From contig CALIYX010000009.1 of NCBI GenBank assembly GCA_938049335.1, forward strand, positions 127,258 to 191,257: a DNA stretch of 64,000 nucleotides, in the 5' to 3' direction. Position 1 is the stretch's first letter; every line of letters begins with the position of its first letter. Positions 1-64,000 of this stretch are shown in pieces. Source of the stretch: an uncultured Clostridia bacterium (GTDB lineage: Bacteria > Bacillota > Clostridia > Peptostreptococcales > Anaerovoracaceae). Position numbers and translations under genes: made by a program. The notes beneath the pieces are model-generated. The model saw only the letters and a list, made by a program, of their open reading frames with translations, was not told where the DNA came from and made no database searches.

Positions 1-795
1 GTAAAGAACCAGATAAATCACACCTGCAAGTACGATAATAGCTGAAGGAATGAAGCTCTGCTCAATCTTTTCAGCAGGTGTCTCTGGCTTCTTAAATACT
101 GTTACATCATCTACAAGTAAGTTAGGGTCAACAGTGATAGTCTCGTCTGGAGATGGATGCATCTTAGCATTGATAAATGGTAAGAACAAAAGAATTATAC
201 CAACCATGATTAAGTTATATGGTGCAAAGATTGTGTGTGCTGTTGAGATAGCGTCAGAAACCGCACCACCTGTAGCTAGTTGAAGTGCATCCTTTCCTGG
301 TGTTGCAAGCGCTAGAGGAATTGATCCCGAAAATCCTGCATGCCAGATTACAAATCCCGAGTAAGCTGAAGCAATTAGAAGTCTGTAGTCTACGCCTTTA
401 ACCTGTCTTGCAATTTCCTTTGCAAGGATGGCACCAACTACGAGACCAAAGCCCCAGTTAATCCAGCAAGCTATAAGTGAGAAGAACGTTACAACAACGA
501 TACCCTGTGTAGGCGACTTTGCAATACTTGCAATAGTTGCAACGATTCTCTTAACTACTGGTGCATTAGCAAGCGCACTTCCAAGTACGAGTACCAAAGC
601 CATCTGCATTGAGAATGCGAGTAGATTCCAAACACCTACACCCCATCCTAGCTCAATCACCTGAAAAGGAGTTGCTCCAGTTGCAGGAATAGCTGCGACA
701 AAAACGATAATAGTTAGGACAATACAGAAGATAAATGGATCAGGTAGAAATCTGTTTACCAAGTGTACACATCCGTTAGTAAATTTCTTAAACAT
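1..795 (-). CDS. atoE: Short-chain fatty acid transporter, AtoE family (partial; 3' end lies beyond window start)
   Basis: The minus-strand frame is open from the ATG at 795 to position 1. GGAGG sits 5 nt upstream of the ATG. The translation MFKKFTNGCVHLVNRFLPDPFIF...WGVGVWNLLAFSMQMALVLVLG...INWGFGLVVGA...GFSGSIPLALATPG matches AtoE-family motifs from memory. The ORF track does not list it because no stop codon falls inside the window. Confidence 0.7.
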   Translation of the reverse strand, partial: MFKKFTNGCVHLVNRFLPDPFIFCIVLTIIVFVAAIPATGATPFQVIELGWGVGVWNLLAFSMQMALVLVLGSALANAPVVKRIVATIASIAKSPTQGIVVVTFFSLIACWINWGFGLVVGAILAKEIARQVKGVDYRLLIASAYSGFVIWHAGFSGSIPLALATPGKDALQLATGGAVSDAISTAHTIFAPYNLIMVGIILLFLPFINAKMHPSPDETITVDPNLLVDDVTVFKKPETPAEKIEQSFIPSAIIVLAGVIYLVLY

Positions 796-844
796 CTTGT
801 CCTCCTATGATTTAAGAATTGGATTAAAAAACAATTACAATTTA

Positions 845-873
845 ATTATATTCCCGCAATTTTGTGTAGTCAA
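845..873 (-). promoter_or_regulatory. Sigma-A promoter for atoE (TTGACT-17 nt-TATAAT)
   Basis: On the minus strand, TTGACT (plus 868-873) and TATAAT (plus 845-850) are separated by 17 nt. The start codon lies about 50 nt downstream. Confidence 0.5.
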
Positions 874-954
874 GATTTTCCCTTATTTGAAACTTTTGCA
901 TTTATTTGATTACAAAGCGTAATGAACAATAATAGACCTCAACTGTGCTATATT

Positions 955-996
955 CATCAAAAAAGGAAATATCCCGAGGACAAGCCTCGGGATATT
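955..996 (-). terminator. Rho-independent terminator after kamE
   Basis: On the minus-strand RNA the hairpin AAUAUCCCGAGG-cuugu-CCUCGGGAUAUU (12-bp stem) is followed by UUCCUUUUUUG. It sits 40 nt after the kamE stop. Confidence 0.6.
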
Positions 997-1036
997 GGTT
1001 TGGTACTTATATAATTATATTATAGGTTATAATTAC

Positions 1037-1831
1037 TTACTTTCTTGAAGCGATGTCAGCCTTATCCTGCCAACCTCTCTTCTGTACTTCCTGCATGATG
1101 TATGACATTACATGCTCTGCATACTTTCCTGGACCGAATCCAGCATCGTAACCTAGCTCCTGTGCTAGCTCGTGAGAGATACGAGGTCCACCACATGTCA
1201 TGATGATTTTATCTCTAAGACCTTCAGCTTCAACAAGCTCGATCATCTTTGTTAGATTCATGATGTGGATATCCTTCTGAGTTACAGTCTGTGAAACGAG
1301 AATTGCATCTGCATTTACTTCCTTTGCTTTTGCAATAAGCTCTTCGCAAGGAACCTGTGAACCCATGTTGTATGCTACAACGTTCTTAAATCTCTCAAGA
1401 CCGAAGTGTCCATGGAAGCCCTTCATCTGGATAATAGCGTCGATACCTACTGTATGAGCATCAGACTCAATTGATGCACCAACTACTACAATGTCTCTTC
1501 CTATGTTTTCGCCAATCCACTCACCGCACTCAACTCTGTCAAGAACGTTACCCTCAACCTTAGGAACTTTGATTGCTGTGTAGTCGATTGTCTGCTGAGC
1601 TGAACCGTAAACTACGAAGAATGTAAATCCAGGTGCTAGCTCGTGATAATATGTTACGCTAGGCTCGTCAAATCCTAACTTCTTTACATACTGCTTTGCG
1701 CATTCCTCAGCTTCTTCACCATAAGGTACAGGAAGTGTGAATGCCATTTCTACTTTACCGTCGTTTAGGGTATCACCGTAAGGCTTTACCTTTGTTAGAT
1801 CGCCAGTTGTCTGTACTGTGTTTTCTGCCAT
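1037..1831 (-). CDS. kamE: Lysine 5,6-aminomutase beta subunit (B12-binding)
   Basis: A ~264-aa protein carrying a B12-binding Rossmann-like domain, encoded immediately after kamD. The start was moved to the ATG that has GGAGG 8 nt upstream. The size and context match the kam cluster. Confidence 0.75.
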   Translation of the reverse strand: MAENTVQTTGDLTKVKPYGDTLNDGKVEMAFTLPVPYGEEAEECAKQYVKKLGFDEPSVTYYHELAPGFTFFVVYGSAQQTIDYTAIKVPKVEGNVLDRVECGEWIGENIGRDIVVVGASIESDAHTVGIDAIIQMKGFHGHFGLERFKNVVAYNMGSQVPCEELIAKAKEVNADAILVSQTVTQKDIHIMNLTKMIELVEAEGLRDKIIMTCGGPRISHELAQELGYDAGFGPGKYAEHVMSYIMQEVQKRGWQDKADIASRK

Positions 1832-1850
1832 TTTCATAACCTCCTTATCC

Positions 1851-3404
1851 TTACTCATGATCCATAAATAAATCTATGAATGGGTTGAAGTAGTTTTCAC
1901 CTCTTGTAGTTACACCTGCAAGACCGTGTCCGCCGTCTTTTGGACGCTTAACTCCACCGAAAATACCTTTTTCGATAGTTGTGAAAAGTCCTTCCTGTTC
2001 AACTTCTGCAAGTAGCTTGTCAGCCTTCTTGAGAACTTCCTGAGCACGAGTCTGGATAATTCCGTCCTTCTTGAACTCAACTTCATCACCGATGTCCTTA
2101 CAGTTGTTGAAAATGTACTGAGCATTTTCGATTGAAAGATATCTATCGTGCATATGAGGTGTGTGAATAGCCTCTGTAAGCATTCCCTGCAAGAGCAGTG
2201 ACTGCTTTGACCAGATTGCAACTAGGTTGAAGAGCGCATCCTGAATGTGGCCCATGAAGATGTTACCTGTCATGAACTTTGTAGGTGGCATGTACTTAAG
2301 TCTTGCCTTAGGGAAGATTTCTCTTGCCATGATAGCCTGTGAAAGCTCAAGAAGGAATCCATTCTCTGTCTTAGGATCCATCTCAAATGCGTGACCAAGA
2401 CCCATCTGCTCTTCTGAAATGTTTGCAAGTACAGCAAACTGTTCATTTATAAACTGTGATGCGGTTACTGTGTGTGCCGCCTCGATAGCGTCGTCTGTAG
2501 TTAAATAGTTATCCTCACCTGAGTTAAAGATGATTCCGCAGTATCCGATGATAACTCTGGACATGAACTGGTCAACTAGTGTTCTCTGCATGTTGATGTC
2601 ACGGAATAGGATACCGTAAATAGCGTCGTTAAGCATTACATCAAGTCTCTCTAGTGCACCCATAGCTGCAATCTCTGGCATGCACATACCTGATGAGTAG
2701 TTACACAATCTAATATATCTGCCAACTTCTTCTCCAACTTCATCAAGAGCCTTTCTCATGATTCTGAAGTTCTCCTGTGTAGCGTATGTTCCACCGAATC
2801 CCTCAGTTGTTGCTCCATATGGAACGTAGTCGAGAAGTGACTGAGCTGTTGTTCTGATTACAGCGATAATGTCTGCACCCTGTCTAGCAGCAGCCTGTGC
2901 CTGAAGAACGTCCTCGTATATGTTACCTGTAGCTACGATAACATATAGATAAGGTTCTGGACCTGATCCAATTCTGTCGAGATATTCCTGACGCTTTGCC
3001 TTCTGCATATCGATTCTCTCGAATGTCTTTTTGATTGATGGCTTGAGTGCTTCAGCGGCCTCCTCAACTGTACAGGTAGGAAGCTTTGTTACGTCTAGCT
3101 TACCCTCTGACATCTCTTCAGCGATAGTCTGAGGATCCTTGCCTGTCTGTACTATTGCATTACCAATCCAATATGCCACACCTGTCGATAGAACGCCTGC
3201 GTCCTTAAGCTGATCTACTACGACGTTAGGTAGTGGAGTGTCAACATCATCAACGCCGTCTACTCCCAAAAGTCTGAGAATTGTTCTCTCTGTTGACACA
3301 GTTGTGTGTCTTGAGATAAATTCCTGCATATCCTTGGCAATGTTAGCAGCATGATTTCTGGCACTTGCAACAACATCAAAGTCAAGATTTAGTTTGCTTT
3401 TCAT
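1851..3404 (-). CDS. kamD: Lysine 5,6-aminomutase alpha subunit (PLP/TIM-barrel)
   Basis: A 517-aa protein with N-terminus MKSKLNLDFD... The size and its adjacency to kamE and kamA match the known lysine fermentation operon. Confidence 0.75.
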   Translation of the reverse strand: MKSKLNLDFDVVASARNHAANIAKDMQEFISRHTTVSTERTILRLLGVDGVDDVDTPLPNVVVDQLKDAGVLSTGVAYWIGNAIVQTGKDPQTIAEEMSEGKLDVTKLPTCTVEEAAEALKPSIKKTFERIDMQKAKRQEYLDRIGSGPEPYLYVIVATGNIYEDVLQAQAAARQGADIIAVIRTTAQSLLDYVPYGATTEGFGGTYATQENFRIMRKALDEVGEEVGRYIRLCNYSSGMCMPEIAAMGALERLDVMLNDAIYGILFRDINMQRTLVDQFMSRVIIGYCGIIFNSGEDNYLTTDDAIEAAHTVTASQFINEQFAVLANISEEQMGLGHAFEMDPKTENGFLLELSQAIMAREIFPKARLKYMPPTKFMTGNIFMGHIQDALFNLVAIWSKQSLLLQGMLTEAIHTPHMHDRYLSIENAQYIFNNCKDIGDEVEFKKDGIIQTRAQEVLKKADKLLAEVEQEGLFTTIEKGIFGGVKRPKDGGHGLAGVTTRGENYFNPFIDLFMDHE

Positions 3405-5163
3405 CTTTTTTCTCCTTATTGATATATTTCTTCGCTCCTTCTATTATCTCCGCGCTGATTCCTAGCATCTTTGCAATATTTAGAGCGTCCTTAGGAACTG
3501 AACCGTTTTTGCCGACCTCGAAAAGTCGGTAATCCATGTACTTGGATATAATGTTTATCCTGTCTTTTCTTTTTGCGTACTTAATCTCTCTATCGAGAAG
3601 ATCAAAGTCCACATCTGCAAGCCCTCTGACCTGCATATTTATAACACCCTCCCTTTCGCTCACAGTCTCAAAGTGAGTCGTTATAAGCGATATGTAAGGT
3701 TTTGTTATCAAATAATCTACAACCGATTTCGTTAGAGCAAGACCTTCGATTGGATTTGTTCCACTCGCTATCTCATCTATCAAAATGAGAGATCTGTCCT
3801 TGCTGTGATCAAAGATTTCCTTGAGCTCCTCCATCTCAGATCCGAATGATGAAAGTCCTCTTTCCACTGATTGACTATCACCTATTAGCATCTGCATGTA
3901 GTTTGAAAGTCCAATCTTTGCCCTCTTTGCTGGAACGAAGAACCCGTACTGCGAGAGGATTGCTATCTGCCCAGAAAGCTTTAGGGAAATCGTCTTTCCG
4001 CCCATGTTGGCACCCGTTATACAGGTTACGCCATCCTTTAGTGAAATCGATACTGGGCAGTATTCCTTGCCCTTATTCATCAAAATTTCCTCAACCTGTA
4101 GATTCCTGCCTTCATCGAACTCTATTACATGTTCCTTGACAATCTCTGGTCTTACAAGATTTCTCTTTATTGAGAATAGTCCCTTGGCAAGCGCCAGTTC
4201 AAACTCTCCCATTATGTCACAGTTCTTGAGAAGAATGTTTCTGTACTCTCCGATTTTCTTCGATAGTATTTCTGCTATTCTTTCCTCTTCAGCCTCGATT
4301 TTGTCGTTGAGCGCTTCCATGCTCTGGGTTATCTTGAACACCTCTTCGCTAGGTCTTAGCTTAAAGGTTATGCTCATGTAATCCTGGTCAACCTCTTCGA
4401 GTTCCTTGAGACCTTTAATCTTTTCTAAGTCTGGGTGGGACCTTGCTACGACTATGTCAAACTTCGGTGTAAGCTGTACGCCTTGTTCTCTTCGCAGTTC
4501 TTCCCTCGATTTCTTCTGAACTCTTCTTATCTCAAGCTCCAGCTCTCGCTTTTCCTTTCGGTAAGAAGCCAGCTCCTCGCTGAACTCATCGTATATGTAG
4601 AAGGTGTTCATCCTGTCTTTTCTTGGGTCGAGAATGTCTAAGAGTTCCTCGGTATCCTCAAGAAAATATCTCTCAGGAATCTTTGCCTCTTTGATAGCTT
4701 CACTATCTGCTAAGCTTGTCTCAGCTGCCTCCTCGTCACTACCAGCCTTTGCCTGTGAAACACATCCGCAGGCCGGCCTATATGCTACGATTTCTCTCTC
4801 CTTGGTTATCTTTAGGAGTCTTCTCATCTGAAGGAGCAAAGACTTTACTTCGAAAATCTCCACAACCGATAGAACGCTATTTTCACTTCTTTCTATGGTT
4901 CCTGTGGAATCCTTTAGCTCCATGTAGATTTCTTGAATCTTGTCCTTTAGCATCGGATAAGCTTTGATGAAATCCACTATATCCTGAATCCTGTCAAGCT
5001 CCTCATTCAGCAGCTGTTCATCTCCGGGATAAAACGGCCTCGTAGCTTTTAGTTTTTTCTTTCCGAAGGGTGAGATTACATCGAGCTTCAGCATCACATA
5101 ATCGAGACCTGTCTCAGCCTTGGTCTTCAGATTTGCTAATCTTTTGTTTGCTCCGTTTTGCAT
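3382..5163 (-). CDS. MutS-domain-V-like ATPase (MutS2-related), conserved partner of kamDE
   Basis: A 593-aa protein with Walker A TGANMGGKTISLK and a following DE motif typical of MutS domain V. It lies between kamA and kamD, as in other lysine-fermentation clusters. Confidence 0.55.
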   Translation of the reverse strand: MQNGANKRLANLKTKAETGLDYVMLKLDVISPFGKKKLKATRPFYPGDEQLLNEELDRIQDIVDFIKAYPMLKDKIQEIYMELKDSTGTIERSENSVLSVVEIFEVKSLLLQMRRLLKITKEREIVAYRPACGCVSQAKAGSDEEAAETSLADSEAIKEAKIPERYFLEDTEELLDILDPRKDRMNTFYIYDEFSEELASYRKEKRELELEIRRVQKKSREELRREQGVQLTPKFDIVVARSHPDLEKIKGLKELEEVDQDYMSITFKLRPSEEVFKITQSMEALNDKIEAEEERIAEILSKKIGEYRNILLKNCDIMGEFELALAKGLFSIKRNLVRPEIVKEHVIEFDEGRNLQVEEILMNKGKEYCPVSISLKDGVTCITGANMGGKTISLKLSGQIAILSQYGFFVPAKRAKIGLSNYMQMLIGDSQSVERGLSSFGSEMEELKEIFDHSKDRSLILIDEIASGTNPIEGLALTKSVVDYLITKPYISLITTHFETVSEREGVINMQVRGLADVDFDLLDREIKYAKRKDRINIISKYMDYRLFEVGKNGSVPKDALNIAKMLGISAEIIEGAKKYINKEKKDEKQTKS

Positions 5164-5165
5164 AT

Positions 5166-6185
5166 CTACATCCTCACATCAATCACCGGAATATCTGGGA
5201 TAGCTTCCTTCATCGCCTCTAATAGGCTTCTGTTATCAAAGGTATATCCCGCCGGTGCCCATGGATTGACAGTTATAAGGGCGATTTCTATCTTATTTAG
5301 GACAGATACCCTAAAGCCCCTCTTTCGGAGCTTTCCCCAATCCATAGGATTTATGAATATCTTAGTCGGATCCTTGAGAACGAATCTGACCTGTTTTAGC
5401 TTCTTTGTGCTTATATCTGAAATTACGCTGTTTGTAAAAGCACCTGGGATGAAGACAAACTCGGTATCCTCTTCGATTGCCTCGTCTATGTGTCTAGCTG
5501 CCCCAAGTCCAGTGAGAAGGTCAAGCTTCTTAACCTCTCCGCTCTTACTTATGGTCATAATCTTGTCTTCGTGTTTATAAGATTCTATCGCATCCCTGTA
5601 AATTCCATCCTCAAGCTCATCTATTGAGTAGAGGTTTACAACATGCGCGGTTTCCTCGACAACCTTGTTCATCTTTCTTGAGATGACAGCTCCTGTCGCA
5701 AGGATTATCGCATCCGAAGTATCCGGAGATGCTATTGTTTTTCTGTCGATTGCGCCATCTATCAAAACCATATCGCAGCCTTCATTTAGCATATCCTGAC
5801 AAAGCATTTTCTGCTCAGCATTGATAACAGGTCCTGCGACCTGAACGTATCCTGCGGATTTTACCCTGCAAATCAAAAGGGTTCCTATCGCTGTTGAATA
5901 CTTGGTTTCTTTGACTACCTCTAGTCCGGCGTCTGACATGTCGTATAAGAACGACGGTACTGCCACGAGCGTATCCTCATCGAGGTAAACTCTAGGCTTT
6001 TCGGTTCCGGTTACAAGGTCCTCAGTCTCTCCGTCACGTCCGGTCGACGTAATACCCAGCATGACTCCCTCGTCCATCGCCTCTTCAATCAGGTAATTGA
6101 GGGCAGTGGTCTTGCCTGCATTTTTGGACATTCCCACTATGGATAAAGTCTTATATTTTTGTGATAAGTCATATATCAATCCCAT
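5166..6185 (-). CDS. P-loop NTPase of unknown function (kam-cluster associated)
   Basis: A 339-aa protein with an N-terminal Walker A GMSKNAGKTT. It is translationally coupled to the MutS-like gene. Confidence 0.45.
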   Translation of the reverse strand: MGLIYDLSQKYKTLSIVGMSKNAGKTTALNYLIEEAMDEGVMLGITSTGRDGETEDLVTGTEKPRVYLDEDTLVAVPSFLYDMSDAGLEVVKETKYSTAIGTLLICRVKSAGYVQVAGPVINAEQKMLCQDMLNEGCDMVLIDGAIDRKTIASPDTSDAIILATGAVISRKMNKVVEETAHVVNLYSIDELEDGIYRDAIESYKHEDKIMTISKSGEVKKLDLLTGLGAARHIDEAIEEDTEFVFIPGAFTNSVISDISTKKLKQVRFVLKDPTKIFINPMDWGKLRKRGFRVSVLNKIEIALITVNPWAPAGYTFDNRSLLEAMKEAIPDIPVIDVRM

Positions 6186-6254
6186 ATCAATTCCTTAATA
6201 TCTAATGTATGGGGGACCGAAGCCCCCCATATTAAATTTAACATATTGCGAGAA

Positions 6255-7514
6255 CTAGTGCTTGTTTCTCTCGTGTCTTGCAAGGTTAGCAGGCTCCATT
6301 GACTTAATCTGTAAGCCTTCTCCAAGTGCTGATACACCTGAAACCTTGATACCTTCCTTACCGTTTCTGTAGTTGAAGTTGCACTTAACCTCTGGCAAGC
6401 GTGGCTGTGTATAAGTTGTGATAACACCCTCGTAGTTTCTGAGAATGATCTTATCAGGTGTCTCTGAAATTACGTACTGTGGCATTACTGGAGTCTTACC
6501 ACCACCGCCTGGAGCGTCGATTACGAATGTTGGAACGCAGTATCCTGAAGTATGTCCTCTTAGACCTTCCATGATCTCAAGTCCCTTAGCCATTGTTGTT
6601 CTGAAGTGCTCGATACCAACTGATAGGTCGCAGATGTAGATGTAGTAAGGTCTTACTCTGTTCAAAACTAGCTCGTGAACAAGGTCCATCATGATTGACT
6701 TATCGTCGTTGATACCTCTTAGGAGTACGCTCTGGTTTCCTAGTGGAACACCTGCGTCAGCAAGCTTTCTCAAAGCTTCCTTAGCGTCAGCTGTGATTTC
6801 CTGTGGGTGGTTGAAGTGTGTGTTTAGCCAGATTGGGTGATATTTCTTAAGCATGTTTACGAGCTTGTCTGTTATTCTCATTGGCATAACAACTGGTGTT
6901 CTTGAACCAATTCTAACAATCTCAACATGGTCAATCTTTCTAAGTTCGCTGATGATGTATTCTAGGGTATCATCCTCAACAAGAAGAGCATCTCCACCTG
7001 ATAGAAGTACGTCTCTAACTTCTGGAGTCTTCTTGATGTATGCAATACATGCATCTATATCTTCTCTTGATCTAGCACCGTCAGTTTCACCTGCAAGTCT
7101 TCTTCTTGTGCAGTGTCTGCAGTACATTGAGCACTGGTCTGTGATGAGGAATAGAACTCTGTCTGGATATCTGTGTGTTAGTCCAGGAGCTGGTGAGTCT
7201 GCGTCCTCGTGAAGTGGGTCAGCATCGTCAGCAGGTGATCTGTGCATCTCCAAAAGTGTTGGAACAGCCTGCATTCTTACTGGGTCTGTTGGATCGTCTG
7301 GATCCATGATTGAAGCGTAGTAAGGTGTGATACCAACTCTGAAACCGCCGATAACCTTCTCGATCTCAGCTCTTTCCTTCTCTGTTAGGTTAACAACCTT
7401 AGCGATATCTTCTACTGTTGAGAGTCTGTGTGAAACCTGCCAGTGCCAGTCGTTCCACTGCTCTTCTGTTACATCCTTAAATAATGGAATATCTTTCCAA
7501 TTTCTAAGTGCCAT
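6255..7514 (-). CDS. kamA: L-lysine 2,3-aminomutase (radical SAM, PLP)
   Basis: It carries the CSMYCRHCTRRR (CxxxCxxC) radical-SAM motif and the KamA-like N-terminus FKDV...W.DW.WQ. The start was set to the ATG with AAAAGGAGAAAATC upstream (419 aa). Confidence 0.85.
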   Translation of the reverse strand: MALRNWKDIPLFKDVTEEQWNDWHWQVSHRLSTVEDIAKVVNLTEKERAEIEKVIGGFRVGITPYYASIMDPDDPTDPVRMQAVPTLLEMHRSPADDADPLHEDADSPAPGLTHRYPDRVLFLITDQCSMYCRHCTRRRLAGETDGARSREDIDACIAYIKKTPEVRDVLLSGGDALLVEDDTLEYIISELRKIDHVEIVRIGSRTPVVMPMRITDKLVNMLKKYHPIWLNTHFNHPQEITADAKEALRKLADAGVPLGNQSVLLRGINDDKSIMMDLVHELVLNRVRPYYIYICDLSVGIEHFRTTMAKGLEIMEGLRGHTSGYCVPTFVIDAPGGGGKTPVMPQYVISETPDKIILRNYEGVITTYTQPRLPEVKCNFNYRNGKEGIKVSGVSALGEGLQIKSMEPANLARHERNKH

Positions 7515-7667
7515 GATTTTCTCCTTTTCATTCATAGGTTAGCCTGTGAAATTTTTAATCCGAGATGGAGTAGTCATCACCCCACCTCGCAATAGTCATT
7601 TTGGGTCTATCAAAGCTTGATAACACTTTGATAGGATTGATAGTATTCTATAAGTACTTGTTTGCTA

Positions 7668-8729
7668 TTAAGCGTACATCTCGTTGAATAGCTTTCTTAG
7701 TCCTTCGTGCTCTCTTAGAACCTGAAGTGTGATCTCAGCGTGTCCAGCTGTGTAGCCGTTACCGATGATCATGTCAACGTCCTTACCAACACCCTCAGCA
7801 CCAAGAGCAGCCTTAGTGAAGCTTGTTGCCATTGAGAAGAAGTAAACTAGACCCTTGTCCTTTGTGCAAAGGATTGAAGCCATCTCTGTGTTTTCGATGT
7901 TTACACAGTTGATAACAAGGTCACAAAGCTCTCCATTTGTAAGCTCCATAACCTTCTCGTACATTCCAACTGCATCTGTAGCATCGTGGTGGAAGTATGC
8001 ATCAGCTAGGTCTAGCTCACGAGCTCTATCCTCTGATCTCTGTGATCCAGCAGCGCAGATAACCTGACCTGTAACACCAGCTCTCTTCTTTGCCTCGTAT
8101 AGGCACATTAGACCTGACTTACCGCCGCCACCGATAACTAGAACCTTCATTCCTGGCTTTACTAGCTTAGCAGCCTGTGCTGGAGCACCAGCAACGTCAA
8201 GAGCGGAAAGAGCAAGTCCTTCTGGCATATCCTCAGGTAGCTTAGCGTAGATGCCGCTCTGGAATAGGATAGCGTGTCCCTTGATGTCAACCTGGTCGAT
8301 AGCTGGTCTCATAGCTACGATCTCGTCGATTACAAGTGGTGTAAGTGAAAGTGAAACTAGTGTAGCAATCTTATCGCCAACCTTTAGGTCACCCTTCCAC
8401 TCTGGTCCGATTTCTTCTACTGTTCCGATAAGCATTCCGCCTGAACCTGTCCATGGGTTCTTGTGCTTACCAGCCTTAGCAACGATACCAAGCATTGTTT
8501 CCTTTATCTTCTCGATATCTTCAGCAGTTAGATCATCTCCAGGCTTCTTTCCACAAGCGTGGTCACAAATTGATGTAAATGAAGCTGAGTCGATGTTTAG
8601 TGTCTGAACATTGATCTTAACTTCGTTGTCATAGATCTCCATATCGTTATCTATAACGTCAGCTGGCTGTGGTAGAACACCCTTTGGTGAAATTACTCTG
8701 TGAGTACCGTATGGATTACCCTTTTTCAT
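7668..8729 (-). CDS. kdd: L-erythro-3,5-diaminohexanoate dehydrogenase
   Basis: A 353-aa protein with a GGGGKSG NAD-binding motif. The RBS is TAGGAGGAAGCTAAT-ATG. It is the first gene of the kam operon. Confidence 0.75.
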   Translation of the reverse strand: MKKGNPYGTHRVISPKGVLPQPADVIDNDMEIYDNEVKINVQTLNIDSASFTSICDHACGKKPGDDLTAEDIEKIKETMLGIVAKAGKHKNPWTGSGGMLIGTVEEIGPEWKGDLKVGDKIATLVSLSLTPLVIDEIVAMRPAIDQVDIKGHAILFQSGIYAKLPEDMPEGLALSALDVAGAPAQAAKLVKPGMKVLVIGGGGKSGLMCLYEAKKRAGVTGQVICAAGSQRSEDRARELDLADAYFHHDATDAVGMYEKVMELTNGELCDLVINCVNIENTEMASILCTKDKGLVYFFSMATSFTKAALGAEGVGKDVDMIIGNGYTAGHAEITLQVLREHEGLRKLFNEMYA

Positions 8730-8893
8730 ATTAGCTTCCTCCTAAAAATTATAAAAATTTTAACTAACTTAATTTGGCGTATATAATGTAATATACATTC
8801 TCCATATATTATAAATCAGTCTCTATTTTTTTCTATATGCTTGACTGCGTGTATACAAGGATTTAACAAAAAAATAACAAGCGAATTAATTTC

Positions 8894-8919
8894 GGTTCGC
8901 ATAAAATAGTGTGCGAACC
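8894..8919. promoter_or_regulatory. Perfect 8-bp inverted repeat GGTTCGCA-N10-TGCGAACC upstream of kdd (candidate activator binding site)
   Basis: The palindrome is read directly from the sequence. It lies about 165 nt upstream of the kdd start and about 70 nt downstream of the regulator's stop. Confidence 0.3.
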
Positions 8920-8988
8920 ATTTTATAATCATTTTTAATTAACGCTCGTTATTTTCTTGATTAGTAAGTTTAATTATTCCGTGTGTAG

Positions 8989-11055
8989 TTATATGTTGTA
9001 TTTGTTTTTCTTGCGAACGAGCTGAGTCTGACTTATGCCTATCGCCTTTGCTGCCTTACGAGTTGACCCATATTTTTCTATGGCATGCTTGATTATATTC
9101 TTTTCAAAATTCTCGACCATAACCTGCATGTTGACCTCTTCCACTGCCATGCTCTCCTCACCTGAGTTCATTACATTCATATCAAAGACATCTGCGTGAA
9201 GCTCCCTCATGACGTCAAGCAGAGTTATCTCTTCACTTCTTGCTGCAATCATAAGCCTCTGAACTATGTTCTCAAGTTCCCTAGTGTTACCCGGCCACTC
9301 GCACTGTCCGAGGTAGTCAAGAGCATCTGTGTTTATAGCTCTTTTGATAGAAAAAACCTTGCCGTAGGCATCGAGGAAATGCTCGACCAAAACAGGAATA
9401 TCCGAAGGTCTATCCCTCAAAGCTGGAACCCTAATTCTAACAACATTTAGTCTATAATACAGGTCTCTTCTAAATCCACCTGCGTCTATCAAATCCTCTA
9501 GCTCTCTGTTGCTTGCAGAAATGATTCTTACATTGAACTTAATCGGTTCCTGACCTCCGACTCTGAAGAACTCTCCATCCTGTATTACCCTCAAAAGTTT
9601 AGCCTGCATATCAGGTGGCAAATCGGCGATTTCATCGAGGAAAAGCGAGCCGTTGTCCGCAAACTCAAAGAATCCCTTTTTGCTCGTCTCAAGGCCTTTT
9701 GATTCGTCCTTCTCGACTCCGAAAAACTCAGCCTCAAGCATGGATGGTGCAATCGAAGCACAGTTCACTTTGATAAACGGCTGCATCTTTCTGTTGCTGT
9801 TCTTGTGAATTAGATTAGCAACCTTTTCCTTGCCGACACCAGTTTCTCCGGTAATCAAAACATTACAGTCGTACTTCGCAACGGTGAGCACCTCATCGAT
9901 GACAACCGACATCGCATGACTCGTAAATACGAAGTCCTCCATTATGGTTTGGTTTACACCGCTAGCGTTCACGAATCTGCTCTTGGCTCCACCATAGGAA
10001 GAATCATCCTTTAGTCTGATGGTCGTCTCCTCTGCATTCTCTATATATGGTGCTAAGTCTTTTACAATCTCAATATCGAACTTGTCGTAAGCCTCGAGGT
10101 AACCATCTGCGCACCTTATGTCTAGCTGTCTGGATATCGCTTCTGTTATATATAGGGCGATGTTGTAGTTATTTATCAGGTTTGCGAAGATGACCGTTCC
10201 TCCACTCTTTGTTGCAAGAATGTTGATTGTCTCTGCACCCTGAATATCCGCGCAGTTGACCGAAAGATCAAAGGCAGAATCGCCGTCGATATCAGCTATG
10301 CACTCAAGCGGCTTGAGGATATCCACATAGTGGACCTCTGTGAAAACCTTCTTAATAAGCTGGTTGATTCCCTCTCCCTTGAGCACCATATCCGTCTTGT
10401 GATCTAGCAGACAGATAACCTCTGCATCTTCTCTTGCTACCTTGCGTATCGCAAAGCCAAAAAGAAGATTTGATAGAAGGTTATTACCAACAACGAGGAA
10501 CTTTCTCTTGCCGACAGCTGTACTGCTTATTCTGTAGATTGTTCCAGATTCGTTGAAGGTGAACATCAAAAGCTTTAGCGGCAGCCCCTGAGGCCTTCTT
10601 ATTATCGGCACATCATTTGGCAAAATGCAGTAGCCCTCTGCCTCTATCTGTCCGAAGGACTTATCTATGGAAGTAATCTTATCTATATATAGCGGAAGTG
10701 ATGTCAGCGAAGCATTACATATAACCTCGTCACCAACCTTAAATCCCTTGAGATTTTCGTGTTCAGACCCTATCTCACTGACCACGCCGTAAAGCATTCC
10801 GCCTGTGTCTGTAACAGGATTGTGGAGCTTACCCCTTCGGATAACTATGTCCATTATCTTCTGCTTAATCTTTTGATCGTTGTCGTTTGCCTCAAGGCAG
10901 ATTTCCTTAAAGCTGGTTCCCTCTATATGAATTCTCCTGATATCTATACGAATCTCATCAGGAAATATATTGTGGTTATTGTCAAGCTGCCAAGCCGAAG
11001 TTGGAAGCACATGCTTTGGCTCTAGAACTCTATTGATGCCATAATTGTTATTCAT
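8989..11055 (-). CDS. Sigma-54-dependent transcriptional activator with an N-terminal Kdd-paralog (pseudo-dehydrogenase) sensor domain
   Basis: The central AAA+ domain carries GETGVGKE and the sigma-54 interaction region, and the C-terminus has a Fis-type HTH. The N-terminal ~380 aa align colinearly with Kdd encoded in this same window. Examples are GINRVLEPKHVLP against GTHRVISPKGVLP, and KLHNPVTDTGGMLYGVVSEIGSEH against KHKNPWTGSGGMLIGTVEEIGPEW. The NAD glycine motif is degenerate (VVGNNLLSN against IGGGGKSG). Confidence 0.8.
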   Translation of the reverse strand: MNNNYGINRVLEPKHVLPTSAWQLDNNHNIFPDEIRIDIRRIHIEGTSFKEICLEANDNDQKIKQKIMDIVIRRGKLHNPVTDTGGMLYGVVSEIGSEHENLKGFKVGDEVICNASLTSLPLYIDKITSIDKSFGQIEAEGYCILPNDVPIIRRPQGLPLKLLMFTFNESGTIYRISSTAVGKRKFLVVGNNLLSNLLFGFAIRKVAREDAEVICLLDHKTDMVLKGEGINQLIKKVFTEVHYVDILKPLECIADIDGDSAFDLSVNCADIQGAETINILATKSGGTVIFANLINNYNIALYITEAISRQLDIRCADGYLEAYDKFDIEIVKDLAPYIENAEETTIRLKDDSSYGGAKSRFVNASGVNQTIMEDFVFTSHAMSVVIDEVLTVAKYDCNVLITGETGVGKEKVANLIHKNSNRKMQPFIKVNCASIAPSMLEAEFFGVEKDESKGLETSKKGFFEFADNGSLFLDEIADLPPDMQAKLLRVIQDGEFFRVGGQEPIKFNVRIISASNRELEDLIDAGGFRRDLYYRLNVVRIRVPALRDRPSDIPVLVEHFLDAYGKVFSIKRAINTDALDYLGQCEWPGNTRELENIVQRLMIAARSEEITLLDVMRELHADVFDMNVMNSGEESMAVEEVNMQVMVENFEKNIIKHAIEKYGSTRKAAKAIGISQTQLVRKKNKYNI

Positions 11056-11227
11056 TTAATGTTCACTCCATTTTTCGAACCTTTTTCGGTTCATTTTGCT
11101 TATTTCCAATATTAACGCATTAAGTGCCTTTTTGCAACCGTTTTTGTGTGGACAGCCTCGCCGCCTAAAGCTATAATTTATTTATAAAGTATTATCAATG
11201 ACGTATATATGCAAAAGGAGAACAGTA

Positions 11228-11620
11228 ATGGAAGAGAAAATCACTTCAATGATTAGAGTTAGAATGTCAGCAAAGGACGCTCATTACGGCGGAAACCTTG
11301 TAGACGGAGCTCACATGGTACACCTATTTGGCGATGTTGCTACAGAGCTTCTTATCAAGTGTGACGGAGACGAAGGTCTTTTCTGCGCTTACGATAACGT
11401 TGAATTCCTTGCTCCAACATATGCAGGTGACTATATCGAAGCAGTTGGTGAAATCACAAAGATTGGAAACACATCAAGAAAGATGTCATTTGAAGCTCGT
11501 AAGGTAATCGTAGCTAGAACAGACATCAATGCTTCAGCAGCAGACTTCCTTGAGGAGCCAATCGTTGTAGCTAGAGCTACAGGAACTTGCGTAACACCAA
11601 AGGAAAGCAAGAGAAAGTAG
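11228..11620 (+). CDS. kal: 3-aminobutyryl-CoA ammonia-lyase (hotdog fold)
   Basis: A ~130-aa protein with RBS AAAAGGAGAACAGTA-ATG. Its size, the hotdog-like sequence and its position divergent from the kam regulator and operon support the call. Confidence 0.65.
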
Positions 11621-11647
11621 TTAAATACAGATTTCAATAAAAGCTAA

Positions 11648-11671
11648 GGCACCGAACTTCGGTGCCTTTTT
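11648..11671. terminator. Bidirectional rho-independent terminator
   Basis: The hairpin GGCACCG-aactt-CGGTGCC is followed by TTTTT. It lies between the kal stop and the stop of the convergent 218-aa gene. Confidence 0.65.
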
Positions 11672-11738
11672 GTTATAGTTTTATGATGCTGAATAGGATT
11701 TACTTTGATAAGATATACTACTCATTACAATATCTCTT

Positions 11739-12395
11739 CTATTCTCCAACAGAAACTGCTGTAATACTCACGTAATCCTTGCCTTCTAACGAATATTCTA
11801 TTTCGAAAATGCAAAACCAAATGCTATCGCCTGTGTCTTCAGGGTTATCACTGCCCGTTTCTTCCTCTTCAGCTTGGAAGGTCAGCTTGTCTCTTGGGAT
11901 AAAATCTGAGAGATACATGCTGAGATTTCCTGTTTTGTGGTCAAAGTCATATGCTACCCCAATGTCCTGTCTTTTCTTAGGGGAAACAGGCATCCCATCT
12001 GCTGTATAAAGGTTAATCTTCTGGATCTCGGGTACTAAATTCTTGGAGTCTTTATCTTTAAAGCTTATTTTTATATAGGAATCTTTCTTGTTCTTTATGG
12101 ATACAAAAGGAACATCTCCCTCTACCTTTCCACAGGTAGAGCTTCTGATTTTCATTTGCTTTGATTCCGAGAAGGATGAAAATTTTTCTGCATCGTAGGT
12201 CTTTATGAATGGTGATGCCGTTTCCTTAGAAGTTTCAACGTTTAGCTTGATATCCGTTTCATTTGTGATGCGGTCTTTATCGGCTGTTGGCCTATATGCC
12301 ATATGTAAGACGGCAAAGACTATCGCAGCGATACCGATTAATACGACAAAAGCAATAAGTAATTTTTTCCCAAAAAGCATAGATTTTGTTGACAT
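11739..12395 (-). CDS. Membrane-anchored hypothetical protein (N-terminal TM helix)
   Basis: A 218-aa protein with a hydrophobic N-terminus LLIAFVVLIGIAAIVFAVL. It is the last gene of the T7SS/toxin/immunity array. The T-DKDR stretch weakly resembles the N-terminus of the LRR lipoproteins. Confidence 0.45.
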   Translation of the reverse strand: MSTKSMLFGKKLLIAFVVLIGIAAIVFAVLHMAYRPTADKDRITNETDIKLNVETSKETASPFIKTYDAEKFSSFSESKQMKIRSSTCGKVEGDVPFVSIKNKKDSYIKISFKDKDSKNLVPEIQKINLYTADGMPVSPKKRQDIGVAYDFDHKTGNLSMYLSDFIPRDKLTFQAEEEETGSDNPEDTGDSIWFCIFEIEYSLEGKDYVSITAVSVGE

Positions 12396-12432
12396 AATAA
12401 TACCTCCTACATTTAATAATCACGTATATTAT

Positions 12433-12486
12433 TTAGATTATTACACACAACATCATAACTATAGTCACTGCTAAATACTTCTTCAT
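12433..12486 (-). pseudogene. 5' remnant (signal-peptide region) of a fourth LRR-lipoprotein paralog
   Basis: The reverse complement reads ATGAAGAAGTATTTAGCAGTGACTATAGTTATGATGTTGTGTGTAATAATCTAA. This gives MKKYLAVTIVMMLCVII*, identical in style to the N-termini of the three intact paralogs, and it is preceded by the same ~85-bp upstream repeat. Confidence 0.5.
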
Positions 12487-12571
12487 TTGTTCACCATATT
12501 TATTTTAATTCTATGTTCAACTTGATTTTGCAATTTGCGGAAACAGTACTATTTAAAGTCAATTAATTATG

Positions 12572-13279
12572 CTAATTATCTTTACGATTCTCTTCCCACC
12601 TCTCTATATCTTCTTTGGTCCAATATTTTATCTCGGCATTAGTTTCACCTATTATCTCGGTTCCTTCATCAACTTCGATTCTTCTTAGTTTAGGATTTCT
12701 TGATACATCTAACGCTTTCACATTAGTGTTATACACTTCTACTATTTCAAGGTTAGGATTATTTGATATATCAAGTTCTTCAAGAGGTCCATTAATGTAA
12801 TCAAAATACTTAAGCTTTTTCACTGAATTTAAATCAAGTTCTTTTACAGATGTGTTATATAGACTTATTGTTCTACAATTTTCATTAAAAATAATTTCTC
12901 CCAATCCTTTTGAACTATTGAGAATTACATATTTGAGTTTTTTGTTTTTACTAAAATCTAGTTTTTTTAACTTTGAATTTGCCCCTTCTTCAAATAGCTT
13001 TATTTTAAAAAATTCTAGTTCGGACACATTGCTTACATCTATAGAATTAATTTTTGAATAATATGGACTATAAAGATAGATGTTCCGTATGACATTATCT
13101 CCCACCTTTTCAGGAACAACAATATCAGGACCGGTTTTTTCTATGTCTATCATTGTAAGACGGTTGTCCTTATCTACAAAGAATCTGTCCTTATCCGTAG
13201 TAATTAAATTACAGCTACTTAATGCTACCACTATAACACACAACAGCATAACTATAGTCACAGCTAAATGTTTCTTCAT
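12572..13279 (-). CDS. LRR-repeat lipoprotein, paralog 3 (candidate T7SS immunity protein)
   Basis: The signal peptide carries lipobox ALSSC, and LRR units such as LDISNNPNL and LDVSRNPKL are present. The start was set at the MKKHLAV ATG, which has ATGGAGGAACAA upstream. Confidence 0.6.
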   Translation of the reverse strand: MKKHLAVTIVMLLCVIVVALSSCNLITTDKDRFFVDKDNRLTMIDIEKTGPDIVVPEKVGDNVIRNIYLYSPYYSKINSIDVSNVSELEFFKIKLFEEGANSKLKKLDFSKNKKLKYVILNSSKGLGEIIFNENCRTISLYNTSVKELDLNSVKKLKYFDYINGPLEELDISNNPNLEIVEVYNTNVKALDVSRNPKLRRIEVDEGTEIIGETNAEIKYWTKEDIERWEENRKDN

Positions 13280-13350
13280 TTGTTCCTCCATATTTATTTT
13301 AACTCTATATTCAACTTGATTTTTTATCAGCAAAAATAGTATTATTAAAG

Positions 13351-14187
13351 CTAGTTGTTCTTACGCAGTTCTTCCAATTTCTCTATATCTTCTTTAGTCC
13401 AATATTTTATCTCGGCATTAGTTTCACCTATTATCTCGGTTCCTTCGTCAACTTCAATGAATTTTAACTTGGGGTTATTGGATACATCTAAAACTTTCAG
13501 ATTGGTGTTATATGTTCGCACGGCTCCAAGATTTGGATTATTTGATATATCGAGCTCTTCGAGAGGAATCCCATAAAATTTAATACTTTTGAGTTTTTTC
13601 AACTTCTTTATATCGACAGTCTTTATATTGGCGTTTTTTATCCACACTTGATCAAGATTAGTATTATTGGAAAGATCAATACTTTCAAGCGGTCCGTTCC
13701 AATATGCGAAATCCTCAAGTTTTTTTAATAATTTAAAATCAAGTTCTTTTACCGATGTGTTATATAGATCTATTGACTTACAGTCTTCATTAAAAGTAAT
13801 TTCTTCCAATGCTTTAGCTTTATTGATAGTTACATGTCTAAGCTTTTTATTTTTACTGAAATCAAGCCTTTTGAGCTTTGAATAACTGCCGCCCCCCCAA
13901 AGTTCTAATGTGAAATATTCTAACTCGGATACATTGCTTACATCTATCGAATCAATCTTTGAAAAATATGAGCCTTCAAGATAGATTGTACGTATTACAT
14001 TATCACCAACCTTTTCAGGAACAACAATATCAGGACCGGTTTTTTCTATATCTATCATTGTAAGATAGTTATCCTCATATACAAAGAACCTATCCTTATC
14101 CGTGGTAATTAAATCACAACCGTCTAGTATTATCATTAGGACACAAGACAATATGATTGCAGTCACTGCTAAATATCTACTCTTCAT
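13351..14187 (-). CDS. LRR-repeat lipoprotein, paralog 2
   Basis: A 278-aa protein with lipobox ILDGC, RBS AGAGGAGAAA and a conserved C-terminal block EVDEGTEIIGETNAEIKYWTKEDIE. Confidence 0.6.
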   Translation of the reverse strand: MKSRYLAVTAIILSCVLMIILDGCDLITTDKDRFFVYEDNYLTMIDIEKTGPDIVVPEKVGDNVIRTIYLEGSYFSKIDSIDVSNVSELEYFTLELWGGGSYSKLKRLDFSKNKKLRHVTINKAKALEEITFNEDCKSIDLYNTSVKELDFKLLKKLEDFAYWNGPLESIDLSNNTNLDQVWIKNANIKTVDIKKLKKLKSIKFYGIPLEELDISNNPNLGAVRTYNTNLKVLDVSNNPKLKFIEVDEGTEIIGETNAEIKYWTKEDIEKLEELRKNN

Positions 14188-14272
14188 TTTCTCCTCTATG
14201 TTATTTTAACTCTATATTCAACTTGATTTTGCAATTTGCGGAAACAGTATTACTCAAAGCTAATTAATTTTG

Positions 14273-15109
14273 CTAATTATCTTTACTCTTCTCTTCCAGC
14301 CTCTCTATATCTTCTTTAGTCCAATATTTTATCTCGGCATTAGTTTCACCTATTATCTCGGTTCCTTCGTCAACTTCAATGAATTTTAACTTGGGGTTAT
14401 TGGATACATCTAAAACTTTCAGATTGGTGTTATATGTTCGCACGGCTCTAAGATTGGGATTATTTGATATATCAAGTTCTTCGAGAGGAACCCCATAAAA
14501 TATAATACTTTCGAGTTTTTTCAACATTTTTATATCGACAGTCTTTATATTGGCGTTTTCTATCCACACTTGATCAAGATTAGTATTATTGGAAAGATCA
14601 ATACTTTCAAGAGGACCATTAAAATAATCGAAATATTCGAGTTTTTTCATAGATTTTAAGTCAAGTTCTTTTACCGATGTGTTATATAGACCTATTGCCT
14701 CACAGTCTTCATTAAAAGTAATTTCTTCCAATGCTTTAGTTTTATTGACAGTTACATCTCTAAGCTTTTTATTTTTACTGAAATCAAGCCTTTTGAGTTT
14801 TGAGTAATTACTATCATACAAAAGATTTAACTTGAAAAACTCCAACTCAGATACATTACTTACATCTATCGAATTAATTTTTGAATAATATGGATCATAA
14901 AGATAGATTTTCCGTATGACATTATCACCAACCTTTTCAGGAACAACAATATCAGGACCTGTTTTTTCTATGTCTATCATCTTAAGACGGTTGTCCTCAT
15001 CTACATAGAACCTGTCCTTATCCGTAGTAATTAAATTACAGCTACTTAATGCTACCAATATAACACACGACAGCATAACTATAGTCACCGCTAAATATTT
15101 TTTATTCAT
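14273..15109 (-). CDS. LRR-repeat lipoprotein, paralog 1 (immediately downstream of the LXG toxin)
   Basis: A 278-aa protein with lipobox ALSSC. Its start lies 19 nt after the toxin stop and has a GGAG RBS. Confidence 0.6.
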   Translation of the reverse strand: MNKKYLAVTIVMLSCVILVALSSCNLITTDKDRFYVDEDNRLKMIDIEKTGPDIVVPEKVGDNVIRKIYLYDPYYSKINSIDVSNVSELEFFKLNLLYDSNYSKLKRLDFSKNKKLRDVTVNKTKALEEITFNEDCEAIGLYNTSVKELDLKSMKKLEYFDYFNGPLESIDLSNNTNLDQVWIENANIKTVDIKMLKKLESIIFYGVPLEELDISNNPNLRAVRTYNTNLKVLDVSNNPKLKFIEVDEGTEIIGETNAEIKYWTKEDIERLEEKSKDN

Positions 15110-15128
15110 TTTCTACTCCGTATTACTT

Positions 15129-16835
15129 TTACTCTTTTGTTCTTTTATTATCATATGCAGATTCTAAATTATCTAAATTTGTGCATATTTTTCCTTTGTA
15201 TGTGTATGGGGTTTTGGGTCCCATTTTATCATTAAGTGCATTAAGTTGCCCACTTACACTCTCAGGATTATAGTATACATCTGTCATCTTTATCGGCTTC
15301 ATTTTATAGTATTTGAATACCTTGTTGTAAAAAACGAGTCTATCGGTTGTCTCATTTGTTGGATACATTTTATAAATAAGTTCACCTGTCTTTGTCCCCG
15401 GATTCGCTATCGAAGCTCTTAATTTTAGTTTCTGTGCCATAATACCTATTCCATCGGACTTGATGCCGAAATCTTCATTTTTACTAGGCATATCTACTAT
15501 TTCAATACCCAAATCAGCTAGCCCATATGCAGCTTGCACTCCCACTGGTATCCCCGGGCATGCGACGTTTGCTCCAATCTCCACTGCTGCTTTACATATA
15601 ACTACTGCATAATCCCCTCCATCCTTTCGCATCAAATTCTTTAAATATTCATTCTTTAACGCGCCTACTTTATCCGTTGTTGATGAAATCATTGTGGATA
15701 CTTTAATCGTTGTATACGACTCTCTAAGTTCCATTGGTTTCGCATGATTGTGATCTGCTCTTCTATGTTGTCTATATTCATAATGATAACGACCATCTTT
15801 GAGTGAAATTTTTCCTGTTTCATATATATAATCTATAGTAAGTGCCGTATTCATCATTGTGCATCTTTCGAGAATACTTGAATCTACAAGTTCAGCGCTT
15901 TCCATGCAATATACCCTCGTTGCAACATCCATAGTTGCTGCAAGCTCATATGCACTGTCTTTCAACACCATTACCTCGTTAATTGTCTTCCTATAAGCAT
16001 GCTTAATAACCTTATTCAGGTCATCAGGTTTTGCCTTAAGGATTAGGAATTTTACATATTCTTGGTACGCTTTAAATTCTGCTGGTGTCATTTCAGCAAC
16101 AGATAAATTGGAAAACTTTTCTACGAAATCTTCGTTAAGCCTTCCCTTGGTCAGCATCTCTTTATTGTATTTGTCAAACAACTGCTTTTCCATATCAGCA
16201 GCCCATACAGGTAACTCTTGGAACCTAAATCCGTTTTTTCCCGATCCTTTAAGTTCTGCAATGCACCTACCTATCTTTGTCATAGCAGCTTTTTCCGCTA
16301 AAAACAGTTCATTTGTTTTTCTTTCTATCTCATCAATCTTTTCTAACTTACTATTCATTATAGCGATAATCTTTTCTGCCCTTGTCTTTATATAAGCATT
16401 TCTATTAATCTGCAATCCGCAATAACTAGCAATAATAGGACAAAGTTCAAGTTGCATCTGCTTATGCCTATATTCTTCAATTCTCTTAGCACATCTTGCC
16501 TTTATTCCTTCTTGCTCATATATAATGCTGTTAATGATGTCTTCATTGAGCTTCTCATCTCCTACACTCATTATCATGGTATCGCAAGCCTTGGATATGT
16601 TCTCAGCAGTAATTATAAACATATCCATCAGTGTTTCATAGCAATATAGTTGGTTTAATACCGCCTTCCCCGTCATGCCCTTTAGTTTAGGCGATCCAAA
16701 GGAATATCTGGCAATGGTAGACTTTGCTTTCTTGTAATAAGAACTATATTCATCGACATTACTTTTTATTTCGTTCATGCTCGTTCGAATTGAATGTGGA
16801 TTAACAATTCTTCCCATTGTCATTTTCTCCTTCAC
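15129..16835 (-). CDS. LXG-family polymorphic toxin (T7SSb substrate) with an unrecognised C-terminal toxin domain
   Basis: A 568-aa protein with an N-terminal helical region carrying an L-x-G motif (KLKGMTGKAV). It sits directly downstream of essC and two small helical proteins. The listed start is GTG; the true start is probably an ATG 12-18 nt in, which has an AAGGAG upstream. Confidence 0.55.
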   Translation of the reverse strand: MKEKMTMGRIVNPHSIRTSMNEIKSNVDEYSSYYKKAKSTIARYSFGSPKLKGMTGKAVLNQLYCYETLMDMFIITAENISKACDTMIMSVGDEKLNEDIINSIIYEQEGIKARCAKRIEEYRHKQMQLELCPIIASYCGLQINRNAYIKTRAEKIIAIMNSKLEKIDEIERKTNELFLAEKAAMTKIGRCIAELKGSGKNGFRFQELPVWAADMEKQLFDKYNKEMLTKGRLNEDFVEKFSNLSVAEMTPAEFKAYQEYVKFLILKAKPDDLNKVIKHAYRKTINEVMVLKDSAYELAATMDVATRVYCMESAELVDSSILERCTMMNTALTIDYIYETGKISLKDGRYHYEYRQHRRADHNHAKPMELRESYTTIKVSTMISSTTDKVGALKNEYLKNLMRKDGGDYAVVICKAAVEIGANVACPGIPVGVQAAYGLADLGIEIVDMPSKNEDFGIKSDGIGIMAQKLKLRASIANPGTKTGELIYKMYPTNETTDRLVFYNKVFKYYKMKPIKMTDVYYNPESVSGQLNALNDKMGPKTPYTYKGKICTNLDNLESAYDNKRTKE

Positions 16836-17142
16836 TTTCCCCTATTTTCTTACGCAGTTGTTTTATTTCACCGCTTAGCGAATCCATTAACTTTTCATGA
16901 CCTTGTTTTTCGACAATAAGTAGTTCACGCTGCTCACTTAGGATACCTCTTAAGCTATTATCAGAATACAAATAATCAATTTGTCCCTCTACTTCGTAAA
17001 TATCCTTTCTTCTTTCAAATTCTTCCTCAAAATAGTCCGCATCCAATTTTTTATGAATACTTTTCAAAATTTCCAAAATTTGATTGTCATACTTATCTCT
17101 ATAACCCATCATTTTTCTCCATTTAATCTGTCCACGAATCAA
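16801..17142 (-). CDS. Small helical T7SS-associated protein (LXG-associated targeting factor-like)
   Basis: A ~100-113-aa highly charged protein lying between the 91-aa gene and the LXG toxin. Confidence 0.4.
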   Translation of the reverse strand: MIRGQIKWRKMMGYRDKYDNQILEILKSIHKKLDADYFEEEFERRKDIYEVEGQIDYLYSDNSLRGILSEQRELLIVEKQGHEKLMDSLSGEIKQLRKKIGESEGENDNGKNC

Positions 17143-17144
17143 GA

Positions 17145-17420
17145 TTACTTCTTGCTGAAAAGCTGTGCTACTTTATCATCAAAGTCATTAAATGCATTAT
17201 ATGAACGTTCAATTTTCTCTGTATCATTTTTTAACGCCATATTCATATCTTTTATCACATTAACGCAAACATCATAGCACTCCGTGCTGTTCGTATTTCC
17301 TGCTATCGTAGTTTCCGTATCTTTTTCGGCAAGCTCCTTTATATCCATTTTTGCGGAAGAAACATCATTTTTGAGGTTTATAATTAATGCGCTTTCAATT
17401 ACTATTTCTTTACTATCCAT
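17145..17420 (-). CDS. Small helical T7SS-associated protein (WXG100/Lap-like)
   Basis: A 91-aa protein with RBS AAAGGAGAGCGT-ATG, located immediately after the essC stop. Confidence 0.4.
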   Translation of the reverse strand: MDSKEIVIESALIINLKNDVSSAKMDIKELAEKDTETTIAGNTNSTECYDVCVNVIKDMNMALKNDTEKIERSYNAFNDFDDKVAQLFSKK

Positions 17421-17430
17421 ACGCTCTCCT

Positions 17431-20400
17431 TTACATAAGCGGAATTTTAACCATTGTTACAACACCGTTTTCATACATATATGCCATTCCACGTTCTTTT
17501 CCCAGTTCGTTTTTCCTGATATTGAAAATTTGTTGGGATTGTGGATCTCCTAACACAACCCCGCTTTGCGAATTATCTCTCAACGCCTTTGATACTACGT
17601 CAAATCCCTTGAGTTTATTCGATGCTGAGGATGCGAATATCTGTATTTGCGTTACAATTCCTCGTCTAAGAAGCATACCATACTTAGTTCCATCATTTCC
17701 AAGTGCTTCAACAAAAGCATCTACATCTTCAATTATAAGTGATAATGGCTCAAGAGACATATAAAAATCTTTCATCTTTAAATCACCGGTATATTTGTCA
17801 TATGATTCTTCTCTGATTTTTATTAATTCTTCAAATTCTGATATAAAATCTTCAATTCCACCTGAAGGATCCGCATATATTACATTCTTATGTTTCTCAT
17901 AATCATCCATGTCTCTTGTTCTTGAATCAAATAAGAAAATCCTGCCGTCACCCAGCTGTGATAGAATAACTCTTATGGTATTCGTCTTACCTGATTGAGG
18001 AACTCCCAAAATAAGATGTATCTGAGATTTATAATCGAGATAGTACGGCATTACTTTCTCACTGTCGAGTCCTATTGCAATTCTCCTATCCCCATCTTTC
18101 TTGTCATATATAATATTTTCAAGTCGTACCTCATCAGGCAAAATTGAGATACGTTTTGCTTCTATACCATCATTGGACTCCTTGATTATCTCTATCAGCC
18201 TTTGCAACTCAATAGTATATTCTATATTGCTATTGCACTCACAAGGCATATATTCCTGCATCAGATATACATTATCTCTGCTCACAAGCGCTCTTCCTTT
18301 AATATCAGATAATTTGTAATCACTTCGTCCTATAAGGGAAGTCACTTCACTTGAGTCAGACATGAAATTGCAAATCCTCGCACCAAAATTATTCAGCACG
18401 GCATACTTCATCGCATTTGCTCTTGTTGCAGTTACAAGTGTATATATTCCTAAGCCAACCCCATCTCTCGTAAGCTGCGTAAAGAAATTCTCAAGCTCAT
18501 AATCAATCTCCTTGACTACATCATAATTATCAACTATTACAAGTATTGCAGGAAGCGTTTCGTAAAGTGCAGCATTGTACATTTCAAGAGATGTTGCATT
18601 AGCCCTCGCGAACTTCCGCTTTCTTTCCGATATTTCAGCTGTCAGCAAATTTCGCAACTTCCTGAATTTCTCTTCATCATCAAATGAAATGTAATCGGCT
18701 ACCTGTGGAAGTTCTTTAAGCCTGAATAAAGCTGAGTTACCGAAATCGATTATATACATATTGAGTGCTGCCGGAGAGTTATTCGATGCAAGCGACAAAA
18801 TTGCATTAGTTGCAGCAGTTGACTTTCCGACCTTTGATGTCCCGAATATCGCCATATTTCCTGCTTTTGAAAAATCATGGAAATATATCTCCTGTAGCTG
18901 CCTGTCAGGCATGTCGATTATTCCGACGGCATAAGACATATCTGGCACTTCACAGGTAACACCTTTACGAATTTCCGGATTTACTATCTGCTCAGGCAAC
19001 GGAGGAAACCACGGCTTAGCGACAGCCTTGCACGGTGTATCCTCATATATATTCTTAATATGCTTTACAACTGCATCAAGCTGTGTCAATTTATTAGTGT
19101 CATTTGACTCACCGGCACTCAGATCCTCATTTATGAGCATCCCCTGACCGAGCTCATTCAGTACAAAAATTCTATCATCGACTTCGTTCTTCTCCGCGTC
19201 CCTGCTGTATGCACCTCCACTATATGCTGACTGGAAAAGTTCATATATCTCATTGTTTCCTACCTGAAGATATGCGCGACCCGGCTGAGTGATATTGGCC
19301 GCATCACCACTGCGTAAAAGTTCTCGGCTGTCAGCCTCGTTCTGTACCTTTAGACAGAGCTTAAATCTGGAGTTACTCCAGATCTGATCGTCCACTATGC
19401 CTGACGGCTTTTGCGTAGCAAGAATTAGGTGCACTCCGAGACTTCGGCCAACTCTTGCTGTCGATACAAGTTCTGCCATAAATTCCGGTTGCTCCTTCTT
19501 TAACTCCGCAAACTCATCGGATATTATAAATAAATGAGGCATCGGTTCTGTTGCCTGCCCTGCCCTAAATTTTTCCGAATATTTGTTTATGCTGTTCACA
19601 CCGTTTTGATTGAAGACATCCTGGCGCCTCTTAAGCTCACTCTTGATCGAAGCAAGAGCTCTCATACTTTCTGTTCCGTCAAGATTTGTAATCGTTCCAA
19701 GAAGATGTGGCAGTTCCTTGAACAAATTCGCCATTCCACCGCCTTTGTAGTCTATCAGAAGAAACCCTACATCGTACGGATGAAAATTACAAGCAAGGGA
19801 TAGTATATATGACTGCAATATCTCTGACTTTCCCGAACCTGTCGTTCCTGCGACAAGACCATGAGGGCCGTGAGCTTTTTCATGAAGATCAAGGTTTACT
19901 ATGTCGCCTTTACCTCGGACTCCAAGCGGAACAGATAGTGACTTGTGTGTTGCATTTCTATTCCACAGCTCCTTGATATGAATTTCTTCTGGTGATTTCA
20001 CTCCGTATAGGTCAAGAAAGAATATGTTCTCCGGAATCTGCGTAGTTACTCCCTTATTATGAATAATCGGGTTTAAGCGTCTTGCAAATGTCTCGTAGTT
20101 AATCTCGTCAACGTCAAATTTGAGTTTCTTGTTTGCAAGATTTCCCTCAGTCATGAGGATACTTCCCTCATCTTTTGCTTCAATATTAAGAACCGTCTTT
20201 ACGTTCTCAGGTAAATTGTTCTCAATTTGGGTCATATATATCAGTGAAAATCCCAGTTCAACACCCTCCTCATTAAGGTGCTCCATTATATTGTGATTTA
20301 TTATAAGTTTAGACTCATCAATCAAGAACACATAATGGGGAATGTATCTTGTTTCTTTTTTCGACTCATCTCGTGTTATGCTCCTTGCCTTTAATTCTCT

Positions 20401-21699
20401 TGTTATATGACCGAGAACCTGATCACGTTGATTCTCGCCGGAAATTACGCCAGATACATTTATGTCCTTGATATCGGTATGTGGAAGCCAACGCATCCAT
20501 TCATATTCATCTTTACTGTCCTCACCGATTATCGGTACAATGCAAACATCGTGATAACTATGAAAAAAAGCTATTTGAGTTACAATATTCCTTAATCTTG
20601 CCCTGCAGTAATCTGGTCTGCCTACTATCCCGAGATGAGATTTCTTTAGATCAACAACATAAGGGATATCCTTTACAATTTTAAAATTTCCGTATACTGC
20701 AAGCATCTCTTTATATAGATCATCACCTGCTCTTCCATATACTTCATCATCACATTCGATCTTAAAGCTTGGGGCACAAGGCGCAGTTCCAATGGATATA
20801 CTTAGAAAATCATCATCATTGAAGTTTCTCTCATATATCCTGTTAGTATAGTGGCTGACCTCATCCTCGATTTCTTTGAGTGAAAGGTTTTGATATCTCC
20901 TCGCCTCCTTAAATTCTTCCGTTCTGTCATAAAGTTCCTTGCGTTTAGCAAGCAGGTATTCCTTATATGATGCTGTGTTTTCTCTGTTTTCAGCGATTTT
21001 GTTTTTCTTGTCATCAAAATACGTAATGGTTGTGACTATCATCGTTGCCCCGGTTGCAGCAACCATAACAAGCATGAATAATCCTCGGTTCATGAACATA
21101 CTCATAAGCACTGTGGCGATTATCATAACACAGCTGGGGAGTATCCTTTTTACAAGCTCTCCTTTTCTCTGTTTTTCACGTTTATCGGGAGTCTTAATTT
21201 GAACCTTTGCATATGGCTCGGTCTTGACGATTCTCGGTGAACGTTTATATATAGGATATTCATCAAACCTATCCGGTTTTTTTATATATGATACAAAATC
21301 GGTTTCAAATGTATTACCACATATTCCACATATTTCTAACCATCCGTCATGATAAATTATTTCGGTTGTGCCGATGAGGATCTTGTCACCAGATACTAAT
21401 TCAGCATTAACCTTCTTTATCCCATTAATAAAAATATAATCATCGGATTTAAGATTTTTACCAATAATTATTACATCTGGGGTCTTTGACATTAATCTGA
21501 GCATGCATGAATTATCATTGCCAATTTTAATTATTTCTCTTCCTAAGGTAGAAACCGCTTCATATCTTGTAGGTAGAAATAGCTGCGTCCTTCCCTCGGC
21601 ATCTATTTTATAAGAGAAAACATCGACACTATCTTCATTTGAATGAATTAGATGTTCTGTATATTTATCATTTTCAAATAGTAAAATTCTATAGTCCAT
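17431..21699 (-). CDS. essC: T7SSb ATPase EssC (FtsK/SpoIIIE family, N-terminal FHA, three P-loop domains)
   Basis: A 1422-aa protein with an N-terminal FHA-like region and a TM segment (~residues 190-230). It has three Walker A sites: GTTGSGKSE, GTSKVGKST and GVPQSGKTN. Confidence 0.85.
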   Translation of the reverse strand: MDYRILLFENDKYTEHLIHSNEDSVDVFSYKIDAEGRTQLFLPTRYEAVSTLGREIIKIGNDNSCMLRLMSKTPDVIIIGKNLKSDDYIFINGIKKVNAELVSGDKILIGTTEIIYHDGWLEICGICGNTFETDFVSYIKKPDRFDEYPIYKRSPRIVKTEPYAKVQIKTPDKREKQRKGELVKRILPSCVMIIATVLMSMFMNRGLFMLVMVAATGATMIVTTITYFDDKKNKIAENRENTASYKEYLLAKRKELYDRTEEFKEARRYQNLSLKEIEDEVSHYTNRIYERNFNDDDFLSISIGTAPCAPSFKIECDDEVYGRAGDDLYKEMLAVYGNFKIVKDIPYVVDLKKSHLGIVGRPDYCRARLRNIVTQIAFFHSYHDVCIVPIIGEDSKDEYEWMRWLPHTDIKDINVSGVISGENQRDQVLGHITRELKARSITRDESKKETRYIPHYVFLIDESKLIINHNIMEHLNEEGVELGFSLIYMTQIENNLPENVKTVLNIEAKDEGSILMTEGNLANKKLKFDVDEINYETFARRLNPIIHNKGVTTQIPENIFFLDLYGVKSPEEIHIKELWNRNATHKSLSVPLGVRGKGDIVNLDLHEKAHGPHGLVAGTTGSGKSEILQSYILSLACNFHPYDVGFLLIDYKGGGMANLFKELPHLLGTITNLDGTESMRALASIKSELKRRQDVFNQNGVNSINKYSEKFRAGQATEPMPHLFIISDEFAELKKEQPEFMAELVSTARVGRSLGVHLILATQKPSGIVDDQIWSNSRFKLCLKVQNEADSRELLRSGDAANITQPGRAYLQVGNNEIYELFQSAYSGGAYSRDAEKNEVDDRIFVLNELGQGMLINEDLSAGESNDTNKLTQLDAVVKHIKNIYEDTPCKAVAKPWFPPLPEQIVNPEIRKGVTCEVPDMSYAVGIIDMPDRQLQEIYFHDFSKAGNMAIFGTSKVGKSTAATNAILSLASNNSPAALNMYIIDFGNSALFRLKELPQVADYISFDDEEKFRKLRNLLTAEISERKRKFARANATSLEMYNAALYETLPAILVIVDNYDVVKEIDYELENFFTQLTRDGVGLGIYTLVTATRANAMKYAVLNNFGARICNFMSDSSEVTSLIGRSDYKLSDIKGRALVSRDNVYLMQEYMPCECNSNIEYTIELQRLIEIIKESNDGIEAKRISILPDEVRLENIIYDKKDGDRRIAIGLDSEKVMPYYLDYKSQIHLILGVPQSGKTNTIRVILSQLGDGRIFLFDSRTRDMDDYEKHKNVIYADPSGGIEDFISEFEELIKIREESYDKYTGDLKMKDFYMSLEPLSLIIEDVDAFVEALGNDGTKYGMLLRRGIVTQIQIFASSASNKLKGFDVVSKALRDNSQSGVVLGDPQSQQIFNIRKNELGKERGMAYMYENGVVTMVKIPLM

Positions 21700-21708
21700 T
21701 GTTCCTTC

Positions 21709-22992
21709 CTATTTAAGTAACTTCGGTTCATCATCACTATTATTTTGAGGATGTGCATCTTCATTCGAAGCTGATTTTTCGTTAGATTTCCTCTCTATAT
21801 CATTATCTTTTTTAATTGAATTACTATCATTTGTTAAGCCATACCGTTCTTCATTTACTGACTTAAGTAGTTTTTTTATTTTCTCGTCCAATGCATTTAA
21901 TGTTTCTGTTTTCTTTGAACCTGTCATTGATGCATCCTTGCTCACCTGTGCTTTTCTCTGAGCAAGTGCAAAGATACGATGCTCATTATCGCCAAATTTT
22001 TGAGCGTAGTCATCCGCAGTAATATAGTCATGTCTTCCAATCATGACCCAATAGTTTAGATAATCTTTATTTGTTCTGTATTGGTCAATTGCCTTCAGCA
22101 CATTCTCTTTCTGAGTTGACGTAAGTCCACTACTTTTTACTGCAGATACTGCTGCCATATATCTCGTAGAATTTGACATGTCAGTCTCATTGAGAGATTT
22201 CAAAGATTTTCCTACAGAACCGTAATCATTTGCGAAATACTGCTCAGTAGCTGTCATTATTCTATCATTTATTTTCCCTTTTATAAAATGTTCATAGCCA
22301 AAAAGAAAAATGGAAATAACCATAATTATGCACACTATGGGTAGTAATCTTTTATTTCTTATTATGTCATTTTTTTTAATCACGACAAAATTCTCGTTCT
22401 CATATTCACGTTCATTCTCTATGGCTTCGAGAATTATCTCACGCACTTCGGATGCAGATTTTGCCATAAACACTTTGTATAATATATCGCTTTGTAAAAA
22501 TAAATCTGCACCACCTCTTAAAAAGTCTTCATACGAATGTTCAATGTCAAGTGTTGTACCTATCAATGCTTTATACTCATCAAGAAAATTATTATCCTTG
22601 ATAGAGAATGTTCGATCTATAACATTCGGTCTAAAAGCCGCATCAATAAGAACGTTATTTGGATTTAAAGAAAACGAATATATAGGCGTGAGTTCTTCAA
22701 GCTCACCAGCTGCCAAAATAAAACCATATTTATCAATAAGACGCGCATTCCGTACACTGTCAAAAGTCTGAAAGTTTTCTGCGTCATACGTGAATATATA
22801 GTAGTCGTCGTCCGATGATATATTGCAATTAACTAGTCTTTTAGTTTTTATTACAAGTTGCTTTATTCCATCATCACCAACGGGATAATTAGTTTTTAAA
22901 CACCTTATTTCAATTTTCTTTCTTTTTATCTTTTCATCCGAATTTATTTTTGAAGATTTTGAGACTTTACTTGTCTTTTTTCTATTCTTCAT
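21709..22992 (-). CDS. essB: T7SSb membrane protein EssB-like (pseudokinase N-domain, single TM)
   Basis: A 427-aa protein with the central TM LLPIVCIIMVISIFLFGY. Its position between esaB and essC supports the call. Confidence 0.6.
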   Translation of the reverse strand: MKNRKKTSKVSKSSKINSDEKIKRKKIEIRCLKTNYPVGDDGIKQLVIKTKRLVNCNISSDDDYYIFTYDAENFQTFDSVRNARLIDKYGFILAAGELEELTPIYSFSLNPNNVLIDAAFRPNVIDRTFSIKDNNFLDEYKALIGTTLDIEHSYEDFLRGGADLFLQSDILYKVFMAKSASEVREIILEAIENEREYENENFVVIKKNDIIRNKRLLPIVCIIMVISIFLFGYEHFIKGKINDRIMTATEQYFANDYGSVGKSLKSLNETDMSNSTRYMAAVSAVKSSGLTSTQKENVLKAIDQYRTNKDYLNYWVMIGRHDYITADDYAQKFGDNEHRIFALAQRKAQVSKDASMTGSKKTETLNALDEKIKKLLKSVNEERYGLTNDSNSIKKDNDIERKSNEKSASNEDAHPQNNSDDEPKLLK

Positions 22993-23222
22993 ACTTCACC
23001 TATCTCCGTAATTTTATCTCCTGAAAAAATACCTTCTTCTTTGAATGTATTAAAAGTGCTTATAACACGCTCCTGTACAGTTGATCGCACAAACGACTTT
23101 GTTTTATATGGCAGATATCCATTTGTATTTAGTTCATTTATAACATCTGCTATAGTTCTATTTTCATCTGCTATCACACTTACTCTAATATCGCCTTGTT
23201 CTAAGGTTATGGTTATTCTCAT
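22989..23222 (-). CDS. esaB: Ubiquitin-like T7SS protein EsaB/YukD
   Basis: A ~77-aa protein starting MRITITLEQGDIRVSVIADENRTIADVINEL, which is YukD-like. The ORF-track start is 27 nt further upstream. Confidence 0.7.
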   Translation of the reverse strand: MRITITLEQGDIRVSVIADENRTIADVINELNTNGYLPYKTKSFVRSTVQERVISTFNTFKEEGIFSGDKITEIGEV

Positions 23223-23724
23223 ATTTTTTCCTGTTCCATCTGATAACAACTGTTGACATAATACATGTCAAGATTATACATAATGCAATTTTTTTATATT
23301 TTTGGATAAAAAGATTATTTATTTCTTTGTTACTTTCGACTTCTACTCCTGTATCTACCTTATCGAATAAAGAAAACGATTTCAATGTATTGTCGACTTC
23401 TTTGTCATAATTTATTATTCCTTTCCATTCGCCGTTAAACAAGCCTGAAATAATTTGAACTTGCTCTTTTTCCTTGTTACTTTTGATTGTATGCATACTC
23501 ACCATACTATCATTTGTAAATACCGCAAATCCATATTCGGCAAGTACATTTCCTTCCTTTTCGTTTTCTCCACTTATACTTTCTGGATTTATTATTAATT
23601 TGTTATCATTTGCATATATGCATGTAGGCATATATGAAATGAATATTAAAAAAATCAACACGATAAATAAAGCGATTTTGCATATTTTGCTTTTACTCCG
23701 TAATCTATAAATTACAATCATCAT
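23185..23724 (-). CDS. EssA-like small membrane protein (N-terminal signal/TM plus C-terminal TM)
   Basis: The hydrophobic N-terminus IALFIVLIFLIFISYMPTCIYA and the C-terminal TM IALCIILTCIMSTVVI give an EssA-like topology. It lies between esxA and esaB. The start was set at an internal ATG that has AGGAA upstream. Confidence 0.4.
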   Translation of the reverse strand: MMIVIYRLRSKSKICKIALFIVLIFLIFISYMPTCIYANDNKLIINPESISGENEKEGNVLAEYGFAVFTNDSMVSMHTIKSNKEKEQVQIISGLFNGEWKGIINYDKEVDNTLKSFSLFDKVDTGVEVESNKEINNLFIQKYKKIALCIILTCIMSTVVIRWNRKKYENNHNLRTRRY

Positions 23725-23780
23725 ATTCCTTTTATAACAAAAATTCTTCGACATCCAAAGACGCCGAAGAATAACTAATC

Positions 23781-24080
23781 TTATTTGAACTGTCCTGCGA
23801 TATTTGAATCTAGCTCCTGTGCAGCAGCTAAAGTTTGCTCTATCTGCCTTGCAATTGTTTCTACGAGTTCCCTTGTCTGATTAAGACCTGGTTTAAGACC
23901 AGCAAACTGCTCTACATATGCATTAGCAGCAGCACCTTCCCAACTATCTGGTAAACTGTTTATTACGTTCTGGATCTCACCTATTAGGTTTTCAAGATTA
24001 TTACCGTAATTTCTTAGGTTTAATGACGCTTGTGATAGTCCTTCAGCGTTAAGTCTGATTTGTGACATATTCCCCTCCAT
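23781..24080 (-). CDS. esxA: WXG100 secreted protein EsxA
   Basis: A 99-aa protein with a W-x-G motif (DSWEGAAA) and the helix-turn-helix length typical of WXG100. Confidence 0.8.
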   Translation of the reverse strand: MEGNMSQIRLNAEGLSQASLNLRNYGNNLENLIGEIQNVINSLPDSWEGAAANAYVEQFAGLKPGLNQTRELVETIARQIEQTLAAAQELDSNIAGQFK

Positions 24081-24088
24081 AAACTTAG

Positions 24089-25705
24089 TTAATTAACTGT
24101 ATTTTTTTCAACCAGCTTCACGGGCTGGATTAAAAACTTCATTACATCACTGCTGACTCTTCCGTTTACCTTTGCATTTGATAGCATCCCCTCAAATGCA
24201 CTCAGCCTTGATCTTGTATCTTTACTATTTGTCTCAACAGTATTTATAAAAGCAGTAACAGATTCACCAAGTGTATCGTGGTCTTTCAAATTAGTTTCGT
24301 TCAGAATTTTAACAGTATCAGATACGAACTTACTATTCAAAGAATATGCCTCATCGAGTTTTGTTCGGTTTTCTTCTTGTATTTTATTAAATCTGCTTGA
24401 TGTATCTTGTGCATCTTTAATGAATGCGTTTCTCACATTATCAATTTTGCTCTTATATGTGTTTGACCCCACCGACTCATCCATAGCTGATTTAATAAAT
24501 TCATTAGGTGCTAATCGTGAGGATTGTAGTCTAAGTTTTTCTTGATATCCCGCAACAGCATCTTGGATTGAATTCTCAATTGATTTTATATCCTCTTTAG
24601 TAGGTAGAACCTCATCAAATGATATTGTAGGTGATTTCCCTTTGATTTTTTCACTAATTGCATTTAAAGCTTCTTTTTTGACTTTAAGATCATTCTTAGC
24701 ATTGTCTATATTATGCAACTGTATATCTGTTGGATTCTGACTAATTAAATACTCATCCACCATTTCTTGATATTTTGTAACGGATGCTTCATAATCATCT
24801 ACACTCTTTTGATATACCGATAAATCATTTAGATATATATCATATCTAGTATTGAAATCAGCTATAGAATCAGCATATTTGGTAATCAGTCTTAACATTT
24901 CTTTGACCTTGGATACGCTATCATCTACTGCCTTAATATCAATATCTATATTAATTTCATCGCTTATACTTTTATGTGCGGATGCATATGCCGTCTTAAA
25001 TAAGTCATCAATTTCGTCTGCATAATTATTCCCACTATTTTGGTATGCATCCGTGTTTTGCTCTTTAAATTCCGGCATTTCCATTGGAATTGTTGGTTCC
25101 TTAAACTCAACTCTATAATTTCCTTCTGCAACTTTTCTTGCTGCAGCTAGGTTATTCCCATCATTATTGAAAACTTCTTTTATATTGTACTGACCAAGTT
25201 CAACCTCATCCATTAAGGCATTAATATATGCATATGAGAGTTTATTATTGAATGAATTATACACATCATAGATTTGGAAATATATATCATCAAATTTCTC
25301 TTTTTTACTAATACTATACTCAAGATTTATTGTCTGAGGATTTTTATAGTTAATGCTCAGTATACTTGAAGACAGATTTCCAGGAAAGACTATAATACCA
25401 GCATAGGTTCCATTTTTAAGGCCTTCTTCTGCGTCTATACTTGAAACTAGCTTAAAAGTTTTTTCGTCGAGAGTTTTAACAAATTCCTCAGAATAGTTTA
25501 TTATTTTACCTGAATATTCCACTCCAACATCTTGATTAACAATTGCTATTGTTTGTTTTCTTGATGATGAATCTTCTACATTAGATTTTTTTGTAACTTT
25601 ATTATTAGAACAACCTGCAAAAGCTACTACAAAAACTATTATCATTGTTAATAATATGACTAAAACTTTCTTATTTATCGTATTATCCTGAAGCATATTA
25701 TCCAT
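24089..25705 (-). CDS. EsaA/YhgE-Pip N-terminal-domain protein (short form lacking the C-terminal polytopic membrane domain)
   Basis: It has an N-terminal TM with a Cys (FAGCSNN), then the hallmark IAIVNQDVG motif of the YhgE/Pip/EsaA family, and a long coiled, charged ectodomain. At 538 aa it is much shorter than the ~1000 aa of canonical EsaA. Confidence 0.55.
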   Translation of the reverse strand: MDNMLQDNTINKKVLVILLTMIIVFVVAFAGCSNNKVTKKSNVEDSSSRKQTIAIVNQDVGVEYSGKIINYSEEFVKTLDEKTFKLVSSIDAEEGLKNGTYAGIIVFPGNLSSSILSINYKNPQTINLEYSISKKEKFDDIYFQIYDVYNSFNNKLSYAYINALMDEVELGQYNIKEVFNNDGNNLAAARKVAEGNYRVEFKEPTIPMEMPEFKEQNTDAYQNSGNNYADEIDDLFKTAYASAHKSISDEINIDIDIKAVDDSVSKVKEMLRLITKYADSIADFNTRYDIYLNDLSVYQKSVDDYEASVTKYQEMVDEYLISQNPTDIQLHNIDNAKNDLKVKKEALNAISEKIKGKSPTISFDEVLPTKEDIKSIENSIQDAVAGYQEKLRLQSSRLAPNEFIKSAMDESVGSNTYKSKIDNVRNAFIKDAQDTSSRFNKIQEENRTKLDEAYSLNSKFVSDTVKILNETNLKDHDTLGESVTAFINTVETNSKDTRSRLSAFEGMLSNAKVNGRVSSDVMKFLIQPVKLVEKNTVN

Positions 25706-25794
25706 TTATGCTGGCATATATTATATGCCAATTTCTCCTTATATTGTTTATAAATCTTGTTTTAAATATAGAATTAATATCTATTTTCACAACA

Positions 25795-25823
25795 ATTATC
25801 ATATACATTAAAATATCTGTCAA
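25795..25823 (-). promoter_or_regulatory. Sigma-A promoter of the T7SS operon (TTGACA-17 nt-GATAAT)
   Basis: On the minus strand the -35 is at plus 25818-25823 and the -10 at plus 25795-25800. The 5' UTR is about 85 nt. Confidence 0.5.
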
Positions 25824-25946
25824 GATTTATTTATATGGGAATAAACATTTTTCTCCAAATAGCTTTAAACCAGTTGATAAACCCCTTTTATTCACCCTAC
25901 ATTAAAACACCGAGTCAAAGTTACTAAACTCTGCTCGGTGGTTTGA

Positions 25947-26648
25947 TTATCCTTGTAATTTATCTATCTCTTCTCTTGTCAGCTTACGGTAGTGGCCTAG
26001 TGAAAGCCTTCCGATTTTGATGTCTCCTATAGCTATGCGCTGAAGCTCCTGAACCTGGTTTCCGACAGCTGCAAACATCTTTCTGACCTGTCTATTCTTA
26101 CCCTCGTGAATAGTAATATCCACGATAGTCGACTTAGGCAAATCTTTTACTATCTCAACTGAATCGGCTTTGACCTTATATCCTCCGATATCCACTCCGT
26201 TTATCAGACGGTGGCACTTTTGCTTTGATAGATATCCTGCAACATGTGCTCTATAGGTCTTGGGCAGCTCGTGCTTTGGATGCGCAAGCTTATAGGCAAA
26301 TTCACCGTCGTTTGTGAGAATTATCATGCCCGAAGTGTTGTAGTCAAGCCTTCCCACAGGAAAGAGCCTCTCCTCAAAATCCGTCACCAGCTCCATGACC
26401 GTAGCTCGTCCGAGCTCATCGCTCACAGTCGTAACGTATCCGACAGGCTTGTTCAGAAGAATATATACTTTTTTTTGCTCTGTATCGATGGTTCTGCCGT
26501 TTACCGTGACCTTATCACCCTCGCAGACCTCGTAGCCTGGGCTAGTCAAAACAGCCCCGTTGACCTTGACATTTCCGTTAGTAATAAGCTCATCAGCCTT
26601 ACGCCTACTGCAGATTCCTGCAGATGCTATATACTTATTTATTCTCAT
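25947..26648 (-). CDS. rluB: rRNA pseudouridine synthase, RluB/RsuA family (S4 domain plus catalytic domain)
   Basis: It has an S4-like N-terminus MRINKYIASAGICSRRKAD and the catalytic block GRLDYNTSGMIILTNDG. The start was set at the ATG with RBS AGAGGGAGAGAG upstream. Confidence 0.8.
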   Translation of the reverse strand: MRINKYIASAGICSRRKADELITNGNVKVNGAVLTSPGYEVCEGDKVTVNGRTIDTEQKKVYILLNKPVGYVTTVSDELGRATVMELVTDFEERLFPVGRLDYNTSGMIILTNDGEFAYKLAHPKHELPKTYRAHVAGYLSKQKCHRLINGVDIGGYKVKADSVEIVKDLPKSTIVDITIHEGKNRQVRKMFAAVGNQVQELQRIAIGDIKIGRLSLGHYRKLTREEIDKLQG

Positions 26649-26698
26649 CTCTCTCCCTCTTTGTAAAGGTTTGATCAAAACCTGCTCGCTAGGTCTTG

Positions 26699-28072
26699 CT
26701 AAAGATCGCTGATGGCGATTTCCTTCATTATCGCGCATTCCATACGCTTCTTGAAGAGCTCGCAGCCGAACTCGTAAACACCTCTGATATCGCCGGAAGA
26801 CTTAAAGCCATTAGCTGCACAGCCACCGCTACAATATAGCTTAGCCCAGCAATCACGGCAGTCCTCTCTAGCGTAGACATTGCACATTTTGAACTCATCC
26901 TTGATATCGTCTCTTTTGATTCCATCAAAGATATTGCCCATCAAATATTCAGGCTCACCAACAAACTGGTGACATGGATAGAGGTCTCCCTGAGGCGTCA
27001 CCGCAAAGTACTCTGTACCCGATCCGCAGCCCGAAATCCTCTTATATATGCAAGGTCCATGGTTCAAATCTATCATATAGTGATAGAAGGTGAAATCCTT
27101 GCCCTGCTTGTGCATCTCAATCATTTCCTTAGCAAGCTTTTCATACTGTTCAAAAATCACAGGAAGGTCTTCATTACTAAGCGCAAACTCGCTATCAGGC
27201 TCACAGACGACAGGCTCAAGTGACAGCTCATCAAAGCCTAGATATAGCATCTGCTTGATATCCTCGGTAAAGTCCGTATTGTACTTGGTATAGGTTCCGC
27301 GAATGTAGTAGCCCTTGCCACCGCGTGACTCAACGAGCTTCTGAAACTTAGGCACTATGACATCATAGCTACCCTTGCCGTCTGCAGTCGTTCTCTCACG
27401 GTCATGGACTTCCTTACGTCCATCTAGGCTCAAAACAACATTATGACATTCCTTATTGGCAAACTCAATAACCTCATCGTTTATGCCCATGCCATTAGTC
27501 GTAAGCGTAAATCTAAAGTTCTTACCGTGTTCCTTCTCAATCGACCTTGCGTAAGCAACCGTGTCCTTAACTACATCAAAGTTAAGAAGCGGCTCCCCGC
27601 CAAAGAAATCGACCTCGAGATTGCGTCTTGAACCTGAGTTTTCTATCAAAAAGTCAATGGCCCTACGAGCAATTTCCTTGCTCATGAGAGCGCTCTTTCC
27701 CTTAAATCTTCCCTGTCCTGCAAAGCAGTATGAACATGTCAAATCACATGTATGCGCAACATGAAGACATAGTGCCTTGATGTCTGTATGTCTGTTTTTT
27801 AGAACGCTTGCCTTAGGCTCGTAGATGTCCTCGGTAAACAGCTTAACCGCTTTCTTTAGTGAAACAACATCTTCATAGGTCTCGATTACCTCAGCCTCTG
27901 TCACATCCTCAAGATGCCCGTAGTTCTTCATGATGTATTCTACGATCTCGCCCTTAGTCTTCTCACAAAAAAGACGGATGATGTCATAAGCAACATCATC
28001 CACCACATGTACTGCTCCGCTATAAACGTCGATTACAATGTTGTAACCATTTAGCTTATACTGATGTACCAT
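26699..28072 (-). CDS. Radical SAM/SPASM maturase for the SCIFF ranthipeptide
   Basis: A 457-aa protein with a CxxxCxxC cluster (CDLTCSYC) and a C-terminal Cys-rich SPASM region. It is translationally coupled to the SCIFF precursor gene immediately upstream. Confidence 0.8.
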   Translation of the reverse strand: MVHQYKLNGYNIVIDVYSGAVHVVDDVAYDIIRLFCEKTKGEIVEYIMKNYGHLEDVTEAEVIETYEDVVSLKKAVKLFTEDIYEPKASVLKNRHTDIKALCLHVAHTCDLTCSYCFAGQGRFKGKSALMSKEIARRAIDFLIENSGSRRNLEVDFFGGEPLLNFDVVKDTVAYARSIEKEHGKNFRFTLTTNGMGINDEVIEFANKECHNVVLSLDGRKEVHDRERTTADGKGSYDVIVPKFQKLVESRGGKGYYIRGTYTKYNTDFTEDIKQMLYLGFDELSLEPVVCEPDSEFALSNEDLPVIFEQYEKLAKEMIEMHKQGKDFTFYHYMIDLNHGPCIYKRISGCGSGTEYFAVTPQGDLYPCHQFVGEPEYLMGNIFDGIKRDDIKDEFKMCNVYAREDCRDCWAKLYCSGGCAANGFKSSGDIRGVYEFGCELFKKRMECAIMKEIAISDL

Positions 28073-28073
28073 A

Positions 28074-28217
28074 CTAGTTCTTCTTCTCGCACTCCTGGTT
28101 AGCTACACCACATGAAGTCTTGCAAGCTGACTGGCATGATGTCTGGCACTCACCACAGCCGCCGTCCTTTAGGCTGTCCTTAAGATCTCTTGTCTCTATA
28201 GTCTTGATTCTCTTCAT
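28074..28217 (-). CDS. SCIFF precursor peptide (six cysteines in forty-five residues)
   Basis: I translated it from the minus strand as MKRIKTIETRDLKDSLKDGGCGECQTSCQSACKTSCGVANQECEKKN, 47 aa with 6 Cys. It carries the classic SCIFF motif GGCGECQTSCQSACKTSC. It is absent from the ORF track, which is cut off at 60 aa. Confidence 0.85.
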   Translation of the reverse strand: MKRIKTIETRDLKDSLKDGGCGECQTSCQSACKTSCGVANQECEKKN

Positions 28218-28294
28218 TATCGTACCTCTTTCGTAAAAAATCTGAATAAGTTCGCGTGTAAATCACCCATCAAAAGGTAAAATTACACACTGAT

Positions 28295-28323
28295 ATATTA
28301 TCTTTTTGGGTCCAACTTGTCAA
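28295..28323 (-). promoter_or_regulatory. Sigma-A promoter of the SCIFF operon (TTGACA-17 nt-TAATAT)
   Basis: On the minus strand the -35 is at plus 28318-28323 and the -10 at plus 28295-28300. Confidence 0.5.
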
Positions 28324-28360
28324 GCTACATAAAGCTCTAGGTCCCATCTGAAACGTATTT

Positions 28361-30004
28361 CTACTTTGTTGGCTTGTAGCTGCTCTTTAGCCCTACAATC
28401 TTATTGAATACCTTCTCATCTTCTGTGTTTAGCTTGCTATCTGCGATGTAGTATCCATGTCTAAAGAACTGGAAGCGTTCTCCCGCCTTTGCATCTGCAA
28501 GCGCTGGCTCTGCGTAGGCAATCTTCTCTACCTTAGATGCTTCATTAGGAACTAGATTTCCGTTCTCATCTTCTATCAAAAGTTGATCGTACTCTCTAAT
28601 CTTAATCTGAACAGCAGTCTTAGCATCAACGAAGTGGATTGTACCTTTAACCTTACGCTCTGTGAAGTCAAGTCCGCTTCTTGTTGCAGGATCATAGGTA
28701 CAGTGAAGCTCTTTGATGCTTCCATCTTCGTTTTTGATGACTTCCTCGCACTTGATGAAGTATGCGCCCTTGAATCTTACCTCGTTACCCGGAAAGAGTC
28801 TGAAATACTTCTTTGCAGGAACCTCCATGAAGTCCTCTCCATCGACGTAGAGTTCATTTGAGAATGGAATCTCTCTCACGCCCATCTCTGGAACATTCTT
28901 ATTGTTCTCTATCTCAACCATCTCTGTCTTGTCCTCAGGATAGTTTGTGATTACAACTTTGATAGGATTCTCAACTACGTTTCTGCTCTCAACCTTGTCC
29001 TGAAGGTCTTCTCTGACGCAGTGCTCAAGAAGTGATGATTCAACCGTGCTGTTAGCCTTTGCCACGCCTATTCTCTCACAGAAGTCTCTGATTGCCTCAG
29101 GTGTATAGCCTCTTCTTCTCAGGCCTGCAATGGTAGGCATGCGCGGATCATCCCAGCCCTCAACAACGCCGTCATCAACTAGTCCCTTTAGAAGTCTCTT
29201 GCTCATAACCGTTCCTGTTAGATTAAGTCTTGCAAACTCAATCTGGCGAGGTGGATTTTCCCAAAAGCCAACTTCATCCAAAACCCAGTTGTATAGCGGT
29301 CTGTGGTCCTCAAACTCTAGCGAGCAAAGCGAATGTGTGATTCCTTCAATCGCATCCTCTATAGGGTGAGCAAAGTCGTACATCGGATAGATGCACCATT
29401 CGTCTCCAGTGTTGTGGTGTGTGGCATGCGCAATCCTGTAAATTACAGGGTCTCTCATGTTTATATTAGGAGATGACATATCAATCTTTGCTCTTAGGAC
29501 CTTTTCGCCATCGGCGAACTTGCCAGCTCTCATATCCTCGAACAAAGCGAGATTCTCCTCTACACTTCTGTTTCTAAATGGGCTTTCCTTACCAGGCTCC
29601 TTAAGTGTTCCTCTGTACTCTTTAATCTGCTCTGCAGTAAGGTCATCTACAAAGGCCTTTCCTTTTTTGATTAAGGCAACAGCAGCATCGTACATTGTCT
29701 CAAAATATGAAGACGCCCATAGCTGTTTCTCCCACTTAAAACCAAGCCACTTGATGTCCTCTTCGATTGCATCAACATACTCTACATCCTCCTTGACAGG
29801 GTTTGTATCGTCATATCTGAGATTGCACTTTCCATTGTACTTTAGCGCAGTTGTGAAGTTGACGCAAATTGCCTTAGCATGTCCGATGTGTAGATAGCCA
29901 TTTGGCTCAGGCGGAAAACGAGTATATACCTCTTTGTATACTCCATCCTCCAAGTCCTTGTCTATGAAATTATGTATAAAGTTATTTGAAATAGGTTCGC
30001 TCAT
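28361..30004 (-). CDS. glnS: Glutaminyl-tRNA synthetase
   Basis: A 547-aa protein with a HIGH motif (HIGHAKA) and a KMSKS-like motif (VMSKR). RBS GGTAGGAGGCAAAG-ATG. Confidence 0.85.
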
Positions 30005-30155
30005 CTTTGCCTCCTACCGTTTATTAGCACCTTGTAGTATATCATAAAATCTACTTATTTTAAACAAGTATGGGAAATTAAATCCCCTAACTAGACTTAT
30101 GCTATACTACTTCTGTTGTCATTCTCCAAACCGGCAACGGAAAGGAGGTGCAAAA

Positions 30156-30251
30156 GTGCTTAAGCTATTGGCTTTCATATCGGCTATTATGGCAGAAGTA
30201 ATCGCACATTACATCTGCAAGTGGTTAGATAGTCTAAGTGATGACAATTAG
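30156..30251 (+). CDS. Candidate type I toxin: 31-aa Fst-like hydrophobic peptide (GTG start)
   Basis: The strong SD AAAGGAGGTG lies 7 nt before GTG. The translation is MLKLLAFISAIMAEVIAHYICKWLDSLSDDN, a TM helix with an acidic tail. A bidirectional terminator follows within 8 nt, and an extended -10 (TGcTATACT, 30101-30109) lies upstream. At <60 aa it is not in the ORF track. Confidence 0.5.
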   Translation: MLKLLAFISAIMAEVIAHYICKWLDSLSDDN

Positions 30252-30255
30252 CCCA

Positions 30256-30322
30256 ATGAAAAAGACGGAGTCGCACCTCCGTCTTTTTTGGCGTGCAAAA
30301 GTGCATGCCGTTGGCTTTTATT
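30256..30322 (-). ncRNA. Candidate antitoxin sRNA (~65 nt) convergent with the 31-aa ORF
   Basis: It is predicted from the promoter at 30329-30356 through to the shared terminator. It contains GCACUUUUGCAC, which is complementary to the SD and start region of the peptide mRNA. The 12-nt direct repeat GTGCAAAAGTGC occurs at 30148-30159 and at 30293-30304. Confidence 0.4.
30259..30288. terminator. Bidirectional rho-independent terminator (A-run/stem/T-run)
   Basis: The hairpin is AAAAAGACGGAG-tcgcac-CTCCGTCTTTTT with a 12-bp stem. Uridine tracts are available in both transcription directions. Confidence 0.7.
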
Positions 30323-30328
30323 ACCTAT

Positions 30329-30356
30329 ATTATATCACAGTGCAATTCGATGTCAA
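30329..30356 (-). promoter_or_regulatory. Near-consensus sigma-A promoter driving the antisense sRNA (TTGACA-16 nt-TGaTATAAT)
   Basis: On the minus strand the -35 TTGACA is at plus 30351-30356, the TG at 30336-30337 and TATAAT at 30329-30334. No protein-coding gene lies downstream before the terminator. Confidence 0.5.
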
Positions 30357-30409
30357 CTTTCCAAACTTCTGTATGGGAAATTCGCAAAGCCTGTATTTTT
30401 CAGATGCGT

Positions 30410-30775
30410 TTAGGCTTTTCGCATAGTTCTACTTGACACGAGATTTACACCCGTTCCTAGAAAATCAGCTATGATAACCTGGTTTACGGCAATCGGTGCC
30501 TGAACTTTGATAGTTTTTATTTCATCCATTGCCTCCTGCCACATGTCAAGCGGCATTTCTCCATCCGTTATGACTGGGATAACTCTGCTCAAAGCGCCCT
30601 CTATCCTAACCGTTGATGTAAGGATTCGCATAGGTCTTATTACCTCTTGGCGCGCGTAATTTAGACCTTCCTTACAGCCATATCCCTGTACATCTTTGAC
30701 CTCATCTCCCTCAAGCTGCACTGTTACATTGCAGCCCTTTGGGCAGTTGACACAAACTAATTCCTCTTGTCTCAT
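30410..30775 (-). CDS. DUF1667-family protein (Cys-rich N-terminus)
   Basis: A 121-aa protein with N-terminus CVNCPKGC. It is the third gene of the conserved FAD-oxidoreductase trio. Confidence 0.6.
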   Translation of the reverse strand: MRQEELVCVNCPKGCNVTVQLEGDEVKDVQGYGCKEGLNYARQEVIRPMRILTSTVRIEGALSRVIPVITDGEMPLDMWQEAMDEIKTIKVQAPIAVNQVIIADFLGTGVNLVSSRTMRKA

Positions 30776-30785
30776 TTCAATTCCT

Positions 30786-32033
30786 TTAGCTTTCTTTTAT
30801 TTGAACTAGCAGATCCCCTTCGGCATCCTCTAGCATGGTATTTGCAATAATTACCTGCTCCATCTCAGAAGGTATCAGGTGATCTTTATGGATTGACCTT
30901 ATCACCTTGCCACCCTTGCTGATTTCTATTGTAACATCTGTCAAAGGCTTTCTAACCCTGAAATAAAGAGTTACAGTCTTAGGCAAGTTTTCCTTATGCA
31001 GCTTTGCTGGAACCACGTAGCCGATGAGGTTTCCCGCTTTGACACTGCTGTAATCACCGCCCGAACCGTTTAGGTATCTGAGTGCACCTAGCGCAGCTTC
31101 TCCTGCCTGCTTTGTTACAAAGTCTGCTAGGTCGTGAACGTGAAGTCCGTTTCCGCATGCGAAGATTCCTGGCACTGACGTCATGTAGTTTTCGTCTACT
31201 ATAGGGCCGCGAGTGCTCATGTCCATGTCTACTCCAGCTTCCTCAGCAAGGCTGTTTTCTGGAATCAGTCCTACGCTTAGCAGAAGTGTATCTACATCAA
31301 AATACATCTCGCTTCCTGGTATAGGGTTTCTATTTTCGTCCACCTTTGCTAGTTCAATTTTTTCTAGTCTATCTTCGCCGTAAACATTTGTTACTGTATG
31401 TGAGAGATATAGCGGAATCCCAAAGTCATCGAGGCACTGCTTCATATTTCTTGGAAGCCCATTGCTGTAAGGCATGAGTTCGGCTACGCCTAAAACCTTT
31501 GCTCCCTCAAGGCTCATTCTTCTTGCCATGATGAGCCCTATATCACCTGAGCCTAGGATGAACACGCTCTTTCCTACCATGTAGCCGTCTATGTTTAGAT
31601 ATCTCTGAGCCTGACCTGCTGTGTAGACTCCTGTCGGACGTTCACCGGAAATAGCTAGAGCACCTCGGCTTCTCTCGTAGCAGCCTACAGATAGAATGAT
31701 GATGTCTGCCTGTAGCTTTTGATATCCCTCTTCTTGGTTTACATACTCGATAATTCTATCGCTACTCATGTGAGTTACCATGGTGTTCAGTTTGACTTCG
31801 ACACCGGCTTCAACTACCTGATCTTCGTATCTTTCTGCAAAACTTGGCCCGCTGAGCTGTTCCTTAAAGGTTGTTAGACCAAAGCCATTATGTATGCACT
31901 GGTTGAGAACACCGCCGAGCTCTGCATCTTTTTCGATGAGAACTACATCCTTGAGACCTTCCTGCTTTAGTTTTGCTGCCGCAGCTAATCCTCCGCAGCC
32001 TCCACCTATAACTACTGCCTGACACTGTCTCAT
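30786..32033 (-). CDS. FAD/NAD(P)-binding oxidoreductase (pyridine nucleotide-disulfide family)
   Basis: A 415-aa protein with N-terminal GxGxxG (VIGGGCGG) and a second dinucleotide fold (ILGSGDIG). Confidence 0.6.
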   Translation of the reverse strand: MRQCQAVVIGGGCGGLAAAAKLKQEGLKDVVLIEKDAELGGVLNQCIHNGFGLTTFKEQLSGPSFAERYEDQVVEAGVEVKLNTMVTHMSSDRIIEYVNQEEGYQKLQADIIILSVGCYERSRGALAISGERPTGVYTAGQAQRYLNIDGYMVGKSVFILGSGDIGLIMARRMSLEGAKVLGVAELMPYSNGLPRNMKQCLDDFGIPLYLSHTVTNVYGEDRLEKIELAKVDENRNPIPGSEMYFDVDTLLLSVGLIPENSLAEEAGVDMDMSTRGPIVDENYMTSVPGIFACGNGLHVHDLADFVTKQAGEAALGALRYLNGSGGDYSSVKAGNLIGYVVPAKLHKENLPKTVTLYFRVRKPLTDVTIEISKGGKVIRSIHKDHLIPSEMEQVIIANTMLEDAEGDLLVQIKES

Positions 32034-32034
32034 A

Positions 32035-33465
32035 CTAGCGATTCTCCCTTCCTAATATCTTTGATTTCTTTCTGTCAAGCACGACATCAACTGGCGAGCA
32101 GTTTAGCTCTCGTGCTAAGATTTCAACGACCTTAGGTTCGCAGAATCCTCCTTGGCATTTACCCATTCCTGGGCGAACGCGCTTCTTTACACCTTTGACG
32201 CTACGCGCACCGCATACCGCATTTATAGCTGCAACGATTTCTCCCTCTGAAATCTGCTCGCAGCGACAGACTATATTTCCATACTGTGGGTTTTCTTTGA
32301 TGACAGCATTCTTCTCTTCATCTGTGAGCTTTGCCATCACGATATCGCCCTTTCTAGTCATGACTGCATCAGGGTTTGGCACAAGCTCTAGTCTGTCTTT
32401 GATGTACTCTTCGATTACATACTCTGTAATTCCAGGCGAGCTTGCAAGCCCTGGTGACTCTATTGATGCAATATTTATGAAATTAGGATTATCCTCCCCT
32501 AGTGGCTCTATGATGAAGTCCTTTGATGTTGAGCTTGGTCTTGCGCCAGCAAATGTACGAATCGCCTTGTTTAGGGGAACTTCCTTTAGAATTCTAAAAA
32601 TGTTGTCCTTTATATACTTTATTCCGTCATCGCTTGTCGCTATGCTCGCCTCGTCTATAGGCTCGCTGTTAGGACCGATCAAAGTGTTTCCGTAGACTGT
32701 AGGCACAGCAAGTACGCCCTTTCCCTTCTCTGTCGGAACTGGGAAAATAACATTATCTACGATGTGCACATTCTTTTCTATGACAAAGTATTCTCCGCGT
32801 CTTGGCTTAATCTGAAAACCTACATTTTCTGTGATCATCTTGCAAATTTCTTCTGCACCAGTACCCGAGGCATTGACAACTAGTTTTGTACTAAATTCCT
32901 TGTCTCCTGCTTTGACAGTATAGCCGTATTCTGATTTTGATATGCTCTTAACCTCGTGGTTTAGGAAAAGCTCTACGCCATTTCCGATTGCAACCTGCAT
33001 GCATGCGATTGCAACTTCCCATGGGTAGATTACTGCTGTCGTCGGAAAGGAAAGCACCTTCGTTATGTTATCAACTAGGTTCGGCTCGCGAAGCCTTGCC
33101 TCATCACCTGTCAAAAACTCATGTGGTATATCCCTGCTCAAAGCCCTTCCTGCAAGGACATCAAGTTGCTTTTCCTCGTCGCTGCTACAAGCAACAACAT
33201 AGGCACCCGTTGTTTTGATAAGGCAGTTTAGATCCTCACAAAGCTTAGGGTACATACGCGCGCCCCTAACATTTAGCTTTGCCTTTAGCGTTCCGTCCTC
33301 TGGATCATAGCCTGTATGAACTATCGCAGAATTTGCCATAGTCGCTCCATTGGCCACGTCGTTTTCCTTGTCGACCACTGCTATCTTAAGCTTGTAGCGA
33401 GAAAGCTCTCTAGCCAGCATGGTGCCGCTAATTCCCGCGCCAATTATCAAAATATCAAAATTCAT
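32035..33465 (-). CDS. FAD-dependent oxidoreductase, GlpA/LhgO family with C-terminal BFD-like [2Fe-2S] domain
   Basis: A 476-aa protein with N-terminal IIGAGISG. The C-terminus CRCEQISEGE...CGARSVKGVKKRVRPGMGKCQGGFC matches the BFD-like domain. Confidence 0.6.
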   Translation of the reverse strand: MNFDILIIGAGISGTMLARELSRYKLKIAVVDKENDVANGATMANSAIVHTGYDPEDGTLKAKLNVRGARMYPKLCEDLNCLIKTTGAYVVACSSDEEKQLDVLAGRALSRDIPHEFLTGDEARLREPNLVDNITKVLSFPTTAVIYPWEVAIACMQVAIGNGVELFLNHEVKSISKSEYGYTVKAGDKEFSTKLVVNASGTGAEEICKMITENVGFQIKPRRGEYFVIEKNVHIVDNVIFPVPTEKGKGVLAVPTVYGNTLIGPNSEPIDEASIATSDDGIKYIKDNIFRILKEVPLNKAIRTFAGARPSSTSKDFIIEPLGEDNPNFINIASIESPGLASSPGITEYVIEEYIKDRLELVPNPDAVMTRKGDIVMAKLTDEEKNAVIKENPQYGNIVCRCEQISEGEIVAAINAVCGARSVKGVKKRVRPGMGKCQGGFCEPKVVEILARELNCSPVDVVLDRKKSKILGRENR

Positions 33466-33484
33466 TTTTCCTCCGAATTATTAC

Positions 33485-34822
33485 TTATTTATAGTAGCTT
33501 TCTGCAAGCTGTGTTAGTTCTGCAAACCTTGTATAGTATTTGCCTGGGCAAGCTGTTGGAACTATATCTCTATGACCGATTATAGGCTTCTTTCCGTACA
33601 TCTTCCAAAGATTTGCTATCAGTCTAGCCGTTGTATCAAAGTCACCATCTGTCATTTCAGGTCTGCACTCGATTCCTATGGTTCTTAGGTTGTAGTTCCA
33701 GTTTCCTGCATGCCAAGCTGTATCGTTTGGATTTACTATGCACTCAACTCTGCCGCCCTGCACAACATAGTGAGCTGAAGAATCTCCATTCATTCTGCAA
33801 AGCCAGCAAACTACTCCTGAGAAAGACTGTCCCTCATGTCCCCAGTGATGAATTACTATATAGTCTATTGGTTTTTCTGCTCTTCCGATGTTATAGTTAG
33901 GGCTCTGCCTTATGCCAAAGTCTATTCCATCAAAGTTAATATCGTCTCTAACTGCCCCGTCAGGTCCAACAAAGTACTTTGTTGCTCCAAAATGAAGGAA
34001 CTGGTTTGTGTAAATCTCGCCATCTTCATTAGAGAAATACCTCTTGCCATTTTGCTCTATCCACTGCGCTTTTCTGATAAACTCTCCAGTTTCATCAGCA
34101 TTATAGCTGTGATTGTTTGGCGCTTTGAAAACTCCAGTCATGGCTGCTCCATCTTTACCCATATAGTATCTATGATAGCCAAATTTAATAAACTGGTTTA
34201 CGTAGAGAACGCCCTCGGCATTAGAATAATAGTACTTTCCACCCTTCTCTATCCACTGAGCTTTTCTCTGTATTTCTCCTGTATCACTAGCGTTATAGTA
34301 GCTTCCGTCCTTACCTATAAATATGCCCTTTTGGATTGCGCCTTCTTTGTCAACGGAATACTTCTCGCCGTCATGTGATACGAACTGTTCTTTATAGATT
34401 TTACCATCTTCGTTAGATAGGTAACTATTTCCATTCTTCTCTATCCTTTGATCATTCCTTACAATCTCGCCATTGTTATTTGCATTATAGATCTCGCCAT
34501 CTCCGGCTTTGAAGATATCCTCGCCTGCAGCACCGTCAGCATCTAAATAATATCTATATGGACCAAATGACACAAACTGGTTCTTATATATTTCGCCAGT
34601 TTCACTCGTCAGATATTTTTTGCCATCCTGCTCTATCCACTGCGCTTTATTTGCTACAAGTTCATCTGTACCGGCCCTATATATGCAAACATCATTTGTA
34701 ACGTAAAGCTCTGCTCCTAGTGCCTGTTGATTGTTTTCATCTGCATAAGCATACATTACGCCAAATACTAGCACTATGCACAAAGCAAGACCAATTCTTA
34801 ATTTCAATCTCATAATATTCAC
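33485..34822 (-). CDS. Secreted N-acetylmuramoyl-L-alanine amidase (PGRP/amidase_2) with cell-wall-binding repeats
   Basis: It has a signal peptide and about 9 repeats of the form GEIYKNQFVSFGPYRYYLDADG (CW_binding_1-like). The C-terminal amidase_2 motifs are YIVIHHWGHEG, AWHAG, GIECR and HRDIVPTACPG. Confidence 0.7.
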   Translation of the reverse strand: MNIMRLKLRIGLALCIVLVFGVMYAYADENNQQALGAELYVTNDVCIYRAGTDELVANKAQWIEQDGKKYLTSETGEIYKNQFVSFGPYRYYLDADGAAGEDIFKAGDGEIYNANNNGEIVRNDQRIEKNGNSYLSNEDGKIYKEQFVSHDGEKYSVDKEGAIQKGIFIGKDGSYYNASDTGEIQRKAQWIEKGGKYYYSNAEGVLYVNQFIKFGYHRYYMGKDGAAMTGVFKAPNNHSYNADETGEFIRKAQWIEQNGKRYFSNEDGEIYTNQFLHFGATKYFVGPDGAVRDDINFDGIDFGIRQSPNYNIGRAEKPIDYIVIHHWGHEGQSFSGVVCWLCRMNGDSSAHYVVQGGRVECIVNPNDTAWHAGNWNYNLRTIGIECRPEMTDGDFDTTARLIANLWKMYGKKPIIGHRDIVPTACPGKYYTRFAELTQLAESYYK

Positions 34823-34847
34823 CCCTAAGCAAATTTAACATAGAAAC

Positions 34848-34878
34848 GGGAAGACGAAACTTCATTAACGTCTTCCCT
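34848..34878 (-). terminator. Hairpin terminator at the 3' end of the glycan operon
   Basis: The hairpin is GGGAAGACG-N12-CGTCTTCCC, located 23 nt after the stop of the last glycan gene. Confidence 0.45.
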
Positions 34879-34900
34879 TTGATGTACAATTAATCAGGTC

Positions 34901-35992
34901 TCAAAGTTTCTCTGATAGTATATCGCAAATTCTTTTTGATGCGTTTCCATCACCATATGGATTTACCGCCTTGCTCATCTTATCATATTCTTCAGGCTCA
35001 TTGATGAGCTTCATCATTTCTTTATATATATTATCTCCGTCGAGCCCAATGAGCTTTGTGCTACCTGCTTCTACACCTTCTGGTCTTTCAGTAGTATTTC
35101 TCATAACAAGCACAGGCTTTCCTAGCGAAGGAGCTTCCTCCTGTATTCCACCTGAGTCTGTGATGACAAAGAAGCATTTTTTGATGAAATTATGGAAATC
35201 TATCACATTTAAAGGCTCTATCAGCTTTATTCTAGGGTGATTTTCAAAAACCTCATAAGCAGCTTCTCTTACTGCGGGATTCAAATGAATCGGATATACC
35301 ACATAGAGATCAGGAACCTCGTTTACCACCTTTAGAATTGCTCTAAAAGCATTCTTCATCGAGTCGCCCAGGTTTTCCCTTCTGTGCATAGTTAGCAAAA
35401 TCATTCTGCCTTCATCTGAGATATATTCGTTTGTGTAGTTTTCCTTTACTGTTGTTTTTAGCGAATCAATAACGGTGTTTCCCGTTATGAATATGCTTTC
35501 GTCCCTTTTGCTCTCTTTTAGTAGATTTTGCCTTGCTGTCTCTGTAGGTGCAAAGTGAAAATCTGCAACTGAGCCTATGGCCTGCCTATTGAATTCCTCT
35601 GGGTAAGGTGAGTATTTGTTATATGTCCTAAGCCCTGCTTCGACATGTCCCACTGGAATCTTCAAATAAAATGCAGCAAGTGCCGCAGCAAAACTTGTCG
35701 TTGTATCTCCATGAACCAAGACAATATCTGGCTTTTCTCTCTTGAGTACGCTCTTAATTCTCTCTAGGACTAGGCCTGTGACATCAAAGAGATCTTGGTT
35801 TTGCTTCATTATTTCAAGATTGAAATTCTCTTTTACATCAAAGCATTCAAGCACCTGCTCCAGCATTTCTTTGTGCTGTCCAGTGACAAGAACAAACACT
35901 TCAAAATCATCTCTATTTTGTAGTTCCTTTATGAGTGGACACATTTTTATAGCTTCTGGTCTTGTACCAAAAACCACCACTACTTTTTTCAT
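34901..35992 (-). CDS. wecB: UDP-N-acetylglucosamine 2-epimerase (non-hydrolysing)
   Basis: The N-terminus is KVVVVFGTRPEAIKMCPLI with an HVEAGLRT motif. The start was set to the ATG after GGAGGCAGGA, so the ORF-track N-extension is treated as spurious. Confidence 0.8.
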   Translation of the reverse strand: MKKVVVVFGTRPEAIKMCPLIKELQNRDDFEVFVLVTGQHKEMLEQVLECFDVKENFNLEIMKQNQDLFDVTGLVLERIKSVLKREKPDIVLVHGDTTTSFAAALAAFYLKIPVGHVEAGLRTYNKYSPYPEEFNRQAIGSVADFHFAPTETARQNLLKESKRDESIFITGNTVIDSLKTTVKENYTNEYISDEGRMILLTMHRRENLGDSMKNAFRAILKVVNEVPDLYVVYPIHLNPAVREAAYEVFENHPRIKLIEPLNVIDFHNFIKKCFFVITDSGGIQEEAPSLGKPVLVMRNTTERPEGVEAGSTKLIGLDGDNIYKEMMKLINEPEEYDKMSKAVNPYGDGNASKRICDILSEKL

Positions 35993-36044
35993 TCCTGCCT
36001 CCTTAAGCATTGTACACTTGCTGGGTTTATTATCTGCAATCAGC

Positions 36045-37271
36045 TTACAGTGACTCGAATCCCCATTTATTATTCTTATCGATATTTCTAGTATCAAGAA
36101 CCAGTTTGCCCTTGAGTAGATCTAGATTCTGTATTATCTCATCATGAGCAACCATTATTATTACAAAATCAACATCTGCAAGGAATTTATCTAGATTATG
36201 GTACTGATTATCAACTATATCATTTTTGACCATAGGGTCATAAACCTTTAGCGGGCTTGCTAGATTCTCCTTTTGGTATTCGAGCATCTGCATTGTCGGA
36301 GAGTTTCTCACATCATCTACGTTTTCTTTATATGTGAGTCCGTAAATTCCCACTCTAGTAAAATCCTTTAGACCATTTTTCTTCATTATGTCATAAGCGC
36401 GTTTTAGAACGTACTCAGGCATGGAATCATTTATCTTACGTGCCTTGTAAATCAGTTCTGTCAAAAGTGGATATTCTCCGACTAAAAACCAAGGATCTAC
36501 AGATATGCAATGCCCACCGACACCCGGTCCTGGCGAAAGTATGTTTACCCTAGGGTGCATGTTCGATATCCTAATCACTTCGTTAACATCTACCCCGCCT
36601 TGTCTACAGATCTTTGCTAGCTCGTTTGCAAAAGCTATGTTTACATCTCTAAAGGTATTCTCAACTACCTTCGTCATCTCTGCCGTCTTAATATCGGTTA
36701 AATTGATTTCGTTCTTACAAAAGCTCTTGTAAACTTCCTTTACTCTTAGGGCTATTTCTTCGCTATCAGCTCCTACAGTTCTAGCGTTATTTTCGATTTC
36801 ATATATTATGTTTCCTGGCATAACCCTCTCAGGAGCATGTGCTAGGTTTATTTTCTTACCTGTTTTAGCAATATAATCTTCAATTATCGGTCTAACATAT
36901 TTGTCTATTGCACCCGGTGTAACAGTCGACTCTAAAACGATGATTGCATCATCTTCGGCAAATTCAAGCACGGATTTTGTTGCGTCCTCTACATATTTGC
37001 AATCGAGCTTCTTTGATACTGAATCATATGGTGTCGGTACGGTAATTATATAAAATGATGACTCAACAGGATGTGTCTTGAACTCTATTTCATTTTCAAG
37101 TGCCTTCTCTAAGAGCTCGGTCATGCCGGGTTCTTCAAATGTCACCTTTTTTTCACGCAGACTATCTATAATATCGCTCTTCACATCTGTACCGACAACT
37201 TGCTTCCCAGATTTAGCCAGTATCAGCGCAGTTGGAAGACCTATATATCCTAGCCCTATTACATTGATCAT
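36045..37271 (-). CDS. wecC: UDP-N-acetyl-D-mannosamine dehydrogenase (UDP-sugar dehydrogenase family)
   Basis: A 408-aa protein with N-terminal NAD fold GLGYIGLP and the catalytic Cys region GGHCI. It is encoded adjacent to wecB. Confidence 0.7.
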   Translation of the reverse strand: MINVIGLGYIGLPTALILAKSGKQVVGTDVKSDIIDSLREKKVTFEEPGMTELLEKALENEIEFKTHPVESSFYIITVPTPYDSVSKKLDCKYVEDATKSVLEFAEDDAIIVLESTVTPGAIDKYVRPIIEDYIAKTGKKINLAHAPERVMPGNIIYEIENNARTVGADSEEIALRVKEVYKSFCKNEINLTDIKTAEMTKVVENTFRDVNIAFANELAKICRQGGVDVNEVIRISNMHPRVNILSPGPGVGGHCISVDPWFLVGEYPLLTELIYKARKINDSMPEYVLKRAYDIMKKNGLKDFTRVGIYGLTYKENVDDVRNSPTMQMLEYQKENLASPLKVYDPMVKNDIVDNQYHNLDKFLADVDFVIIMVAHDEIIQNLDLLKGKLVLDTRNIDKNNKWGFESL

Positions 37272-37317
37272 GCTTGTACTCCTTTTGTAAAATACCCCTC
37301 AAAAATATCGTAATTCC

Positions 37318-38448
37318 TTAGAATAGTTTCTTAATCATTGACAAAAGTCTATTATTATATGCCTCAAAGGAAAACTCACTCTGCATGTTCAAAGAGTTCT
37401 CTCTAATGGCATTGTAAAATTCCTTATCGTCTCTTAGCTTCAGTATAGCTTCGCGCATCTCATCTACTGAGAGGTGATCTACGGCAAGCCCTATATTCCA
37501 CTCTTTAACAAGCTCAGACAAGTATGTGTTCTTCGCTACAATGATTGGCATACTAGCAAAGATTGATTCGTATAGCTTGTTTGGAAGAGCTATCCTTACA
37601 TTCTCCATCGATGCGTCATAAACAGAAAAAATACAGTCACATTTAGAATATAGCTCTGCAATTTCATCATCGTAGAAAAACTTACCACGGTATTCAATGA
37701 AGTCTTTTTTCTCTGCAAGCTCCTTGAAATAACTTCCGTTCTCAAAGCCTGCCATGAGAAGCTTAACCCCAGTTCCATCAAGAGCCTCAGTAAGTCTCTT
37801 AAGCTCATTTATATAACGGATTCCTCCAATATATCCAACGGTGAACGGTCTTCCCTCATTTTTCTTCCTAAGCTCTGCATAATTATTGAACAATCTACCA
37901 TCTGGCATGTTTGGCATGAATATTATTTTTTCCATATCAAAATGCCCTTCAAAGTGACCCAAAAAGCTTCTACTTGTAACAACAATTAAATCAACAAGTC
38001 TCAGCATATGAAGCTCCCTGCGTTTCAGATACTTAGACAGTAAATTGATAGGAAAACTCTTTTTCTCATCTGTGAGATAGTAATGTATATCTGGTACTTC
38101 GTAGATGATTTTAACATCAGCGTCTAGTTTGTTCTTGTACCTATATGCTATCACAAGGGTATCGTAGCTTTGCACATGGATAACCCTTGGCTTCAATTCC
38201 TTAATCAAAGCGAGTGCCTGCTTTATGAATTTCAGCGTTGGAACTATACGCTTCATAGGATTTGTTCTATTTGCAGATATATCTATCCTGTTAACAGATA
38301 CGTAGTCTCTACGAAGCTCAAGTCCTGCCTCACCATCCTTGTCCCAGTAAATCGTATGTATGTCAAAGCTGTCCTTTAGCAAATCCATACGCTTTACTAG
38401 TCTTGGAGGAAATGTGGAATTTATTAAAAATAAATATTTATCTCTCAT
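37318..38448 (-). CDS. Glycosyltransferase family 4
   Basis: A 376-aa protein with a C-terminal GT1/GT4 fold. Confidence 0.55.
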   Translation of the reverse strand: MRDKYLFLINSTFPPRLVKRMDLLKDSFDIHTIYWDKDGEAGLELRRDYVSVNRIDISANRTNPMKRIVPTLKFIKQALALIKELKPRVIHVQSYDTLVIAYRYKNKLDADVKIIYEVPDIHYYLTDEKKSFPINLLSKYLKRRELHMLRLVDLIVVTSRSFLGHFEGHFDMEKIIFMPNMPDGRLFNNYAELRKKNEGRPFTVGYIGGIRYINELKRLTEALDGTGVKLLMAGFENGSYFKELAEKKDFIEYRGKFFYDDEIAELYSKCDCIFSVYDASMENVRIALPNKLYESIFASMPIIVAKNTYLSELVKEWNIGLAVDHLSVDEMREAILKLRDDKEFYNAIRENSLNMQSEFSFEAYNNRLLSMIKKLF

Positions 38449-38482
38449 AGTCTTTTAAATTCACCCACTACTTACATAGTTT

Positions 38483-41125
38483 CTATTTCAACAGTACATC
38501 GTGCTGCTTATAGAATTCATCTATCATAAAATTGCTGTATTTTTCGTAGAAATCTTTGATTTTCTCGTCTCCGCTTTGCTCATATATCGCCTTTAGCATC
38601 ACTATGCACTTTGCAAACTTGTCATCGCTATCCAAGGCCACTAATTGCCCCTCCGATAAATGCATCAAATCGCCTGTCAAATATCCGTTTAAGTCGTATA
38701 GCGGCAATGTCCTCTTTAGCATTTCTACGCCTTTATCATAGCTCTCTTTCGCAATCTGCTTACTGCTATTTGATGCATCAAGTTGACTCCAGTCGTAAAG
38801 TCCTATGAGAACATAAAGCTGCGTATCAAGTCTATAATGTGGAGCTAGATTCGAATAATCCTCATAATAAGCGAATTTACCATCCTTGCCTAGGTAATCT
38901 GTAAATGCAGATTGTTTATCAATACTGCCATCAAAGCTTCTTAGGCATTTCTCATTTAGAAATCCAAGTGCCTTTTCCCCTGCCTCAAGATATCTCTCAT
39001 CACCAGTTAGTTTATACGCTCTTGCAAATACACTTAAGGCTCTTCCCTGTGCCTTTGCCGATACCCATCCGCTATTTATAGTGTCCTCTCTATATCTGCT
39101 ACCAAGCATCATAGGAATGGAGCCATCAGACTTTTGATGTTCCAAAAGCCAATTTGTGCAGCTTATAAATCTGTGCCTTGCTTCAGAGTTATTGTCTTCA
39201 ATTGCTTCTGTATACCATATCAAAGCATAGCTCGTAGCAAGGTCTACGTCGTACTCGAATTTATCTTCCCCTGCTATAATCTTTGGAACTCCGTTTTTGT
39301 CAAGCCTTACTCTTTGACCTACGTTCTTATCAGTCATTTCGTCTGGCTTCCAGTACGGACCCATAGCTTCATACTTGCTTTCGCTGAGTTTTTTATTATA
39401 GTAAAAGTCATCCATCTTTATGTGCATACCTCTGTTGAAGTATCTTGCATTGATGATATGCTCCTCCGGCATCAAAATCGAATACCTCTCGTCAAGCTTG
39501 TTTACGAAATAAGCCTCGTGACCAGATTCCTTTCCATCATCTGTGAAGTAATCAAAGCGATAGTAATGCCAGCCTTCATTTAGGCTTGCTAGCTCCATTT
39601 CGTATGTAAACTTTCCATCCTTGACGTCAAGCTTCTTTACTTCCTTGCCATCAAAAACAACCTTTACCTTGCTAACGCCCTTGCTAGGAATTCTTTCAAA
39701 TCTATAGCTCGCCTCCGTTTCAAATAAAGGCTTAAGCGGAAGCTGGAACTTATGTCTTACAGGGCTTGAAGTAAGCGCAGCATATGCCGCTCCTATTAGA
39801 CAAAGCAGTAATGCTATTATTGTTACTATGTACTTTTTCTTTATACTTTTCCTAGTAGCCCCTGTGATTAAAAGCTTTGATGCATAAGCGACAGATAGGG
39901 CTATTACTATCCACCAGTATGCTATACCTATGTAATTGCTAGAAGCAAATCCAACTATTACAAAAATAATATCCATAGGAATGAGCACAGCTCTTATTCT
40001 ATCTTTTTTCTCACCGCAAGCAATCATTACTGCCAGCGATAAGATGCAAATGCTTACAAAGAATATGAATATACCTAGTCCGTAGTTTGCAATTATTTCA
40101 AGCCACAGCGAGTGTGGATTGCTCAGGACATAGTTATGATCAAATGGAGCAAGAAATTTATTTACCCCGTATGGCCCGTATCCAAGTCCCTTGGCATCTC
40201 TAATTGCATGTGTAAACTCCATTATATAGGTGTTCATTCTTATATAGGCTGATCCAGTCTGAGTATTTACACCAGAAAACTGCTCGAAAACCTCGTTTCC
40301 TAGTCCTCTACCCCCTCTCTTTAGAGAAACGGTTATTATCAGCTTTTCTAGACCATAAGCGTATATAGCTCCAGCGATTAGCCATCTATATTTGACTGTC
40401 GATACAATTGAATAAATCAAAAGGCCTAAGCATATACCAAATAGGCAGATTACTGCATCATCCTTTAGAAGAAGGAACTCCATCAAAGATAATTCAATCA
40501 CATTCAGCGCATTAACATATAGCTTCTTCCCAAGCTGAGGAAAGAAAAGTGGTGAAAATAGCGCAAGACAGGCACAGTAATCGTTTTCGTTAAAGAAGAT
40601 ACCCGTCGCAACACTAGGAATGCCACTACTTGAATTAGCCACGGCTGAAACATTGTAGTAGCTTGATGTGGACAGGTGATTCCCCGTTACAATCTCAAAG
40701 ATTCCTAACAATGTCAAGGCTACTATCGATACTTTACAGAATAGGAAAATGCGATTTTCCATACCTTCCGTCTTCACGGCAAGGAGAACGCACAGTGCTA
40801 TGGAAAACTGTAAAACCATCTGAAGCAGCTCTTTAAAAGCATCCTTGTCTGTAATCGTTCCTCTTAGCAGCATTAAGGCTATGCTATATATGAACCATAC
40901 CGCCATGAGTATTACAAAAGATTTATCCAAGGATTCGAATTTCAGTTCCTTCTTTCTATATGCACGGTAGAAGAAAACGCACAAAAGTAGTGGTATCGCC
41001 ACTCTAAACAGCGTTACAACAATTCCGGCAACTCTAAAACCAAAGCCTATGCTCGCGCCAAAGAAGACAGAGAAGACTAGAGCTCCTATAAGTATGGAAT
41101 CTGTTTTCTGCTTGGATAAATTCAT
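38483..41125 (-). CDS. Fusion protein: Wzy/O-antigen-ligase-like polytopic membrane domain plus C-terminal D-glucuronyl C5-epimerase-like domain
   Basis: It is 880 aa. The first ~450 aa contain more than 10 hydrophobic helices. The C-terminal ~400 aa contain SGWVSAKAQGRALSVFARAYKLTGDERYL and YVLIGLYDWSQLD. These match the GWxSAMAQGQAIS...RAY and LIGLYDL signatures of GLCE-type uronyl C5-epimerases, recalled from memory. Confidence 0.55.
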   Translation of the reverse strand: MNLSKQKTDSILIGALVFSVFFGASIGFGFRVAGIVVTLFRVAIPLLLCVFFYRAYRKKELKFESLDKSFVILMAVWFIYSIALMLLRGTITDKDAFKELLQMVLQFSIALCVLLAVKTEGMENRIFLFCKVSIVALTLLGIFEIVTGNHLSTSSYYNVSAVANSSSGIPSVATGIFFNENDYCACLALFSPLFFPQLGKKLYVNALNVIELSLMEFLLLKDDAVICLFGICLGLLIYSIVSTVKYRWLIAGAIYAYGLEKLIITVSLKRGGRGLGNEVFEQFSGVNTQTGSAYIRMNTYIMEFTHAIRDAKGLGYGPYGVNKFLAPFDHNYVLSNPHSLWLEIIANYGLGIFIFFVSICILSLAVMIACGEKKDRIRAVLIPMDIIFVIVGFASSNYIGIAYWWIVIALSVAYASKLLITGATRKSIKKKYIVTIIALLLCLIGAAYAALTSSPVRHKFQLPLKPLFETEASYRFERIPSKGVSKVKVVFDGKEVKKLDVKDGKFTYEMELASLNEGWHYYRFDYFTDDGKESGHEAYFVNKLDERYSILMPEEHIINARYFNRGMHIKMDDFYYNKKLSESKYEAMGPYWKPDEMTDKNVGQRVRLDKNGVPKIIAGEDKFEYDVDLATSYALIWYTEAIEDNNSEARHRFISCTNWLLEHQKSDGSIPMMLGSRYREDTINSGWVSAKAQGRALSVFARAYKLTGDERYLEAGEKALGFLNEKCLRSFDGSIDKQSAFTDYLGKDGKFAYYEDYSNLAPHYRLDTQLYVLIGLYDWSQLDASNSSKQIAKESYDKGVEMLKRTLPLYDLNGYLTGDLMHLSEGQLVALDSDDKFAKCIVMLKAIYEQSGDEKIKDFYEKYSNFMIDEFYKQHDVLLK

Positions 41126-41126
41126 C

Positions 41127-42569
41127 TTAACCCCTTATTTTAGCCTTGATTCTGATAAGAATCGAAAAAATATCCTTTATCGCATTCCTGTAAATTATAC
41201 AGATAAAAGCGATCGACATAGCTGTGAGCAGGGCTCTAAAAACAAGTCCTATCTCATAGTGGTTCATAAATATTGAAAGAGCTATAATAGCTACATTGCT
41301 TATTAAAAGCTTTGATATGCCGTAATCGCACGGATATACTTTCTGCGCAAATACGTAGAGCAGAATCGCCATAACAAAGTAACCTACATATGTTGTATAT
41401 GCTGCAGCCTCTGGTCCATAGCTTGGAATAAAGACTATATTCAGCACTATGTTTAGCACTGCACCAATTACATTTGCCAGCAATATATATCCAGTTTTCT
41501 TTTCAAACGATAGGCCGTATCCAACTATAACTGAGACTCCGTACATAACCTGTCCAAAGAGAAGTCCTGGAAGAAGCAGGTAAGCTGCCCCATACGCGGT
41601 ATTTGACATTACTGCAATGATTTCCTTACCCCACATAGTCACAAAGATGCATATTATCATCAAAATCATATAGTAGAATCCCAGCACTCGCTTATACTGG
41701 TATTTGGCATCCTCATCATCCTTCTTGTCAAAGGCAAATGTGGTGTATGCTGTAAATACTGCATTTGATATAATCGATAGAACAGAGCTAAATCTTGCTC
41801 CAATTCCATAGATTCCTACCTCGGCTGCCGAGAAATAGTGCAGTATGAAGTATCTATCTGAAAGGTTCAAAAACCAAGCAGCAATCGCAGTCGGAATAAT
41901 AGGAACCGAGTACTTTAGCATTTGGTTTAAAAGAGCTTTATCGTACTCCCTATAATTAAATAGCTTAGGCAAGAAAATTAGGTATGCCAGAAGCTGAAAT
42001 AGCTGTACTATCGCAGAGCTTAGTATCAAAGCAAATGCCCCTAGGTGAAGTACAGATACAAACACTATGTTTGTGCCTATCATCAAAAGCGATGCGCTTA
42101 CATTTACCATAGCAAAGAGGAACATTCGATTCTCCATCCTTGCGTGTAAAGCGTATGGCGTATACCAAAGGTTAAAGCTTATGGTTATAAGCGAAACAGC
42201 AACGAGAATTTGGTGCTTTTCGGTATGGAATAGCCAAAGAGAAATATCCTTGCTGAATATCGCTATTATAAACGGCGTTATTCCGGCAATTATGAGCGTT
42301 ATCAGTGAGGTGTTAAACACCTTGCTCTTATGCTCCTCTGTTCTCTCATCAAAGTAAAAAGCACTGAAAGCGGAGTCTAGACCTAACATAAGAAGTGGCA
42401 TAAGTATAGCCGTCACATTGGTTATAGAATCCGAAATACCAAGCTCTGTCGGTGTCAAATACTTTGTATAAAGCGGTAACAGGAAAAAATTTATCGCTTT
42501 AATCATCATATTTGCAAGCACGAGTATTGCGCTTCCTTTTATGAAATTACCAAGTTTACTATCACTCAT
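41127..42569 (-). CDS. wzx: Oligosaccharide flippase (Wzx, MOP superfamily)
   Basis: A 480-aa polytopic protein. The N-terminal LVLANMMIKAINFFLLPLYTKYL is typical of the polysaccharide biosynthesis protein family. Confidence 0.7.
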   Translation of the reverse strand: MSDSKLGNFIKGSAILVLANMMIKAINFFLLPLYTKYLTPTELGISDSITNVTAILMPLLMLGLDSAFSAFYFDERTEEHKSKVFNTSLITLIIAGITPFIIAIFSKDISLWLFHTEKHQILVAVSLITISFNLWYTPYALHARMENRMFLFAMVNVSASLLMIGTNIVFVSVLHLGAFALILSSAIVQLFQLLAYLIFLPKLFNYREYDKALLNQMLKYSVPIIPTAIAAWFLNLSDRYFILHYFSAAEVGIYGIGARFSSVLSIISNAVFTAYTTFAFDKKDDEDAKYQYKRVLGFYYMILMIICIFVTMWGKEIIAVMSNTAYGAAYLLLPGLLFGQVMYGVSVIVGYGLSFEKKTGYILLANVIGAVLNIVLNIVFIPSYGPEAAAYTTYVGYFVMAILLYVFAQKVYPCDYGISKLLISNVAIIALSIFMNHYEIGLVFRALLTAMSIAFICIIYRNAIKDIFSILIRIKAKIRG

Positions 42570-42571
42570 AA

Positions 42572-43633
42572 CTAAAGCTCTTTTACTTCCTCAAAGGCAG
42601 CTCTTCCGCTGAGTTTCTTTGCCTTGCCTTCATATATTTGACCAATAACCTTGCCATTTTTCTTACAGTCGTGGTAGCTTTCTATATACTTTCTACCAGC
42701 AACGCCAAGGTCATGCCTAAGCTTTCCGTCATTTATCAGTCTCTCTAATTCACTCTCTATGTTAAGAGGTGAAGCGCTAACTATAGGTAGCTCCTCTGGC
42801 AAGTTCTTCTGCATATTATCTGTTATATATGTAATTACAGGCTTGCCCATACCCATGGCTTCAATTGCGAATACGCCGTAGGTTCCTCCGAGAATCTGAT
42901 CTACTATTATATCGGCCTTCGTATATTCCTTGAAGGCATCTTCCTGATTCATATTTTCAACTAATATGTATTCTATCTCGTATTTTTTCTTCAGATTTTC
43001 CACAGCCTTATGTACATGGCTTGTTCCCTTAACACCTCTATTTGATGGTGCATGAACAATGGTCACCGTCTTTTTATCCGGATCAGGATATTTAGGCTCA
43101 AATTTATCTGGCTCTATCCTTAAAGGAACAACAAATGGCTGAAGCTCCGCCGGAAAATGTGGAAGAAGCTCATCGTCGTGAACAATGAAAGCCTTAGCAT
43201 ATTTCCCTAGCTTAAGCATTCTTGTTCTAAGCTTCTCTTCATTCGTCAAGCCGACCTCCCTCCAGTAGTGGTTCATTCTATATGCTATAGATTCCTGCCT
43301 AACGTCTGAGCCATGAAACTCAAAGAAAATATTCTTTTTTAGGAGCTTCAAAAATGGCAGGTCTAAATTCCAAGGCAAAAGACTATGCCCAAAGTGGAAA
43401 TGGTAGGTGTCATACTTAAAGCTACACTTCAAGAAATTGAAGAATACCCTTACTGCATATATAGGATACATGTGTTTCTTACCTTGCACCATCATCATAC
43501 ATTCATCGTATGGATAGTGAACTGGAGACTCGTCCCACAGTATCAGCTTTGCATCATATCCGTTGCTTCTCAACCCTTTTACAGAGTAGTAGGCCTGACC
43601 AGCAACCTCTCTCATTCCATGCATTATTTTCAT
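42572..43633 (-). CDS. Glycosyltransferase (GT4-like C-terminal domain)
   Basis: A 353-aa protein with the EAMGMGKPVI E-x7-E region. Confidence 0.5.
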   Translation of the reverse strand: MKIMHGMREVAGQAYYSVKGLRSNGYDAKLILWDESPVHYPYDECMMMVQGKKHMYPIYAVRVFFNFLKCSFKYDTYHFHFGHSLLPWNLDLPFLKLLKKNIFFEFHGSDVRQESIAYRMNHYWREVGLTNEEKLRTRMLKLGKYAKAFIVHDDELLPHFPAELQPFVVPLRIEPDKFEPKYPDPDKKTVTIVHAPSNRGVKGTSHVHKAVENLKKKYEIEYILVENMNQEDAFKEYTKADIIVDQILGGTYGVFAIEAMGMGKPVITYITDNMQKNLPEELPIVSASPLNIESELERLINDGKLRHDLGVAGRKYIESYHDCKKNGKVIGQIYEGKAKKLSGRAAFEEVKEL

Positions 43634-43693
43634 AATTAATTTTATAACACTAGCCTCTAGTATTAATTCTCCTTTTGTTTTTGAGCAAAATTA

Positions 43694-44767
43694 CTATTTG
43701 TTAAGCAAGTCCGAAATCACCTGCTCAACTCTCTTTTCCCAGGTGTTGTTCAATGCAGCTTTTTTTACATTTTCTAACAAAGCGTGGTAAAGTTCGTCAT
43801 TAGTATAATACTCTAAAATAGCATTTTCTATGCTATCTGCACCTTCCTTGCAGATTAGTCCGCTCTCGTTTTGCTGTATAAATCTTGCCATAGCTGGACA
43901 GTCCGTAGAAATCATCGGTAGTCCGTGGCTCATACACTCTAGTACCTTAACAGATATAGCCATGTCCATATAGAAATGTCTCTTCTTTGGAAGGACTCCA
44001 AGGTCACACCTTGCATAAATAGGTTCTAGAGCTTCTCCCGATGCTTCTATAACCTCTATCCAGTCGCTTTTTAGAAGCTCACTATTTTTAAGATGTACAA
44101 GCTCTTCCTTCTTTGTTATCAGGTTGAACTTCACTCTAAATCCACTTTTATTTATGCGGTCAAGTGCTATAAGCAAGTCATCTATGCCATCAGCCTCTCT
44201 GACTCCACCTGCATAAAAAATTTCTCTAGCGCCTAGCTTGACTTCGCCTCTAGGCTCATTGCATCCTGGTGGCAGTACGCCTACCCTTCTAAAGTTCACA
44301 GATTCTAAAATCTTTATGCATTCCTGTGACGGGAAGTAGACTACATCGCAGTATTTTCTAAATGCCACAAGATCTCTCCTGTGCATCATTTTTAGAATCG
44401 TTTGCTTCCAAAGAGGCGTTCCCTTCCATGCCCATTTTGAGAACTTCCAGTAAAAATCTCTATAGAACAAGCCTATAGGAACTCCCATCTTATGAACCTT
44501 CTTCAAAAGTGAAAGATCTATTTGATTGAAGAATGGACCCGAAGGTGGCTCGACATAGCATATATCCGGCTTATTGTTATCAAGCCAGTCTAGTATTTCC
44601 TTTACCTTTGCCTGTCTTTCCTTTCTTCTGTTCTGTTGTCCTTCTAGGAGCTTGACTTCATGACCTAGGTTTACAAGCGCATTGTACATTCTGAATGGCC
44701 TTACTGAAGATCCCGATGAAAGCTCTCCAAAGTCAGTAAATGTTATATATAAAACTTTTAATTTCAT
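43694..44767 (-). CDS. Glycosyltransferase family 4
   Basis: A 357-aa protein with a GT4 fold (ECMSHGLPMISTD). Confidence 0.55.
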   Translation of the reverse strand: MKLKVLYITFTDFGELSSGSSVRPFRMYNALVNLGHEVKLLEGQQNRRKERQAKVKEILDWLDNNKPDICYVEPPSGPFFNQIDLSLLKKVHKMGVPIGLFYRDFYWKFSKWAWKGTPLWKQTILKMMHRRDLVAFRKYCDVVYFPSQECIKILESVNFRRVGVLPPGCNEPRGEVKLGAREIFYAGGVREADGIDDLLIALDRINKSGFRVKFNLITKKEELVHLKNSELLKSDWIEVIEASGEALEPIYARCDLGVLPKKRHFYMDMAISVKVLECMSHGLPMISTDCPAMARFIQQNESGLICKEGADSIENAILEYYTNDELYHALLENVKKAALNNTWEKRVEQVISDLLNK

Positions 44768-44775
44768 AGAGTGTC

Positions 44776-45681
44776 TTATTTCCTCTTCATCTCTGCAATT
44801 AATTCCTCGTGACTTCTAGCAAAGTTCCCGCTTACAGCTTCTCCCTCGCCCACTGATTTGGTAACAACAGCTCCCATATTTGCCCTGCTACCTGGGCCTA
44901 AATCAATGCCATTTCTGATAACTGCACCTAGTCCAATCCAGACATTGTCACCGATGTTACAACGACCACCTATTGTAGCGCCAGATGCGACAAGACTAAG
45001 CTTTCCAATTTTGACACCATGGGCAATATACACAAGATTATCTATGCTGCTGTAATCATCAATAATTGTATTGTCCCATGGATAAATAGCTTTATCTAAG
45101 CATACATTGTGCTGTATCTCGACATTCTTGCCTATCCTTACACCGCCGACATGCTCTACCAAAAAGCTCTCTGTTCCTTCTCCGTTTTTCTTAAACTCAA
45201 AACCAGTTCCACCGATTACAGTGCCTGCTCTAATTACCGAGTTATCTCCTATAACCGTATTTTCTTTGATCGATACAAATTCCTCTATTGTCACATTGTT
45301 TCCTATCGTAACATTCATATCCGCAATATATGCCATCTTGCTGATATTACAGCCCTCGCCTATAGTAGTCGGATGGTTTTCCCTTCTATATCCATCTGTT
45401 TTAGTCAGGTAGTTGTGTAGCGAGAAAAACACAGCTCTAGGGTATTCTGTTGCAATTACTCCATAGTTTCTGTCTTTAGACTTTAGCTCTTCTGCAACTT
45501 CCCTTTTGGTTATTAGCATTGAAATGCCATCAGGAACATTTTCGACAAAAGATATTTTTTCGGCAAATGTACACACATCTGAGCCATCATTGTAGCTGAC
45601 TAGCCCTAATGACTCCACCGGCCTTTCATCCATCACCTCAAAGGCAATTCCCATTTTTTCTAAAATCTCACTTAAAAACAT
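44776..45681 (-). CDS. LpxD-like left-handed beta-helix (hexapeptide) acyltransferase, paralog A
   Basis: A 301-aa protein with an N-terminal domain followed by hexapeptide repeats. It is paralogous to the genes at 45713-46642 and 50843-51745. Confidence 0.55.
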   Translation of the reverse strand: MFLSEILEKMGIAFEVMDERPVESLGLVSYNDGSDVCTFAEKISFVENVPDGISMLITKREVAEELKSKDRNYGVIATEYPRAVFFSLHNYLTKTDGYRRENHPTTIGEGCNISKMAYIADMNVTIGNNVTIEEFVSIKENTVIGDNSVIRAGTVIGGTGFEFKKNGEGTESFLVEHVGGVRIGKNVEIQHNVCLDKAIYPWDNTIIDDYSSIDNLVYIAHGVKIGKLSLVASGATIGGRCNIGDNVWIGLGAVIRNGIDLGPGSRANMGAVVTKSVGEGEAVSGNFARSHEELIAEMKRK

Positions 45682-45712
45682 TTATACCTTCTTTCGAAAG
45701 AACCACCTAGAT

Positions 45713-46642
45713 TTATTTATCACCCAAAATTGACTTTAGATGCTCTATGTAGAGCTTGTGATCAATTGCAAAGTTTCCCGAAACCTGAGAATTATCAGCA
45801 ACATCCTTTGTAACTACTGCTCCCATAGAAATCTTACAATTCTTACCTACCTTAGTCATAGGCGCAATACATGACTGGACACCAACAAAAGTATTATCTC
45901 CAATCTCTGCCCAACCTCCAAATGTTATGTTTGCTGCAGCAATAACATCTTCACCAATCCAAGTATCATGGCCTACCATTATGCAATTGTCTATGGATGA
46001 ATATCGCCCTATCTTGGTTTCCCCGCCTATTACACCCTTTTGGATGCTTACATTTGTATGGATTGTCGATCCCTCATATAGGTGAACAGTTCCTGAACTA
46101 TATACAAGTTTTTTCTTTGGCCCCTCTCCATAGTAATAGAATGCAGGAGAGCCTATAACTGTGCCGCTCATTACTCTAACATTATCGTCTATGACAACGC
46201 CGTCATAAATTACAACCTGAGGATCTATGGTTACGTTATTTCCTATCCTTACATTCTTAGGTGAAATCACAGCTGATTCTGCAATATTGCAATTTTCGCC
46301 TATGACAGTATCGAAGTTAAGTTCTCTTTGTTTTGATATAGCCTCATGTGCTTGGAAGAAAACAGTTTTAGGATCATCTGATGTGCATATACCTCCATCA
46401 AATTCTTTACTTATATCCTCTGCTATGTCTTTAGGACATATTATGCAACTTACACCTGCATCCCTAACAGCCGGAAAATATTTCATAGACATAATGTATG
46501 AGATGGTTTTGAGGCTTTCATCAAATCTGAGTCCTGAAAGCATGACAGTCTCGAACTCGCCATCATTAACCACTTCAATTTTTTCATCTATAACACTGTT
46601 TAATTCTGATAATTTCATGTTTACCTCCGTGGGCTTAATCAC
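45713..46642 (-). CDS. LpxD-like hexapeptide acyltransferase, paralog B
   Basis: A 309-aa protein with hexapeptide repeats. Its C-terminus is similar to paralog A (VVTK.V.....VSGNFA). Confidence 0.55.
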   Translation of the reverse strand: MIKPTEVNMKLSELNSVIDEKIEVVNDGEFETVMLSGLRFDESLKTISYIMSMKYFPAVRDAGVSCIICPKDIAEDISKEFDGGICTSDDPKTVFFQAHEAISKQRELNFDTVIGENCNIAESAVISPKNVRIGNNVTIDPQVVIYDGVVIDDNVRVMSGTVIGSPAFYYYGEGPKKKLVYSSGTVHLYEGSTIHTNVSIQKGVIGGETKIGRYSSIDNCIMVGHDTWIGEDVIAAANITFGGWAEIGDNTFVGVQSCIAPMTKVGKNCKISMGAVVTKDVADNSQVSGNFAIDHKLYIEHLKSILGDK

Positions 46643-46645
46643 ACT

Positions 46646-47386
46646 CTAAATATAGTCTTTTTCGTTAAGGATCTCGCTAGTGTTACTTATATTTTCTTTG
46701 ATTGCCAAGTATCTATCGCGTACGCTAGAGTCAATTATCTTTTTTAGGGCATCTCCTATTGATATTTCTTTCTCGTAATACCAAAGCGGATGAACTAGCA
46801 TTTGAATCTTATTAAACTTCTTTTCTGCGATTATACCATCGACATCTTCTCTCCAGCGCCTTCTGCTATCGGAGACATATTTGATATCTCCATCAAAAAA
46901 GACCTTGTCATAGGCATTTATTATTCCATCGGTCTTTATGTTCATATCGAGTGTAATCTTGTCAGGTCTGTGCATTGACATAAATCTCACCGGTTCCCCT
47001 ATGATATCCGATAGGATCTTCGCCTCCTGCGTAATAGCTTTGCCGTAGTCAAAACTCCTCCTATCAGTTTCAGAACAGTAGACTGTATCATCAAAGTGTA
47101 AGCCGACATTATGGCCTAATCTAACAAGTTCTTTAATCAAATGCCTCTCTCTATTTCCTCCAATATTATAGAAGTTTGTAAACATCAGAATAAAATAGGT
47201 TGACGAAACACCGAGTTCATTTTCAATTTTAGCCATTTCAACAGCCTTTTCTAGCGACATGTCTACATCATGCCTTAGGATTATTTCCTGATCATATCTA
47301 TTATAGTTAGAGTAACCACAGAAAGAATATCCCTGCTTCTTTGCTAGCTCTATTATGTTTTTATACCAAGAATGGGTAAATTCCAT
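46646..47386 (-). CDS. Polysaccharide deacetylase-family protein (divergent)
   Basis: A 246-aa protein with an RHDVD motif resembling the NodB Asp-rich motif. Confidence 0.4.
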   Translation of the reverse strand: MEFTHSWYKNIIELAKKQGYSFCGYSNYNRYDQEIILRHDVDMSLEKAVEMAKIENELGVSSTYFILMFTNFYNIGGNRERHLIKELVRLGHNVGLHFDDTVYCSETDRRSFDYGKAITQEAKILSDIIGEPVRFMSMHRPDKITLDMNIKTDGIINAYDKVFFDGDIKYVSDSRRRWREDVDGIIAEKKFNKIQMLVHPLWYYEKEISIGDALKKIIDSSVRDRYLAIKENISNTSEILNEKDYI

Positions 47387-47403
47387 TATCTTTCCTCGCC
47401 TAT

Positions 47404-48639
47404 CTATTCCTCAATTAACTCAATTAATTTATCTGTAAGTCTCTTAAAATCAAACTCCTTAGCTAACATGCTGGCATTATTACACCACATATTATATCTA
47501 TCTTCATCGCCGTTAAGCATATCTGCAATCAGCTCTGCCATCTCAAGCGGTCCATCAGAGTTCTTAGCAATTCCGATTTGATTTTTGTTTATTATGCCAA
47601 ATTCATTTTCCTCGCAATCCATTACAATTGGTTTTCCACTTGCAATGTAGTCAAAGAGCTTATTACCACTTATTCCATACTTAGACAGGCCTCCTATATC
47701 ACCGTCCATAAGGTTTAGATCGCTTTTGCTCAAAACGTAAGGAATGCATTCCTTCTCAACTCTTCCCTTAAAAACAATATTAGTAAGTCCTTTTTCCTTA
47801 ACCTTTTCTCTAAGTAGTTCTAGCTGATCACCACCACCGTAAACTATGATTTTGATGTTGCTTGCAATCTTTGATAGATGCTCTGCTATATCTATAAAGT
47901 TACCGGGCTTATTTGCAGCTCTAAGAGATCCCGTATATAGAACTTTCTTGAAGCTGTCATCATCTAAATCTACATCTTCGAAGCTCTTAGTCATCTTATT
48001 CTCATTGTATACTTCTAGATCTATACCGTTATTTATGAAGTGAATCTTCTCCTTTGAAATATCCTTCTCCCAGCCTCTATCCGAAATATACTTGCCGGCA
48101 CCTGGCATCGTGAATATAAGAGTGTCTGCTCTCCTGTATAGCCTTCGTTCCCCTCTATACATAAGCTTTGTTAGTATGTGATTTCTAGGAATAATTTCAT
48201 ATTCCACAAGGCTTTCCGGCCAGAGATCCCTTACCTCACAGATGCACTTAACACCTAGTTTTTTAGCAATTTTAATACCAGCAAGCAATGTCAAAGGATG
48301 AACTGAAGATGCAAAAATCACATCTGGCTTATCATAATTTTTAACCACACGAAATATGCGCCTATAGAACTGGTACATATTCTTTACGCGGCTCTTTCCG
48401 TTGCCTACATAATTAGATGTCTCTATAAGCGTGTACTTGAGGCCGTCTACTTCTTTGTCGCAGTAGCCAGACTCTCCCACATCAAAATTTATATCCGTGT
48501 CGTGCACTGTCGACGCACAAAATATCCTCACGTCATAGCCAGCTCTAATTAAATACTTTGCAAACCAGTAGTGTCTTCCGCCATGATCGAGCATCGTATC
48601 AGTTGCATAATGATTAAAAATCCAAACTTTTTTGTTCAT
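47404..48639 (-). CDS. Glycosyltransferase family 4
   Basis: A ~411-aa protein with a GT4 fold (EVRDLWPESL). Confidence 0.55.
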   Translation of the reverse strand: MNKKVWIFNHYATDTMLDHGGRHYWFAKYLIRAGYDVRIFCASTVHDTDINFDVGESGYCDKEVDGLKYTLIETSNYVGNGKSRVKNMYQFYRRIFRVVKNYDKPDVIFASSVHPLTLLAGIKIAKKLGVKCICEVRDLWPESLVEYEIIPRNHILTKLMYRGERRLYRRADTLIFTMPGAGKYISDRGWEKDISKEKIHFINNGIDLEVYNENKMTKSFEDVDLDDDSFKKVLYTGSLRAANKPGNFIDIAEHLSKIASNIKIIVYGGGDQLELLREKVKEKGLTNIVFKGRVEKECIPYVLSKSDLNLMDGDIGGLSKYGISGNKLFDYIASGKPIVMDCEENEFGIINKNQIGIAKNSDGPLEMAELIADMLNGDEDRYNMWCNNASMLAKEFDFKRLTDKLIELIEE

Positions 48640-48644
48640 AATTT

Positions 48645-49763
48645 CTAGTATGCGCTCTTTACAACATCGCATATTGTCTTTAGCTCATCATCTGTTAGAT
48701 ATGGATGCATAGGAAGACTCATAACCGTCTTGCTAAGCTTTTCGCATTCAGGTAGAACTACGCCTTCATTTGCTTCTGCATATGCAGTCGACTTGTGCAT
48801 TGGAATAGGATAGTAGACCATGGCTGGAATACCATTGTCATTAAGTGTCTTAATTAGCTTTTCTCTTTCCTCAGTTGACTTTAGTTTAAGTGTAAACTGA
48901 GCCCATGATGAGCCGTAACCTTCAGGTACTACCGGTGTTTCTACTATATCCTTTAGTTCCTTTGTATAGTAATCAGCCACATGATTTCTCTTGACCAGCT
49001 CATCATCAAAGATATTCAGCTTTTCGATAAGCACTGCTCCCTGAATAGTATCAAGTCTGCTGTTTAGACCAATCTGAATGTTATCATACTTGTCTGATCC
49101 CTGTCCGTGGACATGGATGGACTTCATCTTTGCATAAAGCTCATCTGAGTTTGTGAATATCGCACCACCATCACCGTAGCACCCTAGTGGCTTAGCTGGG
49201 AAGAATGATGTACCTGCAACATCACCGAATGAGCAAGCCTTCTTTTCACCGATAGTTCCACCGAATCCTTGTGCAGCATCCTCTAGGACAAACAAGTTAT
49301 ACTTGTCAGCAATTCTTCTTATCTCATTGAAATCAGCAGGAAGTCCAAATAGATCAACGGCAATAATGCCCTTTGGCGCAAGTTTTCCTTCAGCAAGAGT
49401 CTTTTCTATGGTCTCTTCTAGAGCCTTAGGATTAATATTAAATGTATCTCTGCATGAATCTACAAATACTGGTGTTCCTCCAGCAAGGCTTACGCTTTCA
49501 CCACTTGCAAAGAATGTGAATGATGGTACGAAAACCGCATCAGTCTTCTTTACTCCATATGCCATTAGTGGAATTGTCAAAGCATCTGTACCACTTGCGC
49601 AAGCGATTACATGCTTAACTCCAACATATTCTGCAAGTCTTTTCTCAAGCTCTGCAACTTCAGCTCCTCCTATGAAGTGCTTGTGTGCAAGAATCTCCTG
49701 AATTCTCTCGTTTACCTTTGCCTCTATAACATCGTACTGTCTGTGTAGATCAATAAATTGCAT
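48645..49763 (-). CDS. DegT/DnrJ/EryC1 aminotransferase (WbpE-like, UDP-2-acetamido-3-amino sugar)
   Basis: A PLP fold with a GTDAL block and a downstream Lys region. It is paired with the adjacent Gfo/Idh/MocA oxidoreductase. Confidence 0.6.
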   Translation of the reverse strand: MQFIDLHRQYDVIEAKVNERIQEILAHKHFIGGAEVAELEKRLAEYVGVKHVIACASGTDALTIPLMAYGVKKTDAVFVPSFTFFASGESVSLAGGTPVFVDSCRDTFNINPKALEETIEKTLAEGKLAPKGIIAVDLFGLPADFNEIRRIADKYNLFVLEDAAQGFGGTIGEKKACSFGDVAGTSFFPAKPLGCYGDGGAIFTNSDELYAKMKSIHVHGQGSDKYDNIQIGLNSRLDTIQGAVLIEKLNIFDDELVKRNHVADYYTKELKDIVETPVVPEGYGSSWAQFTLKLKSTEEREKLIKTLNDNGIPAMVYYPIPMHKSTAYAEANEGVVLPECEKLSKTVMSLPMHPYLTDDELKTICDVVKSAY

Positions 49764-49817
49764 AACTACATCCCCTCCAATATCTAAATATCTAAATGAA
49801 ATATTTTTGTTCAAAAA

Positions 49818-50804
49818 CTATATTAGTTGCTTATCTGCTTCTTCTAAAATCTTTAGCATTCTAATTGCTGAGTCTGGACCTGTTACGGACTCATGATTAT
49901 TCTCTATGCAGTCTCTGAAGTGGTCAAGACTGTTGAACAGAGCATCACCTTGTTCAAGCGAAGGTATGATACCGTCCCCAATTCTTGTTTTTACAACAAA
50001 GTCTTCGTATTCCATATTCTCAACGATTTTAACATCAAAACCCTTGTCATAAACAATTAACTTGTTCAATGCATCAACATCATCGTATACTATCATCTTC
50101 TTAGTTCCTGCGATGATAATTCTTCTCTCCTTGATTGGAGATAGCCAGCTTGAGCGTAAGTTAGCTAGGAACTTATCGAATTTGATGTTAAGGAATGTTA
50201 TCGATTCTCTCTTAGTATAGATTTTCTCTCCCATAGCGCTTACTGCAATAGGCTCTGCTCCATCAGATAGATAATCTATGATAGAAAGATCGTGAACACT
50301 TAAATCCCACATTGAGCTCACATCATTCTTAAGCTGACCAAGATTTATTCTTGAGCAATCGAAATATAGTAAATCTCCAAGATCTCCACCATCAATTATT
50401 TCCTTAATTTTTTTGATCACTGGGTGGTATACCATTATGTGGTCAACATGTATTTTTAGATTCTTTTCCTTTGCAAGGTCCCTCAAAATAACAGCCTGCT
50501 CTACCGAATCTGTGAAAGGCTTTTCTACATATACATTTTTTCCTGCAAGTAGTGCCTCTTTTGCAAGCTGAAAGTGAGCGCTAGTCTCTACTGCAAGTGC
50601 TACTGCCTCTAGCTCAGGATCCTCTAGTAGGTCTCTAAAATTCTCTGTGTATGTAACGGACTCAGCATAAGTATTCTTTGCAAGCTCAATTCTCTCAGGC
50701 TTTTTGTCGCAAAGATATTTGAAATCAAAATTCTTATTTCTATAAATATTTCTCGCTACATTCGGTCCCCAGTATCCAAATCCAACTAAACCGATCTTAA
50801 CCAT
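49818..50804 (-). CDS. Gfo/Idh/MocA oxidoreductase (WbpB-like UDP-GlcNAcA 3-dehydrogenase)
   Basis: A 328-aa protein with N-terminal VGFGYWGPNVARN. Confidence 0.55.
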   Translation of the reverse strand: MVKIGLVGFGYWGPNVARNIYRNKNFDFKYLCDKKPERIELAKNTYAESVTYTENFRDLLEDPELEAVALAVETSAHFQLAKEALLAGKNVYVEKPFTDSVEQAVILRDLAKEKNLKIHVDHIMVYHPVIKKIKEIIDGGDLGDLLYFDCSRINLGQLKNDVSSMWDLSVHDLSIIDYLSDGAEPIAVSAMGEKIYTKRESITFLNIKFDKFLANLRSSWLSPIKERRIIIAGTKKMIVYDDVDALNKLIVYDKGFDVKIVENMEYEDFVVKTRIGDGIIPSLEQGDALFNSLDHFRDCIENNHESVTGPDSAIRMLKILEEADKQLI

Positions 50805-50842
50805 TTCTTACTCCTTGTTGCTAAATTATATCCTTGAATTAA

Positions 50843-51745
50843 TTATTTACTCTTTTTGTGTGCCTTAGCCGGCGTGCCAAATACTGTTAGTCCTGATTCA
50901 ACATCAGACATAACAACACTATTCATGCCGACTGTAACATTATCTCCTAGCTTAATCTGATTCATAATAACAGACGAAGCTATATATACATTATCACCAG
51001 TCTCAACAGAACCGTACAAATACGTTCCTGAAACAAGTGTATTTTTCTTTCCGAGGATGCAGTTGTGACTCACCTGACAAAGCGCATCTATCGATGTCTC
51101 ATCTCCAATAACGGTATCATCGATGGTTCCTCTAGAAACTGTTGTTCCAGTTCCTATGTAAACGGATTTACCAATCTCAACACCACCATAGTGGCTCAGC
51201 ATTTTTCTGTGTCCATCAGCACCTTCTACATATCCAAGGTCTGCATCACCTATGCAAACGCCTGATTCTATGATGGCGTTTTCTCCAATTTTGACATTTC
51301 CCTTTATGGAAACATTGTTTCCAATAATGCTATTTATGCCAACTTTGATATTTCCATCTAGACTGCAGTTGTGTCCGATTTTTACACCCTCTCCAATCAC
51401 GCATTCGTCTGAAATATAGGTGTTATGTCCTATATTTTTTGACTGGTCTGCTTCATTACTTGTCTCTGCAAAGTACTCAACTAAGGAGAAAAATACTCTC
51501 TTTGAGCTAACGGTGTAAATTATATTTGGACAGCTTATGCTCTCACCAGTTTGCGTAATAACAAGTTTGCATCCGGATATATCCATACCCTTAGGAATTG
51601 ATTCTAATTTTTTTATCCATGTGAAGGTTCCCTGCTTGTAGTTCTTTAGCGATGAAAAACCGTCTATCTCACAGTTTTCATCTCCACTGAACTTGAAGCT
51701 TTCTCCACTTTCTTTTAGATATTCTAGAAGTTCTTTAATCTTCAT
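50843..51745 (-). CDS. LpxD-like hexapeptide acyltransferase, paralog C
   Basis: A 300-aa protein with hexapeptide repeats across the C-terminal two-thirds. Confidence 0.55.
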   Translation of the reverse strand: MKIKELLEYLKESGESFKFSGDENCEIDGFSSLKNYKQGTFTWIKKLESIPKGMDISGCKLVITQTGESISCPNIIYTVSSKRVFFSLVEYFAETSNEADQSKNIGHNTYISDECVIGEGVKIGHNCSLDGNIKVGINSIIGNNVSIKGNVKIGENAIIESGVCIGDADLGYVEGADGHRKMLSHYGGVEIGKSVYIGTGTTVSRGTIDDTVIGDETSIDALCQVSHNCILGKKNTLVSGTYLYGSVETGDNVYIASSVIMNQIKLGDNVTVGMNSVVMSDVESGLTVFGTPAKAHKKSK

Positions 51746-51754
51746 TTTTCTCTC

Positions 51755-52411
51755 TTATTTCCCGATGTTTAGGTTTTCTCGTATCTCTTTTGCCGGATTA
51801 CCATAAGCCACTATCTTATCTGAAGTATCTTTAGTTATCACAGCACCAGCTCCAATAATGCAATCTGAACCAACGGTTCTTCCGAGTGTTACAATTACTC
51901 CATCATCAATAAGTGTGTTCGATTTTATTTTGACGCCTCCCGAAAGGACTACACCAGACGCAATATAGACATGATCCTCAATGACATTGTCGTGATTTAC
52001 CTGTGAACCTGTATTTACCACAACATTGTCACCTATCGTAGGATTAGGTGTTATCAAGCAGCCACACTCTATTAATATACCTTTGCCAAGCTTAGCACCT
52101 GGTGCAACAACAGCGTTTGGATGTATTATGTTTACAGCCTCCCAGCCCTTTGCCACAAAGTTGTTATATACCTCTCTTCTATACTTCATACTGCCAAATG
52201 AGATGAAGAATTTATTTGTATTGTATTTTGCTTTTAGAGCATCGAGGTCTTCATATATTTCATCTATATGGACGCCGTTTATGGTCTTACCTCTGTTTTC
52301 CGGATTTCCGTCGATTGCACAAGCAACCTCATATTTATCTTGCTCTCTTAAATTGTAAAGAACAACATTAAAATGCTGTCCTGTTCCAACTAGGATTATC
52401 TTCTCCTTCAT
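51755..52411 (-). CDS. PglD/NeuD-family sugar N-acetyltransferase
   Basis: A 218-aa protein with an N-terminal Rossmann-like domain (ILVGTGQHFNVV) and a C-terminal hexapeptide domain. Confidence 0.6.
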   Translation of the reverse strand: MKEKIILVGTGQHFNVVLYNLREQDKYEVACAIDGNPENRGKTINGVHIDEIYEDLDALKAKYNTNKFFISFGSMKYRREVYNNFVAKGWEAVNIIHPNAVVAPGAKLGKGILIECGCLITPNPTIGDNVVVNTGSQVNHDNVIEDHVYIASGVVLSGGVKIKSNTLIDDGVIVTLGRTVGSDCIIGAGAVITKDTSDKIVAYGNPAKEIRENLNIGK

Positions 52412-52420
52412 AGCAATCCT

Positions 52421-53047
52421 CTAATTATTTCCTGTAAAATCTTCCATAGTAGCTGCTGAATCTGAGTTTATTCCTTCTCTCTTAAGCACGCAGTATATGG
52501 TTTTAAAAAATATTGATACATCTAGTCCAAATGAAACCTTGTCGACATATTCGATATCCTTGTTGAACTTCTCAGTCCAAGTTATCGCATTTCTTCCTGA
52601 CACCTGTGCAAGTCCTGTAAGCCCTGGTCTTACATCGTGTCTTCTTTTTTGCTCATCACTATATAATGGCAAGTATTTAACTAAGAGAGGCCTCGGCCCA
52701 ACAATGGACATATCGCCCTTTAGTATATTGTAAAGCTCAGGTAGTTCATCTAGGCTTGTTGATCTAAGTTTCTTACCAAAGCTAGTTAGTCTATACTCGT
52801 CATCAAGCAGATTCCCATTCTCATCCTTGGCATCAGTCATGGTTCTAAACTTATATAGCTTAAACACCTTACCGTTTAGTCCAGGTCTTTCCTGCTTAAA
52901 GATTACAGGCCCTCCAAGCTTTACTCTTACAAGTATTGCAAGAATTATAAGTAAGGGGCTAAAGATTATTATGCTTAGCGCCGCTATGAGAAAATCCATA
53001 AACCTCTTTATTAATTTGCAGTACAATCCATTTGATTTTGATTTCAT
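52421..53047 (-). CDS. Undecaprenyl-phosphate sugar-1-phosphate transferase (PglC/WbaP C-domain family)
   Basis: A 208-aa protein with one N-terminal TM and the conserved block KLYKFRTM...DELPQL-like (DELPELYNILKGDMSIVGPRP). Confidence 0.75.
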   Translation of the reverse strand: MKSKSNGLYCKLIKRFMDFLIAALSIIIFSPLLIILAILVRVKLGGPVIFKQERPGLNGKVFKLYKFRTMTDAKDENGNLLDDEYRLTSFGKKLRSTSLDELPELYNILKGDMSIVGPRPLLVKYLPLYSDEQKRRHDVRPGLTGLAQVSGRNAITWTEKFNKDIEYVDKVSFGLDVSIFFKTIYCVLKREGINSDSAATMEDFTGNN

Positions 53048-53089
53048 TCTTTACCTTAAATTCGTTTCTATTTCTATTTAAATATTCAT

Positions 53090-54145
53090 CTATTTCTTTA
53101 GAAGTTTATTCTTTAGGTACTTCTGCGCGTGCTTGTCATAGAGTTCCTTGCAAAGTATTGAAAGCGCTACACAAAGTACAAAAGAGACTAGCAGCTTACC
53201 CTTATTAGACTCAAATCCAGTGAGCCCACAAACCTTAGCTGAAAGTCTCCACAGGAATACCTGCAATATGAAGAAGTAAAATGTAAGACTTCCTGCATAC
53301 TTTATAAGCTTGCTTTTTGTTAGTAAGCGAGGCTTAAACTTAATTGAAATTAGCATAGCCAAAGCTATTAAATAGTAGTACAGAGGTGTAGTTACATATA
53401 CTATTCCCATCTTATAGTGCAGTGTAAAAGCTGTTATCAATCCTGTGATAATCAGATTTACTGCCATCATAAGGGCTGCTTTCTTATTATTCCCTTTATC
53501 GTCCTCAGTAAATGCCATGCAAAGTGCTGCTCCAAATGCCACCTGCATTGCACGAAATACAGGGTTTACATATCCAGGTTGCACCCCAAATATCTGTAGC
53601 ATAACCACTTCCGAGTATACTAGAACAGAGAATATAACTGATGTTACTAGGTATATACACCTTCGGTTCATCTTGAGCAGCTCTTGAACTAGCGGATATA
53701 TGAAATATCCTAGAAGCAAAGAACTTATAAACCACGTCGCTCCACTGTGCGATATTCCAAATAGACCGCCGTACATGGATTGCAATCCAAGAAGCTCAAC
53801 TGGTGTTGAGTATATCTTCTGCTGAAGCGTGTTCTCTACAAGTACATACGAGAGCATATGCACCAAAATGTAGATCGGGAAAAGCGTTATGAACCTCTTC
53901 TTATAGAAAGTTCTAAGTTCTCCCGCGTCGAGCAAGTTTCTATTGCTATTGTTATAGTATATGGAAAAACCAGATACGACAAAGAAGCAAACCATTATTG
54001 GTGATGTAGTCGCACATATCAAGCCATCTACTAAGCTACTCCCATATGTACATCCGAACATCGTTATGGAATGCCTCATATATATAAGAACTGCACAGCA
54101 GATCTTAATTATATCCAGTATCGCTAGATGTTCTCGTTTTTCCAT
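53090..54145 (-). CDS. Membrane acyltransferase family 3 (O-acetyltransferase)
   Basis: A 351-aa polytopic membrane protein. Confidence 0.55.
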   Translation of the reverse strand: MEKREHLAILDIIKICCAVLIYMRHSITMFGCTYGSSLVDGLICATTSPIMVCFFVVSGFSIYYNNSNRNLLDAGELRTFYKKRFITLFPIYILVHMLSYVLVENTLQQKIYSTPVELLGLQSMYGGLFGISHSGATWFISSLLLGYFIYPLVQELLKMNRRCIYLVTSVIFSVLVYSEVVMLQIFGVQPGYVNPVFRAMQVAFGAALCMAFTEDDKGNNKKAALMMAVNLIITGLITAFTLHYKMGIVYVTTPLYYYLIALAMLISIKFKPRLLTKSKLIKYAGSLTFYFFILQVFLWRLSAKVCGLTGFESNKGKLLVSFVLCVALSILCKELYDKHAQKYLKNKLLKK

Positions 54146-54198
54146 AAACCTATATCCTTATAAATATATTGAATTATCTCTTTCCCTTACTCTTCGGA

Positions 54199-55521
54199 TT
54201 AAAGAACGTCAATCTTTTCTCTATTCTTAACTTCCTTCATTGCATTCTTAGAATCGAAGATAGCCTGAGCGTTCTTCTCTATCATGTCGTAGTCAACGTT
54301 TGTGTGTGCCGCAGCAACAAATACTATATCGTAGCTAGCAATTGCTTCAGGACTTATATCAGTTAATCCGACATATTCCTTACCGTGCGCTCTGAACTTA
54401 GGAATGTATGGGTCGAAGAAATCAACATCTGCACCTTCGCGCTGCAAGATTTCGATTACATCGATAGCTGGGCTTTCTCTGTAATCATCTATATCAGCCT
54501 TGTATGCTACTCCAAGAACTAGTACCTTTGATCCATTCAAAGCTTTCTTTGCGCGATTCAAAACCTTAGCAGCTCTGTCCACGCAGTACTCTGGCATCTT
54601 GTCGTTTATCATCATTGATGCTTCGATCATAGAAGTGTGGAAGCCGAACTCTCTTGCCTTCCATGTTAGGTAGTATGGATCTAGAGGTATGCAGTGTCCA
54701 CCTAGACCTGGTCCTGGATAGAAAGCCTGGAAGCCGTATGGCTTTGTCTTAGCAGCATCAACAACCTCCCAAAGGCTGATATTCATTCTATCGCAAAGGA
54801 TAGCAAGCTCATTAACGAGTCCGATATTGATATTTCTGTATGTGTTCTCTAGAATCTTCTCCATCTCAGCTACAGCTGGTGATGAAACCTCGTGAACATC
54901 TCCTACGAGAACTTCGCGATACATCTTTGCTATAACTTCGGTTGCATCCTTGCCAATAGCTCCAACAACCTTAGGAGTATTCTTTGTCTTAAACTGCTTG
55001 TTGCCTGGATCTACTCTCTCAGGTGAAAATCCGAGGTAAAAGTCCTCTCCGCATTTAAGTCCAGAACCTTCTTCTAGGATAGGCTTGATTAGCTCCTCTG
55101 TTGTTCCAGGGTATGTTGTTGATTCTAGAACAACCATTGTGCCTGGCTTTAGGTGCTGGGAAATAGCTATTGTTGAGTCCTTAACATAGCTGATATCTGG
55201 CTGCTGGTGAGAATCAAGTGGTGTTGGAACACAGATAGCGATGAAGTCAACATCCTTAACAAATGAAAAGTCGCTTGTTGCAGAAAGCTGTCCTGCATTT
55301 ACAAGCTCTACTAAGTCGTCATCCACGACATCTCCAATGTAATTGTGTCCTTTATTAACTAGGTCAACCTTCTCCTGCTGTACATCAAAGCCTATTGTCT
55401 TAAAGCCAGCCTTTGCCTTCTCTACTGCAAGTGGAAGACCTACATATCCAAGACCTACAACGCCTACAACTATCTCGTGGTTTTCAATTTTCTTAATAAG
55501 GGTTTCTTTAATATTTTTCAC
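54199..55521 (-). CDS. UDP-N-acetyl-D-glucosamine 6-dehydrogenase (WbpA/TviB-like)
   Basis: A 440-aa protein with VGLGYVGLPLA and the catalytic region GGHCIPLDP. Confidence 0.65.
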   Translation of the reverse strand: MKNIKETLIKKIENHEIVVGVVGLGYVGLPLAVEKAKAGFKTIGFDVQQEKVDLVNKGHNYIGDVVDDDLVELVNAGQLSATSDFSFVKDVDFIAICVPTPLDSHQQPDISYVKDSTIAISQHLKPGTMVVLESTTYPGTTEELIKPILEEGSGLKCGEDFYLGFSPERVDPGNKQFKTKNTPKVVGAIGKDATEVIAKMYREVLVGDVHEVSSPAVAEMEKILENTYRNINIGLVNELAILCDRMNISLWEVVDAAKTKPYGFQAFYPGPGLGGHCIPLDPYYLTWKAREFGFHTSMIEASMMINDKMPEYCVDRAAKVLNRAKKALNGSKVLVLGVAYKADIDDYRESPAIDVIEILQREGADVDFFDPYIPKFRAHGKEYVGLTDISPEAIASYDIVFVAAAHTNVDYDMIEKNAQAIFDSKNAMKEVKNREKIDVL

Positions 55522-55661
55522 TTCTATACCTCTAAAGAATTACATATAAAATCTTACAAAAGTCTCTAATTTATCACTCTTCATTTTACCTCAAATGCAG
55601 TGTCTGTGCAAGTTTTTGCAAGCTCTACTAGCCTCTTACAGGCTCTATATTGAGGCTTGTT

Positions 55662-56942
55662 TTATTCGAAACACTTTCTAATCGTTTCGATTATTATATC
55701 CTGCTCCTCCACCGTCATCTTGTTATCGCTCGGCAGACAAAGGCCTCTATGGAATATGTCCATCGATACATCTAAAGGCCTGCCATCTGAGCCCACCGTG
55801 CCACCTGAGATGTAGGCGTTTGTAGTACATCTTCCGCTTCCCTCTCTCGTAACAAAAGGATTCATACGGAATAATGGTTGCGCATGCATAGCCTTCCAAA
55901 TTGGTCGTCCCTCTGCATTTATCTCAACTAGGCGCTCGAGAATTTCTGTAGGGCAGGTCTTTCCTGGCTCACTTATATATAGTGCTTCAGAATCGCTTCT
56001 CACCTGTTTGCACATCGCAGACTCGTCAATGATTGCGCATGAGAGCCAGTAGTTGGGCTCACTGTTTTTCTCATCAAAAGGATTCATCGAAATCGGAAGG
56101 CCTTTGAAGCCTTCTTTGTATCTTTCGTAGATCGCCTTCTTTTGCTCGATATGCTTATCAAGATACGGCATCTGACCTCTTGCAACTCCTGCAATAACAT
56201 TGCTCATTCTGTAGTTATAGCCTACTTCCTCGTGCTGGTACCAAGCTGCTGCCTCTCTTGACTGAGTTGACCATTTCCTAACCTTCTCGGCCGCCTTCTC
56301 GTCGTCTGTAAGTAGCATTCCTCCTGAAGATCCAGTAATTATCTTATTTCCGTTAAAGCTTATCGCATTAAATTGTCCAAATCCACCAGTCTGCTTGCCT
56401 TTATATGTCGCTCCAAATGACTCAGCAGCATCCTCGACGATTATGGCACCATGCTTATCGCAAATGGCTTTTATCTCGTCTATCTTTGCTGGAGTGCCGT
56501 ATAGGTGTGCTATGACAACAAGCTTTACCTCTGGATATAGCTCAAAGGCCTTCTCAAGTGCAACTGGATCCATATTCCAGGTTTCGTACTCTGAGTCTAT
56601 GAAAACGGGCACGCCGCCTTCATAAAGAACAGGATTAACTGTAGCAGAGAAGGTCATATCGGTACAGAAAACCTTATCGCCCGGCTTAACTCCAGCAAGC
56701 TTAACTGCTAGGTGGAGCGCCGATGTTCCCGAAGCAAGAGCAACAGCATCCTTGGTCTCAGCCTTTTCGGCTACAAGACGCTCTAGCTCATTTATGTTTG
56801 CCCCAACCGTGGACATCCAATTTGTTTCGTATGCCTCCCTCATGTAGTCCATCGACTCTTGATAGATTGTAGGCGTTGCTAGCCATACCTTTTTTTCGAA
56901 CTTAAATGCGGTTTCTTTTGACATAAGATTTTGCACGGTCAA
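55662..56942 (-). CDS. DegT-family aminotransferase (PglE-like, UDP-4-amino-4,6-dideoxy-HexNAc)
   Basis: A 426-aa protein with a PLP fold. The listed start is TTG. Confidence 0.55.
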   Translation of the reverse strand: MTVQNLMSKETAFKFEKKVWLATPTIYQESMDYMREAYETNWMSTVGANINELERLVAEKAETKDAVALASGTSALHLAVKLAGVKPGDKVFCTDMTFSATVNPVLYEGGVPVFIDSEYETWNMDPVALEKAFELYPEVKLVVIAHLYGTPAKIDEIKAICDKHGAIIVEDAAESFGATYKGKQTGGFGQFNAISFNGNKIITGSSGGMLLTDDEKAAEKVRKWSTQSREAAAWYQHEEVGYNYRMSNVIAGVARGQMPYLDKHIEQKKAIYERYKEGFKGLPISMNPFDEKNSEPNYWLSCAIIDESAMCKQVRSDSEALYISEPGKTCPTEILERLVEINAEGRPIWKAMHAQPLFRMNPFVTREGSGRCTTNAYISGGTVGSDGRPLDVSMDIFHRGLCLPSDNKMTVEEQDIIIETIRKCFE

Positions 56943-57027
56943 AGACCCTGCTCTCCTTTCGTAAAATCAACTAAATGCTGACATATTTATTGTTTAAGCG
57001 CAAATTGCGTTTAGATCTAAACAAAAT

Positions 57028-58365
57028 CTAACTTCTAAGCTTCTCAATCTCCTTCTTGAGATAGAATGGCTGTATTATGCAGTACGGTACTATTACTAGG
57101 ATATTTGACAGCACAACTATGATCCAGGCATTTGGATAGAGCATGGTTCCAAAATAGACAACACTATATTTAACAATGACTCCTATGCTGTAGCAAATGC
57201 ATAAAACCATGACCTTACCAAATCCGTAGGCAAAGGTCTCCTGAACTGACTGAAGCATCATGATGCTTCCGTAGACTGCAAAGATAAGCGCATAGCTATA
57301 GTCCACCTGAATTGCATGATCGCCTAGCCATATGTTTACGACAAACTGCATAACTGCAATTATACAAAACTCCCCTATGACTCCAACTATTACTGCAAGA
57401 TTAGCTGTCTTGTATATCTTCTTCACCCAAAGGTAGTCTCTCTCTTCCTGAGCCTTTGTAACCGCAGACCATACAGGAGTAAGCGCAAGCGCAAACACAG
57501 TGCCTGCCATTGAGAAAAGCCTATAGTATATCGAGAAGTAAACCTCATACTTAGGTGATGTAAACTTTGTCACTAGATAGTCATCTGTTAGCAAGATCAA
57601 AAGGTGGAGTATCTGAGTCCACAGAAACAAAATTCCTATGTTTATAGTCTTTGTTGCTGCTTCCTTCTCAAAGTATTTAAGACTAACGCCACAACCCTTG
57701 AGCTGCTCATCTCTAAATGCAACTAGCGTCACAGCTATGTATAGGATATTTGAGCTAACTACAAATACAATCGCAAGCCTTATAAGGTTATCGCTTATCG
57801 ATGAAGAAGGTAATAGTAGTACCGCTAAAAACTGAAATAAGGATGTCAAAAAGGCTATCATATTGTTCACTGCAGACTTCTGCAGTGCATATAGAATATA
57901 GATTACGATTTTAAAAACAAACTGTAATATTATTCCTACATAGATGATTTTTACCGTAGTTGCTAGAGTTGCCTTATCTACGACCGATTCTGATATATTG
58001 AAAAAAATATTCCAATCAACATAACCTAGAGCTATCGTGCCGATTCCAAGTAGAACCAGAGCTATGACTGTAATCATTATGTACGCCGACGAGATATATG
58101 TCTTTATCCTCTGTTTATCTCCCCTTACGAATTCTCTTGTCAGGCAATTTCTGAGTCCGTTACCTATTCCAATATCGAACATGAATATCCAGTTTGAGGT
58201 CGATAGAATCGTAAACCAAACTCCTAATACTAGCTTATTCTCAAAAAATCCCATATAAATAGGCAGAGAAAAGAAAGATAACAACATACCGAGGCCTTTA
58301 AACATAAAAGCTCCGGAAATGTTCTTGAATAAAGCTCTATCGCTACTACTCTTTAATATCTTCAA
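57028..58365 (-). CDS. Second oligosaccharide flippase (Wzx/MOP family)
   Basis: A 445-aa polytopic protein. Its N-terminus resembles the polysaccharide biosynthesis protein family. Confidence 0.6.
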   Translation of the reverse strand: MKILKSSSDRALFKNISGAFMFKGLGMLLSFFSLPIYMGFFENKLVLGVWFTILSTSNWIFMFDIGIGNGLRNCLTREFVRGDKQRIKTYISSAYIMITVIALVLLGIGTIALGYVDWNIFFNISESVVDKATLATTVKIIYVGIILQFVFKIVIYILYALQKSAVNNMIAFLTSLFQFLAVLLLPSSSISDNLIRLAIVFVVSSNILYIAVTLVAFRDEQLKGCGVSLKYFEKEAATKTINIGILFLWTQILHLLILLTDDYLVTKFTSPKYEVYFSIYYRLFSMAGTVFALALTPVWSAVTKAQEERDYLWVKKIYKTANLAVIVGVIGEFCIIAVMQFVVNIWLGDHAIQVDYSYALIFAVYGSIMMLQSVQETFAYGFGKVMVLCICYSIGVIVKYSVVYFGTMLYPNAWIIVVLSNILVIVPYCIIQPFYLKKEIEKLRS

Positions 58366-58388
58366 AATTAATTCTCCACCCTATTTTT

Positions 58389-59519
58389 CTAAATTATGCT
58401 AGAATAAGCCTCACTTATCTGCTCGGATATAGTCTTAGCACTAAACCTCTCTGATATATCCTTAGATATCTTCTCATGGTTGTATCCCTTTGCGTTTTCG
58501 TGCATAAACCTCATAGCTTCCACGAGTTCATTTAGGCTATCCCGCTCTATCAAAAGGCCGTTTTCCTCACTGACAAAATCCTCTGGCCCACCACACCTAG
58601 TTGCTATAACCGGAAGTCCTGAGGCAATTGCCTCTATGTATGCAAGTCCAAAGGTTTCACTCTTTGATGTGAGAACAAAGCAATCTGCCAAGGAAAGCTC
58701 CTCACAGATTTTCTTTCTATCAATTTTACCTAGCATTCGCACATGACTTGATATGCCATACTTTCCTATTTTCTCTTCTATAAAAGCTCGCTCCTCACCA
58801 TCACCAGCGATGGTCATGCTTAGATTTTTTCCTTCTTTGATTAGCTCAGCCACAGCGTCGATAACAAGGTCTATTCTTTTGTTAGGCGTTAAATTTGCCA
58901 CAGTAATAAAGCTGAAAGGCTTGCTCTCGCAGCCCATAGCATCCTCTGCCCTAACCTTAAAAATATCTGTATCCACTATATTACTTATGCATATAGGCTT
59001 AACCCCAAAGAGCTTCTCCATCCTCTGGCAAAGCGCTTTACTAACCGCAATTACAAGGTCTGCCTTCGCGTACATGCTACCATATTTTTGAATTTGAGCG
59101 CTTGTGAGTTCTGTATTTATGAACGAAGAATGCTCAGTTATAACCTGTTTATATCTTCCATCCAGCGCCTTTTGTGTCATATAGCTTATATCAAAAAAAT
59201 GCGAGTGAACTATGTCAGGCTCGCCATGCTTTGATATAGCATGCTTTAGAAGTTTCTTGAGACCGAGAGTTCCAATACTTATCAAAACAGGCTTAGGGAC
59301 TGCACCTACAGGCACATTCATCTCCTCAACCTTGATTCCATCTCGCTCATAGCTTACGAGTCCCCAGCTTCGCTTGCGACGAAAAGATCTTAAGTCAAGG
59401 GATAGCACCAAAACATCATGCCCCGCCTCCGCCAGCGCCTTGGCTTGATCGTGTTCAAAAATTCCCAGAGTTTGGTTGTTTTCGCTAGGTACACCCCTTG
59501 ATACAATAAAAATCTTCAT
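58389..59519 (-). CDS. Glycosyltransferase family 4
   Basis: A 376-aa GT4 protein. Confidence 0.55.
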   Translation of the reverse strand: MKIFIVSRGVPSENNQTLGIFEHDQAKALAEAGHDVLVLSLDLRSFRRKRSWGLVSYERDGIKVEEMNVPVGAVPKPVLISIGTLGLKKLLKHAISKHGEPDIVHSHFFDISYMTQKALDGRYKQVITEHSSFINTELTSAQIQKYGSMYAKADLVIAVSKALCQRMEKLFGVKPICISNIVDTDIFKVRAEDAMGCESKPFSFITVANLTPNKRIDLVIDAVAELIKEGKNLSMTIAGDGEERAFIEEKIGKYGISSHVRMLGKIDRKKICEELSLADCFVLTSKSETFGLAYIEAIASGLPVIATRCGGPEDFVSEENGLLIERDSLNELVEAMRFMHENAKGYNHEKISKDISERFSAKTISEQISEAYSSII

Positions 59520-59540
59520 CTCTTGCTCTCTTTGCTAAGA

Positions 59541-61379
59541 CTAATTTCTCTTATTTTCGGTAATTCTATAGGTCTTGCAAACTCCCTCGACCATGCCCTT
59601 GATGTTTCCGTCATTCTTCTCAGATTCTCGAATAAGCGCATCTAGGCTTGTCAAAAATTCTTCGTCATCCATCTTGATAGGCTGACCAACAAATATCATA
59701 TTGTTTTCGGTCTTGTTAAGCCCCTCTTCATCCATCAAAACTTCCTCATAAAGCTTCTCTCCAGGTCTCAACCCCACAACCTCTATCTCAATGTCCTCAT
59801 GAGGTCTAAAGCCCTTCATCTTGATAAGATTCTCCGCAAGTTCATATATCTTTACCGGCTCACCCATGTCAAGAACAAAGATTTCTCCACCCTCTGCAAA
59901 TAAGCTTGCCTGAAGTACTAGAGAAACTGCCTCAGGTATGGTCATAAAGAATCTTCTAATGTCCTTATGTGTAACTGTAACTGGGCCACCTTCTTCAATC
60001 TGCTTGAGAAATAGCGGAATAACTGACCCGTTGCTTCCGAGCACATTTCCAAATCTGACAGCCGAGTATCTCGTATGCTCAGATTTACGTGCATAAACCT
60101 GAACTATCATCTCACATATTCTCTTGGATGCCCCCATGACATTCGTAGGTCTTACTGCCTTATCGGTCGAAATCAAAGTGAAATTATCAACAAGATATTT
60201 ATCGGCAAGCTTAACCACATTGAGTGTTCCTAGGCAATTATTCTTGATTGCCTCATTAGGAGAATCCTCCATCAAAGGAACATGCTTATGTGCTGCAGCA
60301 TGATAAACGATCTGAGGTCTATACTCATAAAACAGTGCGTCCAGTCTATCGTAGTCTCTAATAGATCCTATCAAAGTTATAATCTCTGCATATGGGAAAT
60401 GTCTCTCAAGCTCCATCTGAATCTCATAGGCGTTGTTTTCGTAAATGTCAAAGATGATAAGTCTCTTAGGCTCATATCTTATAACCTGTCTACAAAGCTC
60501 AGACCCAATTGAACCACCGCCTCCAGTTATGAGCACGGTCTTATCTTTGATAAAATTATTGATGCCCGTAGCATCTACCTCTATCGCATCTCTTCCGAGC
60601 AGGTCCTCGTAGCTTATCGCTCTAAGCTCTCTAACAATCGAAGAAGAAAGGCTCTTAGCAACCGATGGAAGAATCTTGACAGGAAGCTTGGTTTCCTGGC
60701 AAATAGCGATTATCTTCTTGATATCTTCTGATGCAGCAGATGGCATTGCAATGATAATCTCATTTACATTGTATTTCTTTACAGCACGCTTAACATCATC
60801 TCTAGTTCCTACAATTGGAACGCCCATCAGCATTTTGCCCCTCTTGTTTACATTGTCGTCTACAGCGCAAACAATCTTGGATGTTGATCCTGTCTTGTTG
60901 ATATCCTTAATCAAAATCGAAGCAGCTGAGCCAGCACCAATTACAAGAATAAATTTGTTTATCTTGCTGTCACCGTAGGTTCCTCTAATACTTCTATATA
61001 GCTGCTTACTGAATCTTAGCACAGCAAACATAAATACGATTGCAATGAAGTGCATAGGGTAGTAGCTTCTCGGCATGTCGTACTGCATGAGCACGTGGAA
61101 GGATATTATCAAAGCCTCTATAACAAAAGATGCTCTAAATATATCCATTAGTTCCTTCATAGACGCGTAGCTCCAAACTCTGTTATAAAGCCTGAAAGCC
61201 AGCATAATCGCTATAGTAATAGTGATGTAGACAGGAGCAGAACGCAAAACATAGTCTAGGTATTCAGCTGGAAGCTCTCTTATGTCAAATCGCAGCGCTA
61301 TAGCAAATAGGGCGCCAAGCTCTACTATGACCGCATCCAAAACCATCAATACTGCAATTCTTAAATTCTTGCTATTCAA
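59541..61379 (-). CDS. Membrane-bound UDP-GlcNAc 4,6-dehydratase (PglF/CapD/WbpM family)
   Basis: A 612-aa protein with four N-terminal TM helices followed by two Rossmann folds (GAGSAAS and TGGGGSIGSEL). Confidence 0.75.
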   Translation of the reverse strand: MNSKNLRIAVLMVLDAVIVELGALFAIALRFDIRELPAEYLDYVLRSAPVYITITIAIMLAFRLYNRVWSYASMKELMDIFRASFVIEALIISFHVLMQYDMPRSYYPMHFIAIVFMFAVLRFSKQLYRSIRGTYGDSKINKFILVIGAGSAASILIKDINKTGSTSKIVCAVDDNVNKRGKMLMGVPIVGTRDDVKRAVKKYNVNEIIIAMPSAASEDIKKIIAICQETKLPVKILPSVAKSLSSSIVRELRAISYEDLLGRDAIEVDATGINNFIKDKTVLITGGGGSIGSELCRQVIRYEPKRLIIFDIYENNAYEIQMELERHFPYAEIITLIGSIRDYDRLDALFYEYRPQIVYHAAAHKHVPLMEDSPNEAIKNNCLGTLNVVKLADKYLVDNFTLISTDKAVRPTNVMGASKRICEMIVQVYARKSEHTRYSAVRFGNVLGSNGSVIPLFLKQIEEGGPVTVTHKDIRRFFMTIPEAVSLVLQASLFAEGGEIFVLDMGEPVKIYELAENLIKMKGFRPHEDIEIEVVGLRPGEKLYEEVLMDEEGLNKTENNMIFVGQPIKMDDEEFLTSLDALIRESEKNDGNIKGMVEGVCKTYRITENKRN

Positions 61380-61404
61380 AGCTGTTATTCCTCTCTTCGC
61401 CTTA

Positions 61405-62478
61405 CTAGAACTCGCCCTTCATATCTGTTGAAGCAAATTCCTTAAGCGGGAACTTAACTGGGGCCGCAGTCTTCTGGCTCTTGTAGATTGAAAGCACAAC
61501 CTCAAGCGCATTTCTTCCTGCAACAGCGTCAACATATGGCTTTCTGTCGTTTTCTATAGCGTCCATCACATCAGCAAATAGGCTTGTGTGACCATTTCCG
61601 TAAACATTGCTTGTCTCTTCCTCAAGGCCTTTGTTTTCCTTATCCTCTTCAGTCTCAACAGCAAAGTCCCAAACATCTATATTGTTCGTTGAAGTTCCGC
61701 CAATCTTGACAGTTCCGTTCTCTCCGAAGATGTATAGAGTTTCCTCAAGGTTCTTAGGGTAGACATTTGTTGTGCCCTCAATAGTTCCGATTGCGCCATT
61801 CTTGAACTTGATAACAGCCATTCCAACATCCTCAGCCTCAAGGTAGTCGTGGAACTGCTGTCTTGTTGCTCCGTAGATTTCCTCAATCTCATCACCCATC
61901 ATCCATCTGAGAAGATCGATACCGTGGATGCACTGGTTCATCAAAGCACCACCATCCTGTTCCCATGTACCTCTCCATGGAGCCTGCTCATAGTATCCTG
62001 CGTTTCTATTCCATCTAACATGGATTGAACCGTGTGAAAGCTTACCGAATCTGCCTGATTCAACAGCCTTGCGAAGTTTCTGAATCGCAACATTAAATCT
62101 GTTCTGGTGGCATGCGCTAACCTTAACATTCTTCTCCTCTGCAAGATCGATGATCTTATTAGCATCCTCTATGCTCATAGCCATAGGCTTCTCTATTATT
62201 AGGTTTACACCCTTATCTATACAGTGCAGAGCTATCTCAGCATGTATTCCGCTTTCGGTTGCAATACTTACAAGCTCAGGCTGCATCTCCTCAACCATCT
62301 TCTTGTAGTCAGTGTATCTCTTGATAGATTCATCCTTCTCAAGACCATACTTAGCAAGAAGCTCTTCCATCTTCTCCTCAATGACATCGCAAACAGCAAC
62401 AATCTCTAGCTCGTTGTTAATAGCTGCCTTCATGTGGTTAACTGCAATTCTTCCGCATCCTATGAGCGCGTATTTCAT
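61405..62478 (-). CDS. Gfo/Idh/MocA-family oxidoreductase (first gene of the glycan operon)
   Basis: A 357-aa protein with N-terminal IGCGRIAVNH and RBS CAGGAGGATTTTATC-ATG. An upstream extended -10 (TGgTATAAT) is present. Confidence 0.6.
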   Translation of the reverse strand: MKYALIGCGRIAVNHMKAAINNELEIVAVCDVIEEKMEELLAKYGLEKDESIKRYTDYKKMVEEMQPELVSIATESGIHAEIALHCIDKGVNLIIEKPMAMSIEDANKIIDLAEEKNVKVSACHQNRFNVAIQKLRKAVESGRFGKLSHGSIHVRWNRNAGYYEQAPWRGTWEQDGGALMNQCIHGIDLLRWMMGDEIEEIYGATRQQFHDYLEAEDVGMAVIKFKNGAIGTIEGTTNVYPKNLEETLYIFGENGTVKIGGTSTNNIDVWDFAVETEEDKENKGLEEETSNVYGNGHTSLFADVMDAIENDRKPYVDAVAGRNALEVVLSIYKSQKTAAPVKFPLKEFASTDMKGEF

Positions 62479-62673
62479 GATAAAATCCTCCTGAAATCAT
62501 ATATAAAATCTTGTAATACAGTTTATTATCCTAGCTTTTGCCCATCAAAATGAGCCCAAAATTAATTCTATCTATTATACCATATATACGCCTCAAATAA
62601 AAGTCCGCAATCCTTAAGAAATACAATACTTATATGACTTTTTTTGTTCAAAATACACAGTCTAAAATCAAAA

Positions 62674-62705
62674 GCCCTCCCTACTGTTCTCACAGTAAAG
62701 AGGGC
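62674..62705 (-). terminator. Rho-independent terminator after the CWB2 gene
   Basis: On the minus-strand RNA the hairpin GCCCUCUUUACUGU-gaga-ACAGUAGGGAGGGC is followed by UUUUGAUUUU. Confidence 0.55.
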
Positions 62706-62751
62706 CTGCAAAATCATCCTATTTTGATATTAAAAATTTACAGATAAAACA

Positions 62752-63996
62752 TTAGTCGCCAATTATGCTTATAGCGGTATCTGTGATCAAACGACTGCCT
62801 CCTAGCACCAGCAAATCCTTTATAGAATTTGCTTTTACATATTCCCTTGCATAGTCAAAGTTGTTCTCGTTTATCAAAATCATAGGTGCACCGCGCCTTT
62901 CTGCAAGAACTCCTCCGCAAAGACCATCAGGGAAATTATCACCATAGCTCAAAACAACACTATTTGGTTTATTGAAGAAGTATTTAGCGATGGCTATAGA
63001 CGTCTCATATCTATCAGCTCCAAATACTCTAGTAGTATTTCCCATTGACTTAAGCCAGCCTTCTGTCGCGCTACCTATGGTTCTATATCCACCGATAATT
63101 GCGTATTTTCTACTGTTTATGCCCTTCAAAAAAGCCTTCTGTTCATTGCTCAATGCATCTCCAACTAGAAGAATAGGTCTTCCCGAGGCCGATGCCGAAA
63201 GGCTATCTGCAAAGCCATATCCCGAGCACACAAGTATCTCCTCGTTGTTTACATTAGCCTCCTTGAGTATAGCTAAATTAGTTGCAAAGCGGTCATCTCC
63301 AGAGATTCTTTTAACAGTAAAATTGCCTGATAGTCGAGTTCTCATATACTCTGGAACTACACGTGTCCCGCCTATTAAGTACACCTTGTTAGCCTTGCTT
63401 GCGCTGAGGTTTTGATTGATATAGTCAATCGCCGCCTCCATATTGTGCTCGTTCACAAGTAGAAGCGGAGCATTGTTTATCTTTGCTAAATAAGCGCCAG
63501 AAAGTGCATCGGCATAGTTGTCACCATTAGCCACAACTGCAGCGCTAAACTTGTCAACATTCATACTCGCCTTTAGTTCATTTGCAACCCTAAGAGATGT
63601 CTCATAGCGGTCGCTACCAGCTATTCTCTTGCTCAAAGTTGACTTATTAAAAACAAGAGTAACCGAACGAATCTCAAGATACTGTTTCTTACCCTCAGCC
63701 TTAAAACGTGCATAATCCGCACCCGTCAAAGTGTAAGTAATATCATCGCTTGGGCTGTTGCTGGCCCTTCCTGACTGCACATATTTCACAGTTCTCTTAT
63801 ATCTATAGTCAAGGCTTGAAATCTCAATACCGCTATCCGTTCTATACTTCTCCTGATATCCTATTTCACCGCTTCCTGAGCTTCCACCCGCAAACTTCAG
63901 CTTGCCTGATATTCTCAAAAGATCAAGCACGTGAGTCCTCATATCTCCATACGCAAGTTCAACAATAGGATTTCTTGATGAGTTAGCATCACTCAT
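62752..63996 (-). CDS. Cell-wall-binding repeat 2 (CWB2) surface protein, likely N-terminally partial (continues beyond window end)
   Basis: Three CWB2-like repeats are present, with the recurring elements GSDRYETS, NGDNYADALSG, RISGDDRFATN, GYGFADSLSAS, GADRYETS and YGDNFPDGLCG. The visible N-terminus has no signal peptide, and the frame stays open to the window edge. Confidence 0.6.
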   Translation of the reverse strand: MSDANSSRNPIVELAYGDMRTHVLDLLRISGKLKFAGGSSGSGEIGYQEKYRTDSGIEISSLDYRYKRTVKYVQSGRASNSPSDDITYTLTGADYARFKAEGKKQYLEIRSVTLVFNKSTLSKRIAGSDRYETSLRVANELKASMNVDKFSAAVVANGDNYADALSGAYLAKINNAPLLLVNEHNMEAAIDYINQNLSASKANKVYLIGGTRVVPEYMRTRLSGNFTVKRISGDDRFATNLAILKEANVNNEEILVCSGYGFADSLSASASGRPILLVGDALSNEQKAFLKGINSRKYAIIGGYRTIGSATEGWLKSMGNTTRVFGADRYETSIAIAKYFFNKPNSVVLSYGDNFPDGLCGGVLAERRGAPMILINENNFDYAREYVKANSIKDLLVLGGSRLITDTAISIIGD

Positions 63997-64000
63997 ATTT

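What the first reader, a model, noticed from the sequence alone, without database searches (positions are those of the whole stretch)
8989..11055. Sigma-54 activator whose sensor module is a full-length, catalytically degenerate paralog of the pathway enzyme Kdd
The N-terminal ~380 aa of the enhancer-binding protein align end-to-end with the 3,5-diaminohexanoate dehydrogenase encoded 260 bp away. Both the N-domain and the Rossmann domain are colinear. The NAD-binding glycine loop, however, is destroyed (VVGNNLLSN against IGGGGKSG). This looks like an enzyme recruited as a ligand-sensing pseudoenzyme. The ligand is probably 3,5-diaminohexanoate, beta-lysine or lysine, coupling sigma-54-dependent transcription of the lysine-fermentation genes to a pathway intermediate. 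Such an enzyme-derived EBP sensor domain is not, to my knowledge, a standard Pfam architecture such as GAF, PAS, V4R or PrpR_N.
Basis: seen in the sequence. Interest (0 to 1): 0.78.

Follow-up and report, generated by a model that had tools for sequence, protein, structure and literature searches.

The report
Enzyme-derived sensor regulator, sigma-54 link lost
The regulator of this bacterium's lysine-fermentation genes uses a dead copy of one of the pathway's own enzymes as its sensor, and here it has also lost what it needs to work with sigma-54, so it most likely acts on ordinary promoters.

Summary
Residues 1-345 of the 688-aa protein (8989-11055, minus strand) are a full-length paralog of the neighbouring Kdd. 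BLASTP gives 27% identity over 344 aa (E 5e-43). The predicted fold matches 3,5-diaminohexanoate dehydrogenase 7DL0 at TM 0.84. The NAD(P) glycine loop GGGGKSG is replaced by GNNLLSN, and these replacement residues are fixed across 80 relatives.

The architecture is not unknown. Current Pfam labels it KDD_N + Sigma54_activat, and at least 344 species genomes (Anaerovoracaceae) encode it, nearly always beside kdd and kal. I found no paper describing it.

The "sigma-54 activator" reading fails for this window, which is [Eubacterium] infirmum-like. The GAFTGA loop is replaced by DESKGL. The 64 kb holds no -24/-12 promoter. kal and kdd carry sigma-70-type promoters instead.

Across 81 loci, 52 of 57 GAFTGA-positive genes sit next to a perfect TGGCAY-N5-TTGCW, against 0 of 24 GAFTGA-negative ones. 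Some relatives carry both promoter types in tandem.

The gene is under strong purifying selection (dN/dS 0.01-0.03). My best reading is a ligand-sensing pseudoenzyme on an atypical, TyrR/VpsR-like sigma-54-independent regulator. The ligand, the direction of control and rpoN status were not tested.

The parts
8989..11055 (-). Regulator gene, 688 aa: Kdd-like pseudoenzyme sensor + AAA+ (Sigma54_activat) + lid + HTH
   Evidence: ORF; translation; Pfam. dN/dS is 0.008-0.03 in every domain against L002.
10555..11055 (-). Sensor lobe 1 (aa 1-167), KDD_N-type substrate lobe. It keeps the GK-x-x-NP-x-T-x-x-GG loop as RGKLHNPVTDTGG.
   Evidence: NF052381 matches residues 6-167 at 138 bits, below the cutoff of 200. 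PF26370 KDD_N is assigned to a fragmented gene call of the same protein (P0002). Conserved columns are listed.
10021..10554 (-). Sensor lobe 2 (aa 168-345), a Rossmann-like lobe with a degenerate cofactor site
   Evidence: BLASTP; model and Foldseek. ADH_zinc_N is found in Kdd but not in this lobe.
10468..10494 (-). Degenerate glycine loop VVGNNLLSN (aa 188-196), replacing Kdd's VIGGGGKSG
9433..9927 (-). AAA+ domain (aa 377-541). Walker A (GETGVGKE) and Walker B (LFLDE) are intact.
   Evidence: Pfam PF00158 at 203.9 bits; motifs.
9691..9708 (-). L1-loop position where relatives have GAFTGA; here it reads DESKGL (aa 450-455)
   Evidence: Alignments. dN is 0.28 here against 0.049 for the rest of the AAA+ domain, comparing the window with L003.
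8992..9120 (-). C-terminal HTH (aa 646-688), conserved across the family
   Evidence: HTH_50 and HTH_8; alignment.
8894..8919 (.). Inverted repeat GGTTCGCA-N10-TGCGAACC. It carries family half-sites (GGTTC / GAACC) upstream of kdd.
   Evidence: The half-sites are conserved in L002/L003 while the loop varies, and the same half-sites occur across loci.
8881..8898 (-). Promoter-proximal operator GAACC-N6-AATTCGC, a degenerate form of the family GAACA-N6-GGTTCGC site
8867..8882 (-). Conserved T-tract GCTTGTTATTTTTTTG next to the proximal half-site
   Evidence: Identical in L002 and L003, and present in L007, L013, L019, L027 and L028. Its role is unknown.
8808..8835 (-). Sigma-70-type kdd promoter, TAGAAA-16-TATAAT
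   Evidence: The homologous T[AG]GACA-17/18-TATAAT is present in the related loci that lack a sigma-54 promoter.
7668..8729 (-). kdd, the real L-erythro-3,5-diaminohexanoate dehydrogenase
   Evidence: NF052381 at 244.9 bits, above the cutoff of 200.
1037..7535 (-). kamA (6255-7535), kamB (5166-6185), kamC (3382-5163), kamD (1851-3404), kamE (1037-1858), downstream of kdd on the same strand
   Evidence: Pfam; NCBIfam.
11077..11092 (.). Perfect palindrome GAACCGAAAAAGGTTC between the regulator gene and kal. It is the only perfect GAACM-N6-GKTTC in 64 kb.
   Evidence: It is invariant in L002 and L003. The motif lies within 200 nt upstream of the regulator gene in 40 of 81 loci.
11109..11137 (-). 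Putative sigma-70 promoter of the regulator gene, TTGCAA-17-TAATAT. The palindrome lies downstream of it.
   Evidence: Read from the sequence. It is conserved in L002 and L003 and has equivalents in canonical loci.
11122..11138 (+). Remnant of the kal sigma-54 promoter, AAGTGCC-TTTTTGCAAC. The -12 TTGCA is kept, and doubles as the -35 of the regulator promoter; the -24 GG is lost.
   Evidence: Comparison with TGGCAC-N5-TTGCA at the same place in L007, L016, L026, L030 and L035.
11149..11177 (+). Sigma-70-type kal promoter TGGACA-17-TATAAT (11 of 12 consensus positions)
   Evidence: The same element lies in tandem behind an intact sigma-54 promoter in L030 and L035, and behind CGGCAC-N5-TTGCA in L019.
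11198..11620 (+). kal, 3-aminobutyryl-CoA ammonia lyase, divergent from the regulator gene. The true start is probably the ATG at 11228.
   Evidence: NF052388 at 193.1 bits, above the cutoff of 160; RBS and ATG.

Best explanation
The gene encodes the dedicated regulator of the lysine-fermentation genes: divergent kal, and downstream kdd-kamABCDE.

Its N-terminal 345 residues are a duplicated Kdd enzyme that keeps both lobes of the fold and much of the substrate lobe. The cofactor site has been rebuilt and many Kdd-invariant polar residues are replaced, so it is a pseudoenzyme used as a sensor. I infer that it binds a pathway metabolite (3,5-diaminohexanoate most likely, otherwise beta-lysine or lysine). 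I also infer that lobe closure controls the oligomeric state of the attached AAA+ domain. The C-terminal HTH binds GAACC-N6-GGTTC-type sites in both intergenic regions.

In most relatives this protein is a classical sigma-54 activator of the kal and kdd promoters. In the lineage of this window the sigma-54 connection has been dismantled. GAFTGA is gone, the -24 element is destroyed, and sigma-70-type promoters take over.

So here the protein most likely works as an atypical, sigma-54-independent EBP, like TyrR, VpsR or Rhodobacter capsulatus NtrC. It would act from sites centred about 90-105 bp upstream of the kdd and kal start sites. It would also auto-repress through the palindrome downstream of its own promoter.

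Shown: the paralogy, the motif losses, the promoter types by sequence, the synteny and the selection. Inferred: the ligand, activation rather than repression, and the role of ATP.
For: Paralogy and fold.

Pseudoenzyme status:
- The glycine loop is lost, and the replacement residues are themselves conserved.
- Of the columns conserved at 90% or more in 106 Kdd enzymes, 51 keep the same residue in the sensors. Another 62 are conserved but different, and 89 are conserved in Kdd only. Changes include K90 to H, K306 to I, D178 to N and H330 to Y.
- Many small cofactor-site residues become bulky (G to N, L or I; A to Y or L).
- The NCBIfam KDD score is 138, below the cutoff of 200.

Regulator of this pathway:
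- kdd lies downstream in 74 of 82 loci, and kal is divergent.
- A shared operator motif occurs in both intergenic regions and across species.

Sigma-54 independence here:
- DESKGL stands in place of GAFTGA.
- There are 0 perfect -24/-12 sites in 64 kb.
- Sigma-70-like promoters lie at 8808-8835 and 11149-11177.
- 52 of 57 GAFTGA-positive loci have a perfect sigma-54 promoter next to the gene, against 0 of 24 GAFTGA-negative loci (Fisher 5e-16).
- The kal promoter series runs from sigma-54 only, through a tandem arrangement, to sigma-70 only with the GG destroyed.
- In the tree, GAFTGA-positive members (L019, L030, L035) are nested inside the window's clade, which lacks the sigma-54 promoter at kdd. 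The GAFTGA replacements differ between lineages.

Still functional: dN/dS is 0.008-0.03 in all domains, and the Walker A and B motifs are intact.

Precedent for sigma-70-dependent EBPs lacking GAFTGA: PMC6158489 and bioRxiv 10.1101/2023.06.06.543975.
Against: - No experiment exists. Promoters and operators are consensus matches plus conservation, not mapped start sites or footprints.
- The -35 of the kdd promoter is weak (TAGAAA, 16-nt spacer).
- I could not check whether this genome still has rpoN. A non-canonical sigma-54 contact cannot be formally excluded.
- The loci are related species, so the Fisher tests overstate independence.
- The NJ tree is midpoint-rooted and has no support values, so the order of events is provisional.
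- E305 (equivalent to Glu310, which H-bonds the NADPH amide in the enzyme; PMC9902596) and an Asp at the end of strand beta-2 (D218) are conserved in the sensors. Some nucleotide binding is therefore not excluded.
- I could not obtain the structure paper, so the substrate-contact residues could not be mapped.
Confidence: 0.7

Rival explanations
1. This is a canonical sigma-54 activator. The protein would remodel sigma-54 holoenzyme at a -24/-12 promoter in front of kdd.
For: The AAA+ domain scores 204 bits on Sigma54_activat. Most family members do have GAFTGA and perfect sigma-54 promoters at kdd and kal.
Against: GAFTGA is replaced by DESKGL. There is no perfect -24/-12 site in 64 kb. The GG of the former kal promoter is destroyed. 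None of 24 GAFTGA-negative loci has an adjacent sigma-54 promoter.
Confidence: 0.07
2. The protein has the same parts but the opposite sign. It would be a ligand-released repressor, or only an auto-repressor, of sigma-70 promoters rather than an activator.
For: The perfect palindrome lies downstream of the putative promoter of the regulator gene. Some atypical EBPs (NtrX; TyrR at several promoters) repress. The kal promoter matches the consensus at 11 of 12 positions and may not need an activator.
Against: The kdd sites lie about 45-85 bp upstream of the -35 and do not overlap the promoter. The kdd -35 is weak, which is typical of activated promoters. The family's ancestral role is activation.
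Confidence: 0.15
3. The Kdd-like module does not read a pathway metabolite. It would read NAD(P)H/redox state, or bind the real Kdd enzyme as a hetero-oligomer and so report enzyme occupancy.
For: E305 (the NADPH-amide contact in the enzyme) and D218 are conserved. The module is a paralog of an oligomeric enzyme encoded next door. A Cohnella relative keeps an intact GAGGKLG loop.
Against: Four of the five loop glycines are replaced, and small cofactor-site residues become bulky. The substrate-lobe motif GK..NP.T..GG and many charged residues are retained.
Confidence: 0.12
4. This is a bifunctional enzyme-regulator fusion that still oxidises 3,5-diaminohexanoate.
For: Full-length colinearity with Kdd. 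One database record of a relative is named as the dehydrogenase (P0081).
Against: The glycine loop is lost. 151 of 202 Kdd-conserved columns are changed or relaxed. The score is below the NCBIfam cutoff. A bona fide kdd lies 259 nt away.
Confidence: 0.03
5. This is a decaying relic with no function, left after the loss of sigma-54 control.
For: The L1 loop evolves about six times faster than the rest of the AAA+ domain. Some GAFTGA-negative relatives have also lost Walker A and/or B.
Against: The reading frame is intact at 688 aa. dN/dS is 0.008-0.03 in the sensor, AAA+, lid and HTH regions at dS 0.55-1.1. The operators are more conserved than synonymous sites: 0.90-0.93 against 0.70 third-position identity.
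Confidence: 0.03

Closest known systems
Atypical, sigma-70-dependent EBPs (E. coli TyrR, V. cholerae VpsR, R. capsulatus and Caulobacter NtrC, HupR, PhhR, NtrX)
   Same: They have an NtrC-type AAA+ core plus an HTH, lack GAFTGA, and act at sigma-70 promoters. Some keep the Walker motifs and some lose them (PMC6158489 and 10.1101/2023.06.06.543975). TyrR likewise senses a small molecule through an N-terminal domain.
   Different: The window protein is not an ortholog of any of them. TyrR scores 248.9 bits against a cutoff of 576, so the loss is independent. It is in Bacillota, the sensor is an MDR-dehydrogenase pseudoenzyme, and close relatives are still sigma-54-dependent, so the transition can be seen within one family.
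KamR of Bacillus thuringiensis (sigma-54 EBP of the kam locus)
   Same: It is an EBP that controls lysine 2,3-aminomutase (kamA), from a -12/-24 promoter (PMC4428206).
   Different: KamR has a PAS sensor domain, not a Kdd-like one. It is sigma-54-dependent, and its locus serves a different physiology (sporulation-linked).
L-erythro-3,5-diaminohexanoate dehydrogenase (Kdd; PDB 7DL0-7DL7; NCBIfam NF052381; Pfam KDD_N)
   Same: The two-lobe fold is the same over the whole length (TM 0.84). 51 Kdd-conserved columns are shared, including the GK..NP.T..GG loop and E305 (= Glu310).
   Different: The glycine loop is lost. 62 columns are conserved but switched, and 89 are relaxed. The module is fused to AAA+ and HTH domains and scores below the family cutoff.
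Enzyme-fold sensor domains in other regulators (MocR/GabR aminotransferase fold, BzdR shikimate-kinase fold, ROK repressors, Rex); from my own knowledge, not tested here
   Same: The principle is the same: a duplicated enzyme loses catalysis and becomes the ligand-binding module of a transcription factor for the same or a related pathway.
   Different: The enzyme fold (medium-chain dehydrogenase/reductase) and the output module (bEBP AAA+) are different. I found no described EBP with an MDR-derived sensor.

Membership tests
Bacterial enhancer-binding protein, sigma-54-dependent activator | AAA+ sigma-54 interaction domain (PF00158) with Walker A and B | tested here: met
   203.9 bits at residues 377-541; GETGVGKE and LFLDE.
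Bacterial enhancer-binding protein, sigma-54-dependent activator | GAFTGA (L1 loop) motif that contacts sigma-54 | tested here: not met
   DESKGL at residues 450-455, where 57 of 81 relatives have G[AS]FTGA.
Bacterial enhancer-binding protein, sigma-54-dependent activator | A -24/-12 (TGGCAC-N5-TTGCW) target promoter near the gene | tested here: not met
   There are 0 perfect sites in 64 kb. The looser pattern with one mismatch is not above shuffles. Only a remnant remains at 11122-11138.
Bacterial enhancer-binding protein, sigma-54-dependent activator | C-terminal Fis-type HTH and upstream binding sites | tested here: met
   HTH_50 and HTH_8; conserved GAACC-N6-GGTTC sites.
Bacterial enhancer-binding protein, sigma-54-dependent activator | rpoN present in the genome | not testable with these tools
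   There is no RpoN box in the window.
Kdd enzyme (NF052381 / 3,5-DAHDH) | Score above the curated family cutoff | tested here: not met
   138 bits against a cutoff of 200; the real Kdd scores 244.9.
Kdd enzyme (NF052381 / 3,5-DAHDH) | Glycine-rich NAD(P)-binding loop | tested here: not met
   GNNLLSN against GGGGKSG (100% of 106 Kdd enzymes).
Kdd enzyme (NF052381 / 3,5-DAHDH) | Two-lobe KDD_N + Rossmann fold | tested here: met
   TM 0.84 to 7dl0_B over the full length.
Kdd enzyme (NF052381 / 3,5-DAHDH) | Catalytic and substrate-contact residues as defined in the crystal-structure paper | not testable with these tools
   Liu et al. 2021 is not held. Only Glu310 is known from a review, and it is conserved (E305).
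KDD_N-type EBP family (Pfam PF26370 + PF00158 architecture) | KDD_N domain followed by Sigma54_activat in one polypeptide | tested here: met
   Precomputed Pfam on P0002, a fragmented gene call of the same protein. 102 protein clusters and 344 species loci.
KDD_N-type EBP family (Pfam PF26370 + PF00158 architecture) | Synteny with kdd (downstream) and kal (divergent) | tested here: met
Atypical sigma-70-dependent EBPs | Lacks GAFTGA and has target promoters of the -35/-10 type | tested here: met
   by sequence only.
Atypical sigma-70-dependent EBPs | Demonstrated sigma-54-independent regulation | not testable with these tools
   This needs an rpoN mutant, in vitro transcription or start-site mapping.

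The most novel reading that the evidence does not exclude
This family is a natural series that records step by step how an enhancer-dependent sigma-54 circuit is converted into a sigma-70 circuit:
1. Sigma-54 promoters only.
2. Sigma-54 and sigma-70 promoters in tandem.
3. Sigma-70 only, with a destroyed -24 element.
4. Repeated, independent decay of GAFTGA.
5. In some lineages, loss of the Walker motifs.

Throughout, the Kdd-derived pseudoenzyme sensor and the DNA-binding specificity stay fixed. In the window's protein the still-intact, strongly constrained ATPase would then be used on sigma-70 holoenzyme. That would make it a Bacillota counterpart of the ATP-dependent R. capsulatus NtrC mechanism.
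Probability: 0.35. Interest if true: 0.8.

Novelty: new variant of a known kind. Interest (0 to 1): 0.62.

Why it matters
Lysine fermentation to butyrate and acetate is a major amino-acid pathway of oral and gut anaerobes. I found no description of its regulator in Anaerovoracaceae. The work gives three things.

- It identifies that regulator, its probable operators and its promoters.
- It adds an MDR-dehydrogenase pseudoenzyme to the repertoire of EBP sensor domains. This sensor could be developed as a biosensor for beta-amino acids or diamino acids.
- It offers a well-sampled comparative system for how sigma-54 circuits turn into sigma-70 circuits: more than 80 species, transitional states and remnant promoters. 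Until now that question has rested on isolated atypical EBPs such as TyrR and VpsR.

There is also an annotation point. Proteins like this should not be called "sigma-54-dependent activator" on the Pfam hit alone. Relatives named "L-erythro-3,5-diaminohexanoate dehydrogenase" are mis-named.

Tried and rejected
- I searched the window for a sigma-54 promoter. TGGCA-N7-TGCW with one mismatch gave 38 hits against 28 expected, none intergenic near kdd. The strict pattern gave none.
- I considered the 8894-8919 hairpin as the terminator of the regulator gene (one search lists it on the + strand). I rejected this because there is no T-run on the transcribed strand, and its arms are the family half-sites, conserved across species while the loop varies.
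- I looked for a published description of the family, or of sigma-54 control of lysine fermentation in Clostridia. Only PAS-type KamR of B. thuringiensis turned up.
- I tried to read the 3,5-DAHDH structure paper to map substrate contacts. It is not held.
- My first GAFTGA/promoter tally used only the first downstream ORF and gave 12 apparent exceptions. Rescanning whole loci on both strands reduced these to 5. One of them, L019, has CGGCAC-N5-TTGCA at kal.
- I read the TTGCA at 11132-11136 as a pure relic. I then found that it is also the -35 of the divergent regulator promoter. Its retention is therefore not evidence by itself; the loss of the GG is.
Full report
**What is there.** The finding spans one minus-strand ORF, 8989-11055 (688 aa). 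The neighbouring kdd (7668-8729, 353 aa) is also on the minus strand, 259 nt downstream.
- Pfam places Sigma54_activat at residues 377-541 (204 bits), an AAA+ lid at 547-621 and an HTH at 646-688. The local Pfam copy finds nothing in residues 1-376.
- The surrounding genes are the lysine-fermentation set. kal is divergent at 11198-11620 (NF052388, 193 bits against a cutoff of 160).
- Downstream of the regulator on the same strand lie kdd (NF052381, 245 bits), kamA, kamB, kamC, kamD and kamE.

- BLASTP aligns regulator residues 2-333 with Kdd residues 4-340 at 27% identity (E 5e-43).
- The only solved structures found by sequence are the 3,5-diaminohexanoate dehydrogenase entries 7DL0, 7DL1, 7DL3 and 7DL7 (E about 1e-25).
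- An AlphaFold2 model of residues 1-345 (pLDDT 89.6, pTM 0.87) matches 7dl0_B with TM 0.84. Other MDR dehydrogenases reach about 0.5.

**It is a pseudoenzyme, not decay and not a bifunctional fusion.** I compared 106 Kdd enzymes with 80 sensor domains taken from the same loci.
- Among columns at least 90% conserved in Kdd, 51 have the same residue in the sensors. Examples are R9, K76, N79, T82, G85/G86, Q136, D263, N267, E275, E305 and Y319.
- Another 62 are conserved in both but different. Examples are K90 to H78, K306 to I299, G95 to D83 and H330 to Y323, with the loop glycines becoming N191, N192 and N196.
- A further 89 are conserved only in Kdd.
- Many cofactor-side small residues become bulky (A184 to Y, A308 to L, L309 to Y, G310 to I). 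That is what filling in the NADPH cleft would look like (inference).
- The replacement residues are themselves fixed, so the module is under its own selection.
- The NCBIfam KDD model scores 138 bits on the regulator, below its cutoff of 200.
- E305 corresponds to Glu310, which H-bonds the NADPH amide in the enzyme (PMC9902596). It is retained, as is an Asp at the end of beta-2. I therefore cannot exclude residual nucleotide binding.

**The architecture is not rare.** It is already labelled automatically.
- A search with residues 1-375 found 102 protein clusters, most carrying PF26370 plus PF00158. PF26370 is Pfam "KDD_N".
- A scan of one genome per species found 344 loci. The best 80 are all Anaerovoracaceae / Family XIII: Emergencia, Ihubacter, Aminicella lysinilytica, Aminipila, Hornefia and Sinanaerobacter.
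- The window is 99% identical in protein to [Eubacterium] infirmum NCTC12940, but only 89% identical in DNA.
- kdd lies downstream of the regulator gene in 74 of 82 loci.
- A Cohnella protein (P0081) has the same fusion with an intact GAGGKLG loop. It is 40-43% identical to Kdd enzymes and has mixed character states. This looks like an intermediate form, and it is named as the dehydrogenase in NCBI.
- I found no paper that describes this family. The known kamA regulator, KamR of B. thuringiensis, has a PAS sensor.

- Where relatives read FGYEKGAFTGA, this protein reads FGVEKDESKGL.
- The strict sigma-54 pattern TGGCAY-N5-TTGCW does not occur in the 64 kb on either strand.
- The tool scan instead finds TAGAAA-16-TATAAT at 8835-8808 before kdd, and TGGACA-17-TATAAT (11 of 12) at 11149-11177 before kal.
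- In the 81 loci, 57 proteins have G[AS]FTGA and 24 do not.
- 52 of the 57 have a perfect sigma-54 promoter next to the gene. There are 46 such sites pointing to kdd and 46 pointing divergently to kal. None of the 24 has one (Fisher 5e-16).
- Overall there are 94 perfect sites in 651 kb of GAFTGA-positive loci. GAFTGA-negative loci have 2 in 253 kb, about the chance level.
- These loci are related, so the p-values are only indicative.

**Transitional states are visible at the kal promoter**.
- Canonical loci (L007, L016, L054, L075) have a UAS followed by TGGCAC-N5-TTGCA.
- L030 and L035 have that promoter followed immediately by TGGACA-18-TATAAT. L019 has CGGCAC-N5-TTGCA plus the sigma-70 element.
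- The window, L002 and L003 keep only the sigma-70 element. At the old site L003 reads GAGCAC...TTGCA, and the window reads AAGTGCC-TTTTTGCA (11122-11138). The essential -24 GG is gone.
- The retained TTGCAA is also the -35 of the divergent promoter of the regulator gene (TTGCAA-17-TAATAT, 11137-11109). This explains why it survives.

**The kdd side shows the same kind of change.**
- Emergencia timonensis has: regulator, UAS, sigma-54 promoter, a first kdd paralog, then UAS + T-tract + TAGACA-17-TATAAT, a second kdd, and kamA.
- The window has only the second module.
- In a midpoint-rooted NJ tree, the window's clade entirely lacks the sigma-54 promoter at kdd. GAFTGA-positive members (L019, L030, L035) are nested inside it.
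- The GAFTGA replacements differ between lineages, including substitutions and deletions of different lengths.
- This fits loss of the promoter first and repeated loss of the motif afterwards. The tree has no support values.
- Ten GAFTGA-negative proteins have also lost Walker A and/or B. The window's protein has not.

**The protein is functional.** Against L002, dN/dS is 0.008 (sensor), 0.018 (AAA+), 0.010 (lid) and 0.031 (tail + HTH), at dS 0.55-1.1. Against L003, the L1 region has dN 0.28 compared with 0.049 for the rest of the AAA+ domain.

**Operators.**
- A GAAC[CA]-N6-GGTTC motif recurs upstream of the promoters in both classes of locus.
- The window has one perfect copy, GAACCGAAAAAGGTTC, at 11077-11092. 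It lies 22-37 nt upstream of the regulator ATG and downstream of its putative promoter.
- 40 of 81 loci have the motif within 200 nt of the regulator gene start. The background is 0.34 per kb.
- Before kdd the window has GGTTCGCA-N10-TGCGAACC (8894-8919), GAACC-N6-AATTCGC (8881-8898) and a conserved T-tract (8867-8882).
- These blocks are the conserved parts of the intergenic alignment with L002 and L003. Intergenic identity is 0.90-0.93, against 0.70 at third codon positions.
- The sites are centred roughly 90-105 bp upstream of the predicted start sites.

**Mechanism.** The architecture, motif states, promoter types by sequence, synteny and selection are shown. The rest is inferred.
- A pathway metabolite binds between the two lobes of the dead enzyme.
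- This changes the assembly of the AAA+ domain on the GAACC/GGTTC sites.
- The assembled protein then stimulates sigma-70 holoenzyme at kdd and kal, and shuts off its own promoter.
- This resembles the atypical EBPs TyrR, VpsR, HupR, PhhR, NtrX and the alphaproteobacterial NtrC proteins that lack GAFTGA (PMC6158489; 10.1101/2023.06.06.543975).
- The window protein is not an ortholog of any of these.
- Repression rather than activation, a redox or protein ligand, and a residual sigma-54 route remain possible. They are listed as rivals.

**Verdict.**
- This is a new variant of known kinds: an EBP with a previously undescribed enzyme-derived sensor.
- In this organism it is also an independently derived sigma-54-less member.
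- The comparative series of promoter and motif states is the most interesting part.

Noticed in passing
L007:8247-9293 and L007:9510-10541 (Emergencia timonensis): There are two tandem kdd paralogs, both above the NCBIfam KDD cutoff (260 and 263 bits). The first lies behind a sigma-54 promoter. The second lies behind UAS + T-tract + TAGACA-17-TATAAT. With the sensor, that makes three Kdd-family modules in one locus.
   Followed up: partly
P0081 (Cohnella kolymensis, 535 aa): A KDD_N-EBP fusion with an intact GAGGKLG loop and GSFTGA. It is 40-43% identical to Kdd enzymes, has mixed Kdd and sensor character states, and is named 'L-erythro-3,5-diaminohexanoate dehydrogenase' in NCBI. It may be an evolutionary intermediate. 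Its C-terminus looks frameshifted.
   Followed up: partly
window 11109-11138: The TTGCAA hexamer is shared, on opposite strands, by the -35 of the regulator promoter and the -12 of the former kal sigma-54 promoter. In canonical relatives the two divergent promoters overlap face to face.
   Followed up: partly
L045 (region between the regulator gene and kdd); also L019, L003, L027 and window 8808-8835: The -35-like T[AG]GACAcaaaa of the sigma-70-type promoters resembles both the operator half-site TGAACAcaaaa and the -24 element TGGCAC. In L045, TGGACA-C-AAAAAA-CTATTTGCTATATAAT looks like a sigma-54 promoter with about 6 extra A's in its spacer. This suggests conversion by spacer expansion, which is speculation.
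   Followed up: no
L024, L027, L047, L050-L053, L055, L059, L061, L065: These GAFTGA-negative relatives have further decay of the AAA+ core: Walker A and/or B lost, or non-canonical L1. L047 and L050-L053 still have a kdd paralog directly downstream but no sigma-54 promoter.
   Followed up: no
window 8867-8882: GCTTGTTATTTTTTTG is almost invariant next to the proximal half-site in distant loci (L003, L007, L013, L019, L027, L028). Its function is unknown; it could be an UP-like element or a bend.
   Followed up: no
window 11198-11230: The kal ORF as listed starts at 11198. The RBS (aaaggag) and the NCBIfam match, which starts at residue 16, point to the ATG at 11228.
   Followed up: partly
window 12572-15109 (minus strand) and 15129-21699: Three tandem paralogous ORFs of about 253-278 aa have weak internalin / PARCEL leucine-rich-repeat hits. 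They are followed by 568-aa and 1422-aa ORFs and are probably surface proteins.
   Followed up: no
L001 (GCA_015473165.1, BNJT01001098.1): This is the same locus, with protein matches 88-100% identical to the window over their aligned parts. Most genes are broken into several short ORFs, which looks like an error-rich assembly. The regulator is called there as a 585-aa fragment.
   Followed up: no
window 8989-11055 against L002: The window is 98-99% identical in protein to [Eubacterium] infirmum NCTC12940 but only 89% identical in DNA, with third-position identity 0.70. It is therefore a distinct lineage, not that strain.
   Followed up: partly

Follow-up and report, generated by a model that had tools for sequence, protein, structure and literature searches.

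Tandem leucine-rich-repeat lipoproteins behind a polymorphic LXG-type toxin of [Eubacterium] sulci are probable type VII immunity proteins

Introduction

TelC is a Streptococcus LXG toxin that acts as a lipid II phosphatase, and TipC is its extracellular membrane-bound immunity protein (PMC9484751, PMC6193138). Recombination among tandem paralogs has been described for tipC and likewise for esaG, and orphan immunity genes are a known hallmark of strains that lack the toxin (PMC9484751). The TilA lipoproteins of Staphylococcus aureus, which were formerly read as host-interaction proteins, are also found in immunity islands, and the LXG layout usually puts the immunity gene beside the toxin-domain end (PMC10730906). 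Proteins with leucine-rich repeats (LRR) have themselves been predicted to be immunity candidates: Imm-LRR proteins, which are defined by context, were seen beside T5SS toxins and in polyimmunity loci, including those of Firmicutes, but they are not widely used, and the same survey lists a single lipobox-anchored immunity family, Imm65 (PMC3482391).

Here, we describe an array of three LRR lipoprotein genes and one gene remnant found on the minus strand of a 64,000-nt stretch of DNA (the window) from the oral bacterium [Eubacterium] sulci, where a T7SSb cluster ends with an LXG-type toxin gene that is followed by the array. A first reading of this DNA, made from its letters only (the sequence-only reading), had taken the three lipoproteins for candidate surface-exposed immunity proteins. 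Comparing the array with related loci, we find that these LRR lipoproteins are probably immunity proteins against the polymorphic LXG toxin exported by the adjacent T7SSb.

Results

A tandem LRR array follows a complete T7SSb cluster

The T7SSb cluster located upstream of the array is complete, with core genes, small helical partners and an LXG-type protein (Table 1). Pfam and NCBIfam family matches agreed with the T7SS setting and with the LXG-type toxin that the sequence-only reading had named: EssC matched FtsK_SpoIIIE (2.9e-59), EsxA matched WXG100 above the cut-off, and EssB and the N-terminus of EsaA were matched as well. The core block is low in GC (31-36%, with one 2-kb bin at 42%) compared to its flanks (41-45%). 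Downstream of it, the second small helical protein matched no Pfam or NCBIfam family and is a probable second targeting partner. Pfam and NCBIfam scans gave no match for the 218-aa protein at the end of the operon either; its gene occurs in some strains only (it is missing from L012, L015-L019 and L027-L032), showing that this protein is not an obligate toxin partner. On the minus strand, no terminator-like site other than the hairpin that follows lies downstream of the toxin gene, and a promoter scan of the conserved intergenic units scored no better than shuffled sequence.

Table 1. Features of the T7SSb-toxin-LRR locus, with positions in the window
Feature	Position	Strand	Basis or remark
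T7SSb core: EssC, EssB, EsaB-like, EssA-like, EsxA, shortened EsaA-like protein	17431..25705	-	family matches
Small helical T7SS partner protein, 91 aa	17145..17420	-	TIGR04197, 38.2 bits (cut-off 26)
Second small helical protein, 102-113 aa, overlapping toxin start	16801..17142	-	position kept in all toxin-bearing loci
LXG-type polymorphic toxin, 568 aa from GTG	15129..16835	-	Pfam LXG sub-threshold match
LRR lipoprotein A, 278 aa, first position	14273..15109	-	Pfam LRR_4, lipobox, AF2
Conserved 85-nt intergenic unit with ribosome-binding site, upstream of B	14188..14272	-	upstream-region alignment
LRR lipoprotein B, 278 aa, second position	13351..14187	-	81% identical to A
Conserved intergenic unit, 71 nt (14 nt shorter), upstream of C	13280..13350	-	upstream-region alignment
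LRR lipoprotein C, 235 aa from ATG, third position	12572..13279	-	two repeats missing in frame
Conserved 85-nt intergenic unit upstream of stub	12487..12571	-	upstream-region alignment
Stub, 5' remnant of a further LRR gene (signal-peptide codons, then stop)	12433..12486	-	repeat family D4
218-aa membrane-anchored protein, operon end	11739..12395	-	one strongly hydrophobic N-terminal segment
Hairpin terminator, common to the convergent thioesterase gene too	11646..11668	.	terminator scan

The three paralogs and the remnant of a further gene that the sequence-only reading had seen behind the toxin were found again, with coordinates read on the minus strand, and so were the 19 nt that separate the toxin stop from the start of A; some of its other details had to be corrected. 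While its size range of 253-278 aa is right for A and B, C only reaches 253 aa from an upstream TTG at 13333; the ATG at 13279, which lines up with the start codons of A and B and lies 5 nt downstream of a GGAGG, gives 235 aa. C lacks exactly 42 aa, corresponding to two 21-residue repeats lost in frame, and strain L040 likewise has a 235-aa allele of this type. The stub, previously counted as 18 codons, reads MKKYLAVTIVMMLCVII followed by a stop, which makes 17 sense codons, and its junction also precedes the 218-aa gene in six other examined strains (L009-L012, L014 and L020), indicating that it did not arise recently in this genome. Last, the upstream sequence that the sequence-only reading had put before every copy does precede B, C and the stub, but not A, which only has the 19-nt spacer.

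Pairwise identities between A, B and C range from 72 to 81%, and the paralogs display conserved ends and a variable middle at both DNA and protein levels. At the DNA level, copies are 72-92% identical over their 3' 300 nt and 78-88% identical over their 5' 294 nt, compared to 70-72% in the middle; at the protein level, residues 84-143 are the most variable segment (62-77% identity between window copies). Across strains, A is 99.6% identical in six loci with the same toxin class, of which five were retrieved by an exact match to the A variant and one (L038) by the toxin query.

The LRR proteins are modelled as solenoids and predicted to be lipid-anchored

A scored above the cut-offs of two LRR profiles (LRR_4, 28.3 bits for a cut-off of 27; LRR_1, 24.2 for a cut-off of 20.6), and its AF2 model (pLDDT 87.7) is a beta-solenoid with regularly alternating strands, closed by a short helix behind the last repeat. 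When this model was compared to the PDB using Foldseek, the best 50 matches listed were all LRR proteins, and a PDB sequence search with A returned InlJ (E 1.8e-14) and designed LRR proteins, and nothing else. A, B and C are confidently modelled as InlJ-like LRR solenoids. In A and C, a strongly hydrophobic core (Kyte-Doolittle 2.5-2.8) is followed by the lipobox LSSC; the LDGC of B is atypical at position -2 compared to the L-[AS]-[GAS]-C pattern. From these lipoprotein-type signal peptides, the LRR proteins are predicted to be extracytoplasmic and lipid-anchored.

The toxin has a conserved N-terminus and a polymorphic C-terminus

The toxin, whose start was placed at internal ATGs in other strains to give 562-564 aa, matched Pfam LXG (PF04740) slightly below the gathering score (E 2.1e-5; 24.9 bits for a gathering score of 26.5) over 189 of the 202 profile positions, and another allele (P0290) has a precomputed LXG match. 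Among 120 alleles, the N-terminal secretion region is conserved (88-96% identity), while the C-terminal domain diverges from about residue 320 (46-85% identity for the C-terminal classes). This domain had no match in Pfam, in NCBIfam, in a PDB sequence search or in four-allele profile searches; the toxin matched no PDB chain by sequence, a search that covers TelC if its structure is in the copy searched, and its AF2 model was poor (pLDDT 42, from a four-sequence alignment). The genomic context suggests that the C-terminal domain is toxic and indicates where its target may be: it is the signal peptides of the LRR lipoproteins that point to an extracytoplasmic site of action. Pore formation would be a guess, as the hydrophobic windows are not consistently membrane-like (Kyte-Doolittle 1.1-1.7 for the most hydrophobic 19-residue window in full-length C-terminal domains).

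An LRR gene directly follows the toxin gene in all related loci

We compared more than 40 related loci, including 34 toxin genes with a complete 3' end. A query with the toxin C-terminus alone gave 4 proteins, none of them a toxin of the species itself (word-index limit), while the full-length toxin gave 192 proteins. Wherever the contig extends beyond one of these 34 toxin genes, the next gene, at a distance of -38 to +28 nt, encodes an LRR lipoprotein, and the LRR gene is the sole gene that is always found behind the toxin, across 6-8 C-terminal classes and two Mogibacterium species. When extra toxin modules are inserted within one array (L040, L043-L045 and L051), each of them is also directly followed by an LRR gene. 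The pairing recurs in Mogibacterium diversum and M. pumilum at another place on the chromosome, beside dnaX: their toxin orthologs (41-44% identity) precede LRR lipoproteins (~50% identity). A second Mogibacterium LXG protein, with a different C-terminus, precedes unrelated 373-aa proteins. Two other sets of sequences were rejected as family members: a search of 50%-identity representatives mostly gave giant generic LRR proteins at ~30% identity, and the genome-scan loci L003-L008 turned out to be generic LRR matches.

An alternative explanation is that the LRR lipoproteins are variable internalin-like or BspA-like adhesins or antigens that bind host or partner-cell ligands, that diversify through host immune pressure or ligand variation and that merely share a hypervariable site with the T7SS island. 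Their LRR domains are indeed closest to InlJ, a large wall-anchored virulence adhesin, they carry surface lipoprotein signals, and small LRR lipoproteins of oral bacteria are frequently adhesins. Nevertheless, the window proteins are small (~255 aa when mature), with no wall anchor or stalk, and membership of the internalin class 1/InlJ family was rejected, since the match to NF033187 was limited to the repeats (34.1 bits for a cut-off of 1700). We consider this explanation unlikely, as it accounts neither for an LRR gene directly behind every toxin allele, including the extra modules within arrays, nor for the Mogibacterium pairing at another site where the other LXG protein has different downstream genes, and as it would leave no other consistently present immunity candidate.

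The first LRR protein of each array covaries with the toxin class

The first LRR covaries with the toxin class (Mantel r 0.545, permutation p 2e-4, 17 distinct pairs): its variable segment is 84% identical within toxin classes and 64% identical between classes, and each of its ten types is found with a single toxin class (type is nested in class), a tracking that adhesins would leave unexplained. Part of this covariation could stem from neighbouring DNA being physically linked and not from co-adaptation; some toxin sub-classes are 83-85% identical, yet their first LRRs are only 60-72% identical in the variable segment.

Variation among LRR proteins is located on the long beta-strands that align with the LxxLxCxxN segments of InlJ (mean entropy of 0.64 compared to 0.35 elsewhere, p 1e-4), and these strands are predicted to form the concave face from the repeat register and from the InlJ alignment. 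The dN/dS ratio is 0.61 at the variable strands compared to 0.19-0.21 elsewhere; values above 1 were looked for at the variable positions and not found, the ratio being raised yet below 1. Segment relationships among LRR copies are mosaic, which fits recombination among tandem paralogs. Such a mosaic, like variation on a ligand face, would also be expected from the antigenic variation of an adhesin.

Some downstream and orphan copies have variable segments close to those of first LRR proteins of other strains

Over residues 84-143, B shares 92% identity with the LRR found in first position behind the commonest toxin class (L026 type), ahead of 78% for the runner-up, and the variable segment of C is 97% identical to that of toxin class L025 (next best 68%), while many downstream copies have no close match among the sampled first-position LRRs. 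Strains with and without a T7SS at this site coexist and both carry LRR arrays: in many E. sulci strains, this site contains one to three LRR genes but no T7SS. In these strains, the LRR genes lie behind a separate upstream region and encode a different signal peptide, homology to toxin-bearing loci starting at the lipobox (before that point, the signal peptide and 166 bp of upstream DNA differ), and a toxin remnant was looked for at the junction and none was found. One to three copies under a separate upstream region would also suit adhesins, and the sequence-only reading had proposed that immunity would be refuted if homologs often lacked a T7SS or a toxin beside them. Such homologs are indeed common, but they do not refute it, since orphan immunity genes are known from toxin-less strains (PMC9484751) and since these orphans have segments with 97-100% identity to first-position LRRs from strains that bear the toxin.

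The same copies bear on a further, quite improbable explanation, which is that the LRR lipoproteins are toxin accessory factors, acting as a surface dock or in target-cell recognition for contact-dependent delivery. Tight linkage to the toxin, covariation with its C-terminal domain and a surface location could all be accounted for in this way, LRRs being general protein-binding modules. Copies kept in strains without T7SS and toxin at this site would however make little sense for delivery, non-cognate copies that match first-position LRRs of other strains fit defence rather than delivery, and the known T7SSb targeting partners are small helical proteins, already encoded upstream. As for an array of decaying, functionless duplicates that covary with the neighbouring toxin through hitch-hiking only, it is extremely unlikely despite the stub, the two-repeat deletion in C and the frameshifted copies of L009, L014, L015 and L045, since most copies are intact, since a dN/dS ratio of ~0.2 outside the variable strands (with dS of ~0.45-0.5 between copies) indicates purifying selection, since no core or cap residue varies among 122 LRR variants, and since the deletion in C is in frame and a 235-aa allele is found in another strain as well.

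Discussion

On comparative grounds (adjacency to the toxin, covariation with its class and downstream segments of other classes), immunity is the best-supported explanation for the LRR array, as the sequence-only reading had suggested. In the model that we propose, copy A, whose translation comes directly after that of the toxin, would use its variable concave beta-sheet to bind the toxin's C-terminal domain and so neutralise, on the outer side of the membrane, the toxin that its own cell makes. As orphan immunity genes, B and C would give protection against the toxin alleles of neighbouring strains of the same species. Recombination through the conserved gene ends and the intergenic unit would reshuffle the array, giving rise to new repeat combinations, altered copy number and remnants such as the stub.

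A broader proposal, which we only put forward tentatively and with clearly less confidence, is that LRR arrays may be recombination-shuffled surface receptors that recognise and neutralise allelic forms of an undescribed family of LXG toxins acting outside the membrane, that they may be kept even after the weapon is lost, and that the repeat blocks at residues 84-143 may carry an allele specificity readable from sequence. If true, such a receptor repertoire would be, in its logic, a bacterial counterpart of LRR-based variable immune receptors. The LRR architecture, with its variable residues at defined repeat positions, would make specificity unusually readable, and with its toxins falling into at least 6-8 classes and its first-position LRRs into 10 types, this family is a possible model for the evolution of toxin-antidote specificity. 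If immunity is confirmed, the array would also flag a new toxin domain that acts outside the cytoplasmic membrane, and it would help to account for how strains of a common oral anaerobe compete.

How does this array compare with known systems? Its closest sequence relative of solved structure is InlJ of Listeria monocytogenes (PDB 3BZ5), with which it shares 21-residue repeats (LxxLxCxxNxLxxLDVSxNxx) at ~21% identity, over the repeats only. The sequence-only reading had called an LRR fold unusual for T7SS immunity; LRR immunity as such had already been predicted with Imm-LRR (PMC3482391), while we found no report of it for T7SS or LXG toxins in the literature searched. Like Imm-LRR, the window encodes LRR proteins in a conserved neighbourhood with a polymorphic toxin, a likeness by context alone; unlike Imm-LRR, its LRR proteins are lipoproteins, in homogeneous arrays, paired with a T7SS LXG toxin. 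If confirmed, the LRR solenoid would join the folds used as type VII immunity proteins.

The organisation of the array is also that of TelC-TipC, where tandem paralogs (as many as 15 in the case of tipC) lie behind an LXG toxin. These paralogs probably have a lipoprotein signal peptide, they vary in the middle between conserved 5' and 3' blocks, they recombine as the mosaic window copies seem to do, and they diverge on the concave beta-sheet face that binds the toxin, where the window proteins diverge on predicted concave strands (PMC9484751, PMC6193138). The folds differ, with a seven-stranded sheet and three helices in TipC compared to an LRR solenoid here, and membership of the TipC family (PDB 6DHX) was rejected, since A matched only LRR proteins in the PDB. 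TslA-TilA of S. aureus similarly has extracellular immunity lipoproteins in tandem arrays of variable copy number (PMC10730906); unlike the window, TilA is a DUF576 protein, for which the window LRR proteins gave no Pfam match at E up to 0.1, and TslA, a T7SS lipase with a known phospholipase domain, has its domains in reversed order. If confirmed, the LRR array would be the third independent case, after TipC and TilA, of a tandem lipoprotein array that guards the cell surface, which suggests a known immunity strategy built on an unusual protein fold.

Organization of the toxin-LRR locus

The type VIIb secretion (T7SSb) cluster of the window is complete and lies on the minus strand, together with the putative toxin gene and three predicted LRR lipoprotein genes (A, B and C) listed in the table. 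The LXG match of the toxin falls slightly below the Pfam cut-off. Only 19 nt separate the toxin stop codon from the start of A, and the sole terminator-like hairpin found on the minus strand 3' of the toxin gene lies beyond the gene for a 218-aa protein. GC content at ~11.7-25.7 kb is mostly 31-36%, the flanks having 41-45%. From the source names given for near-identical proteins, the organism would be [Eubacterium] sulci or a very close relative. Pairwise, A, B and C share 72-81% identity; C is shorter than A and B by exactly two 21-residue repeats, and the reading frame is kept. The sequence-only reading had given C 253 aa, a length that holds only with an upstream TTG; from the ATG in line with the starts of A and B, the protein has 235 aa. 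It had also placed a shared upstream unit before each paralog: 71-85 nt of this unit are indeed found before B, C and the stub (a 5' gene remnant), but it is absent before A.

Features of the locus and its surroundings (window positions)
Feature	Position	Strand	Remarks
Radical SAM maturase gene	26699-28260	minus	just beyond T7SS block
T7SSb core	17431-25705	minus	shortened EsaA-like, EsxA, EssA-like, EsaB-like, EssB, EssC
TIGR04197-family partner	17145-17420	minus	91 aa
Second small helical protein	16801-17142	minus	
Toxin	15129-16835	minus	568 aa; first 200 residues match LXG domain
Paralog A	14273-15109	minus	278 aa
Paralog B	13351-14187	minus	278 aa
Paralog C	12572-13279	minus	235 aa from ATG aligning with A and B starts
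Stub	12433-12486	minus	17 codons
218-aa protein	11739-12395	minus	operon end; single N-terminal membrane anchor, no family match
Terminator-like hairpin	11646-11668	minus	
4HBT thioesterase gene	11198-11620	plus	
Lysine-fermentation-type genes	7668-11055	minus	diaminohexanoate dehydrogenase-like, sigma-54 activator

The 218-aa gene is present in only some strains, where the same LRR-gene stub always precedes it; in other strains, the array ends in a divergent LRR gene (279-280 aa, ~54% identical) instead. The lysine-fermentation-type genes, among them the 4HBT thioesterase gene, lie on the array's other side, are kept in all strains and mark the right boundary of the variable locus; the sigma-54 activator has the same N-terminal domain as the diaminohexanoate dehydrogenase-like protein. 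The radical SAM maturase gene is preceded in related loci by a called SCIFF (six-cysteines-in-forty-five) peptide gene.

The paralogs are predicted LRR lipoproteins of a narrow family

At the N-terminus of each paralog, a short stretch of basic residues is followed by a strongly hydrophobic core and by a lipobox-like motif around a Cys, which reads LSSC in both A and C and LDGC in B. The Asp at lipobox position -2 of B (residues 20-24) is unusual in lipoprotein signal peptides; the motif of related variants is LGGC or LSSC. AF2 modeled A with confidence (pLDDT 87.7) as a beta-solenoid that has alternating long and short strands, with a period of 21 residues, and a single helix at its end. Using this model, a PDB fold search returned LRR proteins as 50 of the 50 best matches listed. 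Among proteins of solved structure, internalin J comes nearest in sequence (E 1.8e-14), and its LxxLxCxxN segments line up with the long strands of A. Judged from sequence searches, the paralogs form a narrow family when taken as distinct lipoproteins: among 1.8 billion representatives, we found one full-length cluster, a few fragments and one Mogibacterium cluster, the remaining matches reflecting generic LRR similarity (~30% identity).

Toxin C-termini and first-position LRR proteins vary together

A full-length search with the toxin found 192 relatives. In the best 120 of them, identity is 88-96% over the N-terminal 320 residues; 6-8 classes can be told apart by the C-terminal 240 residues, with 46-85% identity between classes. 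This C-terminal domain had no Pfam or PDB match, profile search included, and the structure model of the toxin was poor. In one predicted metagenomic protein (P0274, 174 aa), 110 unrelated N-terminal residues precede a stretch that is 95% identical to the C-terminal 65 residues of the window-type toxin; the protein stems either from recombination or from chimeric assembly.

The LRR proteins vary most at residues 84-143. Among 17 distinct pairs of a toxin and its first-position LRR, this segment forms ten types, each found with only one toxin class, and is 84% identical within toxin classes versus 64% between them (Mantel test, r 0.545, p 2e-4). Since the two genes are neighbors, part of this covariation is expected through linkage alone, which is a confounder; a cassette reading is nevertheless favored because the toxin N-terminus, which is equally near, stays almost constant.

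Over 122 distinct family members, alignment columns in long strands have a mean entropy of 0.64, those in short strands 0.20 and all others 0.35 (permutation p 1e-4). At the outward-facing positions (x2, x3, x5 and x7 of the canonical LxxLxLxxN register), dN/dS is 0.61, a value that only 1 of 300 random codon sets reached, versus 0.19-0.21 at the remaining positions, the concave face being assigned from the InlJ register rather than from coordinates. The predicted binding face would so be under relaxed constraint or diversifying selection, with dN/dS staying below 1.

An LRR gene follows each toxin gene sampled

Related contigs yielded 34 toxin genes whose 3' end is complete. Wherever the contig continued, the next gene encoded an LRR lipoprotein, with a spacing of -38 to +28 nt. 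Five loci (L040, L043, L044, L045 and L051) carry two toxin-LRR modules in one array, or three LRR genes 5' of an extra toxin gene; the second toxin of L040 has no partner-protein gene of its own within the 361-bp spacer.

Toxins of Mogibacterium diversum and M. pumilum, 41-44% identical to that of the window, are also followed by two or three LRR lipoproteins (~50% identity), and this pair adjoins dnaX rather than occupying the E. sulci site. The same clusters encode a second LXG protein, which differs in its C-terminus and is followed by unrelated 373-aa membrane-anchored proteins, indicating that LRR genes follow this toxin domain and not the secretion system as such. One to two such paralogs, of 364-374 aa, come after the second LXG protein (L001:3256-7109, 11787-12911; L002:5754-8447), with a further copy past the LRR array in M. 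diversum; they probably form a further immunity family, which includes an orphan copy. The M. pumilum cluster also contains a group II intron-type reverse transcriptase ORF and an essC fragment (L002:2304-5742, 8460-10672), and at its syntenic site two LRR genes come straight after the two partner-protein genes, without an intervening toxin gene.

LRR genes persist without the adjacent toxin

In the variable segment, B shares 92% identity with the LRR in first position behind the commonest toxin class (78% for the next best match), and C shares 97% with that of another class (68% for the next best match). Nearest relatives differ from segment to segment within each copy, indicating mosaic recombination. 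Many downstream copies match no first-position LRR sampled, the sampling of toxin classes being incomplete.

Many E. sulci contigs have no T7SS or toxin at this locus, between the pseudouridine synthase and thioesterase genes, and keep one to three LRR genes. Over the variable segment, the encoded proteins share 97-100% identity with first-position LRRs from strains that carry the toxin. The 166 bp upstream of the first gene and its signal peptide (VKRRHLLIT...) are of different sequence. P0044, a variant from such contigs, occurs in 85 index blocks, and window-type A (P0002) in 39. A common haplotype (L015-L024, metagenome contigs) lacks the whole T7SS and toxin block (window 15110-25885), homology restarting exactly at the lipobox. 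In one strain (L014:6676-7981), a deletion fuses the 5' half of essB to the 3' half of the toxin gene and leaves the LRR array intact; it also takes out essC and the partner genes.

The strains with no T7SS at this locus would be accounted for if the LRR lipoproteins were variable adhesins located here by chance, the main rival explanation, which also accounts for surface location and sequence variation. It leaves unexplained why an LRR gene invariably adjoins every toxin copy, why the pair is kept in another genus and why LRR types nest inside toxin classes.

Comparison with known immunity arrays

The comparative data fit a toxin-immunity system in which A would be the cognate antidote and B and C orphan antidotes, the predicted lipoprotein anchor implying neutralization outside the membrane. 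Our literature searches brought up no report of an LRR protein conferring immunity to a T7SS toxin, and LRR proteins already figured as a class of predicted immunity proteins, named Imm-LRR (PMC3482391). In pattern, the array closely parallels the tipC arrays, whose paralogs carry a lipoprotein signal, are conserved at their ends, vary on a concave face and recombine with one another (PMC9484751, PMC6193138), and likewise the tilA arrays of DUF576 lipoproteins that protect against the TslA lipase (PMC10730906).

Follow-up and report, generated by a model that had tools for sequence, protein, structure and literature searches.

A candidate par/Fst-type toxin-antitoxin cassette upstream of glnS in an uncultured Clostridia bacterium

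Introduction

Among type I toxin-antitoxin systems, the closest described parallel to the locus analyzed here is par of Enterococcus faecalis pAD1 (Fst/RNA I, RNA II), in which convergent promoters are directed toward a common bidirectional terminator (PMC7472228). Two direct repeats make the 5' end of the pAD1 sRNA complementary to the Shine-Dalgarno (SD) and start-codon region of the toxin mRNA, outside the overlap of the two RNAs. The SD is covered by a 5' stem-loop, the sRNA is ~65 nt in length, and the toxin is a peptide of ~30 aa with a transmembrane (TM) helix, a W/V-LD motif and an acidic tail. Other Fst-family type I modules include SprA1/SprA1AS (PepA1) and SprA2/SprA2AS of Staphylococcus aureus, Fst-Sm/srSm of Streptococcus mutans and Lpt/RNAII of Lacticaseibacillus rhamnosus, which reside on chromosomes, plasmids or pathogenicity islands and likewise place the sRNA gene 3' of the toxin, with the sRNA acting via its non-overlapping 5' region (PMC7472228, PMC8594479, PMC3543317).

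Within the Clostridia, Ldr/Fst-like toxins are reported from Clostridium bolteae and C. asparagiforme only (PMC2887945, PMC6563280); these are Lachnospiraceae, as are many hosts of the peptide family described below. Clostridioides difficile CD2517.1/RCd8 and its relatives are likewise small clostridial TM toxins with antisense RNA antitoxins. The C. difficile toxins are ~50 aa long with Lys-rich tails, and their antisense RNAs overlap them extensively. In enterobacteria, Ldr of the Ldr/Rdl pair carries the Fst/Ldr peptide signature, and alternative mRNA folds govern translation in Ldr/Rdl and hok/sok, as may be the case here; however, both systems have a leader ORF and an antitoxin opposite the 5' leader (PMC7472228), an arrangement absent from the present locus.

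Results

The locus lies in a 64-kb stretch of DNA from an uncultured Clostridia bacterium (hereafter the window). A first-pass annotation had placed a type I toxin-antitoxin-like module in a gap of ~400 bp between glnS and an oxidoreductase operon, and every sequence feature that it named is present at the coordinates reported below. The gap between glnS (start 30004) and the DUF1667-FAD-oxidoreductase operon (end 30410) is 405 bp. Within it, two promoters, an ORF, a terminator and the sRNA form a 291-bp cassette (30080-30370; 303 bp when one copy of a flanking 12-bp repeat is counted in) that is absent from sister strains, and neither the peptide nor the module occurs a second time in the window.

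Toxin gene, sRNA and shared terminator

On the plus strand, a 31-codon ORF extends from a GTG at 30156 to a TAG at 30251 and translates, as originally read, to MLKLLAFISAIMAEVIAHYICKWLDSLSDDN. The SD attributed to it is confirmed as GGAGG at 30144-30148, 7 nt 5' of the GTG, and the upstream extended -10 element TGcTATACT is present at 30100-30108 on the same strand, accompanied by a poor -35. The predicted toxin mRNA (RNA I; plus strand, 30115-30289), with ends set by the -10 box and the terminator, would be ~175 nt long and has a fold energy of -60 kcal/mol (z -4.25). The bidirectional intrinsic terminator (30259-30289) begins 7-8 nt past the toxin stop and matches its earlier description, with a 12-bp stem (arms 30259-30270 and 30277-30288), a TCGCAC loop, an A-run on the 5' side and a T-run on the 3' side.

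Facing this terminator from the minus strand is the near-consensus promoter noted in the first-pass annotation, TTGACA-16-TGaTATAAT (30356 to 30329), which scores 12/12, a full consensus match reached by no other promoter on the two strands of the window. The predicted antitoxin sRNA (RNA II; minus strand, 30257-30322) would be ~66 nt long, with a recognition region at its 5' end followed by the terminator hairpin, and its fold energy is -27 kcal/mol (z -4.73). Inspection of the terminator loops of the family loci revealed no YUNR U-turn, and none is evident in the TCGCAC loop of the window, unlike in pAD1 par.

The 5' leader of the predicted mRNA can adopt two mutually exclusive folds. In one, spanning 30123-30148, UCUCC (30123-27) pairs with the GGAGG of the SD (30144-48), and a CCG/CGG inner stem encloses a GCAA loop (30131-40). 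Across 30 untranslated regions 87.8% of cells are paired in this stem-loop, with 17 double-change cells, compensatory CG<->UA changes at two pairs and 0/500 shuffles equal to it. In the alternative helix (30115-30138), GUUGUC (30115-20) pairs with GGCAAC (30133-38); here 94.3% of cells are paired, 15 are double-change cells, and again 0/500 shuffles are equal. A 5'-3' fold-back that would join the 5' GUUGUC to the terminal DN codons (GACAAY) was considered and set aside as too weak (-11.1 versus -8.0 kcal/mol).

Direct repeats and predicted RNA pairing

How would a convergently transcribed sRNA recognize the ribosome-binding site of the toxin? The 12-mer GTGCAAAAGTGC, described earlier as a direct repeat, has exactly two occurrences in the window (30148 and 30293). 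A repeat of this kind is weak evidence when taken alone, because the window holds 8 exact 12-mer direct-repeat pairs within 200 nt versus ~2.2 in shuffled sequence. A second repeat block, TTGGCTTT (30168-30175 and 30311-30318), extends the complementarity beyond the 12-mer of the first-pass annotation. Repeat copy 1 in the mRNA (plus strand, 30148-30175) thus consists of GTGCAAAAGTGC (30148-59) and TTGGCTTT (30168-75) and runs from the end of the SD through the start codon to codon 7, and copy 2 (plus strand, 30293-30318; blocks 30293-30304 and 30311-30318) is the template of the 5' recognition region of the sRNA. Duplex prediction, the check suggested for the proposed pairing across the toxin ribosome-binding site, gave -35.7 kcal/mol for the sRNA 5' end with mRNA 30143-30176, and 0/500 shuffles (-15.5 ± 3.1 kcal/mol) were as good.

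Recurrence at homologous loci

The peptide-plus-repeat arrangement recurs in relatives across a comparative set of 75 non-redundant homologous loci; these were gathered with a sequence pattern that partly imposes the amino-acid conservation of HYICKWLD. The repeat shared between the start region and the sequence past the terminator averages 10.6 nt in the 75 loci versus 6.9 and 6.7 nt in controls, and repeats of at least 10 nt occur in 53/77 loci versus 0/77 controls. The expectation that the repeat would be conserved with the ORF held for its position, which is constant, but not for its sequence, which varies among loci. In 54 loci none of the 75 candidate partners pairs better than the cognate antisense strand, which is among the top three in 67; the cognate duplex stands at -46.2 kcal/mol versus -30.2 ± 5.6 for non-cognate combinations, and a cognate signal is absent in 6/75 loci. 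When six loci with PGAP-annotated Fst toxins were passed through the same pipeline as a positive control, five had equivalently placed repeats of 12-15 nt, with duplexes of -48 to -57 kcal/mol.

The remaining elements recur as well. A toxin promoter-like site is found at 73/75 loci, in most of them with the -10 box 38-60 nt 5' of the start, and carries the TG extension in 56; an extended -10 lacking a good -35 is the usual state in the family (56/73). Facing promoters scoring at least 9 (up to 12 points for the hexamers and 1 more for an upstream TG) are likewise present at 73/75 loci, and 53/75 have a perfect-stem terminator hairpin, flanked by runs on both sides in 45. These comparative data indicate that the features of the module are not the product of chance.

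The peptide and its relation to Fst

The Fst/Ldr signature is defined as a hydrophobic TM helix, a conserved Trp and a charged C-terminus (PMC2887945, PMC7472228), and the window peptide agrees with this design, as first proposed. It combines a lone TM helix (a single helix predicted for residues 2-29, pLDDT 92; mean hydropathy of residues 2-21, 1.76) with the HYICKWLD motif and an acidic tail of net charge -3. W23, situated between helix and tail, is shared by all 73 sequences compared, and the tails of the family are 49% charged. Alignment of 73 family members with 6 PGAP-annotated Fst toxins by hhalign gave a probability of 94.6% (E 6.7e-8) over 33 columns, the full length, in a type of profile comparison that can exaggerate relatedness for short hydrophobic peptides.

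The family nevertheless escapes current models, unlike pAD1 Fst. None of 73 members matches PF13955 (Fst_toxin, Pfam), and the best family score against NF033608 (type_I_tox_Fst, NCBIfam) is 10.6 bits versus a cut-off of 26, compared with 34.7 bits for Fst and 58.3 bits for PepA1. The SprA, Fst-Sm and Lpt toxins match NF033608 and carry PxxxG(C), in contrast to the HYICKWLD family. The TM-helix motif [P/D/S/T]xxxG(C) is present in the majority of Fst/Ldr toxins, not in all, and its Pro and Gly are essential in Fst (PMC7472228). In the window peptide these positions are occupied by A10 and E14, so the motif is missing; among its relatives, S stands first in 51/67, G last in 30/67 and both occur in 28/67. 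The core reads SxxxG/AxxxE...HYICKWLD, versus APxxxG...SR(V/W)LDE in Fst, and the stretch from the G position to the Trp is one residue shorter than in Fst.

Pfam and NCBIfam scans of the window peptide assigned no family, and the family profile found no match among PDB sequences. The C. difficile model NF047374 was matched weakly, by the N-terminal helix alone (14-18 bits versus a cut-off of 60), and the TxpA/'putative holin-like toxin' model PF16935 by 1/73 members at E 0.16. Matches to DUF2158 (39/73 members, best E 0.009) and to the Ldr_toxin model (6/73) lie far under cut-off and were discarded as noise. Rfam models searched against 29950-30450 gave at best 22.3 bits versus a gathering score of 45, with no T-box and no known antitoxin RNA.

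Peptides with the HYICKWLD core occur in 341 species genomes. Protein-homology searches, run with a 50-aa extended ORF and with an alignment headed by a 41-aa member, gave 1334 clusters at 90% identity, and the family has 1908 representatives at 50% identity. Unlike pAD1 par, the family is hosted mostly by Clostridia and Negativicutes, and it spans Lachnospiraceae, Oscillospiraceae, Peptoniphilaceae, Negativicutes and streptococcal satellite phages. It is also found on 510 plasmids, 451 of them from Enterococcus (mostly E. faecium), with enrichment on conjugative plasmids and one occurrence adjoining rep on a 4.5-kb plasmid. Codon entropy in the motif is 0.23, 0.01 and 0.93 bits at positions 1, 2 and 3, with all six Leu codons in use; selection acts at the protein level on the peptide motif. 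The description of the module as unannotated stands for this locus and for the 510 plasmids, but one homologue is already named 'Fst family toxin' in UniRef. Full-text literature searches with YICKWLD, CKWLD and PF28423 returned nothing relevant.

Insertion, empty sites and deletion alleles

The cassette is flanked by two copies of a 12-bp duplication, GTATGGGAAATT, at 30068-30079 and 30371-30382. In sister strains the empty site consists of a single copy of GTATGGGAAATT joined straight to both flanks. Four such genomes (L086, L087, L088 and L092), with 87-100% identity to the window across the flanks, lack the cassette, as does the outgroup L093; the entire segment is missing from strains with 99-100% identical GlnRS. 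Where it is present, the L083 allele is 100% identical to the window over the compared region and the L090 allele 98.6% identical, with one conservative change, F7L. In two independent deletion alleles the toxin promoter and ORF are gone and the sRNA gene and its promoter are intact, and no reverse allele, with toxin kept and sRNA lost, was seen among the alleles compared. At one site on E. faecium plasmids, the module and a different type I toxin cassette can replace one another. The E. faecium plasmid copy, carried for example by NZ_CP012432, measures about 340 bp, versus 291 bp in the window.

Discussion

The observations are best accounted for by the insertion, upstream of glnS, of a 291-bp cassette that bears a par/Fst-type type I toxin-antitoxin module, a reading to which we assign a probability of roughly 0.8. 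The resemblance to par/Fst-RNAII suggested in the first-pass annotation is supported at every point that can be addressed in silico, namely architecture, repeats and peptide homology; the par paradigm (PMC7472228) supplies the expected transcript ends, the relative stability of the two RNAs and the predicted repression of translation and toxicity. In this model, the extended -10 promoter on the plus strand would produce the ~175-nt mRNA for a 31-aa single-helix membrane peptide, and the 5' stem-loop of this mRNA would mask its own SD. The consensus promoter on the minus strand would produce the ~66-nt sRNA ending at the common bidirectional terminator. Because both RNAs would cross the two short direct repeats in opposite directions, the first ~30 nt of the sRNA would be complementary to the mRNA from the SD through codon 7, and the terminator hairpins of the two RNAs would be mutually complementary. 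Pairing of the sRNA would block ribosome binding and probably fix the fate of the mRNA as well. Should synthesis of the unstable sRNA stop, the stable mRNA would be translated and the peptide would harm the membrane.

An alternative hypothesis keeps the same RNA design and assigns the peptide an ordinary physiological role as an antisense-regulated small membrane protein, with no addiction pair. The toxicity of the window peptide is a prediction, the peptide lacks the PxxxG-type motif essential to Fst toxicity, and no phenotype is known for chromosomal Fst homologues (PMC7472228). We consider this hypothesis unlikely nonetheless, given that the peptide aligns to toxic Fst peptides, that the family is enriched on conjugative plasmids and occurs beside rep on the 4.5-kb plasmid and on satellite phages, that both deletions drop the peptide gene and retain the sRNA, and that the E. 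faecium plasmid module changes places with a different type I toxin cassette at a single site. The locus could also be a par-type remnant of an old insertion, decaying and now non-functional in the window genome, as the weak -35 of the toxin promoter and the deletion decay visible in sister alleles might suggest. However, all parts are intact in the window allele, two further alleles are identical or nearly so, and an extended -10 without a good -35 is normal for the family, which makes such decay very improbable.

Could the elements instead belong to the neighboring genes, as a leader or attenuator of glnS, such as a T-box, or as an oxidoreductase terminator, combined with a chance ORF and repeat? 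The minus-strand promoter is directed toward glnS, and the 12-mer repeat by itself is weakly unusual. Against this, a separate promoter-like site lies ahead of glnS (30064-30036), no Rfam family including T-box is matched, the whole segment is missing where GlnRS is 99-100% identical, and the set of promoters, terminator, repeat and ORF travels together through unrelated contexts at the 75 loci. For these reasons the glnS leader or T-box reading was rejected, and we give attribution to the neighboring genes almost no weight.

With the par/Fst-type module as the preferred reading, the sequence comparisons indicate that it is an additional member of this kind, from a large and nearly unannotated branch in gut Firmicutes and on Enterococcus plasmids. 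A large Fst/par branch would thus escape current annotation, at the scale of the representatives, species genomes and plasmids counted above, and par-type modules would extend past the two clostridial species to which reviews confine Fst-like toxins (PMC6563280), into Lachnospiraceae, Oscillospiraceae, Peptoniphilaceae, Negativicutes and satellite phages. A toxin HMM combined with a promoter-terminator-repeat rule could allow annotators to call both toxin and sRNA, and the family offers naturally co-varying toxin-sRNA pairs for studies of RNA-antitoxin specificity.

A further possibility is that the ~290-bp promoter-to-promoter cassette, which has no recombinase gene of its own, is itself mobile and was inserted here with a 12-bp target duplication, much as cassettes from different type I toxin families take each other's place at one site on Enterococcus plasmids. 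We regard this as a tentative and unlikely proposal. Bracketing repeats of at least 10 nt occur at 18/74 loci versus 7/74 controls, the long ones being mostly tandem module copies, and target duplication as a general feature of the family is not shown. If true, minimal type I modules would move as discrete cassettes by an undescribed mechanism, in conflict with the view that vertical descent and local duplication account for most of the spread of type I systems (PMC2887945, PMC5367252). Near-identical strains that have the insertion, the empty site or a toxin-deleted allele provide a rare population view of the gain and decay of a type I module.

Architecture of the module in the window

The 31-codon toxin ORF runs from GTG 30156 to TAG 30251 on the plus strand, with a GGAGG Shine-Dalgarno (SD) sequence at 30144–30148 that places the GTG 7 nt downstream, and with an extended −10 box (TGcTATACT, 30100–30108) whose −35 partner is poor. 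A 12-bp hairpin with a TCGCAC loop follows (30259–30270/30277–30288), flanked by an A-run on one side and a T-run on the other. These parts, proposed in the first-pass annotation, were all located by reading of the sequence and by ORF listing. The minus-strand promoter that it described as near consensus is also present (TTGACA-16-TGaTATAAT, 30356..30329), scores 12/12 and is the sole perfect consensus promoter within the 64-kb window.

The repeated 12-mer GTGCAAAAGTGC occurs on the plus strand at 30148 and 30293, as had been claimed, and nowhere else in the window. The window holds eight 12-mer pairs no more than 200 nt apart compared with ~2.2 in shuffles, and a lone repeat of this length is weak evidence by itself. 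A second complementary block, TTGGCTTT (30168–30175 and 30311–30318), makes the complementarity bipartite. The 5' end of the predicted sRNA and mRNA positions 30143–30176, from the SD to codon 7, form a predicted duplex of −35.7 kcal/mol, which is matched by none of 500 shuffled duplexes (−15.5 ± 3.1 kcal/mol); the proposed pairing across the ribosome-binding site is supported and extends beyond the 12-mer via TTGGCTTT. Fold z-scores against shuffles for the two predicted RNAs are −4.25 and −4.73, and the minimum free energy fold of the mRNA pairs UCUCC (30123–27) with the SD.

Predicted antisense logic is conserved across loci

How far is this arrangement retained in homologous loci, as the first-pass annotation had asked? 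In 77 non-redundant loci encoding peptides with the HYICKWLD core, the start region (−45..+25) was compared with the 200 nt that follow the stop codon, and the longest direct repeat shared by the two was measured. Its mean length is 10.6 nt, compared with 6.9 nt in a reverse-complement control and 6.7 nt in shuffles, and repeats of at least 10 nt occur in 53/77 loci and in no control. Position is kept (−8..+15 around the start codon and 55–100 nt after the stop) and sequence is not, varying by locus. When all mRNAs and sRNAs were paired against each other, cognate duplexes averaged −46.2 kcal/mol and non-cognate duplexes −30.2 ± 5.6 kcal/mol. In 54 loci none of the 75 partners pairs better than the cognate sRNA, and in 67 the cognate is one of the three best. 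In these predicted duplexes, such cognate preference is the co-variation expected of a specific antisense pair.

The remaining parts recur as well. Facing promoters with a score of 9 or more (one point for each of 12 hexamer positions and one more if a TG lies upstream) occur in 73/75 loci. Perfect-stem hairpins occur in 53/75, and in 45 of these A- and T-runs flank the stem on either side. Toxin promoter-like sites are present in 73/75 loci, 56 with the TG extension, and in most of those 73 the −10 box lies 38–60 nt upstream of the start. Copies from E. faecium, Mogibacterium and S. sanguinis that were read by hand carry imperfect repeats of 25–30 nt, and there the sRNA start coincides with the repeat. 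As a positive control, six PGAP-annotated Fst loci were analysed with identical scripts. In five, repeats of 12–15 nt lie at −9..+9 and 77–97 nt past the stop codon, and duplex energies range from −48 to −57 kcal/mol.

The toxin mRNA leader appears to have two alternative folds. Thirty 5' UTRs of the window's class were aligned (GTTGTCA-yyCCC-AAUC-CyG-GCAA-CrG-rAA-GGrGG). In a stem-loop that sequesters the SD, pairing reaches 87.8% and two pairs show CG<->UA double changes. In a 5' helix that cannot coexist with it, GUUGYC:GRCAAC, pairing reaches 94.3%, again with double changes; the sequences are related, so these counts are suggestive and are not probabilities. Neither helix (window 30115–30148) is equalled by any of 500 column shuffles or by the slid controls. 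Two exclusive helices with compensatory changes suggest a conformational switch, which would fit, we infer, the metastable-structure control of par and hok mRNAs.

Terminator loops in the family are 6–7 nt and often YUGCMA (CTGCCA, CTGCAA, TCGCAC; 30271–30276 in the window). Their conserved central GC might form a kissing-loop contact, and inspection showed no YUNR U-turn in them. Enterococcus and S. sanguinis copies share a 3'-UTR element between stop codon and terminator, CCCGTTAAT(T)CTTA(TA)ATAGAA(A)CGTAAAA (L079 2598–2630; L081 1521–1550), that is absent from the window.

Sequence comparison places the peptide in a divergent Fst clade

Family peptides are 24–41 aa long. Their consensus, M..hhSFhhSVxAGVVxHYICKWLD, is followed by a tail of polar or charged residues, with Y, K, W, L and D invariant throughout. 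Codon entropy across the motif is 0.23, 0.01 and 0.93 bits at positions 1, 2 and 3, with all six Leu codons in use. Since variation is nearly confined to third positions, it indicates selection on the protein, a reading to be tempered by the use of the amino-acid motif in the retrieval pattern.

AlphaFold predicts a single helix for the window peptide (residues 2–29, pLDDT 92), which bears the transmembrane helix, conserved Trp and charged tail that define the Fst/Ldr signature (PMC2887945, PMC7472228). The [PDST]xxxG motif occurs in 28/67 relatives and is absent from the window peptide (A10, E14). Scans of the window peptide and region against Pfam, NCBIfam and Rfam gave no match, and the curated Fst models detect Fst and PepA1 and not this family. 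When profiles are compared, the family matches annotated Fst toxins (...LIVAPxFVGxVxxLxSHWLDExDDN) over the full length (94.6% probability, E 6.7e-8), with WLD and the tail aligned. In UniRef, a homologue from Blautia already bears the name 'Type I toxin-antitoxin system Fst family toxin'. On these grounds of sequence comparison, the family is assigned to the Fst superfamily, in which it forms a divergent clade, and not to a new kind. The first-pass description 'previously unannotated' holds for the window locus, with the qualification that one homologue already carries the Fst name.

Alleles with and without the module

Near-identical strains were recovered from metagenomes with GlnRS as anchor, and four kinds of allele were observed. 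The full module is present in L083 and L090 (100% and 98.6% identical to the window); in comparison with metagenome contigs, the window matches L083 at 100% and L082 at 97.8%. Two perfect 12-bp copies of GTATGGGAAATT in direct orientation (30068–30079 and 30371–30382) flank the module, and in four empty-site strains (L086, L087, L088, L092) the flanks meet at a single copy; a more distant empty site (L093) has one diverged copy. The repeat at both ends defines a 291-bp cassette flanked by a 12-bp duplication. Empty alleles may reflect insertion in carriers or precise excision, and the duplication points to an insertion event either way. Bracketing repeats are not general among the family loci compared.

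The other two alleles are deletions, one lacking window ~30065–30191, from toxin promoter to codon 12 (L089), and one lacking ~30072–30236, from toxin promoter to codon 27 (L084, L104). Terminator, sRNA and sRNA promoter are unchanged in both, leaving orphan antitoxins, and no allele that keeps the toxin without the sRNA was seen among the recovered strains. Toxin-only loss is what a peptide that does harm in the absence of its sRNA would predict, and with two independent events the pattern is suggestive. Less probably, the locus encodes a membrane peptide that is under antisense control and non-toxic.

A different explanation is that the region is a glnS leader with chance features. This is contradicted by the strains with an empty site, by an Rfam scan that returned no T-box, and by the way the module's parts travel together in unrelated contexts. 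DNA similarity between modules stops at the two promoters, and E. faecium plasmids also carry the module by itself in different contexts, at ~81% identity. At one site between a hypothetical gene and ssb, some E. faecium rep_cluster_889 plasmids carry the module (L079 2405–2740) and others another cassette (L169 400–790) encoding an unrelated 'putative holin-like toxin' (LPVETALGLMISFGSLIATIIFGILAVVNNNQKK), with nearly identical flanks and unalignable interiors.

The best-supported reading is par-type control, and the Fst-RNAII logic first proposed draws its support from repeat co-variation, promoters and terminators in 75–77 loci and from the Fst positive control. The strong constitutive promoter would supply the sRNA, and pairing of the sRNA's 5' end would cover the ribosome-binding site of the toxin mRNA. 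First contact would probably be between the complementary terminator hairpins, as in par (PMC7472228), and the mRNA's own 5' stem-loop would delay translation. Upon loss of the sRNA, the membrane-active peptide would be translated.

Around the module, a glnS promoter-like site (TTTAAA-17-TGnTATACT, minus strand, 30064–30036) is preceded by a small hairpin (30087–30072) that overlaps the left 12-bp repeat. The sRNA promoter is directed at glnS, and terminator read-through could alter glnS expression. A SCIFF six-cysteine peptide (28074–28217) and its radical-SAM maturase (26699–28072) adjoin glnS, which indicates a Clostridia-type host.

Hosts, annotation and extent of the family

Systems of this kind are well known. 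What is new is the unannotated window locus, a large clade missed by PF13955, NF033608 and PGAP, and allele-level evidence of module gain and toxin-first decay; for specialists this is useful and not very surprising. Reviews list clostridial Fst-like toxins from C. bolteae and C. asparagiforme only (PMC6563280), and the clade greatly widens the clostridial and Negativicutes range. A scan of one genome per species, with a search pattern that included the amino-acid motif, gave 564 matches (~7 expected by chance in 596 Gb, by our own arithmetic), and tblastn confirmed relatives in 341 genomes, including Lachnospiraceae, Oscillospiraceae, Peptoniphilaceae, Peptococcus, Negativicutes and Streptococcus. 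A profile search returned 1334 clusters at 90% identity, and an exhaustive HMMER search 1908 representatives at 50% identity. By tblastn, 510 plasmids carry the family (451 from Enterococcus, chiefly E. faecium), and copies lie beside rep on a 4.5-kb Mogibacterium plasmid and beside an integrase in S. sanguinis satellite phages. Hits outside Firmicutes, in Cuspidothrix issatschenkoi (L045, 2.5-kb contig) and Candidatus [Bacteroides] periocalifornicus (L011, 353-bp contig), encode peptides near-identical to streptococcal and Selenomonas ones and probably reflect contaminating or mis-binned contigs, not a wider host range.

Family genes that are called at all bear the name 'hypothetical protein', and RefSeq plasmid annotations label true Fst genes and not those of the HYICKWLD family. 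Some members (among P0048, P0098, P0110, P0131, P0135, P0156 and P0160) have the precomputed Pfam accession PF28423.1, and the PGAP name of one Peptococcus member, 'DUF2158 domain-containing protein', probably stems from a spurious, weak match. A 'protein' from Streptococcus sanguinis, found by homology search with the ATG-extended ORF, has IMAEVIA...HY[IL]CKWLDS and the acidic tail in common with it, and also a spurious N-terminus, MLYYF...KGG, which is the −10 box and SD read as codons. Gene callers often over-extend these ORFs to an ATG inside the −10 box (window 30099–30155; P0002; L168 303–446), leaving the signature MLYYF.. (aTGcTATACT) and ..KGG.. (SD), and the identical artefact is seen in a PGAP-annotated true Fst gene (MLYSFMATAPKGGVVMLKE...).

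Modules are often in tandem. Clostridium sp. Marseille-P2415 (L038 2995–5264) has three identical copies with a 1087-bp period, and seven further loci (L012, L021, L048, L052, L070, L073, L078) have two copies within 6 kb.
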